From NCBI GenBank assembly GCA_021613535.1, contig CP075493.1:17360001-17424000 (forward strand): 64,000 bases of DNA. Direction: 5' to 3'. The notes below the pieces were generated by a model. The model was not told the DNA's origin. It saw only the letters and a list, made by a program, of their open reading frames with translations, and did not search any database. This document shows, piece after piece, positions 1 to 64,000 of this stretch. How positions within the stretch are numbered: position 1 is the first letter of the stretch; every line of letters starts with the position of its first letter. The position numbers were made by a program, and so were the translations under genes. The DNA comes from Adineta vaga (taxonomy: Eukaryota > Animalia > Rotifera).

Positions 1-1442
1 AGACGATGATGTCACGGTGTCAATAGACAGCACTTGGTTGACTCAAGAATTTTCGTCTTTACACGGCGTTGGCACTATCGTGAGCGCAGAAGATCCTCTA
101 AAAGCTCTGAGTTATGGAGTTTTAAGTCGCCATTGCGCTGAATGTGCTGATCTATTAGGTGTCAAGAAGTCCGATGGTGAATTATATTCTAAATTACTTG
201 AAGAACGTCTACATAACGGATGTGAAGTGAATTACGACGGGAGCAGTGGTAGAATGGAAGGAGCATCAGTAGGTGATCTTTTGCGTTCTTTCTCAAAGTT
301 CTTGGATTGTTTAGATGATTATGATGTTTGGTCGATCCATTACGAAGCATAATCTACGATATCAGTATTTCTCAATCAAGACCGTATAGCGATTTACTAA
401 TCGAAAGAAAGCAGTATGAAAGAACACCGTTGCCTGACAAGAAAACTATTGGTGGCAAAGGAAGATTAGGTACCAGTTTCTCTCTAAATAATCATAACGA
501 AACTCAACTGAATCTCAATTTTTCGTTAGATGATTTCAAAATCTATAGACTTCAGATATATTTTGGAACAGCAATACGCAAGAACAACAACGATCTCAAG
601 AAAATGGAACAAGTGGCTTCGGCTGCGTGGTATCATATCGCAAGCACTGACGAGAATTCTATGCACGATTTCTGGAATCTAGATCATTGTCAATTGTACC
701 TTGATTTCGATTACAAACACGAAGGTCATTCGTTACCTCCTGCTGTATGTGCTTCAATCAAATCGGCTTACGATGAATTATGTCGTGATGATTCTCTTCG
801 TCAAATGCTCCAAGGAGGAACCACCAATGCAAATGAAAGCTTTCATCGAATTATATGATCGATGGGTAGCAAAAAATATCACATTATGAAGAGAATCAGT
901 AATGCTACGAATTTGGCTGGAATCGGTGACTGAAGAAATCTAGCTCACTGTTGTTACCATTTTCGTACCGTTGTTGCTGTATTTTGCATAAATCCAGTGG
1001 CGACTTTTTTTCTTCCTGCCTTTTCTCTGTCGTTGGCTTTCGTATTGTTTTCACTGGCATTTATTTATTTCTTTTGTTTCAGATGAGAAAAATCATGAAA
1101 ACTATCATTCGAACCCATGACCCATCGATTCACAGAAGTGTCCAGTGAGTAGACCAGTATAAATATGGAACGATATGTGTCACCCTACTATATCCCATTT
1201 GCCTCTCGATATGACCATTATATTCGCCATCAAAAACTGCTCACACTGTGGGTCAAAAAAACAATTTTCAATTGATGGATTTCGAAAACTACATAGTTGA
1301 AAAGTATTTTGCGTTTTTCCCTAGAGGTGCTTTTGATCGTTTTCATTTTCGATGCTCAATCTGTAGTAAAAACTTCAATTGAATCGGACTTGTCGTCTTC
1401 GAGATCTGTAAATCATGAAAAAAGAGGGTGAGGCATCCTTAA
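1..1442 (+). mobile_element. Decayed DNA transposon (Mutator-like/Kolobok-type DDE transposase remnant), right end near CC|TTAA at 1437-1442
   Basis: Broken ORFs 17-352 and 328-858 carry VSIDSTW..FSSLHGV, CxxC, NYDGSSGRMEG, GKGRL, YFGTAIR and GGTTNANESF motifs typical of this animal transposase family; frameshifts and deletions; ends GAGGCATCC-TTAA. Confidence 0.7.
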
Positions 1443-2509
1443 GAAAATTTCTTTCTATATAGTTTAATAGAGACAAGATAGAGAATTGTAGCTTTCACTA
1501 TTGGAAAGAATATATGAAGATGTAACGAATCGTGTATTATAAGTTGTCCTAATATTGTTTTTTGAACTATTTATATTCAATTTTCTAACTATCGAGAAAA
1601 TATTTTTATTTATGAAAGCAGGAAGAAGCACAACAGTGAGCATTTGTCACAGAAATTGCTAAAAAAATCGTATTGAAGGCTCGACTAGAATAAGTATTAT
1701 TCATTTCAGCCTGTTGCATTTTGTAGTTCTTCGATTAATGATTTGAATGTGCATCTGACTATGGAAATTTCACTCAAAACATCTTATGAGATAGATTTGT
1801 TCTTAAAAAGATCGATTTAAAACCACATAACAAATAACTCGGAAAATTCTATAATGTGCCATTCGATGCATCTTCATCTGCTTTTCCCAATGGTAAAAAC
1901 TAGCTCTTATCAGAATTTCGTTATTATAACTTTAGTTGACATATGATCAAATAGCATAGAAACATCGAGCATTCTTTTCTCTATCAAACTAGAGAGAGAG
2001 AGACAGTTTCTTGAAGCTTTCTATAAGCAATTGCAGTACCATTCTCACTACTTTTGGTATGCCCTAATTAGTAGTCATTCTTGTCAACGGCATCTAAGAG
2101 TTTTTTTGAAAAACAATTAATCTTATCTTTATAATCTCCTAAATATCATTCGAGCACGAATTAGTTTATTGTATGAAAAAAGTAGTAAATCAAATCCTGC
2201 TATTCAATCAGTCAGCGGTTCGGCAGTGTCAGTATTTTATTGACAAATTATTGTCATCCAACTTCGTTGAGTACCATCCATGTTCTATTCATTTATAATC
2301 GAGGGACTTTACCATCGGTGTTTAGTCATTATAAGTACTCATTGATCAATACTTATATCAACGTCAGAAAGTGTTTAAGTTAAACTTTCCTTATTTTTAC
2401 AATAAATAGCGAGAAACAATATTTAGTTGATTATGTGACTTACAAATTATTTTGTTATTTAGATAATCATTTTCCTGTGTACTAGTAATATTTCGTTGTC
2501 TTTGAACAA

Positions 2510-5107
2510 ATGTTGGTGACAGAACAATTGAAAAGGTGGTGGAAAGCAATAGCAATCATCATTACTCCCATCCTATTTCTTCCTTTGGTGATTCGTTTTC
2601 ACAGTGATGTAATTAACTATTCTTTTTCTCAAAGCTGACTGTGTTGTAATTAACGAGGGGGAAAAAGCGAGACTTCAAATACTTCAGGTAGTATTTTGAA
2701 GTAAGATGAAATATTTCATTCGCGAAGTCTCGCTTTTTCCCCCCTTGGTAATTAATAATATTTTAGGCATCACGATGTGGCTATGTGATACTCATAATAA
2801 TTATCTATTGGGTTACGGAAGCTATTCCCATAGCCGTTACTTCTTTATTACCACTGATTTTATTTCCATTGTTGGCTGTAGTCAAAGCCAGTGAAGTGGC
2901 ACCGAATTATTTTCGAGTGAGTTTTTTTTTATTAAACCGATAAAATGTAATAGATATTTTTGTAAAATATAATTAGGATATGACGGTACTCTTTTTCGGA
3001 GGTGTGACATTGGCATATGCTATTCAAAAGGTTAATTTACATCGACGTGTTGCTCTTTTTGTATTAAGTTTCATGGGATCGTCGATAAGACAGTGAGTCA
3101 ATTTTCGATTAGACGTCTAAATGCATTCTATTTCAAAGGATAATGGCTGGTTTGATGTTGACTTCATGGTTTCTATCAATGTGGATTAGCAAGTAATCAG
3201 ATATCTATGCAAAAAATCTATATACATAATTTTTCTACCTATTTTATTTTCTTGTTTCAGTTTTGCCTGCGCGGCAATTATGATACCAGTAGCAATGGCC
3301 ACTGCAGATGAATATGCACAGTCTTCATATAATTCTATTGAGGAAGATGGTAAGCTTGATAAACTATTTAAAAGAGAAATAGATTCGACATGATCTTTTC
3401 CTACCAAAGAATCTTCCACAGCATTATTGATTACCGACGAACAACAAAATTTTGTCTCAAAAAAGAAAGCTGATAATCTCAAAAAAAGTTTGAGACATTA
3501 TATTATAACCTCGTAAATGTTTTTAACGTACCAATAGGTTTTATATTATGCGTGCTATACAGTACAACTTATGGTGGTCTTGTTACAATTGTTGGTTCCG
3601 GTGTTACAGTTTTACTCAAAGGATATGTAGACGAGTACGTTGCCTAAAATTTGAATGTAATATATCTTACTCATGAGAAATATATGTACTTCTAGAGAGT
3701 ATAAGAATACCAACTTTCATATCACTTTTTTCAATTATTTCCTTGCGGCTTTGCCAGCAAGTGCACTAATGTTAATATTCTGCTGGATATGGTTGCAGAT
3801 TCGTTATGGATTATTTCAATGGCCAACTGGTAGTCGTCAGTCATTGAATGAAAATAATGAACATGTGAAACGATCATTAAAACGACAGTATAATGAACTC
3901 GGATCCTTACAGTAAACATGATAATTCTCAATGAAGAACGCATAACTAAAAAGATTTTTTTACGTTCAGATGGAATGAGCTCATTGTTACTGGCGTCTTT
4001 TTCATCACAGTCGTTCTATGGATTACACGTGATCTAGGCGACAGCCTTGGTGGATGGTCGGTTCTTTTTCGATATCAGTATGTACTGATAGTTAATAAAT
4101 CTGTATCACAGTGATCTATAATACCTTTATTTTGAAGGTATATATCAAATGGTACTGTGGTTGTATTATTCGCTATTCTTACTATGATTTTACCAAATGA
4201 GAAGCCGTTTACTAGTTAAATTTTCTTCATAGTTTTTTCTCTAATATTTTGTCTTTTATTCATAGAAAACTGGAAATACAAACCAATTATTGATTGGAAT
4301 GATCTTTCGAAAAATTTTCCCTGGGGAACACTGATATTACTTGGTGCCGGTCTTTCCATTGCTCATGCTGCAAAAGTATATTAGAATTTATTGTTTCATT
4401 GTTATTTTGTCTCTTTTTTCAATAAGGTTTCAAAATTAATGGACGTTTTTCACGATGCATTTCAATATTTTCATAATTCCCGGCCTGTAATTATCTTACT
4501 AGCAGTACTTATTATAAGTGAAATACTTACGCAATTAACGAGTAACATTTCTATCGGTAACGTCAAACAATCTTAAGTTTTCATTCTTTACAAGTTTTTC
4601 TATATGTATTCTAGGGAGCATTATGTTTCCTATCATTACTTCGATGGTAAGAAAAGAAAGAAAAATAATTCTAAAGTTTTTATTGTTCGCGTTTGTTAGT
4701 CTTATATTACTCATGTTCATCCAGCTTATCTACTAATACCTTGTACATTGGCCGTTTCTCAATCGTTTCTCTTACCTATGTGTAAGTACAAACGATATTA
4801 TACAGGATTTCAATTTTACAATTGTATGACGTTTTGTTTCGCAGCATCTCAGCCAAATGCATTTGCTTTCTCGACTGGTTTTCTTCGTTCTAGTGATTTG
4901 GTATGATTTTTAAACAATAATGAATATAAGAAATTGACTCGTACGCTTTTTATTCTCTAGATTACAACGGGCATTGTCATGAGTGTTGTTAATACTTTTA
5001 TTATATGTGTTGCTGCAACAACATGGATGGTGCCCATCTTTCATCTTGATCAACCTTTTTACGCAAACTCAACATTCTTAAATCTCACTTTTTCAAATTC
5101 AACATAA
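2510..5107 (+). CDS. SLC13/DASS family Na+-coupled di/tricarboxylate (or sulfate) transporter, multi-exon
   Basis: Manually spliced exons read MLVTEQLKRWWK..., YWVTEAIPIAVTSLLPLILFPLL, FFGGVTLAYAIQKVNLHRRVAL, FLSMWISN, LWITRD, FPWGTLILLGAGLSIA, SQPNAFAF; about 50-60 nt GT-AG introns; stop TAA 5105-5107. Confidence 0.85.
2648..2753. mobile_element. Small inverted-repeat (MITE-like) insertion in SLC13 intron
   Basis: AATTAACGAGGGGGAAAAAGCGAGACTTC is mirrored by GAAGTCTCGCTTTTTCCCCCTTGGTAATT. Confidence 0.6.
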
Positions 5108-5435
5108 AAGTATACTTTTTGTCACTTTTTTTTGTCATAGTTAAGTTCTCTTCTTTTTATTTTATTTTCGATGTCAGTGATAATGAATAACAAGAAGCAA
5201 AAATATAGTGACGTTTCATACCTTGAAAAGATATTTCGTGAGACATAAACATATAAGTGAGAATAATCAAAATACAGTTCTTGTTTTGATCTCAGTTTAT
5301 ACGCTTCTAGACCACAAGGTCACTTACCCTAAGTTTGAATACGAGTCAGCTTTTTCTGTCTCGGGCAATTGCCTAAGACACTTTTTTCCATTTCAAATTT
5401 TAGATTATAAATCTGGAGTAAGTCTAGTAAATAAT

Positions 5436-6563
5436 ATGAATCAACAATTAAAAATTAAAGCTGTCTGGATGCGTGGTGGCACCAGCAAAGGTCTGTTTTT
5501 TCATGAACATGAATTACCGATTGAGATTCCAGTGCGCGAAGCAATTTTACTGGCTGCTATTGGTTCGCCTGACCCTTATGGTAGGCAAATAAATGGATTA
5601 GGTGGAGGAACCAATACGACCTCCAAAATAGTCATTATTGCGCCCGCTCCAGACACTGATTTCGACGTGAACTACACGTTCGGCCAGGTAGCGATTCAAC
5701 AGTCAATGATTGACTGGACAGGCAACTGTGGCAATATAACAGCGGCGGTGGCGCACTTTGCCATTGAAGAAAAATTGATTAAAAACCCTGTTGAAAATGG
5801 CATACAACTGGTGCGTATTTGGCAAACAAATTCAAAGCAGGCTATTCATGCCCATGTGCCTGTTCAGGATGGTTTACCGATTTATAAAGGCAACGATAAA
5901 TTGGATGGTGTTAGTGGCACGGCTTGCGCATTTCGTATTGATTTCTTAAATCCATCTACGGGTGCAACCTTGCCGACTGGTAATTGCATGGATGTGCTTA
6001 TACTAAGTGACGGTAGTAAAATCGAAGCATCACTTGTTAACGCAGGAAATCCAACTATATTTGTTCGGGCTCGCGATTTTGGTTTAACAGGTGCTGAGCT
6101 GCCTGCGCAATTAAACTATCCCGAACTATTACAAAAAATTGAGCATATTCGACAAATTGGTGCATGGGTAATGGGCTTGGTAGAGCAACCTGAACAAGCA
6201 GCTCTACGTCCTGCTACGCCGAAAGTCGCCTTAATTAGTAACGCGCAGCCCTATAAAAGTCTGGACGGACAGCAACTGCAGAAAGACGATATGGATGTGT
6301 GTGCGCGTATATTTTCCATGGGCATGCCACATAGCGCATTTACCGGCGCAGGTGCAGTTGCAGTTGGTATTGCAGCTTTAATTAAAGGCAGCATTGTGGC
6401 ACAGCATTGCTCAGCTAGCGGTGATATGGTGCGCTTGGGGCATCCATCAGGTTTGTTGCCGACTATTGGTCGTTTGGATAGTACTGGCAAACAGGCAGTT
6501 GCCGCCAGTTTGATTCGTACTGCGCGACGTTTAATGGATGGTCATGTGTATGTTACGCTATAA
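5436..6563 (+). CDS. prpF: PrpF-family 2-methylaconitate/aconitate cis-trans isomerase, bacterial-type, intronless (putative HGT)
   Basis: MRGGTSKGLFF, GSPDPYGRQINGLGGG..TSK, DW.GNCGN (catalytic Cys), NAGNPTIFV, RTARRLMDGHV; clearly higher GC than flanks; likely start is ATG 5436 (MNQQLKIKAVWMRGG), not the ORF-track start at 5208. Confidence 0.92.
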   Translation: MNQQLKIKAVWMRGGTSKGLFFHEHELPIEIPVREAILLAAIGSPDPYGRQINGLGGGTNTTSKIVIIAPAPDTDFDVNYTFGQVAIQQSMIDWTGNCGNITAAVAHFAIEEKLIKNPVENGIQLVRIWQTNSKQAIHAHVPVQDGLPIYKGNDKLDGVSGTACAFRIDFLNPSTGATLPTGNCMDVLILSDGSKIEASLVNAGNPTIFVRARDFGLTGAELPAQLNYPELLQKIEHIRQIGAWVMGLVEQPEQAALRPATPKVALISNAQPYKSLDGQQLQKDDMDVCARIFSMGMPHSAFTGAGAVAVGIAALIKGSIVAQHCSASGDMVRLGHPSGLLPTIGRLDSTGKQAVAASLIRTARRLMDGHVYVTL

Positions 6564-6564
6564 A

Positions 6565-6623
6565 TCTTGAAGATGAGTGTGAGTGTGGGTATCTCCTCTT
6601 CTTTCACACCCACACCCTCAAGA
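6565..6623. repeat. Inverted telomere-like palindromic element
   Basis: TCTTGAAGATGAGTGTGAGTGTGGG-spacer-CACACCCACACCCTCAAGA, starting 1 bp after the prpF stop codon. Confidence 0.8.
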
Positions 6624-7530
6624 GAAACAAATTTGAAAGACAAACGCCTCGAATTCTAATGGACGGATAATTTTGAATCCCATACTATTTTAATAAATTG
6701 TTATTAAAAATTTGTAAAAAAACACTATCAGAAGTTTAAAATGTCTATTGATTATTTGGCAAAGTGCTGAACAAACTATCAACTTTCTGTACGAATCGAA
6801 TACATGAACACTCAATCTGTATTAAAAACAAAAAATCATTTTTGAATTCAATCGATTAACATCAAGAGGAGTAATAGAAATAGCGAAAGATAAGAATATC
6901 GATAAGAAAAGCACTGAAAACATGAATGTATTTTTGAATATAATTGTGTATGTTTATGGGCAATAATTTTGATAATAACAAAAGGTCTGTTTCTTATTTT
7001 CTTTCTCATATTTGCAAATCAAAATAAAATATTTCATCAAATAATTGTTTTACGAGATATATAGTAATAAATGGATGGTTTGTTCTTCACATCCCGATTT
7101 TGTATCATCGTTTGTGTACATAATCATTCTGTTTTTTTTTGTCAAGGACACATATTCCTTCTTTCCTTCCCGAATCGATACTTTTTTTTCCATATTACAC
7201 AAGTGAAATGTCTGCGTTTTTTTAACATATTGTATTTGTTTTGATAACTTACTGAAGGTAAGATTATAATTATATTTTGTTCTCTATACTGACATATAGA
7301 GAAAAATTAGAACGCAATATACAATGAATTGAATATGAAAACTAAAGGATCTGATACAATTCGTATGTTTATATTAATATTTTATTTCGGCTTAGATTAA
7401 GTACTATTAGAAGATTTTTAGATATAGAGTCATTTTAGCGAAAGGACCTATTTGCGAAAAGTACGATGACGAAAAACAGAATCTTGAGGATATAACTGAG
7501 TATGAAAGTGTAAATTCATTCATTAAGGAA

Positions 7531-7588
7531 ATGAAGCTCTCAAGACGCGTTTCGACCTTGCTTAAGGGACTCATCAGTTGAGTTTCAT
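7531..7588 (-). ncRNA. Minimal type I hammerhead ribozyme (PLE pLTR type)
   Basis: Minus strand: CUCAA-CUGAUGA-GUCCCUUAAGCAAGGUC-GAAA-CGC-GUC^UUGAG; stem I CUCAA/UUGAG; palindromic stem III ACGCGU; predicted cleavage between 7544 and 7543. Confidence 0.85.
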
Positions 7589-8180
7589 TATCGACTAGTT
7601 CAAATGACGACGTCCGCCATCCGCTCGGCGGATGTGTTTTGCATATATAAAGTAATACAAGCAAAATTTGACTAGCGGATCCGCTTCAGACTTTTCTCTA
7701 TGATGATTTCTTGTTCCGGCCTGCCTCCCTCTTTCTCCCCCTAACCCTCAGCTAGTCCTTCGGGCCATGCTTCGCTACATGATTTCATTATTTTCTTTGG
7801 ATTTCTCATCATCTTGAGGGTGTATACGATTGAAGATATCTTTCTTGGACATTCTCATCATCAGCATCAGCATCTGTTAGATATGTTCCACTAAGGATGT
7901 CAAGTCTTTTAACCTATATTAAAATCAGTGCATATGAGTAAATTCGAGATAACACGTTCAGCTAAATTGAACAATCAGTAGGCGTCTATCTAAATGTGGG
8001 TGTAACTCAGGGGGTATATGGCATGTTGAGGGTGCTCTTGAGGGTGATGCCTCGAAGCAGGGTGAGTGAGATCTCGATAGGATCTGGCTGCAAAATCCTT
8101 ACGCTTGAGGGTGATTCTCCTGATTTCTTGAATTATTCTCCAAAAAAATGGCAGTCTCTTGAGGGTGTGTTTTGAATATA

Positions 8181-8230
8181 GAGACCATGACTAGTTTCGA
8201 CTTATTTCAAAGTCTCATCAGATGGCTATC
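8181..8230 (-). ncRNA. Minimal type I hammerhead ribozyme (PLE pLTR type)
   Basis: Minus strand: GCCAU-CUGAUGA-GACUUUGAAAUAAGUC-GAAA-CUA-GUC^AUGGU; intact core; palindromic stem III ACUAGU; followed by CACACCCTCAAG. Confidence 0.9.
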
Positions 8231-9544
8231 TAATCTGCATAATGAAAATAATTTCAAATTAATTTCAATCGTTGGATAGCTTACCTCAAGATTAATTAGG
8301 TTTGGTTACTGATTTTTATTGATGTATAGATGAATAGATCAGAGGTGGTATGATTTTATTTGGTTTGAATACTTGATAGATTAAAATCGAGCTCAAATGT
8401 GATTCAGGATGAGTTCATTTGTTTAGAATCTCTTGAAATGGTGTTTGTTGTTAATTAAATCAGATTAAATTGGTTGAGATTGTGATATTGAATAAAACTA
8501 TATGATTGTCTTATTTTGAATAGTTTTGTTTTATTGTTTTTAACTTGAGCCATTCTGTGATGTCGTCGTGGTGTGCAAGGATGTGATAATGATTTCAATA
8601 AAAGATAAATGAGATTATGATTTGAAACAATATTAATATAAGCTAGGAAAAATCTATATATTATATATACGGAGTATATCAATGGATAAAATTTGACTAT
8701 GATGTAGAAGTGCTTTTGTATTTATATGACGAAGAGAGAAAATGGATTTTGACCTATACTACGCCTGAAACTATGTGGGAAAATTGTGAAATAATGATGA
8801 AGAGAAGAAATTCATAGCAATGTGTGCAGAGGCGTATATGCAATGTTGATTTTATCTAAGAAATATAGATGTGGAAGAATGCGATGTCGTTATAAAAAGA
8901 GAAGAGAAAAGATATGTCCTGAAGACGTTAAAATATGCCATTGCATCAATGTATCTATGAATGTGTAGAGAAGAAAAGAAAGAGAAAATGTAGAAGAAGA
9001 AAATGAGAAAAATTATATACTCATTTTTAAAGTTTCATTCAATGTAGTTTGCTTTTGTTTTCATTATGACTGCTTATGGTTTTTGGATGGAATTAATGTG
9101 GTATTGATAATAATTCGATCTTTTTGAAATGATAATCCTGTCAGAATGATGAAGATATACAAGTAACGATAAAATCATGAAGTATTAATAATAAGAATAC
9201 ATAAATAGATTTTCTTATAGCTTCCGATGATGACAATGAGAGATGTTGAAGAAAATTTGAATTTAAATATAAAATAATATTAAAACATGGGATACAATAG
9301 TGATTCAAGTAAGTTCTAAAGAAGTCCTGGTGGCATTCTTGGATATTTCATATACCAATTCAGATGTTATTGAAATATCTACAACAGAAAAGATTATTTG
9401 TAGAAAGTAGCTTTCAATATAAATTAAGCGGAGAAGCAAAAGAATCTCAAACTTTACTGAAAAGAACTATTTTAAATATTATAATAATAGTAATAATATA
9501 ATGGAAGATAAAATTGGAAAGAAGATATTAAATAGTTTTTATTA

Positions 9545-10494
9545 TTATTGATTGGTTTCCATTTCAGTTGTGACGTTGTACGCATCATAACGATCGTGAG
9601 ACGGCTTAAAGAGTGTTCCTAGTTTACACTTAGCAATGATATTGGCACGTTTTATCATATGTAATCGTCTGGTCTCAATAGCATCAAGCACCATTGTTTG
9701 CCATTGAGATGTTGATTGGATGAACCGATTGTTAAATGTAGATTTCTTTTTTCTCGGCCAGTATAACTGCATTAAGATTTTCTTCTAATCGATGACTAGT
9801 ACGAATAGCTTGATGAACAATATTATCCTTTAAAGTTTGGAGTTTCTTGATTTAATCAGATAAAGGATATGTTGTTGGAGATTCTTCAGTTGTAACTCGA
9901 CTGGGTTGTCGGAGAATTGTATCGATATCATCTATTATACTTTCGATTAGACCAGAAGGTGCTTCTGCTTGTATTCATGTTGTGAGACAATATTCTAAGA
10001 CAACCACAATATTTTCTTCTATCATCATTTGGTTTTTTGTAGCTTTCCATATTCGCCTTGCTGAGATGGTCTAAAATAGTAGACAAAAGTTGATAAAGAT
10101 ATGGAGTACATTTAATATTCAAGAAAGACTAGTTTTGTTACTTGTGACTTGTTCGATTTGATTTTGAAAAACTTCAGCAACAGTTCATGGTCGGTTGCAT
10201 CCAGAATTAACATCTCTCTTTTATATTCGTATTCATCGTATTGAGAAGGATAATAGATCTGAAACATAAATAAGAAGAGCAGATAAAGGAATATTGATTT
10301 CTGTGGTAATATAAGTTTTATTCGGAAAGATTTCATTATTATTATCTATATTGTTTAAGAAAAGACATGCATAAAAAACAGAAAGCAGTAGATATTTTTT
10401 TCATAGTATAATATATCATGATTGCATTCTAAAGAAAGACAACAGTTGATGATATGGAGAACTAACGGAAATAAGATATTCTTACCTTGCTCAT
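9545..10494 (-). pseudogene. Second coiled-coil ORF of the Athena element, paralog of ORF1
   Basis: EYKREMLILDATDHELLLKFFKIKSNKSQ|intron|..RIWKAT aligns by eye with ORF1 QRKKSLLQFHANDYRLVQAFYNLKPSEDQ|intron|..IIWQAT; several stops and frameshifts. Confidence 0.6.
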
Positions 10495-12611
10495 GTAATA
10501 TTTGTAGTATTAGTGTCGAATAGCATTGAATTTGGTGGTTTTTTCTTCACTAATAAATGTTGAAGCGATTTGTTAGTGCTTGTACCAATTTTTAACATGA
10601 CATTATTCATTGGTGAACCTGCGGATAGATATAATACTTATTCCATAGTTGACGTAAGTTTTGTTTAAAATCTGACATTGGTCCACTAGAATAAGTAAAA
10701 TCAACACGAATTTCTTTGTTATTCCACTTTTTATATTCCTCTTCTGTTTCATTTGATGAAAATTGATTTTGATCTGAAATTATCTGTTGTAGTTGTCGTT
10801 CTCGTCGTGTTGGTAGTTTGATTAGTTTTGATGCAGTTGCCCATAAATCTCATTATCTAATTGTTCCATTAGTGATAGAGCATTATTTTGTTGAAAGAAC
10901 TTTTTGAAATAATATGAAATAAATTTTGGAGGATAGCCATTCAACAATAACGTTAGTTCAATATTTAATCGCTCTTGGTTGAAATCTTCAACATGTGAAC
11001 AAAGACGTACTGCTCGAAAAAGAGCACCCTTTATTGTATTACGATGAATATGACGTGGATGATCGAAAAGAAATAGTAGAATGTAAGGTGCCGCTGCTGG
11101 ATTGTGAAAGAGAGTAGTTTTCAATTGTCCATGATTATTATATACTGACACATCAAGAAATTGTGCAGTTGATCCAACTGATCGAGTAATACGGATATTT
11201 CCATCTTTGTTATTTGCTTGATCAAGTACTATATTGATTAGATCTGTTGAAAGATTGGTGGTCATGAAAACATCATCAATATATCTATAAAATAAATTCA
11301 CACAAGAAAATCAATGAAAACTTCTTCTTTTACCTTCCATATAATTCATTTTGAACTTTTTGATGTTCAATCAATGATTGTTCCCATTTCAACATATAAA
11401 TATTAGCTAAAGCCATAGTAAATGGTGAACCCATCGCTCCACCACGAATTCGTTTATAATATTTTCCTTCGAAAACAAAAGAATTTGTATCCAAAACTGA
11501 ATTAGATAGCTTCATAAGAGTATCAATTGTCATGCCATTGATTCGACCATTTCTTGCATGTTTATTTAAGAAGTGTTCTAGAGCAAGAAGTGATCCATCT
11601 CGTGGTATCATTGTATACAGATTCGTGACATCGAATGTAATAAAACTTGTTGTTGGTGTTAAACGACCAATATTATGATAGAGTTCTAATCGTCGAATGA
11701 AGTGAATATCATTAATAAATGTTGTTTGTCTAGTTGCTTGATCAAATATTGGACGAAGAACTTGATCAAGAAAATGTGAAACACCAATTGCTGGTGATCG
11801 CATCATTGAAATAATTGGTCTTAAAGGCGTACCAATCTAAAAACAAGAATAAATTGAATGTATTCTAAGATCTTTTCTTTGAAACACTAGTTACTTTGTG
11901 TGGTTTTGGTATAAAATAAAGATGAGGCAGTTCAATTGTTTCAATATTTGGATACATATATTGTTTCCATATGTTGAGATTAATAGCGTTATTCTTTAGC
12001 AATAGATTCAGTAATGTTAAGATCTGTTGACAATGTTCCTTATATGGATTAATACCACTTTCAATTTCTTTATAAGCTTGAGTTTTCTCCATATATGCAA
12101 ATGACTTGTGATAATAACTGTCAGCACTGGCTAAATGAAATACTTTACTTTTATCTGATCTTTGTATAATCATGTGATGTTTATTCCGAATACGTTTGGT
12201 ATTTTTGATCATTTGTTGTTCACGTTGAGCACGAGCTAATAATCTGGATGGTAGTGGTTTTGTATATGATAGATATAATAGATCTTTAATGGAAGCAAAA
12301 AAGTCACTGGCTCGTTGACCATAAGCTGATACACAATTATCATGAAAATCAATTTTAAAAGATTTAATCAATATTTCATATTCTTTTGTAATGATTATAT
12401 CCATTGGTAAGTTTGAAAAATGACTTTGACAGCACGAAACGAAAGGTGGACCATTAGCAAGAAATTCGATGTAATTTGATGAAGGAAATGGAGCTACTTC
12501 AATGATTGGTGATGATAGACGAATATGACTGAGTCTATTTAGAGTATTGCTCCGATGATTGTGCCAGCCAGTTGCTTTTCTTCTGTAACCATCGGAGCGT
12601 TGTCGAAAAAA
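10491..12611 (-). pseudogene. Penelope-like (Athena) reverse transcriptase with two introns
   Basis: RSDKSK, LYFIPKPHK|intron|IGTPLRPIIS, FDVTNLYTMIP, GGAMGSPFTMALANIYM, YGR|intron|YIDDVF, FLDV, HPRHIHRN, LNGYP; C-terminus ends KKKPP with no endonuclease; lesions near 10822 and 10610. Confidence 0.9.
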
Positions 12612-14084
12612 GACACTTTGTGATTAGTAATCAATTGAGCACGTTTAATAATATTTGATTGACGTGTAGAAATAGCATTTAAAATACAAACAAATGAATT
12701 TGGTAATGGAATCTGATTACCGGCGGATTCAACTAACTTTTTCTTTTCACAAGCAATAATATTTGTATGATTTCGCATTATTTGTTCACTTGTAACAATT
12801 TTTAATGACATTAAATCATATTTAAATTGAGCAATAATCTTTTGACGTCGAGATAATATTGTAGCAGATTCATCTTCATGGAGTGTTAGATTTGTAATCA
12901 TTTTTTTGATGTTATCAATTGAATGATCAAGAACATTGAATGAAGTTGGTAATCGTCTTGTGTAGAGACGTTGTTTTAATATGGCCACATGTTCCTCTGA
13001 TTGTTGTTTGTCCATAGTTGCTTGCCAGATGATTTTTGCTGATATAATCTAAATATGAAAACATATTCTTAAAGGATAAAACTGAAGTATAATAATTGAA
13101 ATCTGATCTTCAGACGGTTTTAGATTATAGAATGCTTGAACTAGACGATAATCATTAGCATGAAATTGTAATAATGATTTTTTTCGTTGAAAATCTGCAG
13201 ATAATTTATGTTGACCTTTACGTACAAATGCAGTAATTAAAGTCGATAATCTAACTAACTCGGTAGACTGTTCAATTTCTAATTGTTTATGTTGGTTCAA
13301 TTTCATTTCAGCTTGTTTCAATTGTTCAATAGTAGTTTGTCGATATTTTTCAACGTTCTTTTGTGTTACAAACTGAATTTGATCAAGTCTATTCTGTTTA
13401 ATAAATCGTTTAGATAAGTTCATGGACCATATTCCTGTGGTAACAGCTATTTTATGATAATTCTCCCAAAAATCTTGTTTCAATCTTAAATAGAATAAAT
13501 CATTGATAAGTTGAGCATATTCACGAGCATATTGTAATTTTTCTGTTGTATCTAATAATTGGATTATATGTTCAGCACCTTTTAAAGCCATTGATAATAT
13601 TTTTTTGAAAGTATAATCTGGTGTATTCAAATAATTTGGTTTTACATTTGATGTTGACTTTTTAGAGTTGTCCTTTGGTTGGAATACATTGTCCATTGTA
13701 GTAGTAGTAGCAGCAGCAGCAGCAACAACAGAGCGCAACCGTTTTTCTAATGTTTGTGCAAAGGAAATTGTACTTACTGATGTTGTGACTCCCATCGGTC
13801 GTGTTTCTCGTTTTCGCTTTGTTATCATTGTTCGATCATCTTGTATTTCCTATTTTGTCTTAATACATAAAAGAAAATATTCTTAAACAAATTTATATGA
13901 TACCTGTTGATCGGATTCAATAAAATCTTCCATATTGATATTCAAATCCACTGGATCATTCACTTGTTCATTAACATGTTGACGTGATGGCTCATTATAT
14001 GCATTAATCATCCTTGTTATTGTTTCAGCATTTAATTCTTGTTTTTTTCAGTTTTGCTCTAATTCTTTGTAACTTGCGATTACC
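12539..14084 (-). pseudogene. Athena ORF1 (coiled-coil protein), intron-containing, 5' truncated
   Basis: ORFs 13049-13828 and 12539-13015 are joined by an intron whose donor appears mutated (AT for GT); helical K/Q/E-rich; basic KRKRE patch. Confidence 0.7.
12549..12611 (-). promoter_or_regulatory. Programmed -1 ribosomal frameshift signal (ORF1 to RT)
   Basis: Slippery U UUU UUC (12611-12605), 6-nt spacer, 12-bp stem GCUCCGAUGGUU/AAUCAUCGGAGC; the -1 frame is open into the RT ORF. Confidence 0.85.
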
Positions 14085-14210
14085 AGTGTGTGTTTGGGTG
14101 TATGGACGTGGGTGGGGATGTGGGTGAAATCATGGGTGGAGGTGTGAGTGGTGGGTGAAATCGTGGGTGGGGGTATAGAGATGAGTGTTGGGTGAAATTT
14201 ATTTCACCCA
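14085..14210 (+). repeat. Degenerate G-rich telomere-like tract at the 5' truncation point of Athena
   Basis: GTGTGTGTTTGGGTG..GTGGGTGGGGATGTGGGTG.. ending in palindrome TGGGTGAAAT..ATTTCACCCA. Confidence 0.6.
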
Positions 14211-16216
14211 GAAAAAGTTAGCATTCCGTTTTCGAAGGTGGATACATATTTTAGCAATAACATGAAAGCCGTTTTCTCGTATCTTAAGTTTTCAGATCAA
14301 TCCATCTCACTATTGAGTCAAGCTGAAAATACCCGACTTCCAAAGTTGAGGGTTAAGTGAGTCGGCATGACGAGCGTTACTTGTCGATATGTTTCGTGGA
14401 AATCGATTAGGACATCAATTTAATTTAAATTGTCAATGTTTTACATCAAATATACAAATGAGAAATATAATACAAACATTTCTTATATGATTTAATGAAA
14501 GTAATCCTGATTATGTTTATATAAAATATCCTTATCAAAATATTTTAGAACTTTACTCAAAAATTTATAATCAAACAATACGAATATTAGTTAAAATAAA
14601 TATTTAAATCAAATTTATAAGTATAGTTTGTGATTGTTTATCTACATTGATGATCTTCGTCAATCAATACTTGAATATATTTAAATGAATTAGATTAGTT
14701 TTTCAATGTAACAAATAATTTTTCAAATATTCTTAATTCATGTGAATAAAGTTATATAGATAATAACATTTCTTGGTTTATATGATGGATTTAAATGATT
14801 TACTTAGCATAGTTCAAATATTTATTAGAAAATACGTCGATATTTTGGTATTCGTCGTTAAAAAACTGAAGTTGTAACAATAAATTCAAATTTATTTAAA
14901 ACACTTTTCAATGTTGTATTGTAAATCAATAGAAAATATGTCTTAATAATCTATTAATATTCTTCTAATTTCTTTAGATCATCTTCTAATTATTATATAT
15001 TGAAATGATATACATTTCTAGTTTGTATCTATTTCGATTATTTAAATAATTGTTTTAAAAGATTTAAGTTGTATTCTTTTCATATAATTGAATCTTGTCT
15101 TCAAATATCGTATGTTTAATAAACAAAACAAGATAATCTGAGAAAATAAATAAGAATATATTAAAATTCATTCTATCCTCACGCTCAAGATTAAACAAAA
15201 TAATTATTCAATTCTTTATAAAAGAACATTTTCGTTCAAAGATGTTGTTTTCTAATTAAATATTAGTAAAAATGAGATCAATCTAAAAAATTTTAAATAA
15301 TTCTTCCTACTAGATAATTAATTTCGCCATTTCTCTCTCTGTCTCTCTTAGTTCTTTGCAAACTTAACAAAATGGCATTACCTTGAACATTAATAATTAT
15401 CTCGTATATATGATCGAAATAAATTACGTTTGATATCTTTTTCTCAATATACATGTTCCTATGTATGTATAGAAATGAAATATGATTCCCATCTTTTTCG
15501 TGTATAAGGATAGGACACAAACAAATGACGTGACTTATATCATGGCTCACTTCTGTTCTTACATAATATAGATGCTGTACATCATCTATTTAGAAAGGTT
15601 CTTACAAGAATTTTGAATCATATTGTAGTGTAAAAGTTCTTAAATTTGGTGCGAAATTTAACAAGTCCAAGAAGAATGTTACATGAAAATCAATGATTTA
15701 TTAACTTTCGTTCGATTTGGCAATGATCTGAAACAAACAACCACTGATATGCAAGCAACAATCACAAAAGATTCGTTCATTGACGTGTCATTCCTATAGA
15801 AATTCAGTACAATACTTTCGTACAAATGGATGAGAGAAAATCTTACCAAATTTTTCTGAAAAATGTCAATATTTATTATTACAGGTGTTACCTCAAGAAA
15901 AAAAATCATTTAATTAACTTTATTTTACGTAAAATGTTTCAATTAATTAGTCTACATATTTATATTCAACAGTATAATTCTGTACGACCTACGATAAAAT
16001 GGTTACAGAACAACAAAATACACCCACCCACTCGCCCTTGAGATCATATAAAGAAAAATAGAAAATAAAATTTGACTTATTTTCTCTGGATCACTCGTTA
16101 ATAGAGAAATTTGTTTTTCATTTAAATAAAAACGTGACATATTAGAATTTATGCATATCAGTTTTAGAAGTTAAAAAAGATTTTCTCACACAACTACTGA
16201 AAGTGAAGTCTCAAAT

Positions 16217-17190
16217 ATGTCTCTTGTGACATTAAATATCATTAAAAATGACTCGTCGATTGGCTCATCGTCTCAACTCACCACACCTGATATAGAAAAC
16301 AAAGTATTCTTCTATACTTTTATTCTTTTGAACATTCTCTCTGTCACGTGCAACGTCGATCTTCTAATTCACTATTTTCTTGACCAACGAAAATAACCTG
16401 CACAACGTTTCTTTACTTTTACTATTGTCAGTCTTTTAATCGTTTTAATTTTCGTAACAGCTATCGATATACTTTTCATTTTAATTCCACAAATAGAAGG
16501 AATTTATTATTTTGGAAGTTTACAAAATCCTCAATCTTTCTGCATCTTTTCGACACTATACTTTACATCGTTGAACTTTGGTTGATGTCTCTGATAAGCT
16601 GTGAACATTACTTGCTCATCTTTCATTCAAATTTTACACAGAAAACAAAAGTAAAACAATTTTGATGGTTACGTTTCTTATTATCTTACATTTTTACAGA
16701 TATCCTTGTTTTTATCGAAAAGCCAGTCCGCAGTTACACGTTACCAGTTTCTATAATCATCGTTTTCGATCTACTTCTAATTGGACACGTCGTCTATCAA
16801 AAGCAGCACATATTGAAAATACTTTCAGTAAATTCTACTAACGCTAACAAACTACAAAAAATGTAGAAAACTGGGAAACGTACAAAGAAACTTTTCACAC
16901 AATTTTTACCACTTACAATTCTCTTTGTTCTAACCGAACTACCATGGGCACTTCGTCAAGCACTCCGAAGCATTCTTCCTGGGTTTTTCAATGGTATTTC
17001 AGAAGAATTGGAAATTTTTTTAGCAAATCTTACGGCATTATATCAATTGCTCATAGTATTTACAATTTTCTTGAATCAACGCGAATTAAGATCAAAATTT
17101 CGACAACTAATGAAAAGACTGTGCACGAAACGACGAAGAATAATAGTTGAAGTAAATCGAATCATACCACTGTCAACTCGTCGAGAGTGA
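16217..17190 (+). pseudogene. Rhodopsin-like 7TM GPCR pseudogene
   Basis: Hydrophobic segments across several frames (FILLNILSVTCN, LMSLISCEHYLLIFH, YQLLIVFTIFLNQRELRSKFRQ); frameshifts. Confidence 0.55.
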
Positions 17191-17385
17191 AAACTCACTT
17201 TGTTGATTAGATATTACGTTTTTTTCTTTCTGCTTTATTTTATTCAAAGAATGATATTTCTGAGCGTTTACTTTTGTCATTTAGTTTTCGTTGCGACATT
17301 CAACTTAAAACTATTTTCTTTATAAGTAAATTAGAAATTCAGTACTTTTTGTTGAACAAGAATAGATGAGAAACGTGGACGATTT

Positions 17386-18478
17386 TTACTGGATAATTAC
17401 TGATGCTGGACCACTCACTGATACAGAAAATGATCCTGTAACATTCGGTGCATAGGTAGTAACTACTAAGTCATGTACTATAGAGGAAAAAAGATAGTCT
17501 AATATACGGAACTGTTGTAAACCAGCACTGTCATCATTTCCCGTACGTAAATTCAGCTTAGGATTAGTTGCGTTAAATGGTCCGTAATATAAATATCCAT
17601 ATAGATCGATAGCACTATTACTTTTAATTTCATAATAACCAGTGGTGTTGACAAATACTCGGCGTACAATATAATAGTGGGCATTATATTGTGACAAATA
17701 AGGTGGTTTATATGTTGGACTCATTGTTGTTAACACAGCCGAAAAAGTTGTTGTTGCCGGGTATACTATGTTGAACGAAATTGATATTGATTAAATATGT
17801 AAAAGAAAAACAAAAGAGATAATTTCAACGCTTTATTCATGATATTTAACTGCCTTTAGTACCTATTACTTCATTATGTCTTGTCTGAAATGGCTATGAT
17901 TGAGAAGAAGAAATGAGACTCGTATTCATTCGATATGTATCGGTGAATAGCTTTGTCTTTCTCCATTAGAATTACTTACTTGAATGCGGAGATCCATTTT
18001 CAGTTGTTTGTGAGGAATCTCTTCGTGCAAATACAACAGCCATTGGAACAAAAATAATTGCCAAAACTATTATTCCACACCAGCCAAACACGCAAATGTC
18101 AGTTTTAGTACACGGGTTATTATCAGGTTCCATGGCTGTTGCATTATTAGTTTCTTCGGGATGTATACGTCTAAGATTTCGTGAACCAGTTCGTAGTGGT
18201 GGCAAAGTGACTGTGCTATGTTGTGCATTGTATGAAACGACTGAATTTCGACGACGCGCCGCCAATTGTCTCAAATGATCATCGGGTAGTAATTCATTCA
18301 GTTGCAATGGTTGTCTAGTAAATGGACTAGTACCATGTTCATTAATCCATTGTGTGATTGCTGATCGTTCATAGACACGTCCATCATTTGCAATTACTGG
18401 ATCACGAAATAATTCCATTGTAATAGGACAAATAAGATCGTCATTATCGATATTTTGCTCACTGTTAATTCGTGCCAT
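17386..18478 (-). CDS. U-box E3 ligase domain + single TM + C-terminal PPC-like beta domain (spliced)
   Basis: LICPITMELFRDPVIANDGRVYERSAITQWI..TSPFTRQ..L.P (U-box); TM GIIVLAIIFVPMAVVFA; final exon DLYGYLY..NDDSAG..QF..LVVTTYAPNVTGSFSVSVSGP. Confidence 0.8.
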
Positions 18479-18802
18479 AACGAATGGATGTGAAGATCAA
18501 ACGGAACCAGTTTATTTACTTTGTTATGTGAATCATGACACTTGTTCTGTTTTTCAAAAAGAAACATTCATCATCGCTTGACGATGTTAAGAAAATAAGA
18601 AAACAAAAATCGATTTCTTCCAACTTAAACAAAGTAATATGAGCATATGAATGTAAATGAAAAACAGGAAAATGGCTATATTTCTACATTCAATTAATTC
18701 AGTTTTTTATTTAGATTATTAGCATATCACATTATTAGAGAATAAAAGAAAGAGTAATCATTGTATACTACGATGAATTCCATCTTTTCACAAGCATATT
18801 CA

Positions 18803-18856
18803 TCTTGGGGGTGAGGATGAAAGAAGATAAGATTATCCATACCTACACCCACACCC
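18803..18856. repeat. Inverted telomere-like palindromic element (degenerate)
   Basis: TCTTGGGGGTGAGGATG-AAAGAAGATAAGATTAT-CCATACCTACACCCACACCC. Confidence 0.65.
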
Positions 18857-18970
18857 GTTTCAGGGTTAAATTTCATTATTAAAACAAAAGACATCTTAAA
18901 TTTGATTGTAAAGACTTAATTTGACCGTTTCTAGTTTGAATTATGTCTTCTAAATCATTTTAAGACTTAA

Positions 18971-19014
18971 GCTATTTGATGAAGAACTGTAATAGACTCG
19001 AACCCAGTCATGGC
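18971..19014 (+). ncRNA. Degenerate hammerhead ribozyme remnant
   Basis: GCUAU-UUGAUGA-..-CGAA-CCCA-GUC-AUGGC; stem I pairs, but core and stem II are mutated. Confidence 0.5.
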
Positions 19015-19438
19015 AGCTTGTCTCATTGAAAATATTGAGTAGAAAATGATCAAATAATGAATAAATATTAGTTTAATTTTTTATCATTGGTAACATTGAC
19101 GATAAGAACTATGTACATAGAAATGCACTTAAAAATGTTTCATACAAAGTTGCAATCTTATTTGATCGACTCTTTGAGAACATTTTTCTTTATTATACGA
19201 ATGTTTCTAAAAATTATCCATTGTATTAAAAATAGTCAACATATAAAGCATCTTAAGTCAAATTACAAAAGAGTCAAAAGAGATTAAGTATAATGCCAAT
19301 TATTTGTATAGTCTACTTATATTTTAATTGAAATTGAAGAGTTTAACATCAAGATTGTTTTTCTTCTCGAAACTCGTAGTTTAAAATTAAAGATCATCGA
19401 GAAAAATTCTTTCATATTTCACTAGAATTATTCTAAGA

Positions 19439-20376
19439 ATGTCGTTGTTATACATTTCTCAACAAATTTTAGTTTATAATGGAATAGCTTTTCTTCTTTT
19501 TGAAGGATTAGGTAATACAATCAATGTTTACATATTTTCAAGTATTTAAATATATCGTCGAACACCTACAACATTTTATTTTCTCAATGAATCAATATAC
19601 AAAAGTCTTTTCTTACTGATTAATCTTATATCTCGTATAATAGCTTTCAGTTATGGATACGATTTTGCAAATATCTCATCACAATGGTGGAAATTACGGC
19701 AAATTCTACTAACGATAGCGGGTACTATGCCAGTTACTTTCACATGTTTATCTACAATTGATCAATATTTAATCACATCATCAAATGCATCATTACGTCA
19801 AATGAGTCAAATGAAAATAGCTTATCAAATTATTATTCCAGTTATTATTGTTTGTTGTCTTCTTCATGCAGTTTCTTTTTGTTTATATTATCATATTTCA
19901 TCAGTGACTCGTACATGTATTTGTATAAATCCTATATTTTTCTTGTTGTTCTTTGTGCAATTCCATTGACAATTATGTGTATATTTGCAATTTTAACTTA
20001 TCAAAATCTTCATCGAACAATTGTTCTTGCTGAACAACGTGTTGATCGACAAATATTAAAAATGACTTTCTTACAAATCATTCTTACCTTAGTTTTCCTT
20101 GGTTTATTAGGTGTTTTTCAAGCATACAAACTGTTTACAACTAATGTTTACAAAGATCAAAATCAAGTCATGATTGAATATTTTGCATATACAATTGTTA
20201 GTACTGAATCAACATTTTATTATACTGTATGTTTATATATTGTTTTTCTACTAAGAATTTTTTGTTAGACAAGTTTCTATATATTTTTGTTCTCATCAAG
20301 TCGGTTTCGTCGAACAATCAAAGAACGATTATTTCTTCAAAGAAATAGAAATGTATTTGTTCATCCAACTCGATAA
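19439..20376 (+). pseudogene. Rhodopsin-like 7TM GPCR pseudogene
   Basis: GLGNTINVYIFS*, TFYFL, CLSTIDQYL, FYIFLFSSSRFRRTIK; in-frame stop near 19547 and frameshift near 19930. Confidence 0.75.
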
Positions 20377-20941
20377 ATGTTGTAAAATATGTCAAATGAG
20401 TCTATGTATCTTTTTGTTTAAGTTGTGTTTGATCTTTTATACAAACACTAGTTGAAATATTGAAACTAAATGTACGAAGAAGCCTTATAAGGGTGTGGGT
20501 GTAATTATTCTATTCATCCTCACCTTTACCAAAGGATAGACAATTACAGTTTCTTGCTTATTTTTGAGTCGAATCGAGTTGATGGCTTTGATGTCTAAGA
20601 TTTAATGTTGATTTTGGAGTTATCTATTTACTCTATCAAAACATGTTATTAGTGTTTTGGAACCGAGAATGCCTTCGAGAACTGCAAGGCGTATCACCAA
20701 TACGCAGTTTAATACATCGACACTCGCCTTTTCCTCTATGATATGGCATCAATCAACGGAATGGAACTGGAATTTCTTTGGAATTAAGAAAAAAAATGCT
20801 CAATGTGATTGATGTCATTTTTAACGAGTATAAATCAAATTTTTGAAAGTATGGCATATATAAAAAATGATCGATCTCCTCATTCTGGATTATCTATTTG
20901 CATTCGCTTTGCGCCTTATCGATTCGTGTCTCGACCATATA

Positions 20942-21012
20942 TGGGCGTGGGTGTGAAAGGCAAGGTCTCTCTTTTATTGCCCACCCACACCCACATTCCC
21001 CCACCCTCAAGA
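20942..21012. repeat. Inverted telomere-like palindromic element
   Basis: TGGGCGTGGGTGTG-spacer-CCCACCCACACCCAC..CCACCCTCAAGA; a weaker copy lies at ~20490-20530. Confidence 0.75.
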
Positions 21013-21658
21013 TGGCTCTATTAGTGAATGAAATGTTCGCAAGCAAAATTATCAATATGAACAGAAAATATCGTCAATGAAAGATGTGGTAAAATAATTT
21101 GCGTGAACAAATTAAATTTCATTCGTTGAATTATGATTGCGCGTTTGCGCAGCTTTTTTTGTAAAATTGATTTCGAAATTATTCATTTATAGCGTACCTT
21201 TGGTGCTTTTGTTAATCAAAATATTCAATTTCAATAAATATTATTATTAGACCAATTTTGTCTTCATTTATATTCTTCGTTTATGTGAGTAAAGATATAA
21301 ATAAAGAAGAAGTAGATGCTCACCTTAACGGACTCAACGAAAAAAGAAACAATAAAAGAGGCAAAGTGAAATGTGTTGATAGTGCTCTTACAATATATCG
21401 TTGATAGGACAGAAAAGAAAACTTTATGATAAAAGCAAAGAACAGATACGGGCATGCGAATACATTGTAACTTTTTATCTAGTATTTTTTCATTGTTGGA
21501 AATTTCCAAGTTAAATATTTTCAGTAATTTTTCATTTCGGTTATCACAACTTCACATAAAACTATAGTGTTAGCCAATGATTTTCAAATAATATGGCTTA
21601 ATAATCGTTTAAATGACTGAAAAAATTAGGCGATATAAATACAATTGAACAGACAACT

Positions 21659-23284
21659 ATGATTTCACAACAAGTAAATGAACATAATTATGCCGATGTT
21701 GAACAAGCACATGACATTCTTATCGTGTGGTTGGACAATTCCATTCACAATAATAATCGAGACTATCATAATACAATTACATAACTTCAACAAGTTGTTC
21801 ACGATATTCACACATTCACTGATAACGATCAGTGTATAGAATTCATTCTCAACACCATCGACACAAAAGTATGTATGATTGTTTCAGGATCAATTGGACA
21901 ACATATCGTGCCGTGCATACATGATATCTCACAAATTGATTCTATTTTCATTTTCTGCGGCAATAAAAATCAACATGAACAATGGGTAAAACCATGGTTC
22001 AGAATAAAAGGTGTTTTTATAGACATCACACACATCTCTCAACAATTACAACAAATAATTCGTCAATATGAACATAATACCATGCCGATGAGTTTTGTGG
22101 CATTTGGAAAACGATTGGATCAATTAGATCCATCATTTATGTATACACAAATCATCAAAGAAATATTATTGACCATCAAATTCGAAGATAAACACATCAA
22201 ACAATTTGTCGATTATTATTGTGATGCATTTGTTAACAATGAAATCGACCGGAAGAAAGTTAAGCAATTGGAATGTGGATATTATCAGAAAACACCCATT
22301 TGGTGGTATACAACAGAGAGATTTTTGTATGGAATGTTGAATCGTGCTTTACGAATGATAGATGGTGAGGTGATTACATTGATCGGTTTCTTTATCAGTG
22401 ATCTTCATCGGCATATTGAAGAATTGCACAAACAACAAATTCAAAACACCTCTTCTGCTGAAATCTTTACAGTTTATCGTGGTCAAGGTTTGACAAAGAG
22501 AGATTTTGATGACATGGTGAAATCGAAAGGTGGACTAATGTCATTCCATAATTTTTTATCAACAAGCAATGATCGCAAGGTCGCCTTGTCTTATGCCGAA
22601 AGTAATAGTGACAAATATGGCCTCATAGGTATCATATTCTCGATGAAAATCGATCCTATTCAATCCACAGCAGCATATGCCTCAGTTGGAGACATCAGTA
22701 GCTTTGAAGAAGAAAATGAAATTCTGTTTTCGATGCATACTGTTTTTCGTATAGATGATATCATTGCAATGGATGGTAATGAGCGACTGTATGAGGTGAA
22801 GTTGCGGTTGACAACTGACAATGATGCAGAATTAAGTGTACTTACTAAGCAAATTCGAGAAGAAAATTTTCCAAATTCCGAAGGATGGTACAGAATGAGT
22901 TTGGTTCTAGCTGATATGAGGCAATGTGACATTGCTGAACGAATATGTCAATTTCTACATGCTCAGACAATAAATCAGAGCAAAAACACACACACTTATA
23001 ATCAACTTGGTTTGATTAAATGTAGTCGAGGAAAATACGATGAGGCCTTAAACCTTTTTAGAAAATCTCTAGAAATGAAACTACAATCACTTCCTTCCAA
23101 TCATCCTGATGTGGCTTTATCCTACAAAAACATCGGTACATTGTATTCCGAAAGGGGTGATTATTTGAATGGTTGTTCATTTTTCGAATATGCTCTCCAA
23201 ATTGGACAACGATTACTACCATCGAGCCATCCTCATCTACATCTCTATAAAACGAACTGTGAAAATGCCAGAAAGAAGTTGTAA
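21659..23284 (+). CDS. RSE-type (ARTC/cholera-toxin-like) ADP-ribosyltransferase with N-terminal receiver-like domain and C-terminal TPRs; premature stop at 21782
   Basis: IVWLD, WWYT..LYGMLNRALR, VYRGQ, FLSTS, EEENEILF, TPR units (YNQLGLI..GKYDEAL, HPDVALSYKNIG); in-frame TAA 21782-21784 upstream of the 469-aa ORF. Confidence 0.85.
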
Positions 23285-23668
23285 TTCGTGCGTATTTTCT
23301 CTTGAGAAGAAAGCAAACATATGAACGATGTGGCTAACAGCGACATATCTAGACCGTTTCTGAAAATTATTAGTATAGTTCACCTTTAGATTTCCCAAAA
23401 TATTCTCGACGTTGATAAATCTTCATGAGTACTTTTTGGAGTCGAATTGTAAAGCTGAGGAAACATAGATTTCCGTTAAATTTAATGTTATCTTTTTGTA
23501 CATATATTGATTTTAAAATGTAGTTTCTTATGTTGCTGATTAAAGTACTTCTCTATTTCGTTGTACTCTGTAATTATTATTTGCTACTAATTCGTTCTGT
23601 GAAAAAAATAAACAAAACACTTATTTATTTTGCAGCGTTGGTATGACGTTAAGAATTAAACAAACTCT

Positions 23669-23721
23669 TTTTGAAGATGTGAGTGTGAGTAAGTCAAAAG
23701 AATAACGACACCCACACCCTC
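23669..23721. repeat. Inverted telomere-like palindromic element (degenerate)
   Basis: TTTTGAAGATGTGAGTGTGAG-spacer-CACCCACACCCTC. Confidence 0.65.
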
Positions 23722-24256
23722 TGTCTGTATATTATGGTCACTGGAAAAAATCTTATTAGAACGAATAAAAGTAATCATATATATGCAAGAAAAGAAAGAG
23801 AACGAGCATGAAAAATATCTATACTATGATTCATCTTATGATATATTCTAATTACGTGCTATAATAGTTGTTATTGTCTCCATATCCAACCATACTGGGA
23901 AAAAAAGAAAAAAGCTCGCATAGACAACCACTTCGTCATTACTTGTATTTCAAGTTTATTATCCAGTACAAAATGGTTTTTTCCAATTTAGTTAATCGCT
24001 CCGAGACTATCGCCGTATATATTACGGCTTGTAAACCTTCATATTTATTAAACTCAATTGTTTTGATGTTTTGTTTTCTTTTTCTATTTCAAAGTTTTTT
24101 TTATCTGCATCGTTACAATAAGAACAAATATTATAATTACAATAGTTAATATTCTTCAGATTTTATAACGGATTCTGACGTTACAACATCAGAAGTAAAG
24201 ATCAATTTACTGTATACGCGAACTTATTGCAAGACGTCTCATCATCGCTGTAAACA

Positions 24257-27056
24257 ATGAGTTCAACATCGAACAACGATAATGATGTAAGACGAATGCA
24301 AATTCGTCAATTTTTTGTCAGTAAAATTATGCACCTATATGACTTCTGTTGATAATCTCAATAAGCATGATATAGATGTACAACATTCAGGCTTTACATA
24401 GATTTGAGAACGAGAATAAAAATCTGTAATTAAAAATTAGCGTAAGCCTTATGTTTGCACCTATTTTCGTGATCCATCTTTGCTTACCTTCAATACGATT
24501 TCTCATTTTTGTAAAGGAAAATTTATATTTTTATTGTTATTTCAGGCAATAGAACATCCCCAATCCATATATTCTGCATGGTCTGATTCATTGAAACCTG
24601 CTATAGAGAAACTATTGAACGGTTTTTCTGATGGTCTCATATTTGAAGAGTTGTTTCGAATTACCTACGCAATGGTACTCGGTAATCATGGTGAAAAACT
24701 CTATCAGAACACTCAACAATTAATTCATAAACATCTTGTTGAAAAGGTATGTCATATATTGATTTTTCATTTATTTATTAGCTTCATATATGAGCAATGA
24801 AAGGGACATCAGTGAAAGAAGGAGAAAAAGTGACCTTCGTGGGATTAGACTAGAAGGACCATCTTAATCTTAAGTTTAACGTTGTGTAATTCAATATAAA
24901 CGCCAACATTATTGTTCTTCAATTTCGTGTAGGTGAGACCAAAGCTAATTGAATTACCTTTAGCAGAATTTTTGGCTTTGCTCAAACTAGAATGGGATAA
25001 ATATAACAAAAGCATTATAATGATTCGTGACATCCTCGGCTATATGAATCGAATTTATGTTCCAGTAAAAAATCTCGAATCTATCACTGATTTGGGTTTA
25101 AGATTATTTCGAGATGATATTATTCTATTTTCGACCAGACAACGGTGTTTTATGTACGCATTGTTAGAGGTAATCGCTAACAAACGACGTGGTGAACTTA
25201 TAGATGGAACAACAATACAAGAGATGTCTCATTTCTTTACAAAATTCAATGTTCAAGAATATAATTTGTGTAATGAAGAGTTTGAAACATTATATTTACA
25301 ACATTTAAAAGAATTCTATCAATCTGAAATTGAAAAGTTGTTAATTGAAAACATTGCATTAGAATATATTAATAAAATTATTATATTCATTAACGAAGAA
25401 ATTCAACATGTTATTTTTTATTTTGATCAATCCATAGAACAACATTTTACTCAATTACTAATAGATGAATTCATCACTAAACATAAAACACGTTTGATGA
25501 AAATGGAAAAATCACGTATTTATCCAATGTTTGAATTGAATCAATATGATTAACTTAAAATTCTTTATAAACTATATCAACAAGTGCCGAGTGATTCGTT
25601 AATTATTGTTGATTGTATAAGTGAATACTTACGTGAACAAAATCAAAAATTATTTATTACAAATGAAATTCAAAGCAAAAATTTAATTTATTTTGTTGAA
25701 AATTTGATTCATTTGAAAGAAAAATTTGATTAATTTTTTAATTTTGATTTAATCATTGTTCAACAAATAAATTCCGATTTTGAATATCTAATGAATCTTA
25801 ATGAACATTATCCCGAATATTTTTCATTATTTATTTATTTATAAACAGAATTTTAATGATCAACAGATCGAAATTCTACTCAATAAAACAATTGATCTTG
25901 TAAGTTATATGAAATATCAAGACATATTCGAAGAATATTATACACAACATTTAGCTGAACATCTTCTTTCAAATCAATCGATATCAGAAGATTTGGAAAA
26001 ATATATATTATCATTATTGAATAGTAAATTTGGAAATCAATTTACATCTAAATTAGAATATATGTTACAAAATATATCTTTATCAGATATATTAACGAAA
26101 GATTTTCAATCATATGTCAATGAAAATAAAATCAATTTATATAATGTCAAATTTTCTATACGAATTTTAAAAACAGGTTTTTGGCCAATTTCTTCTCTGA
26201 CTAATCAATGTAATTTATCACCAATAATACGTAATGTTTATCAAGATTTTCAAAATTTTTATTTAAAAAAATTCAATAATCGTCGATTAACATTATTATC
26301 ACAATTTGGTTCAGCTGATTTAAAAATAATATTTTATAATAAATTAATGATGAAAGAACAAAAATATATTCTTCAAATATCAACATATCAAATGTTGATA
26401 TCAATGTTATTTAATATTAAAGATTATTGGTCATTTAAAGTTAGTTTATTATTTAATTTTACAAAATCTATATACTATTTCATTTTAGAAGATCGTAGAT
26501 GAAACAAATATCAATATAGATGATGTCGAACAAACTTTAATTTCATTAAGTATTAATAAAAATATTCTTCTTAAAGAACCAAAGAATGAATCTATTCAAT
26601 TGAATGATCGATTTTTTGTCAATGATTCGTTTATATGAAAATTTTATCATATTCAAATCTATTCATTGAATGTCAAAATTAAAAATAAAACAGAAAATCA
26701 AAATACTCAAAATAAACTCGATGATCGTCGTAAGAATGAAATTAAAGCAGCTATTGTACGAATTATGAAATCATGTGGAACAATGACACATAATCAATTA
26801 ATTACTGAAGTATGTTTTTATTTTAATTCTAATATGAAATTTATTGTCATGTAAACTTTGTTCTTTTTCTTTAGCTTATTGGAGAACTTCAATCTCGCTT
26901 TAAACCTAATTCAGAGTCGATTAAACGAAAAATAGAAGAATTAATTGAAAAAGATTATTGATAACGATCAAAAGACGATAGGTATTTTAAATCTAATCAT
27001 TTATTTTATTATCTATTTATATTTTATTTAGACAAATATATGTTTATATAGCTTGA
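24257..27056 (+). pseudogene. Divergent cullin (CUL3-like) pseudogene
   Basis: FEELFRITYAMVLGNHGEKLY, IMIRDILGYMNRIYV, FEEYYTQHLAEHLL, FTSKLEYMLQNI, neddylation motif AAIVRIMKS, terminal YVYIA*; several in-frame stops, e.g. 25551. Confidence 0.85.
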
Positions 27057-27960
27057 GATATCATCAATCAAGAAACTACTATCAAATGTCACAACCCGAC
27101 TAATCCATTTTCCGGATTTTTTTTTGTTAGTAACTTTCTACATCATGTATTTTCATTAATTCCGAATGGTTTTATTTAAAAAATGATAATAATATAATGT
27201 CCGTACAAATATGTATTGTCTATTTGTATTCTTCATAATAAATGTGTGTATAATAACGATATCGGCTTATCTTTTATTCAGTCGTATTCATCACCAACAC
27301 CCTCATCTACACTTCCGTTCTAACCTGAAAAAACCATAAACTAAACAAAGTAGAATTGCTCGTCTCTCGTTAATACACTTATGTTCACAATCAAATTTGG
27401 TAGTTCACGAAAATGTTCTAAAATACGAAATTTCGATTGTATATTTAGATGACAGGTCGTTCGCTCATTTGTACTACACTCGATTTCAAATTTAAAACAA
27501 ACTATGAAACATGACTGATGAATTTAATCGATATTATATAGATTATTGAAGACGAGATCTTGTATTATAAATTGCCTTAATAAAAAATTCAATATTTACG
27601 GTTTTATAAAATTTTAAACATCGTGATCAGAATCGTTGGTACATTCTAAGTAATACGCTGTCAAAAAGAATGTTTCATAAATATAACCTTTATCGATAGA
27701 CAGAATTAAAATTAAAAAAGCCGTTTAATTACCATGTCTCTTTTTGCATTGAAGATCAATGAAAAATAAATATTTTTTTGATTAATTGACATAACAAGTT
27801 TAAAAATAACCATGTTTCACCCTTTTACTCGACGAAAGTCATCTTTGTAACTGAAAAAGCATGATATAAGTTGCGTGTTTAACAAAGAAAAATATTCTTT
27901 TCATATCAAACATCATATACCATTACTATAACCGGAACGAAATTATATCATCAAAAACCA

Positions 27961-28022
27961 TTTTGAGGTGTGGATCTGGGTCTGAATTAGACTTTACTCT
28001 TAAACCTCACCCACACCCTCAA
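27961..28022. repeat. Inverted telomere-like palindromic element
   Basis: TTTTGAGGTGTGGATCTGGG-spacer-CCTCACCCACACCCTCAA. Confidence 0.7.
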
Positions 28023-28371
28023 TATTTGCATACGATGAAAAATTGAAATGTACACGTAACAAGAAGAGTCACCTGTTTTTTTCTCAATTCTTTGTTCTCA
28101 TACAATGAATCACTACGCTTTTTATATTGATTTATTCTCCACTCATATCGTTACTATTTATTCAAATCTGTGAATGAAACATACAAGATATCTTATTGCC
28201 CGATTCGATATTTTTTCAGTATTTATTCTTTCATATATATATGCGTTCCAAGTCTGATTACATTGATTCGAAGTGAAACTTGATGAGTTCTATCACATAC
28301 AATCACAACATTTTTATTTCACACTTACACCCTTTTTTAAGTTAAAAACTTCTTGTTTATATTTTCGAATA

Positions 28372-30123
28372 TCATTATACCACCATAAATACAAGGTCTT
28401 ACCGGAGGTCTCGAAATATTCAATAGATTTTGTATAGGATTGAATCAGATGTTTTATGCTATCTAACAAGGATCACAAATTATCACAACTAATCGATATT
28501 AAGTGCAGATTTCGATTGTAATAATTTGTTTATGATAATAAATATTCAACAATTTCTGATGAAATATTCTTATACATTGATAGAGTCAATTTTTCCATTC
28601 GTGGAAAAAGAAGTACCAATTGTTTCATACCTTCAAATGAATCTTCAGGGAATTTAATTTCAACATCGATTGTTTTATTTGTAGTCTGCATCGTATGAAA
28701 ATTTTCATCCCAATGAATTAAATTTAAATCTTTTTCATTATATATCAATTCTTTAAGACTTAATTTGCGAATATTTAGTAAGAACATAATTAGTTGAATT
28801 AAATCTTTGAAATAAACATAAGAAACAAAAGTGTGCAATTGAGTAACTTGTTCCAAAGGAAATAGAGATTTTAAAATAACTGGTGGAATATATTTTTGTT
28901 CCCTATAATACGACGATCCAAAACAAGTTGTTCAACATTTGACGAATAATCTGTATCATTAATTAAGGAGTTTGTGTATTTTAGTTCAATATCATAAACT
29001 GAACTCGGCTGAAGTTTTCCATTAATGAACAAATTAGTTGTATTTTGTCCTTCCACACATATTGTAAATCTTTTTTTCTTGAAAGAAAAAATATCAGAAA
29101 CTTTTATTTTTATATGAAAATGAAAATGAATTCTTACGGATAAGTGTTAATTGAATGAAAAACTATTTCACAATTAAATTCGTGTCCTATAATATTATAC
29201 GTAAAAAACCATTGTCGTTCCAATCAAAAAGGAAGATTGAAATTGTTCCATTGAATTTATATAAAGATTAGTTTCTCCAGTTACAACAACTGATGATTTA
29301 TACTGAAGATCAAAAATTCTGAGACATAACATATATCTGGAAATAAGTGATTCTCAACGACTGGCAGTTAGATAGTTTCGATCGTTCCGCGGTGAAAGAT
29401 GTAAAACTTGTACGTGATGAAAAACATATTTAATCAAAGGTTCAAAATCATCAAAATCAACATATCCCAAATGAAGATTGACATATGTTAATTGATTTGA
29501 AATAGTTGAAGAAATAATCAATCCCTTAGTGTTACCCTATATTTTATTAATCGATAAACGATGAAGTTGAGGAGCATTGGAAAGAATAATTATAAAGTCA
29601 TTAAGATGAAACTCATCTTCGATAATCAGATGTGTGATGTAACTAAGTGTGTTTGTTTTAATTTTTATGGATTCACTTCGAAATACGTAATATCCGTGTC
29701 GGAATGATATTTTACAATACTTCAATGTCGATAGTTGAAAGATTTTTTCATATATAGGACTTCTTTCGTTTCCATGCAACGTGTAAATAATGATTAATGA
29801 AGAAAAGATTAGGTAAGACTGATAAAGCATTAAAAAACTGTTCCAAGTGAGAAAATGAAATATAGTCAATAATTAATCTTTCAAGATGAACTAATTTGGA
29901 AATAATCGAAATGTTAGATAAAAAGAATTGAAGGTGAAATGGATTTGTTAAATGAAGTGATTGAATTCGATGTTGATATGGAAGAATAATATTTTCATAA
30001 TACGAAATAAAAGTTGATTTTGATATTAAATCAAGTTGAATTTGTTGAATTGATGAAAAGATTTTGAAAATGTTGATTAAGATTGAAAAAGATTTCATTA
30101 GCAAGATCTTCGAGTTTCATCAT
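28372..30123 (-). pseudogene. F-box-like/LRR protein pseudogene
   Basis: N-terminal MMKLEDLANEIFF, HRIQSLHLTNPF, LxxL repeats (LPNL, LSTLKYCKIS, APQLHRLSI, FPRMEKLTLS); multiple frameshifts. Confidence 0.65.
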
Positions 30124-30699
30124 GGCGTTGAAATCACAAAAAAATAATTTTGTTATGTCGATTTTATCTTTTATATTTGCAGATAACTTCAAGGAGAAGA
30201 TAAATCTTGTTTTTTTTTCTTTCAGAGTATGACACATATGAAAGAGATATTTGAACATTTCAAAGTTACTTGAAAATGAGATTTTTATCTTTATTTACAT
30301 TGGTTCATTCATCAAATATTTCACATAGGTTAACTGGTAAAAAAAAACAATTTTTTATTATTTATTATAATTTGATATTTAATACAAAATTTAAGTATTA
30401 TCACATAAGAAGTGATTCATAACTTTCGAATTGTAATAAATTTAGAATTGAGTTTTTATCATTCTTTCTTTTTTAAATCATCTTTCCACATCCATAAAGT
30501 GAGATGTTCTACTTTAGAGAGAAGATATATTAAAAATTCTCATTCAATTTAAGTAAATTCATCTCTCTATTATTAACATTATATATGTTAAAATCTATCT
30601 TTTTGATATTGGGAAATATTATAATGATTTGTAGAAAATTTTTGTTATTAAAATCAGATATATTTAAATGAGAATTTATCATCGAAACTAATATTAGTT

Positions 30700-30922
30700 T
30701 CACTTGACAATTTATTAGAAAATATGGGAAAATATCAACAAGTTAAAACGTTATTAAAAAAACAATTAAAGTATGTGGAGAATAAATCTTCTCATTTAGA
30801 TGCATGTTCTCATACAGATCTTGAAGTTATTGAAAATATCAAAGGAAATTATAAATCTTCGATTAATTATCATCAAAAATCATTGATTATTAATGAAAAA
30901 TTTCCAAATAATCATCGAAATA
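30700..30922 (+). pseudogene. TPR gene fragment truncated at palindromic element
   Basis: MGKYQQVKTLL..GNYKSSINYHQKSLIINEKFPNNHRNI runs directly into TTGAGGATGTGAG. Confidence 0.6.
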
Positions 30923-31003
30923 TTGAGGATGTGAGTGTGTGTAATACTCTTTTTTCAACCCACACCCTCAAGAATAAGAGAATACTCATACCCATACCCT
31001 CAA
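30923..31003. repeat. Inverted telomere-like palindromic element with an extra C-rich arm
   Basis: TTGAGGATGTGAGTGTGTG-spacer-CCCACACCCTCAAGA, then CATACCCATACCCTCAA. Confidence 0.75.
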
Positions 31004-31700
31004 CATACCACTTCGGTCTATATGAAAGATACTTTCATTCAAACCCAAAAGATTGATCAATTATATGTCGAGATACAAATCTTGGTATTGAAAATAATTC
31101 ATCATCAACAAGAATTCCAATAGTACTTACTTCATCACCTTCTGAACCTACTGATGATGATGATGATACCACTATACTATTCAATGGAAAGCAAATACCG
31201 CCTATCAAGGTTATCTTAAATTCAACAAGTTTTGTGAAAAAACAAATTTTAACAATCAGTCATGTTAAAGATGCATCGAAAATAATTCTCCTTCCAAATT
31301 TTGATGGTGAAGGTTTTGATTCTCTTGTACCTTCGTCTTATGCTATTTTTGTTAGTCAAATTTACTGAAGAAACACATGAAAGTTAGCTGAATAATCCAC
31401 ATAAGCAGAAGTATTCACCCTTCACCCACCCTCAAAATAAAGTCTTTTAAGCATATTTATAATCATTTTAGATTATTTAATAATTTTTCTAATAAATTTA
31501 TTTTGAAGAAAAAAGATTTGAATAATATAGATTTGAAAATTAGTTCATATAGAAATTAAAATCTAACTAAAAAGAAAGAATCAATTTGTTTTTATGTTCG
31601 TGCTTGCATTTGATGTTTCCTAAGAACAAAAATACAGGACATTATCAATTTATATATTAAATAATCTAAGAAAAACAAACTCACTTGATCGAATAATAAT

Positions 31701-32024
31701 TTAACATGTGCAGCCTCCCTGTTTCATATTGAAGTCACAAAAATCCTTCATATTATCGCGCCGACTACTATCAGCACAACAATAGTAGCTAGTAGTTAAG
31801 TAACCGATAGTGTTGGTACCGTAGTTTTGACACCGTAAAACACCTCTAGGATGTTGTACATGACGACGATTAAGATCAAATAATTCACTAAGTTTATCTA
31901 TTTGATTTCGTTCTTCCATCGATTCAAATGCATCAGAATCGTCTTGAATCCAACGACCATAACAAATTGTAATCGAAACTACTAAACATATTATTGTCCA
32001 TGTTAAGATTTTGTTAGTGTACAT
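31701..32024 (-). CDS. Secreted Cys-rich peptide precursor (signal + acidic propeptide + 6-Cys mature peptide)
   Basis: Signal MYTNKILTWTIICLVVSITICYG; acidic pro-region; dibasic RR; mature C..CC..C..CxC at the C-terminus; intact single exon. Confidence 0.75.
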   Translation of the reverse strand: MYTNKILTWTIICLVVSITICYGRWIQDDSDAFESMEERNQIDKLSELFDLNRRHVQHPRGVLRCQNYGTNTIGYLTTSYYCCADSSRRDNMKDFCDFNMKQGGCTC

Positions 32025-32753
32025 CGTTATGGTATGCTTAATTTTGATGATGAAATAATAATAATAAGTTTATTCTTCTTAGTTTTATACCCCAAAAATA
32101 CGAAAAATATTTCTTATTTGTTTCATCTCAATAAAATATTCTATCATTAAGATAGACGAAAAAAAAGGTATGAATCTATTCATCCATGAATTAATCAAAA
32201 TAAAGGAAAAAAATCATTCTTTTCATGATCATCGATCATATACACAAAATGTTTTCATAAAGCAATTATTTATAATCATTGAAATGTCAACATAAATAAA
32301 ATAGAATGGTTTGATGAAAGAAAAAAACATCGTTGAATATGAAAATCATTCATCTGAAACAGAAGTGACAATTATATTCAGGGATTAAGATTTACTGAAT
32401 AATTTAACTTTATTTATTTATTTCACGAATCTTTTCATCAATTCAATACTGTAATATCAGAAAAGTAAACTAAATTCAAATGTAAATGAGAATTAATTGA
32501 CTTTTTTTGATATTTTGTTCTATCTTATTCAAGTTTTAGATACAATAATATAAACAAGTAACGTTCGTCCATAGACTCGCTCAACTCTTTCTCGTAGACA
32601 ATTCTCTACAAAAATAGGAATAACAAAGTCTTATCCTGAAAAATCGATTTCTATCAGTCTATGTGACTTTCTCCACCCAATCACGCCATCCACCTATAAT
32701 CTGAGAAAATCAGACTCTTATTCTAGTTCTTCACATCGAAATACCTCTAGAAA

Positions 32754-32806
32754 TGGGTGTGGGTTAGGAGAAAGCCTGATCCACACCCACACTCACACCC
32801 TCAAGA
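32754..32806. repeat. Inverted telomere-like palindromic element
   Basis: TGGGTGTGGGTTAGG-spacer-CCACACCCACACTCACACCCTCAAGA. Confidence 0.75.
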
Positions 32807-33165
32807 TTCTTCAATTTGTCAATTTTATTGAAACATGGGGTCGATGTCAAAAATATCGAGAAATTTATGGAGAAGGTAAATTAAAAGAATTATTAAAAAT
32901 ATTTATGAATAACTTGTTCAAATGCTGTAACGAATTAACAAATGATTATTATTAAATGGATAATACATTTAGAGTTAATGAAAAAAAAAGCAATAGATAA
33001 TATTCATTAATTAAGCAAATTGGATGCATCATTATTTTTAGAGTATGCGTCTTTTATTAACTAATTTTTAACTAGTAATTAGGTTTTTAAAATAGGGTGG
33101 GTGTAGGGAAAGAAGAGATACCATGGCCAACACCAATAACACACCCATGGTCAATCACCTCTGAC

Positions 33166-33245
33166 TCTTGAGGGTGTGAGTTTGGTGGATGTAGATGTGA
33201 GTGAAGAACATATAGCCACACTCCACCCCACACCCACCCTCAAGA
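33166..33245. repeat. Inverted telomere-like palindromic element
   Basis: TCTTGAGGGTGTGAG..TAGATGTGAGTGAAGAACATATAG..CCACACCCACCCTCAAGA; a weaker copy lies at ~33094-33146. Confidence 0.85.
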
Positions 33246-33730
33246 TGTATTTGCTGTTGATGAAATAAATTGATAAATAAGAGAATCAATTTGAGATTGG
33301 AATATACATTCTGAGATTTAATCACAACACTTTTACATTCATTAAAATAAATATCATTTAAATTATCCATTCTTGTTTTATAAACTATAATTCACAAAAT
33401 TAATAAAATCACTATGGCATATTTGATGAAATGTATATGTTATCTTGATGATTTTATCATATTTTATTGATATTTTATTACATGAACATGTTAATTTTTC
33501 TGAATAAATTAAATATAATTGTAAATATTGTTCAATTGTTGGATTTTTAATATCAATTGTTTTATCAATTTTAATTAATGATGTATAAAGGATAAGAATA
33601 AACATGTCTAAAAATAATAAAATAATGAATAATTTTGTTGATATTCGTTGATTGGGTAGGGTAGTACTTGTGAATCAGTTGATGGAGAAATCGAAGGAAA
33701 AATATTGAGATTTCTGACAAATACTATTAT
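33246..33730 (-). pseudogene. Fragment of the Cys-patterned TM-repeat gene family (paralog of 56680-64000), truncated at the palindrome
   Basis: LNIFPS..QRISTKLFI, NPTIEQYLQLY..LTCSCNKISIKY..HQICHSDFI. Confidence 0.7.
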
Positions 33731-33968
33731 ATTGTCAAAACGGGTGCGAATACGCTGATTGTTATTGATTAATAGAAAATAATTTCAATATTATTATAAA
33801 GAAAACTTGTACATCATGTTTTTAGTTGATTTATTTCAATCAATAAATAATAACAGACAAATGTATTACACCATATAAGTAATAGAATTTTTAAACTTGA
33901 TTATAAATTTGAATGGTACTTAAATTAGAAGTAAAACCTTTTGAATTGCAATTTTTTAGACGCAAATT

Positions 33969-34029
33969 TTAGGGCGCGGGTGTGTGTTTACATGTTTTTC
34001 TTAACCACACTTACACCCCACCCTCAAGA
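33969..34029. repeat. Inverted telomere-like palindromic element
   Basis: TTAGGGCGCGGGTGTGTG-TTTACATGTTTTTCTTAA-CCACACTTACACCCCACCCTCAAGA. Confidence 0.75.
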
Positions 34030-34161
34030 TATATCTGTGAAAATTTTCATTTCTATGCATGTCACAAATCATCATAAACAGATGCTTATATTTGTAAAGA
34101 AATATAAATATTACATTTATATAGAAAATTCAGATTATTCTATTGAATAAAAGCAAACTAA

Positions 34162-37100
34162 ATGACTTATTTGAAATTTTTTGGATTTTTTACATTACAT
34201 ATTCTCTATATTATTGAAATGAATTGTTTTATTGAACACTACAAGTTTGAACATACAATGCATTTTGGACAATCAACAATGTATCGAGATTGTTTTTTGA
34301 TGCCAATAGAATATGGTAATTACAAAAATCGATATATCGAACATGTTGACAATTATATTTATTATTGCATTCGAACTGAAAAGAGACGAGAAGGTGTGCG
34401 ACCGAGAAATTGTAATTCGGGAGGCAAAAAACATTCGTTTGAAACCTTATATAAAGAACGTACGTATATACACGTAAATGAATTATCAATTAATATATAG
34501 AAGAAATAGAAAATATTTTATTGTTTATTTTCTCATTTTAGGTCGTAATGAAGATTGGTTGATTAAAGAAAATATTCCTTCTGATATGGTTGATGCTTAT
34601 GGTGAATATTTCATTCTAAGAAAATCGAATAACTCAAAATCAAATGAAATGCATCGAAATTTTGTATGTATATGTATACCAGACAAAGGTAAGTTTAAAA
34701 TCGAAGAAAATTTTAACAATTTTTTAAAAATATAATCCACTTTTCATTTATCAATGTATTTGAACAAATTAGTTTTTTTTTCAAATTTTCTTTATTTTAT
34801 TAGCGATTGGTCAATACTGTGAATATAATTTTCCGTTTCTAAATCAAATAGAGTTTGATAACTTTATTAAATTACTTGATTGGTATATTGATAATCGTAT
34901 AAAGTTTTCATTGATTTCACATCCATCACCTTGTTATACACTTCTTGGATCATTATGTTTGGATAAATTTAATAAAGAAAAATGTCTTGATTGGCGTGAT
35001 ATTTGTGATGGAAAATGGGATTGTTTAAATGGTGAAGATGAAAGACAATGTATACAATTAGAAATGAATTCATGTAATTCACAAATTGAATTTCGATGTC
35101 GAAATGGTTTATGTATTCCTCGTGTTTTTCTTTTTGATGGTGATTTTGATTGTTTGGATGGAAGTGATGAAAGACGGGAATTTGAAGATAAATTTTGTTA
35201 TGAATTAGCACAATTTGATTGTACTGAACGAATTTGTCCTTATAATACATATTCTTGTGGTGATGGACAATGTATTCATTGGAAAGATAATATTGATTAT
35301 GAAAATATGGACATTTTTCTTCAATATTCAGAAGAAATACCTGGTTGTATCAATAAAAAGAATTTATGGAAAACTAAAATTACTTTTGATCAACATCAAA
35401 TGAATCAATTAGTAATAGATAAAACATGTGAACAATATCCTTTTCATTTTCATCGATGTTTTATTTCACAAGAATGTATATCCAAATATCGTTTGTTAGA
35501 TGGATATTTTGATTGTTTAGATAAATCTGATGAAAATATAACAGATTTTAAATTAATCATTGATAAATCATTTTTAAAAGATCGTTATGATTGTGAAACA
35601 ACCTCTGGTATGACAATGCTCCATCTTCTTGGTAAGTTTTATTTTATTTTATAGTTAACATGTCTTTCAATATGTTTCGTATAGGCGATGGGCAAACTCA
35701 ATGCACTGACGGATCAGATGAGATAAATACATGGATTAATTGGAAATTGATTGAATGTCAACGTGCAACAGATGACGGATGTCAAACACTCAAAGAAGCT
35801 TCTTCATGGAAAAATAATTTGAAAAGTTTAATGTTACCTTTTAATAGATTATGTAATACTCTATGGGATATGCCTTATGGATTTGATGAAATGTATTGTG
35901 CTGATGGTCAATGGAATTGTTCACCAAAATGGATAAAATATAATCGATCGGATATATCGATTTGGAATGGTAATTGTGCACCGAAAAAATCTCAATGTGA
36001 TGGTGAATGGGATCATCCTGATGGACGAGATGAATGGAATTGTTCACCGAAGAATAGAACTGGAAGGTAAATAACATATGATTATTTCGAGTATTTATAA
36101 TGTCGGAAATATATTTATGTGAATTTTTTATTATTTTCAGATTTGTTCCATCACAAGCATTTAAATGGCCTTGTCAAAATGTGTTAACAAAAGAAAAAAT
36201 TGATATTTTTCTCCATCGACATCTTCTTGCTGATGGAAAAATTGATTGTGTTGGTGGACAAGATGAAAGATATACATTTACATGTCAAGATGGTTTACAA
36301 ATTCAAAATCGATTTCGTTGTACAAATGGAACTTGTATATTAGAGCAATTTCTTTGTAAGTTTTTCATGTATAAACTAATAAACGAATTTCTTTTAAATA
36401 TCGAATGTTTTTTTAGGTGATGGAATATATGATTGTTTGAATGGTGAAGATGAATTGAATTTATATTGTGTCACAAATCATAGTCAAACATTCTTATTTA
36501 GAAACGATACATGTAATTCTCAAGGTTTTTTTGATTGTGGTGATAGATGCTTGACGATTGGTAACCGATGTGATGGTAGGATCGATTGTCGAAGCAATGA
36601 CAATGATGAACAATTTTGTCATGCTGGAAGAACAAATAGCAGAAAGTATTCAACAACGATAAAAACGACAAAAATAATTCGAAAAAAACGACAGATAAGT
36701 GATACATATAAAACGTGGATATGTTATCTTGGTTTGTATGTTAACTTGGGATCTGATGTGTCTAGTAAAAATGAAAGATGTTTTTGTCCACCGAACACTT
36801 TTGGTGATCATTGCGAATTTTATACACATCATATAACTATTGTATTTACATTGGATATGACAATAGATATTACTAAAACAAATACTACGGGAATTCGAGT
36901 TGTTACTCTTCTTGAATATCAAAGAAAAATAATTGATTTTATGATATTATCTTACAATCCATTTCAATTACCATTGAAAAGAAAACAACGTTTTTATTTG
37001 TTTTATCCATGGTCATTATTAAAAACTATTCGTCAATCATCTTCTCAAGATTATTCAGTTATTTTTCATCTATACAATGTTTCTCAAAATAAAATTGATC

Positions 37101-39375
37101 TTCTTTCTATTTGGAAATATCCAGTGAAATTTCCATTTCTACCTTCTTTTCGTGTTACTGCTCAACTAATATTTCGTCATTCTTCGATGTGTTCTAATAA
37201 AATGATTCATAATTGTGGATTACATAGTACTGGATGTTATATGATCGATGAAACAACACCATATTGTCAATGTGAATCACCTTGGTATGGATCAAAATGT
37301 TCCGAACGGCCTTCGATTAATCCTTGTGCTAACTATAGTCTATATTTTCCTGCATATCGTTATGGTTTAAATGTTATTGACGATTTCATGTGTGTATGTA
37401 CAGGCAATACAAAAGGTCGTAGATGTTATATTTCAGTTTGGAATAACGTAGTTGCATTTATCAAAAAAAATTATACATGCTACAATGTAATACAAAATGA
37501 CTATGATATAGATTCATTTAGCAGACATTGCATATGTCCACCAAATTTATATGGACCTGAGTAAGTCATATTAAAAATATGATTTTATTATTTTTTATAT
37601 CATATCATTTTATAGTTGTGATAGAACTGCAGCCTCAATAAGATTTAATGTTTCGAATTTAACTGTAGATAAATCATCAATATTTATATTACAATTAAAT
37701 AATTGGAATTGGTATAATGAATCTTCTCGAATGATTATTTCTATACAACAATTTATTACTATTGAAAATAATGCATTAAATATATTTATTTCTGATGCAA
37801 AATTGTCAGATACAATTCTTTTGAAAATTTATAGAAATAATTATGATAATCATAGAAGAATTTATGATATATTCATATTTCGGTATAATTATCTTAAACA
37901 ATCAAGTCATTATTATGTAACTATGGAAAATCGATGTTATCATATTCAAGAATTAAATCATTTAATTCAATTTAATATAAAAAATAATCAATCTTTAAAA
38001 GAATTGATGAATACATTTAAATATTATCATCGACCTTGTCAATATAAGAATATTTCATGTTTCTATGATGAACATACTTATTTTTGTATGTGTAATAAAA
38101 TAGATCATTTGGCATCTTGTGCATTATATGATTTCTTTTTTGAACGTTGTAATTATTGTAAGTTTATGAAAAGAATTTCTATATTGATAAAAATATTATT
38201 TCTTATTTTGTTTTATCAGGTTTAAATAAAGGTTTATGTTTACTTGGAAATAAAATGAATGATTATAATGATTTTATTTGTCAATGTCCTCGTTGTTATC
38301 ATGGAATATTATGTCATTATCGAACAGCACAATTTGGTTATTCACTTGAAGCATTAATAACTTCAAATGATGAAAAGAAAGATTTTGAAAATAAGAAATT
38401 AATTCTTTGGAAATTAATCTATTTATCAATAGTTATTTTCATGATGATCATTGGTTTTCTAAGTAATATTTTATCTTATATAACTTTTTGTCATTCAACT
38501 ATAAATCGTTCATCGATTATTTATATTTTTATATGTATTTGTATATCAAATCAAATATGTCTTATTAGTCTTGTCATACAAATTATTTATGTTCTTCTAA
38601 ATGAAAATAATATCATTGAAAATACTATTATTAATCTTATTCTTTGTAAAACTATACCATATGTTGTTAAAACATCAACTTATATTAGTAAATGGTCAAT
38701 TGCATGTGTTAGTTTAGTACGTCTTCAAAAAACAACAATAAAAAATTCAATTTCAACTTCAAAACATTTATCGAGTACAGACAAAAAACATGTTAAGTTA
38801 TTTTTGAATATTGAAATTTGTTTGTTTTGAATAATTATTTGTTTTAGATATTATTATACATGATATGCATAATTTTAATCATTGGTTGTACAACAACAGA
38901 AATATTCTTTCATCGATTAATTGAAATCAAAGAATCAGTTGTACAATGTGCAATTGATTATTCGATCTTTTGGAATCGTATAGATACAATTCTTTTATTT
39001 ATTCATCATTTAGTACCATTTACAATATATGTTTATTCGTTTTTTATGATTATTCGATCGTTAGCACAAAGTAAATCATTAACACAACAACAATCATTTC
39101 TCATTACATTTTGGAAACAAATTAAAAAATGTAAAAATCAAATCATTTCTCCTCTTCTAATGATTCTTTCAACATTACCACAAATAATTACCGTCTTTTC
39201 TATTGATTGTGATCAATGGTATAATATGTGGGTTCGTTATATTGTACTTTCTATGTATCTCATTGCTCATAGTCCTGATTTATTGACATTTTTTCTATTT
39301 ATTTATCCATCAACAGTTTTCAAAAACGCTTTTACAAAAACAATTATTGGTAAACGACTATCCATTATACTATAA
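34162..39375 (+). CDS. Large receptor with multiple LDL-receptor class A repeats, EGF-like repeats and a C-terminal rhodopsin-like 7TM domain (multi-exon)
   Basis: CLDWRDICDGKWDCLNGEDE, FRCRNGLCI..DGDFDCLDGSDE, CFCPPNTFGDHCE, CQCPRCYHGILC, GFLSNILSYITF, FFLFIYPSTVFK. Confidence 0.85.
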
Positions 39376-39675
39376 ATCAATATCATATATAAACTGATGA
39401 TCATCTTATATTATCTGGAGAATTAAGTTATGGATTTGATAGGGTGACATTTATATGTAAATATGCTACAATTCCACTTAATCTGTAGAATACTATCAAG
39501 TGCCTAAATATTCTGTTCATCGAGCATTAAAACATTTCCTATTCTTCGTTGATTAATATACGTATAAAACATGTCCACACGGTTTTCTTTTATTTTCATC
39601 ATACAAATAAATAACGTTTAAAAAAATAGAAAACGAAACTTTACTCGTTCTATCGTATACTTAACTTTAAAAAGA

Positions 39676-39796
39676 TGGGTGTGGGTGAATGTTTTCTGGG
39701 CTGCTTCATTCGCCCACACCCTCAAGTTTCCGTATTTTTCCGACTAGAGGGTGTGAGGGTGAATTATGAAAGAAAACAGCGTCACCCTTGCACTCC
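39676..39796. repeat. Two adjacent inverted telomere-like elements
   Basis: TGGGTGTGGGTG..CGCCCACACCCTCAAG (39676-39726) and GAGGGTGTGAGGGTG..CACCCTTGCACTCC (39747-39796). Confidence 0.7.
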
Positions 39797-39961
39797 TAAA
39801 AAATATTTCAACGAGAAAAAATTCTCTTGAAAAGTGAAAATATTTTTTTATTTGTTTTTTTCGTTCTTTGATTTACTCTCGGTATTTATGGAAATAAATT
39901 CATTTCATTCCTATACAAATACATATCGGTACGTTTTCTTTTCTAACAAATTATTGGACAT

Positions 39962-41161
39962 ATGACGACGGCAAGTAGTAAAAGACAATGTTTTATTTGT
40001 TACAAAGATAAAATCGTTTATCATTGTGAAGGATGTGAAAAAGATTTTTGTCTTAATCATATAACTGAACATCGTCAAAAACTTCGTGTAGAATTAAATG
40101 AAATGAAAATTGATCGTGATATATTTCAACAAGCAATTCGTCAAGAACGACAAAAACCAGAAAATGAGGTTTTAATTGAACAAATTAATCGATGGGAAGA
40201 AAAGTCCATTCTCAAAATAAAACAAACAGCAAAATAATGTCGAGAAATATTAATAAAATATCCTAATAATCAATTATTAATAATTGAAAGAAATTTTAAT
40301 GAATTAACTGAACAAATGAAACAATTTCAACAAAAAATTAATTTAATGAAATTGATTTAAATCAATTGAGAAATCAATTAACACATCTAACTAAAACAAC
40401 TTATTCAACCATTGAATATTTCTATTCAACATAATATATTACCATCAGCATTTCTTAATGAAATTTCAGTTATTTCATTTGGTAAGTGTAAACAAATAAA
40501 CTGATAAGTAATGTCATGATTATCAATACTATTTTTCCTCAAACTATAATCAAAATATAAACACGTTTTTCGAAGTTTTTCAATTCTTTTAAAGATTTTT
40601 CCATGTACTCAAAGCATTGACATAGTTCATTGAAGAATTCTAAAAGATTGATAGGCATCGTAATCTCAACTACTTGTACTTTCAATTGATTTGATTCATA
40701 AAAAATATTTTTCAATTTACTTTTTTCTGAACAATTAAATCTGAATAAATTTTCGATTTTAAGCACAAATCAAATGGAATCAAGAAGGAATTACTGTTAT
40801 TGGAAAAAATGGAAAAGGACAACAATTAAATCAAGTTAATTCTCCTAATGGAATATTTATTGATAATCATAAAACAACTTATATTACTGATCGTAATAAT
40901 CATCGTATTATTCAATGGAAATGTAATGAAAAAGAAGGAGATTGTATTGCAGGAGGATATGGAAAAGGAAATGAAATGTTTCAATTGAATTGTCCATCGG
41001 ATATTCTTATTGATCAAGAAAACAATTATTTAATTATTGCTGATCAAGGAAATAGACGTGTGATACGTTGGACAATTGAACAGAAAAAATCTCAAGAAAT
41101 TCTTCTTTCTAATATTGATTGTTCGAATTTAGCTATGGATGAAAATGGTTTTATTTATTTT
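39962..41161 (+). pseudogene. B-box-like/coiled-coil + NHL-repeat (TRIM-NHL-like) gene, truncated
   Basis: CFIC..HCEGCEKDFCLNHITEHR, coiled coil, NHL repeats (QVNSPNGIFID, QLNCPSDILID); stop at 40235 and a frameshift; cut off mid-NHL by a telomeric tract. Confidence 0.8.
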
Positions 41162-41247
41162 TGAGGGTGTGGGTGTGGGGTGAGGGTGTGGGGTGAGGGT
41201 GTGGGTGTAGATGTGAGGGAAGAACATATACCCACACCCACCCTCAA
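41161..41247. repeat. Inverted telomere-like palindromic element with a long G arm
   Basis: TTGAGGG(TGTGGG/TGAGGG)n..TAGATGTGAGGGAAGAACATATA-CCCACACCCACCCTCAA. Confidence 0.9.
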
Positions 41248-41786
41248 TTTATTACTAAGTTGATAATTCTCACAAAATGTTCAAGTATGTTTTAACTCAT
41301 AAATATTTGTTAAATAGTGTCATTTGTGTCTTTCTATGTCACTGTATTTATCCGAAAAATTCTTAATTCTTTTGCCACTAAAACAGTCGTAATGTACGTA
41401 GAAAAATGACCATAGAATAATATATTCTAACTATTTTATAAGTCACAATTTGAACAGTAAATATTTCACAGATTTGTGATCGAGCATAGATCGCAGTATC
41501 AATACAATCAGACATAATTATTTAACCGTATGAGTTATATCATCGTGAAAGATTATCAAGCATAGAGTCGATTTTCTTCTCGATTTAAATCATGAAATAA
41601 TATCTCATCTCGATGATATGGATGCGAGAATGACGGTTATATTGAAGAGATAACTTGATCCCTCACCCTCACTCCGATTGTTTATGATTTTCTGACTGTT
41701 TCTCTTTCATTTCGTAAAGCTCTATAAATATTTTTATTATAAAAATTATAGATATTATCATCCAAATATCTCGTTTGAGAAAAGCA

Positions 41787-41905
41787 TCTTGAGGGTGTGG
41801 GTGAGGGTGTGGGTGTGGGTGTGGGTGGGTGCGGGTGTGGGTGTGGGCGTATATTCTTCCCTCCCGGCCTCGCCCACACCCTCACCCACACCCACACCCT
41901 CAAGA
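41787..41905. repeat. Inverted telomere-like palindromic element (best-preserved copy)
   Basis: TCTTGAGGGTGTGGGTGAGGG(TGTGGG)n-CGTATATTCTTCCCTC..-CCCACACCCTCACCCACACCCACACCCTCAAGA. Confidence 0.92.
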
Positions 41906-41926
41906 TCAGCATCCCTACCGAAACAG

Positions 41927-41972
41927 AGCCATCTGATGAGACCCTTTAGCAAGGTCGAAATCGGTCATGGTT
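41927..41972 (+). ncRNA. Minimal type I hammerhead ribozyme (solo pLTR-like)
   Basis: AGCCAU-CUGAUGA-GACCCUUUAGCAAGGUC-GAAA-UCG-GUC^AUGGUU; intact core; predicted cleavage after 41966. Confidence 0.88.
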
Positions 41973-42336
41973 GCTATACTCAGGCACAACCACAGCCTCA
42001 CCCTCCACACCCTTAAATGAGAGTAATAACATGCTGCCATACGTTTCTTCTGTTTTCGGAAGATCCTCTATTGAGATTTTTACAAAGAAAGTAGGCGAAT
42101 CTTTTATTCAAACTTAATTAAGCCTGTCCAGCAGTTGATCAAACAGAATGACAATGTACTATCCTACGCATTCGAATATCAATCGTTCATACTACCTAGA
42201 GAGCGTAAAAGTGAGGCTATGCTCTAAAAATAGATTCAGTTCTAGGAATGTTCATTACGCTACATAAAGTTTCATTGTCATATTGTAATATAATAGCATC
42301 ATACAAAATCGGTTTGTTTCTATGAGAACTTGTTTT

Positions 42337-43250
42337 TTATTGGATTGAAAATCGTTGAACACGATAATTCTTGCGATCGATGACGTACATATTACCATGT
42401 CGATCAAACGATAAACCGACGGGTTCGTGCAACTGGTTTGCTTGACTTCCTCGACCATTGTTACCAACAACTACCTGTCCCTCAGAATCACCTTTGCGCC
42501 AACGCATTACTCGATCATTTAGTTCATCCGCTACATAGACTGTACCTGCTGTGTCGACGAACAGTCCTCCTGGATGCGACAGTTGTGACAAAGCATTACC
42601 TCGTCCTCGACCACCAGCAACGACAATTCCCTCTTGTGCACCCTTGATCCACTTCATCACACGATAATTGAAGTAGTCAGAGACGTAGACAGAATGATCT
42701 TGATCAACAAAGACATAAGTGGGTCGATTGAATTGATTGGAACGTTCACCTCGCCCATTGCCGCCCGCTACCACTGTTCCGTTAGTTTCTCCCAATCGAT
42801 ATCGCCGTACTTCATCCTTATCGTAATGAGTGATGTAGAGAAATCTCTGATCGTCCATCGTTAACCTTCCACAATCGATGTTCTCAATGATCGTTTCTCC
42901 ATTTGCTCGATTTCCACGATACCACCGCACCACTCGTCTGTTTCAGTGATCGCTGACGATAAAACTGTCTGTCTCTTTATCAAAAACTATATCTCTTGGG
43001 TTATTTAGTTGATCAGTTCTGTTTCCTGATCCGTGGCCACCGGCAATCACTTGGCCAATCGTTGCACCAGGCTTCCATTCCACAATACGATGATTTCCTC
43101 CGTCAGCGATGTACATAGTTTGGTCATTATCGATGTAGAGACCGTATAAATAACTAAGCTGATGTAATCCATCTCCTCGTTCACGACTTCCAGCAACAGT
43201 GACTCCGTTCTCTGTCCATCGGGCATTCAGAGGAATGTTCGGGATAGCTA
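42337..43250 (-). pseudogene. NHL-repeat beta-propeller protein, in-frame TGA at 42943-42945
   Basis: Six NHL repeats (VAGG.G.G...QL..P..+FVD..+YV.D..N.RV); 5' exons not located. Confidence 0.85.
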
Positions 43251-43823
43251 TAAAGTCATTTAATAATAGAATGATTATCGCATTTATGTGTCGAAAGGAA
43301 AGCTATAAATTTCTTTGAAATTACAGGTGTAGATATTAGAGACGCAGAACACTCACTCGTTTGTGAACATAAGTTATCTCTACGCAGTAGTAATGAATCC
43401 AGAAAAACATAGTTCTTTTGATTATGTCTATATAGCAAGCAGTTTTTACGTTTTTGCGCAGTACAGACGTCAAAAAAGAGTGGAAGAATAATTCTACTAC
43501 TTAAGGTTCCGAGATGAATACCTAACCTTGAAAAAGTTTTGCCAAACCTCTAAAAAAAGTTATCAAAGTCATCCAATCTGATATTCTCCGTCCCAGACAC
43601 AATGACAGTTGGGCACGTCCAATTCCGATACAGACGAGTGCACATCAATTCGAACCCTAAATTTCAGAAATCATTATCAGATTAGTTGCAGGTTTCATCG
43701 AAAAAAAGTCTATATTTCTGCATAAATTTCTAGCTTTAGCTTCATGTATCCTACAGAAAGCAACATCGTTAGATCCAGAATAGAATTCTGTCTGAAACAA
43801 AACCCACTAGAACTGTCAGATAG

Positions 43824-45750
43824 CTATAAAGGCGAATCAGGACAAGTTCTATCAAACTGAGTATCAACTTTACCAAGACAAATCTTGACGAGTTTCTCAT
43901 CAATGTAATCGAAAACATCTTGATATTTCATGGTTACTAAAATTGGTGGATCCCCACCAAGTGCAGTGGCCCATGGTTGATGGAGTGCAACTTGCCCACA
44001 ATAAACAATGATTGGCACATTCACACAAATCTTTCTGCATTCATCCGCAAATTGTTGTCCACCTTCTGCGCCGTTTGTAATGATAACACATTTGATATTT
44101 CCTGATGTCGCTTTACGTTTAAAAAGTTTTAATGCATCGTCTGACGTTCTAATGGCATATATATTAAAATGATATGTATATTTTAAACGTTCAAGTAATT
44201 CTACATTTCGGGCATCGGTAATTTGTGAATTCCGCCATAATACAAATTTATTCTCAAGACGAAGTCCAACTATATAGAGTGGTAGTATCTAACGTTTGTC
44301 TTTGATAACGAACTCTTCTTCGTATTTCTCGTTTATTGATTGAATTGGTTTTTTCGAATCTGGATTTACTGTTATGTAATGGCTATTGTAGCTAGGATGC
44401 AATGGTTTGTTAAAAAAGGACATATCAGTGACATGTAATGAGTTTCCTAATGATACTATATTACATAGGAGATAGGTAGTGACAGGATTTCGATTTGCTA
44501 AATTAGCATAAAACGCTGCATATTTTGGGGAGCTTGCAAAGTACATCCCACTGCCGTACCATCCACCAGTAATGCCACTGAAACGAAAATTATCCTCGAA
44601 TATACCGTTGACATTTCTAATGTCACGTGTACCATGAAATAAAATTCTTTCATTTTGATTTCTCAACATTGATGAATACTGTTTATATTCAAGAGTTAGT
44701 TGTTCATTTGATACCATGACCATACTGCTAATCACATATTCTACTTCAGAGTCTTGAAATGAACGTAGAATTATAGTTGATAATTGGCGGCTTTTTTCTT
44801 GTAAGAATTTCCAAGTATCAGGTTCAATTACAGCCGGTCGTTCATTGAGCTCCAGAAATATGTCAATATCCTCGGGTAGAAGAATTTCTCCGTTCGATAT
44901 TTTTTCAAAATTTTTGATTTCGCCGTGAATGTTGGGGATAATTTCAAAACTTTTGGCAGTCGTGACCGGTAGCGTTTTTAAATAATTAATTACTTTGCTA
45001 CTTTTGTCTTTAATAATTATTGTAAATTTTGCTGCTATCTTTCGTAGCCTTTCTTTGGCCGTTAAAATCGACTTTTTGAACGTTACTTTTATATTTGTAC
45101 TGCCTTCACTAGCATCCAAAATGATAAGATCGTTTTTATCTACTTCCAAATCGTCAGCCAAATGCTGTAAAAGTGATTGCCAGTTAAATTCATTTTGTTT
45201 TACTGGTATAGTTAGACTTATACTAGGTAAGTCATTAATGATTGAGTGGTTAAAAATAGGCATCGACACGAGCACTGAATGTTTACTAACTTCAACGTAC
45301 TCCGTTTTGGTTCCATTATCAAGTGCCAATTTATGTGAAGCTATGTTAGCACATGTTTGTCTTATATGATCGGGAAACAAGTTAGTAATATTCACTGATG
45401 GTGAAATATTCAATATATCTTCAGCTCTAACCTCTTCTGTAGATGTTAATGAAATATGTTGTCCAATATGTGAAGCAGTTTGAAGTAAATATGATATCTT
45501 TGTACATAATTCCGTTATATTGGTCAATGTTAACGTGTGAAGATTAGTACTTTGGATTGTCTGATGACTTTCCACACGTTGACCATTCATGACAATGTAA
45601 TAGTGTTCAGATGAATCGAGACCTTCTTTTGCACATATAGATGAAATCATTTCTTCGATCGTCGTGTAAGAATACACGAGCACTTCCGATATGGTAGAGG
45701 TGGCACGGATTCGTACGGCCACTTTGTAAGTATGTTCTAATGCTATTGTA
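43824..45750 (-). pseudogene. Ubiquitin-like + PARP (ARTD, H-Y-E) catalytic + receiver-like C-terminal domain; premature TAG at 44289-44291
   Basis: TIEEMISSICAKEGL..NGQRV (Ubl); LFHGT, GWYGSGMYFASSPKYA, YEEEFVIKDKR*ILPLYIV (PARP); the frame continues to CVIITNG..VPIIVYCG. Confidence 0.8.
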
Positions 45751-45755
45751 GAAAG

Positions 45756-46358
45756 CAGAGCTGCGCAAATACTAATACCAATTGTACTGTGAAATTTATT
45801 ATAAAACATGCATATCGAATACACATATGTATTCTCATATACTGTCATGTACTGTCATGTATCGATCTACTTTAGGTGTGAAAAAGTTAGGATCGGTTAG
45901 CTTGTACTACGATGTATTCTCATTTTAATCATTTTGCTCGATTCCACTGTAAATACTATAACCACATGACACAAATATTCTCATTTTATTCATTTTGCTC
46001 GATTCGAACACAGATGCTATAAATACTACACAATACAAACATTGTCATTTTACTTATCTTGCTCGGTTCGAATACAGACACTCCTCATTGTCCAACCTAA
46101 AGCAGATACATATAAGACAGTACACGACAGTACAAGGTAACCGATTCTAACTTTTTCAGACTTAAAGTAGCTCAGTACATGACAATACATCAGAATACAT
46201 GACAGTACAAGCTAACCTATTCTAGGTTTTTCAGACCCAAAGTAGATCAAAACATCAGAATACATAACAGTACAAAGCTATTGACTACATCATCATCTCA
46301 TAGATAGAATTCCTAACAAAATCACAGTACAATTTGTACTCGTATTTGCGCAGCCCTC
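45756..46358. mobile_element. hAT-type MITE with 8-bp TSD GTAGAAAG
   Basis: ~35-bp imperfect TIRs CAGAGCTGCGCAAATAC..GTACTGTGA / TCACAGTAC..GTATTTGCGCAGCCCTC; TSD at 45748-45755 and 46359-46366; internal direct and inverted subrepeats. Confidence 0.85.
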
Positions 46359-47660
46359 GTAGAAAGGCAATAACTGTTAAGTATTTAACTGATCAAGTCG
46401 AAGACAAAAATAGTAGTAGACAAAACGATTTTGGCGTTTGCAATAAAAATCAATATTGTCTTGACGAAATTATGTAACACATCGTCTCGGAGAATGCCTG
46501 AACGTATGTGACTGAGAGTGGGTAATCAATTCAAAACCTTCGTCTGGTAGTGTCCGCATTCCGTGAAATCCCCACTCTTGAGGAATTCTAGCTAGCCGAA
46601 ACTTTGATAAATATCATGAGCGGAGCTAGGCATAACTCAACACCAAACTTAACCCAAGCCATTCGGGAGTTTGGGTTTGGGTTAGAGACTCAAGGTTGAT
46701 TAATAAATAATGTTTCAGTTGGCGTTGGTTGCATACGTATATGAAACGTACAAGTCTTTTTCTGTTTGTTTTCATATACGGAAAAATTATTTGCATATAT
46801 ATATATATATGGCAATTGAGAAGAAGACTCAGACCCAAACTCATCAGATCAAACTCACGAAATCGAAACAGTTTGGATTTGGATCATGTGTAAGCAGAAC
46901 GCATATTTCTCCACAAAGAATCAGTTTCAGGAAATTGACGAATTGCACTGAATCTAAGAGAATGAAGGAATTGGAAGAACTCATGGCGCGGACCTTAATC
47001 AAGGGACGTCGGCATCTTGAGGATGAAGGATGTGGACGAGGATCAGTCTCAATTTCATCACAAGTGACAGTGCTTATAAAATTTGGTGTAGTCGAGGATG
47101 GCATAGCCGTCTATGCGTCTGATTCTTAGTCAGATATCAGAAGGTTCAATACCTTCCCTTGGCTCGTCGGGTGGCGGTGATAATGGGAGAATGGAAGGAA
47201 GAAAAAATATAGTTCGTACGAAGAATAAACAAAGAATCACATGGACATGGTTATACGGCCTCGCCAGTTTGTTTGTTTGTTTTCTCCTCTTTGTAACTCC
47301 TTCTCCACTATGTTATCATCATTGTCTTTTCGTAAGCGTCCTCTAAAAATTGTACTGCCATTGTACTAACAAAAACTGACAAAAACAAATCTTGGACGGA
47401 ACAAAATAAATACCGCACAATTAAAAAAAATTGGTGTGGTTCGGATGTCACTTTTGCTCTGATTTTCAGAGAATGAACTGTGGGGTATCATTAACAGTGC
47501 ATTTTCAAGCTCGAACTGGTAAACCAGATCTTGACTTTCGTGTCCAAGATTGCTAAATTTGTGAAGTTCATGAATTTCTTGGGTTCCGTGAGTTCCTCAA
47601 GAGTTCAAATTGCGCGAAATTCAGACATCCCTCGTTATGTGTGGATAGAATATCTCGGTT

Positions 47661-48136
47661 TCACTCAATATATGTACCTTGTTGACTGGATGCAGTAGAT
47701 TCTATGCGAGATTTTGCTCTTGTCCCTGACGTTGTTTCTTCAATACTAACTGGACGTGATTCCACCTGTCGAACTTGTACTAAATGATTGTCGATCACAT
47801 GCCATTCTTTGTTCAACTCATCAAGAAAAATAGGCGTGATTGATGAAGAGAATGTGATCATGTAGAAATGAAGACAAACAAAGATATTCGTTGATGGTTG
47901 TAGAGAATTAGACGATGCTGGTGGTACACAAGACATGTCCACCTGCAAGATTAGTGTCAGTGTGTATGCTCCTTACACTCAATCACATTCCAAAATATCA
48001 TTAGTATCCTTTGTTCACTTATCAGTTCTAGTGCATCAATGGTGCTAAAGCGAATGAAGTAGTTCACTAAAGCTTGCTCTGTTAATGTGGCTGGCGTTGG
48101 TCCAACGAAAATTTTCTTTTGAGAAGTACCAGCCAT
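47661..48136 (-). CDS. Possible RRM-domain protein (partial or degenerate)
   Basis: MAGTSQKKIFVG..LTEQALVNYFIRFSTI (RNP2-like), then FYMITF..HVIDNHLVQVRQ; 3' extent uncertain. Confidence 0.45.
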
Positions 48137-48431
48137 TGATGATCGATTGTGTCTATTTTAGAAGTCAGTAACGGAGATGCGCAAGTAACTGCTTGAGTAG
48201 AGAAGAAAGTGAAAAATATTCGAATGTTGTTGTCAGTTGTGAAATGTAAGAATAGTCATCGAAACAGAACACAAAAAGTGTGTTTTTCTTGGCAACGTCT
48301 CTTCAGCATGATAGAAGCGAGCAAACTAAATAAATAGATGAAATGAGATTTAAAACTGTTGTAAAATACAAGAAAAATTTATTCTTTGACGGGTTACGGC
48401 CTGACGAGAGTGTGGTGCGTGAGTACTAGCT

Positions 48432-48474
48432 GCCATAGCGCGTTTCGATCCAGCTGCGGATCTAATCAGATGGC
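48432..48474 (-). ncRNA. Hammerhead ribozyme-like motif with mutated core (probably inactive)
   Basis: GCCAU-CUGAUUA-GAUCCGCAGCUGGAUC-GAAA-CGC-GCU-AUGGC; stems I and II perfect; G8>U and GUC>GCU. Confidence 0.75.
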
Positions 48475-48577
48475 TTTTTATCTTAAATCTGATCAAAATT
48501 CAATCAGTTCTAGCTTAAATAAGTCAAAACTAATCGAACCCTAATCAAATTCAAAGATTAGAAGTATTTGTAATTTT

Positions 48578-48652
48578 TTGAGGGTGTGGGTGTGGGTGTG
48601 GGTGTGGGTGTGGGTTTTACATCTTATTCTTAACCACATCCACACCCTCAAG
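48578..48652. repeat. Inverted telomere-like palindromic element
   Basis: TTGAGGG(TGTGGG)5-TTTTACATCTTATTCTTAA-CCACATCCACACCCTCAAG. Confidence 0.9.
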
Positions 48653-48942
48653 TTTTTTACCCTAATACTCTATCAGTCTCCAAAAACAGTCATTTTTCAT
48701 TTCGTGCTCTCGTTTCGTATGTAGCTTGAGAATTCGATTTCTCGGAAATAAAGGCACGAGGGCACGAATCCTTTTGGGGTTTTTCATATCTCATCGAGGT
48801 CTATCCACGGCCAAAAGATGGAGTTTAAGAGGCCTGGACACCAGGGTATGTGAAAAGAATAACGACATTCTCACATAAATCCTTCTCCTCGTGTTCACTA
48901 TCTTTTTTTCGAAATTTTTTGTTTTATACAAATTCAAAGGCA

Positions 48943-49686
48943 ATGTCAATAACAAATCGTTATAGTGATATTTCTCCAACTGAACGGCTTTCACCTGTTT
49001 ATGGTTTTCAAAGTCAAAAGGTTGGATTACTGGAAGAAGCATTAAAAGCAATTGAACCACAAATAGATCGTTTACAAGATTATATAAAAACTGCTAAAAA
49101 ATATTGTCATTATCCATCAGAACATGATTTAACACATGACGAATCAGCTTCAATTTATATTTATACAATGGAATGGGGCGAAACAAGTTTATATCGTCTT
49201 TTAAATAAAACACTAAGAAATGAAAATAGAGAATTAATTAAAATTTGGTTTCCATATTTGAAATTATTCGATTCAGCATTGAACAAATTACCAACAGTAC
49301 GAGAAGTTGTATGGCGTGGTGTTTCCAATGATATTGGAAAACATTTTACAAAAGATCAATCTGTAACATGGTGGACTGTAAATTCATGCTCATCATCCGT
49401 TAATATTATTGAAAATTTCCTTAAAAATAATAAAAAAACAACAATGTTTTTAATCGAAGCAGTTAATGGAAAAAAAATCAGTGGGTATACTGCATTTGAA
49501 AATGAAGATGAAGTGGTTTTAAAAATAGGAACGGAATTTCGTGTGAAATCAAATGCATTAAATCATCCAAATGGTTCATATGTTGTTCATTTAATTGAGA
49601 TTGGTAATGATCAGAATCCTTCACCACCACCATCAAAACCACGTAAGTTTATTTTGATTTCTTTATTTTATATCTATTTAAACTAA
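48943..49686 (+). CDS. RSE-type (ARTC) NAD:arginine ADP-ribosyltransferase domain protein
   Basis: LTHDESASIYIYTMEW..SLYRLLNKTLR, VWRGV, NSCSS, ENEDEVVL; splice donor near 49642; downstream exons unclear. Confidence 0.85.
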   Translation: MSITNRYSDISPTERLSPVYGFQSQKVGLLEEALKAIEPQIDRLQDYIKTAKKYCHYPSEHDLTHDESASIYIYTMEWGETSLYRLLNKTLRNENRELIKIWFPYLKLFDSALNKLPTVREVVWRGVSNDIGKHFTKDQSVTWWTVNSCSSSVNIIENFLKNNKKTTMFLIEAVNGKKISGYTAFENEDEVVLKIGTEFRVKSNALNHPNGSYVVHLIEIGNDQNPSPPPSKPRKFILISLFYIYLN

Positions 49687-50956
49687 TTTAAAATAACTTC
49701 TTAATGTTTTCCAGTATGAGAAGAAAGTGTACCTAACTAATGATAGATGATCTAGAAGTGAAACAAAGAGAAAGGAAAAAATGAACAATCAATTAACGAA
49801 ATATCATGATAAAAAATAATTAAAATGTTTTTTTTTATGACATCAAACAAGACTTATGAAATACGTAAATGTATCAAAAATTATTCTAAGCATATTTTCT
49901 AATCAACTCATTTTTTTCAACATCAAATGATTTGTTACCGACTTTTTGAGAAATCTTATAGAATTTATTGAAAATAAAACGATGAAAATTCCTAAATGAA
50001 ATATAATGAACTTTTGTTTGGTTATCTTACTCATAATCATCTGATCAGTAACTCATCGTACATATAATGTCTATTCTTCGCAAGTTTATCAGTATTCCAT
50101 CTTCTAATCTTGATGTCACATAAACTATCATCACTGTCATATATGACATATAAATTCTTCCATTTTTTGATATAGCTGTACCAAAAATATCAATAACTCC
50201 GCAGCCAAAGTCGACATCAGAAATGGCAATACACCAGCTACTTAACAGTTGGATTCTACGTGAAGATATTCGTATGAGCCAATATCGTAATGTTATTCGA
50301 TTATATAAAGTATCAAATATTCCAGAATCATTCTACAAGTATTACATGAATGAATTCCACATGTTAGCTAATATCATAGAACAGATTATCGATGCTGACA
50401 AGCACCTGAAAGACTTGCTTCAAAAAAATGATTCAGAATTTTTTAAATATTATAAAATGGCGAGTTCTGACATACTACGCGAATGGGATGCGTCGAAACG
50501 ATGAAATGAGCCTGTTAACCCATGAATGATTTTTTATTTCACTACAAATCTCATCAGATGATTTGAAGTTTGTCGTTTTTTGTTCAAATAATCAAATTCT
50601 AAATAAATAAAATTCAATTACAAACAAAGGAATGGCATTTGCAGAAAAAATAGGGATGGGTGCAGTTTTATTGAATAAATATATCATACCCAAACCCACC
50701 CCTTGTTTTACACGAATTGTTTTTTGAATGGCAACGCATACATTTAGACCATTCAGTTGTTGCTAGAAGAACTTTAAGTATAAAATCTAATAAAATACAA
50801 TGAATTTGAAGAACAATTCGATGTTTTTTTTATTGAAATTTGTGAAAGAATTAAAAACCAGAATTTATATTGATAAACATTCACTACTCAATCCAATCAG
50901 AAATATATCTGTTACAATGACAATACTCAGTTGAATAGTGAATGATTGTCGATGAA

Positions 50957-51969
50957 CTATACTATATTTGATTGAATATCATATACAAGTATTAGATCAA
51001 GTAAAAATATATAAGTTGAAGTTGAATATTGACATCGTTCACTAGAATATTCTTCTGTACATGAACAATCAAATTTTGTTAAATTCTTACGATCATTATA
51101 TAGAACACATAATCCATTGTGTTGACATGGATTATTTGATAATTGACATATTGGATGTTTCAAATAACAACGTGAACCAAGTTTATTTAATTGACAAATA
51201 CATATTGATCGACTAAGACAAATTGCATTTTTCTCACAATTGCATTGATGAGTAATCTTACAATAAGTACCAGAATATCCTTCATCACAATGACAGAAAA
51301 AGGTGGAATTTTTATTGATATATTTCATACATTGACCATGTGCTCCGCATAAAAGAGTGCATGTTACTGGTTTAGTTGGTTCTTGAGGAATATGCAAGAG
51401 AGTAGCAATTCGATTAACAAGTAAAAATTGAAATGGTATAGATAAATGCCAACTACCCAAATAATTTAATAGTTTTTTATCATATAAATTAATTAATATT
51501 GTATAATTATTTGATAAAGATTTTGGTCGTAGAGGATAAAGTAAATATAAATTATATTTTGTAGTACAATCACGATTAGGTACATAAAGAATTTGTTCAT
51601 GATAAGGTGTAATAGATCCTTATCTATCGATAAACATAATTATTATTTGAAATATGAGAGAAGATGATAAAATTTTATCCATTTGAAATTGAAGTGTTAA
51701 ACTAATACGTTGATTTTGTCATTGACATCGTGATCCGAAATAATTCGGTGGACATAAACATTGTTTTGTTCTATTTCGACCTTGCAATGTAAGAATATAT
51801 TTTGATTCGTCTTGGAAACTGTACGTATAGATATATTCGTTGATGAGTTTGGATAATAACCAAATTGTTTCCTAGTTAAAAATCGAATCGAAGGTCTAAT
51901 CCTATATCCTTGTAAACGACAAAGATGTGTGTTGCTTTCTAGGTTTTTAATAAATATAATAGGAAGTAA
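50957..51969 (-). pseudogene. Internal fragment of an EGF-repeat GPCR-family gene (paralog of 34162-39375)
   Basis: SWHLSIPFQFLLVNRIA, CGAHGQC, CHCDEGYSGTYC, NPCQHNGLC; begins at the palindrome at 51970 with no start. Confidence 0.7.
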
Positions 51970-52037
51970 TTGAGGGTGTGGTGTGGGTGTGGGTGAATAA
52001 GAGATACTTTGACCCACACCCACCCACACCCTCACCC
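51970..52037. repeat. Inverted telomere-like palindromic element
   Basis: TTGAGGGTGTGGTGTGGGTGTGGGTG-AATAAGAGATACTTTGA-CCCACACCCACCCACACCCTCACCC; weaker copies at ~50652-50703 and ~53220-53281. Confidence 0.88.
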
Positions 52038-53930
52038 GAGTGATTCTAGTTATGCGCTCGCTTTTTCCGTTCACTTGAAAAAGTTCAAGGTTCTGAATCT
52101 GTTATCAATACCATATTGTTGTTACCTGGATTATGTTCATCTGAGGCCTTCAAATTCAAAGAAATTACTTTATGAATGAATTCCAACATTTTTCACCACC
52201 TAACACACTTAAAATGACTTTGATAAAGTGAAATAATACAAAGAAGACTTGGCTGAAAGTCACCAAGGTCTTCCTGCTGACCTCCACTGTGATGATTTTT
52301 GATAGACCACGCTTTAGCGCTGATGGAGCTACGCTTTTCTTTATTCCTTCCTTTCATATATCGCATCGTTCTCACACAAAACAGTCACTTATATACCCTT
52401 CCGAAAGAGAAAAGAACAACGGATTATAAGAAGTGAATACAGAATAAGGAGAAAGTGCAAAATTAGGACAAATATAAGCATATGACGTTTTTTCACTGAT
52501 TCGTTACACTCATCCTGATGATGCCAACCATATTGTGACCTTTTTCTAGACCTAGAAAAGCATCATAGAAAGTTTGGTGATCTTAGCTGTTACAGAAACT
52601 GGATGGATATCGAACAGGTAGACAGAGAGAAACATGCTACTTTATATGTAGAGATATTGACAAAATTCTCTCTAAGTCAGCAATGGTACAACCCATTGAG
52701 CTCATCTTCGAATTCGACTGAGACATAGATGAAACAATTATGGGTAAAAAACTTCAGCTCAATCGGATGCGGATATGAAGAGTTATCGAATAAACGGCCG
52801 GACGACCGGATATACTGACCGATTTTAGTAGTGTACTCACTTTTTGAGTACACAAAAATAAAACTTAAAAATTCACATATCCCGTCAAATAACTACTCAG
52901 CTAATTGTAAATCACACAGCTCTATTTCTAACACTACTATAGCCTAACATACCTACAACACGCCGCATTATCCTTTGATATTATCCAACAACCCATAGCA
53001 TTCCAAAAATGTAATACAACACCATAGTCAGTATTCCCGCAGTCACCTTAACTCTCACAGAGATGATACCCCATTGACACCCTTCCCTACACCCTCACTG
53101 AGATCGAATAATTGAATAGTTGAATTCAACTTTCGAGTTATATATTTATGACTTTTTCTAGCAGTCCAAGGTACAGTCAGCATTCTTCTTAGGAACCACA
53201 TCTCAGTAGCCTGAGGCTCTGAGTGTGAGTGGAGTTAAAATGGAGTGACAGCCAACTATTCATCTACATCCACACCTTCAACTTGGCATCTCACACAGAA
53301 GCTTGAGACGTTTGAGGTATATGGATATCGGCATTCTATCATTATACTGACACTCTCAATGTCAGAGAAAAAAATTTTTTTTTGGAATATGTCGACAATT
53401 GTTTCGTATTTTAATTTAGTAAACTTTTTTAAAATTCTCTGAAACAGAAAAAATTTTAATTTCATGATTCTTCGAAGCATTTTTGAAATAAAAATTTTTA
53501 AACATCTGCAACATATAGAAACGTTTTCTGTTCCGTTAATAAATCTTTCATATTTTTATTTATTGAATAAATATTGAAATGGGAGAGAAACAAAAAGAAG
53601 TTGTAGCAGCGAACTGAGACTTTAAACCATTTAGTTTTATCATTTTCAAAATTTTGGTTGTGCCATTAATAGAGAAATTCTTTGACAGAGTGTTTTATTT
53701 TTTTTCTCTTTCATACGTTCAGATAAGCTAGTTAGTTAAATTCATAGAAGATAAAATTATGTTTTTTTTCTGCGTGATTTAACTTTCTAATGAAGATTAC
53801 TAGTTATCCAAGTGTAACATGACGAGCTCTATTCAATCATATGGATAGTTTTAAACTCAACTTTGTACTCTTACCTATGTTCTTTTCTTTCTTTCAAATT
53901 TTAATTCATGTTTTCCTTTTATTTATAGAA

Positions 53931-55432
53931 GACTAGCGGAAGTACCCGATGTTGGTCCAGAACTTTCCGGATTGAGCACTTCATATTTCAGAAAACGACA
54001 GGAGATGTAAAGAGGATTGTGCTTGAAATTTTTCATCTGTCGCGACAACATATCCCGCCGTGCATATCAGATATAGAACAACTTATACTATGTAGCAATT
54101 CCAATCCACCCGTTTTCCTACAGTTCCCGCTGCAAAATCCATGTTTTTTCTTACAGATACCGCTTCAAATCTGTCTCCACTTCACTTCAAACCTAAAAAC
54201 TTTAGGCTTCTCGTTAAAGTTTCATCTATCACGAATATACACACATTCACGATAAAGCTCGTTAGTCCAAGAGAATCTTGTATCAAAGTGAATATCTTAC
54301 TTATGAATCGTTCTCGCTATCGAGTAACACAATTAGATCAGTACAAAAACATAGTAATAAATGACCGGTATAAAAGTCGATCTAATGGATTATCCAAAAT
54401 TGCATGGAAATTCTATCACTTTCCGTTGTCCCTTGTCTTTCAACATTAAAGAGCAAACCCGTGATTCTTGTATTCCCATGCATTTTCGATCATCTTTTGC
54501 AAAATTCATGGAAATCATAACATTCTGCAATTTCGGATTCCACAGAATTCAGGGTCTCGCTCTTTTCCCTTTGTATTTCCATGTGTATACGGACGTATCA
54601 TCGACATCTTGATAACCTTAGCCATTACGTAACCGTCTCAGTGAATTTTCACCCAAGTATCTCCTCTCAACTCTGAATAATACCGTTAGCACTCTCTCCA
54701 TCTTCAATTGAGCCTAAGCAAGCGCTACTGAAAATTTGGTGACATTATTTATGACAAAGCCATCTGGGTGAAACTTGCCTCTCAGACAGTTACTCCTAAT
54801 CTCCAAGAATTGTCGGTAAGTCTCTTTTGCCCTTTCATCGGAGTCAGAAAGCTCCCATAAGAAGTTCAGTAGATGTTAATTGTCATGGAAACCGTATTGA
54901 GTGTATGAATGGATGGGTATAGAATTTCATCCAATGCTCACTCACTGGCCCTTCATTGAGAATTTTTACCCATTTTCGACCTACTTTTGGGCCTGTAGAA
55001 ATACCATGGAAATTTCGGTGACGGTACCTGTAATAGAAACCTAATTGAGAATATGGGTGGGTTTGGGTGCAATTTCACCCAAACACATCGCTTTCAACCC
55101 TTCTTAGTGATTCTAACAGCATCCTTGTATTTTTCTTGACCTAAGAAAGCATCGTAGAAAGTTTCGTGGCGCTAACTATTACGGAACTGCCTGGGTGTAA
55201 TTTCACTCATACCCACCCTCAAATTTGAAATGCTGCAATTCTATTGGTCAGCTTCATATATTGCCTGTAGCAAGCGTAGAATTCTTTTTTTTTCGGAAAA
55301 AAAGTAGATGTCGATCTTCCCTTGAGTGTAGAGACCATCGCTGTAAAGTTTCATTGCATTCGCGCGTACGGTCTTTAAATGCATAGCGAACAAACAAACA
55401 AAGAGACAAACATTCTTCTTTATATATATAGA
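53931..55432 (+). mobile_element. Non-autonomous Helitron/Helentron (DINE-1/HINE-like) element, copy 1
   Basis: 5' ACTAGCGGAAGTACCCG; 3' (ACAA)n microsatellite + CTTTATATATATAGA; TGGGTG..CACCCA hairpins. Confidence 0.6.
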
Positions 55433-56645
55433 CTAGCGGAGATACCCGCTGCAAAGAGGACATAGTTTACGTTTTCCATTTGCAACAGTGCTTTTCTCAT
55501 CACCTAACGGACTTCTCCGTTAATATTCACCCATCGTATATCAAAAATTCCTCACACCCTTCTCTCCCGCCAGTGGCGCAACCAGGATTTTTAGGCCAAT
55601 GGGCAAACTTCTATTACGTAAGAAAAAGACGATGGGCAAAATGGGCAGGCTTTTTATCGACGGGCCAAACATTTTTGTCTTATCAATATGCGAAAAACGC
55701 TCAGTAGAGTATAAACATAGTGAAAGGAGATAACGTTTTTCTAATAAGAAACTGCGGTATACAGAAATCTCGGGCTTAAGTCGAATGATTATTGGCATAT
55801 TTTTGATGTTTTGCAACATTTATATTTGAAATCGAATGTCAAAATCAAGACGAAAAAGATATAGCTGTTATCTAACTCATAAACCAATGTATCAATTTTA
55901 ACAAGTAAAATTTGAGTGGGCAAAGCTCAAAATGGAATGGGCAATTGCCCATTTGCCCCCCCCCCTGCCTCAGCTAGTGTAATCCTTCAGGTCGTCACTC
56001 AGCGCGCGTTGCCTGTCTTCCACACGTCTTTCTCCTTCATACTGAGATCCGTCCTATATCCCTTTTCGCGCCATGCACCAGGTCTTTTTTCAGAACTGTT
56101 TGCATCTCTTCATTAGTTCTTTCCTACCGGTCTTGTCTCGCTATGCATACGACATACAGCTCTGTTCCTTTTTAATCCACTCCTACTGTCCCGCTGTAAC
56201 TCCAGTCCCATTCTAGACCCACTGTTCCGCTGCAACTTGCACCCTTCGGTAGATCTGCCTATTCTCTAGTTTATAAACTTAACTTCGACTCCGTACAGTC
56301 AGAGTAATCATTGACAGTTTATCGACGCTGGATGAATTCTCACTAATTCTCCTTCATCTACTCCTTGGAGGTGGCAACCCCGTCGCGAACTTTCATGGGA
56401 CTTAGGGGAGTCTCATGAAACGTTTTGTGTCGCCAGCTATCAGTAGGATCGAAAAATTCCTATATGCCATCACTTGGGTGAAACTTCACCCACGTCCCTC
56501 ACCCCCAATGAGTATTCTAACCCCATGTCGACCTTCCTGTGGACCTAGGGAAGTATTGTGGAAAGTTTCGTGACGACTACTACCACAAGGACTGAATGCA
56601 TAGTGAACAAACAGACAAACTTTCTTGTTTATATATATAGAAGAT
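55431..56645 (+). mobile_element. Non-autonomous Helitron/Helentron (DINE-1/HINE-like) element, copy 2, in tandem
   Basis: 5' ACTAGCGGAGATACCCG; 3' ACAAACAGACAAAC..TTTATATATATAGAAGAT; GAAAGTTTCGTG block shared with copy 1 and with ~52560-52655. Confidence 0.6.
55571..55979. mobile_element. hAT-like MITE nested in the DINE-like element
   Basis: CAGTGGCGCAACCAGG left end; degenerate CCTGCCTCAGCTAGTG right end; subterminal TGGGCAA repeats. Confidence 0.5.
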
Positions 56646-56679
56646 AATATTTAGATTATTTGACAGATCAGTTTGATCA

Positions 56680-59600
56680 TTGTTTTTATCAATCATTATG
56701 CATGCCAAATTTTTGTTTTATTGGGTTTACGATTATATAGAACATTGGAATTTTTTTATCCCAGAAGAAGAAGATGAACTTAATAACAATGAAAATGAAT
56801 CACAAGATCAAATAATTATTGTAAAACATCAAAAATATTCTACACGTTTATATATTCTTCTTCTTCTTGGTATGTATAACATATTTGTTTTCTATATTCG
56901 AAAAATATTATTTATACCCAAATAAATCGAAGAAAGAAGAGTGAAATCATAATTCCATTACATCTAACAAGTCTCTTTTGAGTTTGGACTTTTTTTTTAT
57001 GTATGTGGTAAATTTGAGTGAGTTCAAAAGTATAATATGATCTTTCTCTCGAATTATTATGTATTTTACTGAAATTTTACTTACAGTGCGATATCGTGAC
57101 ATAAAATTTGAATATTGATTCGAGCGTAAATGTCGTTTAGCATAGAATCTGTTGTATATTAAATATCATTTTACTCTCAGTCATTCATTTTCGCCCTAAA
57201 CAAAATTAATTTGAATGTTTTTCTTTTCAGTGTCACTTTATATTTTCTTTTACATTTCTATGGTTGAAATTCGATCACATAGAATTGTGATCTCTGATAT
57301 AACTGATATGATTTTTGACAAAATTCATTTCAAAGATAAAGAAAATCTCTCATGTCCATGTTCAAATACTATAATATCTTATAAAAAATTTATTTCCAAT
57401 GAAATAAAATATCATCCTATTTGTTCAAGTAAATTCATCAGTCAACAATGGATCGACGCTTTATATTCAACAAATGCTAGTCGATATAGAGCAAGAGATT
57501 TTCGAGCAATAGCTCATTCACAGGTAATTGAAAAAAAAATCAATATATTATTATATGAGAAATATAAAATTAATTTTTCATTTGATTTAGTTTAAACTTT
57601 TATCTGATTTTTGTTCTCTTATTAAAGATATGGTATCTCAAACTGAAATTGAAATTGATAATTATGAATTAATTACTATTGATCTTCTTTTAAAAGATCA
57701 ACTTCAATCAAAAGTAAATAATACTATTGAATCAATTAAGAATAGTATATCAATTCGATTAATGTTATATATTGATTATATAAATACAAATACTGAATCA
57801 AACAATTTCATTTCTTCTCTTAATATCAATACAAAAATTTTAAGTAAACTTGAAGGAAATCATTATGTAGCCAAGAAACATGCAGCAATTTATTATAAAT
57901 TTGAAAAATACGAAATACTTGCATGTGCCAATGTAAATGTATTTCTACCATCTGTTTTTTATTCAACAGAAAATTTTCCAAATCTTACTGTACCAAATTC
58001 AAATTTAGTGAATTATCTATCAGGAAATATATCTATAATTACCGGATTTATTACAACATGTACATCTTTTGGAAGTTTTCTTTCAAGTACATTCGATTGT
58101 TTACATAATAAAGAATGTATTGAATTATTAATTAAATATTTTCCATCTATAACTCAAGTAAAACAAATGATCTTATTATTTTTGTTTTATATTTGCATCT
58201 CTTTTAGACAAATTTCAATTTAACTAATTCAATTCTTTCATCAAAACAACAAAATCTTTCTTTATATAATCATTTAAAAAATCTTTTTATTGATCATCGG
58301 TCAATAAAGATTAATTATTCTGAATATTTTCATCAATGTAAACCTTCATTTTGTTCGTACATGAGAAATGATCAGAAAAATATTTACTATGCATTAACTG
58401 TTCTCGTTAGTCTTTATGGTGGATTGACAATCATACTTCATTTCATAACACCATATTTGATCAGTATGTTGTTTAAATTTAAATATCAATCAACAAATAC
58501 CAACAGTAATTCATTTTTATTAATAAAATATATTGAACATTTGATGTTTTCTCATTATTGTAGTGACTATTATTGAACGTCTACGTAAATATGGTAAATT
58601 ATTACAACAATTAAATTTCTATCAAACATCTGTCGATCTAACAGCAAATGGAATTAAACAACAGAAGATTATGACACGTGTCTATATAATTCTTCTAATA
58701 GGTATGATTATTTTCATATTATTCTATATAATAAATAAAAATTCATTATGATCATAGGTTCATTTATAATTCTTCTTCTTTTTCATTCATTGTATACTGA
58801 AAATATTACTATGACTGTATCAAATCCATCATTTGATACTTATAACAATTTAGAAATCTCACATAAAGATACATTAAAATGTTCTTGTTCTACGATGATA
58901 ATTTCCTATGAAAAATTTCTTCAATTATATCCAGTTATGCATCAAGTGTGCTTTAGTGATTTTGTCGATAAAAATTATATATTATTTTGGAAAACATATG
59001 GAAAAAAGTTTTATTCTCACGATTGGCGTAATCGTGCTTCATTACAATTTCAATTATTATCTGATCTTTGTCAATTGGCTAATAAAACTATTAAAGATGC
59101 AATTAGTCGATTACTTATGGAACCATTTGCCATTTCTAATGTACTGATTAAAGCTGATTTTGATGCACAATTAAATGAAACATTAAATCAATTTTTTCGA
59201 TCAACAATGTCATCTTTTCGTACACTTATCAATACAATACGTCTTTTTAATCAAGTTGATCAACCTTATATGGAATGGACATCCTTTACAGATCTTCTTC
59301 CCGATGCAAATCTAATAGTTAATTCTTGGAAAAATGAAATAAACAATAAAACATCTTTGAAGGTATGTATTTATTTTAAATAAAATATTTTTTTTATTAA
59401 ATGAAAAAGTTTTTTTTTTTTATATTTTAGTTTACATTTAATTTGATTGAAATAGTTAATCTAGACCTACAATTAGTTGATTGTATTTGTGCAACAAATC
59501 CTCATTGTGAAAGATCAGCTTATTTTTATGATCCAAATTTAATGTTATCAATATTTTTCAGTGATAACTTATGGTATATTTCATCAGTATTCGTGGAAAG

Positions 59601-62600
59601 ATGTTCAATTATTGATTCTCTTCTTTTCTCAACACTTGAATGTTTTTATTTTGATTCCGAATGTTTTATGATTTTATCACGAAGTTTATATGGACCTAAT
59701 GAATTTTATAATATGTCAAATTTTCAACCTCTTTTATATAATTCAACAATTAGTCGTTTTCCACGTGATACATTAATTAAATTACTCGTTGAACAATTAA
59801 TGATCGAACAGTGGAATCCATTTTTCTCCTATGAACAGTTTTATCAATCATGTGCACCAGAATATTGTACTTATTCAAAACGAATTCGCACCAAAAATGC
59901 TTTCCAAATAATTCTAACATTAATATCGATCATCGGTGGTCTTACTGTTTCACTAAGAATAATTTCACCTTATCTAGTTAAAGCAATTGTTTATTTATGG
60001 ACAATTATTAGAAAAAAACAACCAAGATCAGTATCAAACAGAGGTGAGCATAGAACAAACTTTTTCATCCTGTCCCGCCTGCATGACAGCACATAGGCGC
60101 AGGACAGAATTTTTAGCAGGACACATGTGAATTTTTCGAGTTTTTTTCTGAGTTGAAATATGGTACTGCATTTTTCGCCTATACTTCCTTCGATGTATTT
60201 AAGTCTCACAGATATATTCTAAACCATAATTGAGCAGAATAATTCGACAAGAAAACGATGGATGATCTATTAATAATACATTTACTATGAAATGAAAACA
60301 ACTATACATTGTAACTCAAGAGTAAAATCATCATGTTGAATCAAGTTATAGTAGCATCGGTAACTGAGAATTGACTAGATTTATCCTTATTTGTTATAGG
60401 AAATAAGTGATGTTCATGAAATAGACTATATTTAGAAAATATAATCAGTCGCCATCCAAACAAATGGTCATATTTCCGTATTGATCTGATCAATAAAATA
60501 TTGTTTAATTGATAAAGACGTTGATTGTTTTTCTTCATCGCTTCTACTAAGAGAAGGATTATTTACATAATGAGTTTCACTTCAAAGAGTTATCTCTTTA
60601 CGTTCGACCTAGTACGTAGTTATGAAAAAATCATGACGAACACTATCTAATAAACGAAGAAAATTAAAGGATGCGGGTGAGAATCTAAAGCAGATAAGAG
60701 ACAAACGACTAATGTGTATGGTTCGCACATTTTGGACGATTTCATCTGTATTGAGGTCTAGAACATATTATACTTTATAAAGTATGCTATTGATCAAATA
60801 GTTTCCTAAATAATAACGATTATAGGCGATGGGCTAAGATAATTTATAGAAGGTTATACGATTTTTCTTAACACAAATACACCATTTATGATTCCTCGTC
60901 CTTAAACAAGTCAGTTGTTCGAGTTAAAATATGTCTTTAACATACTAGAATATCGACGCAGTTCAAACTGCCAGCATGAGTGATTTAAAAGCGTTGTCTG
61001 TCATTGCTTTTCTGTTTTTGAAAAACTTACTCAAAAACATCGTATTAAAGGGCAGGACGGCAGGACAAGCCGCACGTCCTGTCCTGTGCTCACCTCTGGT
61101 ATCAAAACCAAATGAAAATGGTAAGTTTTAATGAAATCTCTCGATTGAAAAATAAATACTTAAATCTTACTTCATAATGTTGTATATTGTAGAAAGCAAT
61201 TTCTTCGACTTTTTGTCCCAGGGTCAAGTTGATTCAGGGGCAGCGGAACATTTTCAAATGAGATAAGGCTCAGTATAAGATTATTGGTTATCCTACAAAA
61301 CTTTTACATATTCGTCTGATATAGACTAAAATAAGTTCTGTTAATATGTTACTTTACATTATTTATTTGTTTTGGAAATGAGAAAAATACTTTTTCAGTC
61401 GAGCGTACTCTTTATCGCAATAATTTGTTTCTCTTTACTGTGGATAAAAATTTTATAGCAAAAATATGATTTATTTCAATATAAATTATTTATCTAGAAA
61501 AAGCTTATCTTTTCTCATTTGACATGATAAATGTTGACATTATTTGATATGGATCAGTTTCATCGAGCTTTTGTTTGTAAATATGTGCTATCAAACAATG
61601 ATTAAGTCGTGACTATGTGTCATAGAACTTCGAAGTAGTGGCGTAGCCAGGATTTGATCGGTGGTATGGCAATGCCTTACAAAAATTTCAAAACCTATTA
61701 TATATCACCTCATAATTGTCTAAGGGTTCAAAATCAGTTTTTTTAGAAAAAAATTAATTTAGTATGAAACGCTTTTGTTAAAAGCGATGATATCAATAAA
61801 GAGTGTGCGCGGCGCAAGCTCTATTTTCCAGGAAAGATAATTAATTCTTCCAGCGAACAGTAACCAGGGACCTACGAAAGACCGAATACTAGATGGATTG
61901 CCGGTAATTTCTGTAAAAATATCCGAAAATATTTAGAATTTTGAAGCATTTTAAGAAGTTTTTTAAAACTTTCTGCGATCTCTAAACAGTTTTCGCAGAT
62001 TTTTCAGGATTTGAAAAATGTTTTTAAAATACTGAAGAAAATTTGAAAAACTGGCGAGCAAAAGAAGCGAAGTTTTCTAAAGAATGGCGGGGCTTCGCCG
62101 CCACAATAACCTCCTCATCGCGACGTCTCTGACGCTAATAACAAATGTTCTATATTCACTTATTCTCTATTAAGCTTAGCTAAAGTCAATTGTAGTCGTG
62201 CAACTCGAAATGACGTCTTTCTTCTTAAATTTTATAAATTGATAGTTTCATCATAGTTTAGAAACATGATTACTTTGACAACCAGCTGAGGAACTCGTCA
62301 GACAAGTCCTAGTTGTGGTTATGTCAGCGGATGCAATAACATTCTATTCTCATGGTCAGTATACGATCCGTTTTGATGCCGAAAAGGCCGTAGATGTACT
62401 GTATCGTTCGACCTGGGATTCTAACAATATTTGACTGTTGCTATCTTGAGCGACAAAAAATTCAATTATATCTTGATAATTCACGTGAAAGTCTCTTTCA
62501 GTAGTGGCCAAGAATAAATCACTAAGCCTGAAATCTAACATGCAACTGCGCGCAAGTACTTTTAATATATTTCACGTTGCTGAACCTGCGTTCTGTAATT

Positions 62601-64000
62601 TTCGATAATACAGATGTAATTTAACAAAATAATCAAAGAGAAGTTTTCCTCGGTGGCCTGGCAAAATAGGCCGGTGACCTGGCGCTGCCAGGCCATGCCA
62701 GGCCTTAGATACGCCACTACTTCGAAGCACAGTTTTCAGTCGATTCAATGCGTTAAACTCACGTTCAGCGGTTGCTGTAGTAACAGAAAAAATTAAATAA
62801 AGTTTAATCAATATATCAAATTCTTTGAACATTTTTTTCCAACAATACTCAGATTTAATATTTCACAAATAGTCGAAATCTTTATAATTTGTTTTATTTC
62901 CATCTCATTAACTTGTTGGAACCTAATGGAATTTCTCCTGTTGAAAGATATAATGCTGCAACTTTTGATTTTTTCGAAAAACAATCTAGAATTGATCCAG
63001 TGGATCGTTTCGATGTCATAAACTGATTATTATCTGAAATATTGATATTATAAAGTAGAAATCCTCCTTTGTAGCTGGTTTTATTGTCTCTTGAGCGCAT
63101 GACTCTATGATAGATCCAGTTTACATACCAACAAGTATAAACAATATAAAATAGTGTAGAGGTAATGACGCAAAAATATCTCCTATCAGTACTAAAATAA
63201 TGTTCGTTCGATCTGACAAAGTCAAATTTGATAGCGAAGAGATTTCAAAGGCTGAATTCAGATAAGGCTGACGTGGGCCTAATACTGTCCAGTTGGGGGT
63301 AAGGTTCACTTCTAACGAGCCTATAGGCTCCACCGCCTATGATTTGATTTGTTTCCTTTTCTATTTACAGTTAATCAAAAATGTTTCGATTGGTTTGTGA
63401 TAATCATAAGAAATTTAGTAAAAAGTTTATATATTCAAGTGATCAATTTGAATATCTTTTCTCCACGAGATTTTGATGGTCGTATTGATCGAATCACAGC
63501 CAAAAATCTTGGACAATGGTCAACTCGTTTATATATTATTTTATTTATTATTGGTCTTATTATTCTCACTTTTTATACTATTATTCGACCTGAACCTCAA
63601 ACAAAGATGTTTGATAAAGTATCTTTTGATCGTTATAATCATTTAATTGAAAAATATGGAAATGAATTGAAATGTTATTGTTCATCAATTTCATCAAGAC
63701 ATAATGAATTTGTTATTCTTCAACCTCAAATTCATCAAGTAAAGAAAAGATTGAGTTGAAAATATAAATATTATTTCTTTTTTTTTCTCATAGATTTGTT
63801 CAAGTCCATTTGCTTCAGATGAATGGAGAATAAATATAACATCAAGTCTTGTTTCTGATCTTTCACCTTATCAACGAACAGATTATCGTCGTTATCTTTC
63901 AGCTCATTTACAATTTCTTCATGGTCTTTGTGAACTTTCTCGAGAATTAATCGAAAATTTTGTTCATCAATTTCACACATCACTATTCATTACTACTCAA
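56680..64000 (+). CDS. Large multi-exon membrane protein made of tandem ~450-aa Cys-patterned TM repeats (at least 3 units); disrupted by an exonic TE; runs off the window
   Basis: Each unit: TR(L/V)YI.L TM, L.C.CS, HP/Q.CSS.F, FQLLSDLC, ST(L/F)(E/D)C, Y..C.P..C.Y, GGLT..L TM; seen at ~56840, ~58670 and ~63520. Confidence 0.75.
60039..61098. mobile_element. hAT-type non-autonomous element inserted in a coding exon, 8-bp TSD GTATCAAA
   Basis: TIRs CAGAGGTGAGCA / TGCTCACCTCTG; TSD at 60031-60038 and 61099-61106; the exon resumes PNENG|gtaag. Confidence 0.9.
61235..63341 (-). mobile_element. Internally deleted hAT transposon (ZMYM1-like dimerization-domain remnant) in an intron
   Basis: TIRs CAGGGGCAGCGGAAC / rc CATAGGCGGTGGAGC; TSD A(G/T)TTGATT; LIKLYLIFSVTTATAEREFNALNRLKTVLRS..SMT..RLNHCLIAHIYK. 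Confidence 0.8.
61636..62719. mobile_element. Nested hAT element with 8-bp TSD CTTCGAAG
   Basis: TIRs TAGTGGCGTA / TACGCCACTA; TSD at 61628-61635 and 62720-62727; carries its own hAT C-terminal remnant RLSDLFLATTERDF. Confidence 0.9.

Follow-up and report, generated by a model that had tools for sequence, protein, structure and literature searches.

A minimal hammerhead ribozyme beside a telomeric palindrome in Adineta vaga, probably a 5'-truncated Athena/Terminon 3' end

Athena and Terminon are endonuclease-deficient Penelope-like retroelements (PLEs) of bdelloid rotifers, whose 3' ends combine a hammerhead with reverse-complement telomeric repeats that are thought to pair with G-rich overhangs (PMC6431247, PMC8557442). 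Published work on Athena reports this 3' module, 5' ends cut short by brief stretches of telomeric repeats, and priming that takes place at telomeres or at double-strand breaks (PMC6431247, PMC8557442, PMC3846280). Exposed termini or double-strand breaks prime the synthesis (PMC3846280), and the truncated 5' ends of Athena copies then receive telomeric repeats (PMC3846280, PMC6431247). Minimal hammerheads of the PLE type are expected to act as dimers and have low activity in vitro (PMC4209133). A chromosome-level assembly of the A. vaga genome has been published (PMC8494291).

The window analyzed here is a stretch of 64 kb of A. vaga DNA, in which we studied a hammerhead motif; chromosome 1 (length 18,146,847) extends about 745 kb further to the right of it. 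Genome-wide searches were performed in one haploid A. vaga assembly of 100.8 Mb, comprising 6 contigs of 13.9-20.4 Mb with TGTGGG-type repeats. The locus consists of the following elements.

41786-41847, plus strand: G-rich arm of a telomeric palindrome, opening with ATCTTGAGGG and continuing with about 10 TGTGGG/TGAGGG units
41848-41872, plus strand: asymmetric palindrome spacer of 25 nt, whose core (41849-41863) shares homology with that of a dispersed hairpin family
41873-41906, plus strand: C-rich arm, ending in CCCTCAAGAT at 41897-41906
41907-41926, plus strand: leader of 20 nt between the palindrome and the ribozyme
41927-41972, plus strand: minimal type I hammerhead (own-genome covariance model, 62.9 bits, E 7e-15)
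41927-41932 and 41967-41972, plus strand: stem I, 6 bp
41933-41939, plus strand: CUGAUGA core, from reading of the sequence
41940-41943 and 41953-41956, plus strand: helix II, 4 bp, with a G10.1-C11.1 closing pair and a 9-nt loop
41957-41960, plus strand: GAAA, likewise from reading of the sequence
41961-41964, plus strand: loop III, UCGG, 4 nt, on a 1-bp helix III
41965 and 41966, plus strand: U16.1 and C17, respectively, the GUC triplet being 41964-41966
41966/41967, plus strand: self-cleavage site after GUC, predicted from the hammerhead consensus
41973-41983, plus strand: linker of 11 nt from stem I to the C-rich tail, of the family-typical form GCT....CTCA (52 tails compared)
41984-42019, plus strand: degenerate reverse-complement telomeric tail, with C-rich repeats to about 42013

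The motif at 41927-41972 is a genuine member of the A. vaga hammerhead family. The CUGANGA ... GAAA core and a U-H cleavage triplet are all present, helices I and II are paired, G10.1-C11.1 closes helix II, and helix I is open. With a covariance model built from 22 hammerheads found elsewhere in the A. vaga genome, excluding the target and the other copies in the window, this motif obtained the top score in the 64-kb window over the full model length. The helices of the family covary in the 22-sequence alignment, where 90.1% of cells are paired versus 75.8% after shuffling and 14-40% in slid controls, and eight of eleven pairs show compensatory changes. Rfam gave no hammerhead match at the gathering score, and the HH9 model gave the motif only 13 bits against a threshold of 52 (E 4.9); the Rfam models rated this hammerhead variant poorly, compared with 62.9 bits from the custom model. 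In the same scan, the palindrome itself yielded many spurious miRNA-like matches. The sub-threshold Rfam scores, as well as the ease with which a loose hammerhead consensus arises by chance (15 matches in the window versus 4.3 expected), would be compatible with a fortuitous match in AT-rich DNA. Such a coincidence is scarcely credible, given the E-value from an independent family model and the presence of every stem together with a family-typical linker and tail, and it is refuted by the helix covariation and the covariance-model score.

A genome-wide search for the hammerhead core with a nearby CACCC pattern gave 95 matches at about 60 loci, versus 0-1 in the reversed control. Sixty of these loci were fetched, and parsing gave 54 distinct sequences, across which stem I and helix II covary. 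Loci with a hammerhead, linker and C-rich tail cluster towards chromosome ends, and the fetched ones share one layout, in which the hammerhead and the 3' strand of its stem I are followed by the GCT....CTCA linker and C-rich telomeric repeats. At the locus under study, the tail (41984-42013) follows the 11-nt linker, and the C-rich arm of the palindrome (41873-41906) lies 20 nt upstream of the ribozyme. This is the arrangement expected from the published Athena model, which predicts that a truncated copy has C-rich repeats on either side on the sense strand, as found on the flanks of 41907-41983. Most statements of the first-pass annotation on this architecture were borne out. The CUGAUGA/GAAA/GUC hammerhead that it placed about 20 bp past the palindrome starts 20 nt after 41906, its cleavage position of 41966/41967 agrees with the GUC ending at 41966 (the predicted site), the C-rich telomere-like repeats it saw on the 3' side are the degenerate tract at 41984-42013, and the ancestry it drew from a minimal type I hammerhead of the Athena/PLE type with reverse-complement telomeric repeats is supported by the presence of all parts of the module. 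The hammerhead had also been called intact, which holds for its complete core and stems but not for loop III, where UCGG is not palindromic as it is in most family members.

Minimal hammerheads of the pLTRs of Penelope-like elements were reportedly also described by Lunse et al. in 2017. In A. vaga, roughly three quarters of the 54 family members have a palindromic loop III (e.g., CGCG, CCGG, CTAG, UCGCGA), the individual counts being 17 for CGCG, 8 for CCGG, 4 each for CTAG, UCGCGA and UCUAGA, and a few others. The UCGG at 41961-41964 thus lacks the palindrome associated with a dimeric active form. It looks like a transition from the CCGG of the closest relative (L044), and a UCGG self-dimer would pair via two G-U wobbles. 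Minimum free energy folding of the monomer and the dimer showed only that stems I and II are able to form and that the mutated loop III is able to mispair with the core. Being a lone minimal hammerhead, the motif probably does not cleave itself in cis; minimal motifs with a 1-bp helix III require a second copy for cleavage (PMC4209133).

Upstream of the unit of about 110 nt, Athena-clade reverse transcriptase (RT) and accessory ORFs are absent, which identifies it as a 5'-truncated fragment and not an element. A six-frame RVT_1 search gave no match in the 64-kb window, and the only RT-like ORFs there (YRYIDDVF) lie on the minus strand about 30 kb from the hammerhead, at 10822-11806, in agreement with the earlier remark that no RT lies within about 27 kb. 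A larger Athena-like remnant occupies 7538-8227 and 10822-13828 on the minus strand and has two different hammerheads 640 nt apart, at 7.5 and 8.2 kb; upstream of them, the RT-motif ORFs in 10822-13828 (YRYIDDVF) are broken into five pieces. Several CACCCTCAAG sites lie between these two hammerheads (7.5-8.2 kb). With respect to an element-encoded origin of the CACCCTCAAG sites, the 596-nt inter-hammerhead segment has no conserved copy elsewhere in the genome, and part of it resembles a 535-bp satellite at the extreme end of chromosome 1 (C1:18.106-18.146 Mb).

The first-pass annotation had further proposed that the locus is a tiny non-autonomous unit mobilised in trans by Athena RT. A dedicated SINE-like element of about 110-230 bp with its own transcription would be expected to carry a complete 3' recognition module, as this unit does; moreover, short hammerhead units recur, and a short tandem hammerhead repeat with a 216-nt period exists elsewhere in the genome (L007). 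However, a whole-genome search with 41900-42060 revealed no second copy with the same boundaries, only similarity in the hammerhead and tail. Against all fetched loci, homology begins at stem I (position 18-27 of the unit), the best alignments showing 81% identity over 93 nt or, within the 37-nt core, 100%, and no copy shares the upstream sequence. A family of several copies with common 5' and 3' ends and different flanks was not found in the one haploid assembly. In 14 short units, pooled from the fetched loci and the solo units of the window and measured by hand, the distance from the upstream telomeric tract to the hammerhead was 12, 15, 20, 54, 55, 88, 96, 104, 107, 113, 116, 150, 176 and 205 nt. 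This 12-205 nt spread of 5' ends points to variable or random 5' truncation and not to a discrete non-autonomous family. Wherever there is sufficient sequence, the upstream part of the units shows homology to longer copies, in their 3' region. The orientation of the hairpin spacer relative to the hammerhead is not fixed either. With its decayed tail and mutated loop III adding to these discrepancies, the locus is quite improbable as a SINE-like element, and the proposal of a unit mobilised in trans was not supported.

Animal type I hammerheads also occur in non-LTR retrozymes, for which PLE/Terminon RTs have been proposed as mobilisers (PMC7761336), and a retrozyme-like unit at this locus would have formed a circular RNA via hammerhead cleavage at both ends. 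Retrozymes consist of tandem units with a hammerhead in each, but the locus has a single hammerhead and no tandem repeat, its nearest same-strand match is a decayed copy 23 kb away, and minimal motifs with a 1-bp helix III cleave only when a second copy is available (PMC4209133). Such an origin is highly improbable. On another chromosome, three hammerhead units follow one another in tandem with a 216-nt period, and the final unit enters a long C-rich telomeric tract (L007 / L074, C3:20276916-20277716); they represent a retrozyme-like tandem array at a chromosome end.

We consider it probable that the locus is an extremely 5'-truncated Athena/Terminon 3' end, which became attached to a DNA end left by an old break and was subsequently sealed by an inverted tract of telomeric repeats. 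The sealing tract belongs to the palindrome, whose arms are 86% complementary over 44 nt. The arms are unequal, with about 10 units in the G-rich arm versus 5 in the C-rich arm, and the order of variant repeats differs, leaving them out of register; the differences in length and variant order fit two separately made tracts better than a snap-back copy. The G-rich arm at 41786-41847 is interpreted as telomeric sequence added de novo to the left-hand DNA end and directed to the right. The spacer at 41848-41872 is also present, in inverted orientation, in 41191-41241, and its core has 69 genome-wide matches versus 8 in the control. The leader at 41907-41926 showed no detectable homology to the other Athena 3' ends among all fetched loci, whose alignments start at unit position 18-27; judging by sequence, it may be either a diverged 3' UTR or filler, an Athena origin not being demonstrable.

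At the outer ends of the palindrome, the C-arm is closed by a motif whose complement opens the G-arm (41786-41906). The 12-mer CACCCTCAAGAT has 1152 copies in the genome versus 2 in the reversed control, which corresponds to about 20% of the 5892 CACCCTCA sites present. Telomeric tracts carry it at their outer ends over the whole length of the chromosomes, beyond the subtelomeres as well as within them (e.g., at 41897-41906). Among the C-rich tract ends in the fetched sequences and the window, CACCCTCA was found in 95 cases versus 28 for CACCCACA, and AGAT comes next in 27 of the 95; CCCTCAA closes 20 of 34 right arms of hairpins and 16 of 56 Athena tails. In the tail of the locus, the terminal 12 nt (42008-42019) agree with the usual motif CACCCTCAAGAT at 8 of 12 positions, and such decay fits an old, neutrally evolving copy. 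Since the motif is about 20 times commoner than hammerhead ends, we interpret it as the signature with which new telomere tracts begin at ends that are not telomeric, with Athena tails landing on motif-started tracts. Alternatively, an Athena-like RNA 3' end may be the common template for the motif.

Palindromes of this type form a dispersed multi-family repeat, of which the window contains about 17 telomere-armed hairpins in 64 kb with several spacer families. Besides the palindrome at 41786-41906, the following were located.

6572-6621: telomere-armed hairpin
18805-18856: telomere-armed hairpin
20487-20530: telomere-armed hairpin
20947-21010: telomere-armed hairpin
23676-23722: telomere-armed hairpin
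27962-28023: telomere-armed hairpin
30924-30971: telomere-armed hairpin
32750-32804: telomere-armed hairpin
33168-33243: telomere-armed hairpin
33978-34027: telomere-armed hairpin
39672-39725: telomere-armed hairpin
41160-41249: telomere-armed hairpin
48577-48651: telomere-armed hairpin
50649-50704: telomere-armed hairpin
51969-52037: telomere-armed hairpin
53220-53282: telomere-armed hairpin

Matching spacers are found in the hairpins starting at 33978 and 48577, in the one starting at 39672 and a hairpin of another locus (L011:544), and in those starting at 33168 and 41160, which match the main family. In the commonest family, the asymmetric core is well conserved and the arms vary in length. 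At one locus on chromosome 3 (L032:1480-1560, C3:1764866 region), the main-family spacer and C-arm abut unique DNA without a G-rich arm and resemble a discrete unit.

The window also contains three decayed solo hammerheads, each with a telomeric hairpin 85-113 nt upstream.

18970-19015, plus strand: decayed solo hammerhead, 22.2 bits, mutated core, decayed tail
48431-48475, minus strand: decayed solo hammerhead, 43.9 bits, mutated core, decayed tail
50518-50563, minus strand: decayed solo hammerhead, 22.7 bits, mutated core, decayed tail

Thus, all solo stubs in the window are sealed upstream by an inverted telomere tract, and a hairpin lies 20-113 nt upstream in the sense direction of four of the six hammerhead hits (P = 3e-5 with randomised placement). 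Genome-wide, about 7 of 60 hammerhead loci, inspected by eye, have a hairpin within 120 nt. Conversely, among 28 hairpin loci fetched by spacer pattern (84.5 kb), hammerheads were found in one only, and the hairpin there is 377 nt away from them. The enrichment is thus one-sided, in that Athena tails receive a cap after truncation and ends with such a cap enter hairpins, whereas hairpins in general need no hammerhead. The first-pass annotation had linked the palindromes to the retroelement machinery and suggested a co-occurrence check in which a lack of enrichment would speak against it. Enrichment was seen, and the link stands for the hammerheads, which lie near hairpins, but does not extend to the hairpins, most of which have no hammerhead. 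It follows from published biology, as telomeric repeats added at truncated Athena 5' ends give the C-rich arm.

We also considered whether hairpin spacers are the 3' self-cleavage products of Athena hammerheads. The two look alike on visual inspection, but such an origin was not supported in shuffle-controlled alignments. Local alignment of 34 spacers with 52 post-cleavage linkers gave a mean score of 15.09 versus 14.92 for dinucleotide shuffles and 15.0 for reversed spacers, with p <= 0.05 in one of the 34. When the arm flanks were added, the means were 20.1 versus 19.0 (Wilcoxon p = 0.016), a weak trend with two of 34 individually significant. An exact whole-genome search for the commonest spacer downstream of a hammerhead gave zero matches.

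To the right of the locus lies unique DNA, which is the 3' flank of a minus-strand NHL-repeat gene, followed by a PARP-domain gene. To the left, 40644-41641 duplicates C1:17465522-17466525 (L011:924-1927), 64 kb away, with 95.5% identity over 1 kb including the hairpin at 41160-41249; the similarity extends as far as 41641, next to which lies another C-rich tract. The neighbourhood is thus a mosaic made up of short segments that meet at telomere-like tracts. Several other genes were observed in the window. ADP-ribosyltransferase (ART/exoenzyme-type) and PARP-domain genes (21875-23284 and 48850-49686 on the plus strand, 44289-45848 on the minus strand) are clustered among the hairpins, and one of the ART/exoenzyme-type genes is fused to TPR repeats. 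A full-length ORF of the PrpF family, of bacterial type (5208-6563, plus strand, E 4e-116), ends just before the hairpin at 6572-6621 and is likely a horizontally acquired gene. Finally, a borderline tRNA-like match with a shortened acceptor stem is located at 47094-47161 on the plus strand (30.1 bits versus a threshold of 29).

The family membership of the ribozyme, the layout of its module, the truncated state of the copy and the statistical association with hairpins were demonstrated, whereas the order of events and the enzymes involved are inferred, as follows. A DNA end would have arisen about 320 bp downstream of the NHL-repeat gene, and an Athena/Terminon RNA would have attached to it via its 3' module, that is, the hammerhead fold and the C-rich repeats complementary to the telomeric G strand. 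Reverse transcription from the chromosomal 3' end would then have copied the tail, the hammerhead and at most 20 nt more, leaving a dead-on-arrival copy. Telomeric repeats may next have joined the truncated end, where they would appear as the C-rich arm on the sense strand and begin with the usual ATCTTGAGGG on the other. Finally, the capped end would have joined head-to-head with another capped end, the source of the G-rich arm and spacer, forming the palindrome and making the site internal. No empty-site paralogue to fix the junctions was found in the genome: the flanking DNA (42020-42333) is unique, and paralogues exist for the coding part of the NHL gene alone (65-73% identity). It should be noted that the conserved families of hairpin spacers are not explained by simple fusion of two capped ends, which weighs against the fusion account.

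A different origin of the palindrome would be a single retrotransposition that produced it together with the hammerhead unit, through self-priming or template switching by an Athena-type RT at an abortive cDNA end; telomeric hairpins in general would then be by-products of retroelements and not of telomerase and end joining. Such an event would account for the hairpin that nearly always lies upstream of solo hammerhead units and for the end motif CACCCTCAAGAT shared by hairpin arms and Athena tails, and PLE reverse transcriptases are reported to self-prime, leaving palindromes at inverted junctions (PMC3846280). The family-1 copy in which spacer and C-arm lie directly on unique DNA without a G-arm (L032) likewise resembles a templated unit. 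On the other hand, the 1152 copies of CACCCTCAAGAT versus about 60 hammerhead ends indicate that the motif is not Athena-specific, the 28 hairpin loci (84.5 kb) lack an adjacent hammerhead, and the unequal, out-of-register arms are unlike a snap-back copy. In addition, the spacers do not resemble post-hammerhead linkers beyond the weak trend obtained with flanks (p = 0.016), and the commonest spacer is never preceded by a hammerhead in the whole genome. Taken together, a single event appears unlikely.

A broader possibility, doubtful at present, is that hairpins and Athena tails are products of one RNA-templated end-healing system. Each new tract would be initiated on an RNA with CACCCUCAAGAU at its 3' end, which it would copy first; the units of hammerhead and tail would represent abortive cDNAs, and hairpins (over 500 per genome) would arise via RT self-priming or cDNA capture of a second healed end. 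If so, a Penelope-like RT would be a routine sealer of double-strand breaks in A. vaga, beside telomerase and end joining.

Read as a truncated and sealed Athena/Terminon 3' end, the locus adds one more fossil to a described process, the capping of DNA ends by Athena/Terminon tails in bdelloid rotifers. Its value is that of a clean minimal example, which consists essentially of a hammerhead and a telomere-complementary tail, the smallest part that is copied. The upstream sealing of every such stub in the window, together with the motif CACCCTCAAGAT shared by stubs and hairpins, offers a handle on which enzyme and RNA template start tracts at breaks, a question that bears on the repair of shattered chromosomes and foreign-DNA uptake in these desiccation-tolerant rotifers.

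The closest described system is the Athena/Terminon 3' end (Gladyshev & Arkhipova 2007; Arkhipova et al. 2017), here compared as it is presented in PMC6431247 and PMC8557442. In common with the ends described there, the locus has telomeric repeats at its truncated 5' end, lies in the subtelomeric part of a chromosome arm, and shows the linker form of about 60 ends in the genome. Unlike them, it keeps only the last 90-110 nt or so, without RT or any other ORF, its tail is degenerate, and its loop III is no longer palindromic. Its 5' cap also differs in being part of a head-to-head telomeric palindrome, an arrangement not described in the literature consulted here. The minimal hammerheads of PLE pLTRs (Cervera & de la Pena 2014, PMC4209133) have the same type I topology, with a 6-bp helix I, a 4-bp helix II closed by G10.1-C11.1, a 1-bp helix III and a 4-nt loop; the locus, however, lies outside any pLTR, has no tandem partner, and its UCGG is not a palindrome. 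Metazoan non-LTR retrozymes (PMC7761336) resemble the locus as small non-coding units with a type I hammerhead and a presumed dependence on PLE-type RT. Retrozymes are tandem repeats with a hammerhead per unit and circular RNAs, whereas the locus is a single copy ending in telomeric repeats.

The human 2q13 site is an ancestral head-to-head telomere fusion. The A. vaga hairpins are similar to such fusions in that G-rich and C-rich tracts meet within the same strand, but they are tiny (tens of nt), number hundreds to a thousand per genome, and possess conserved spacer families and a fixed outer motif.
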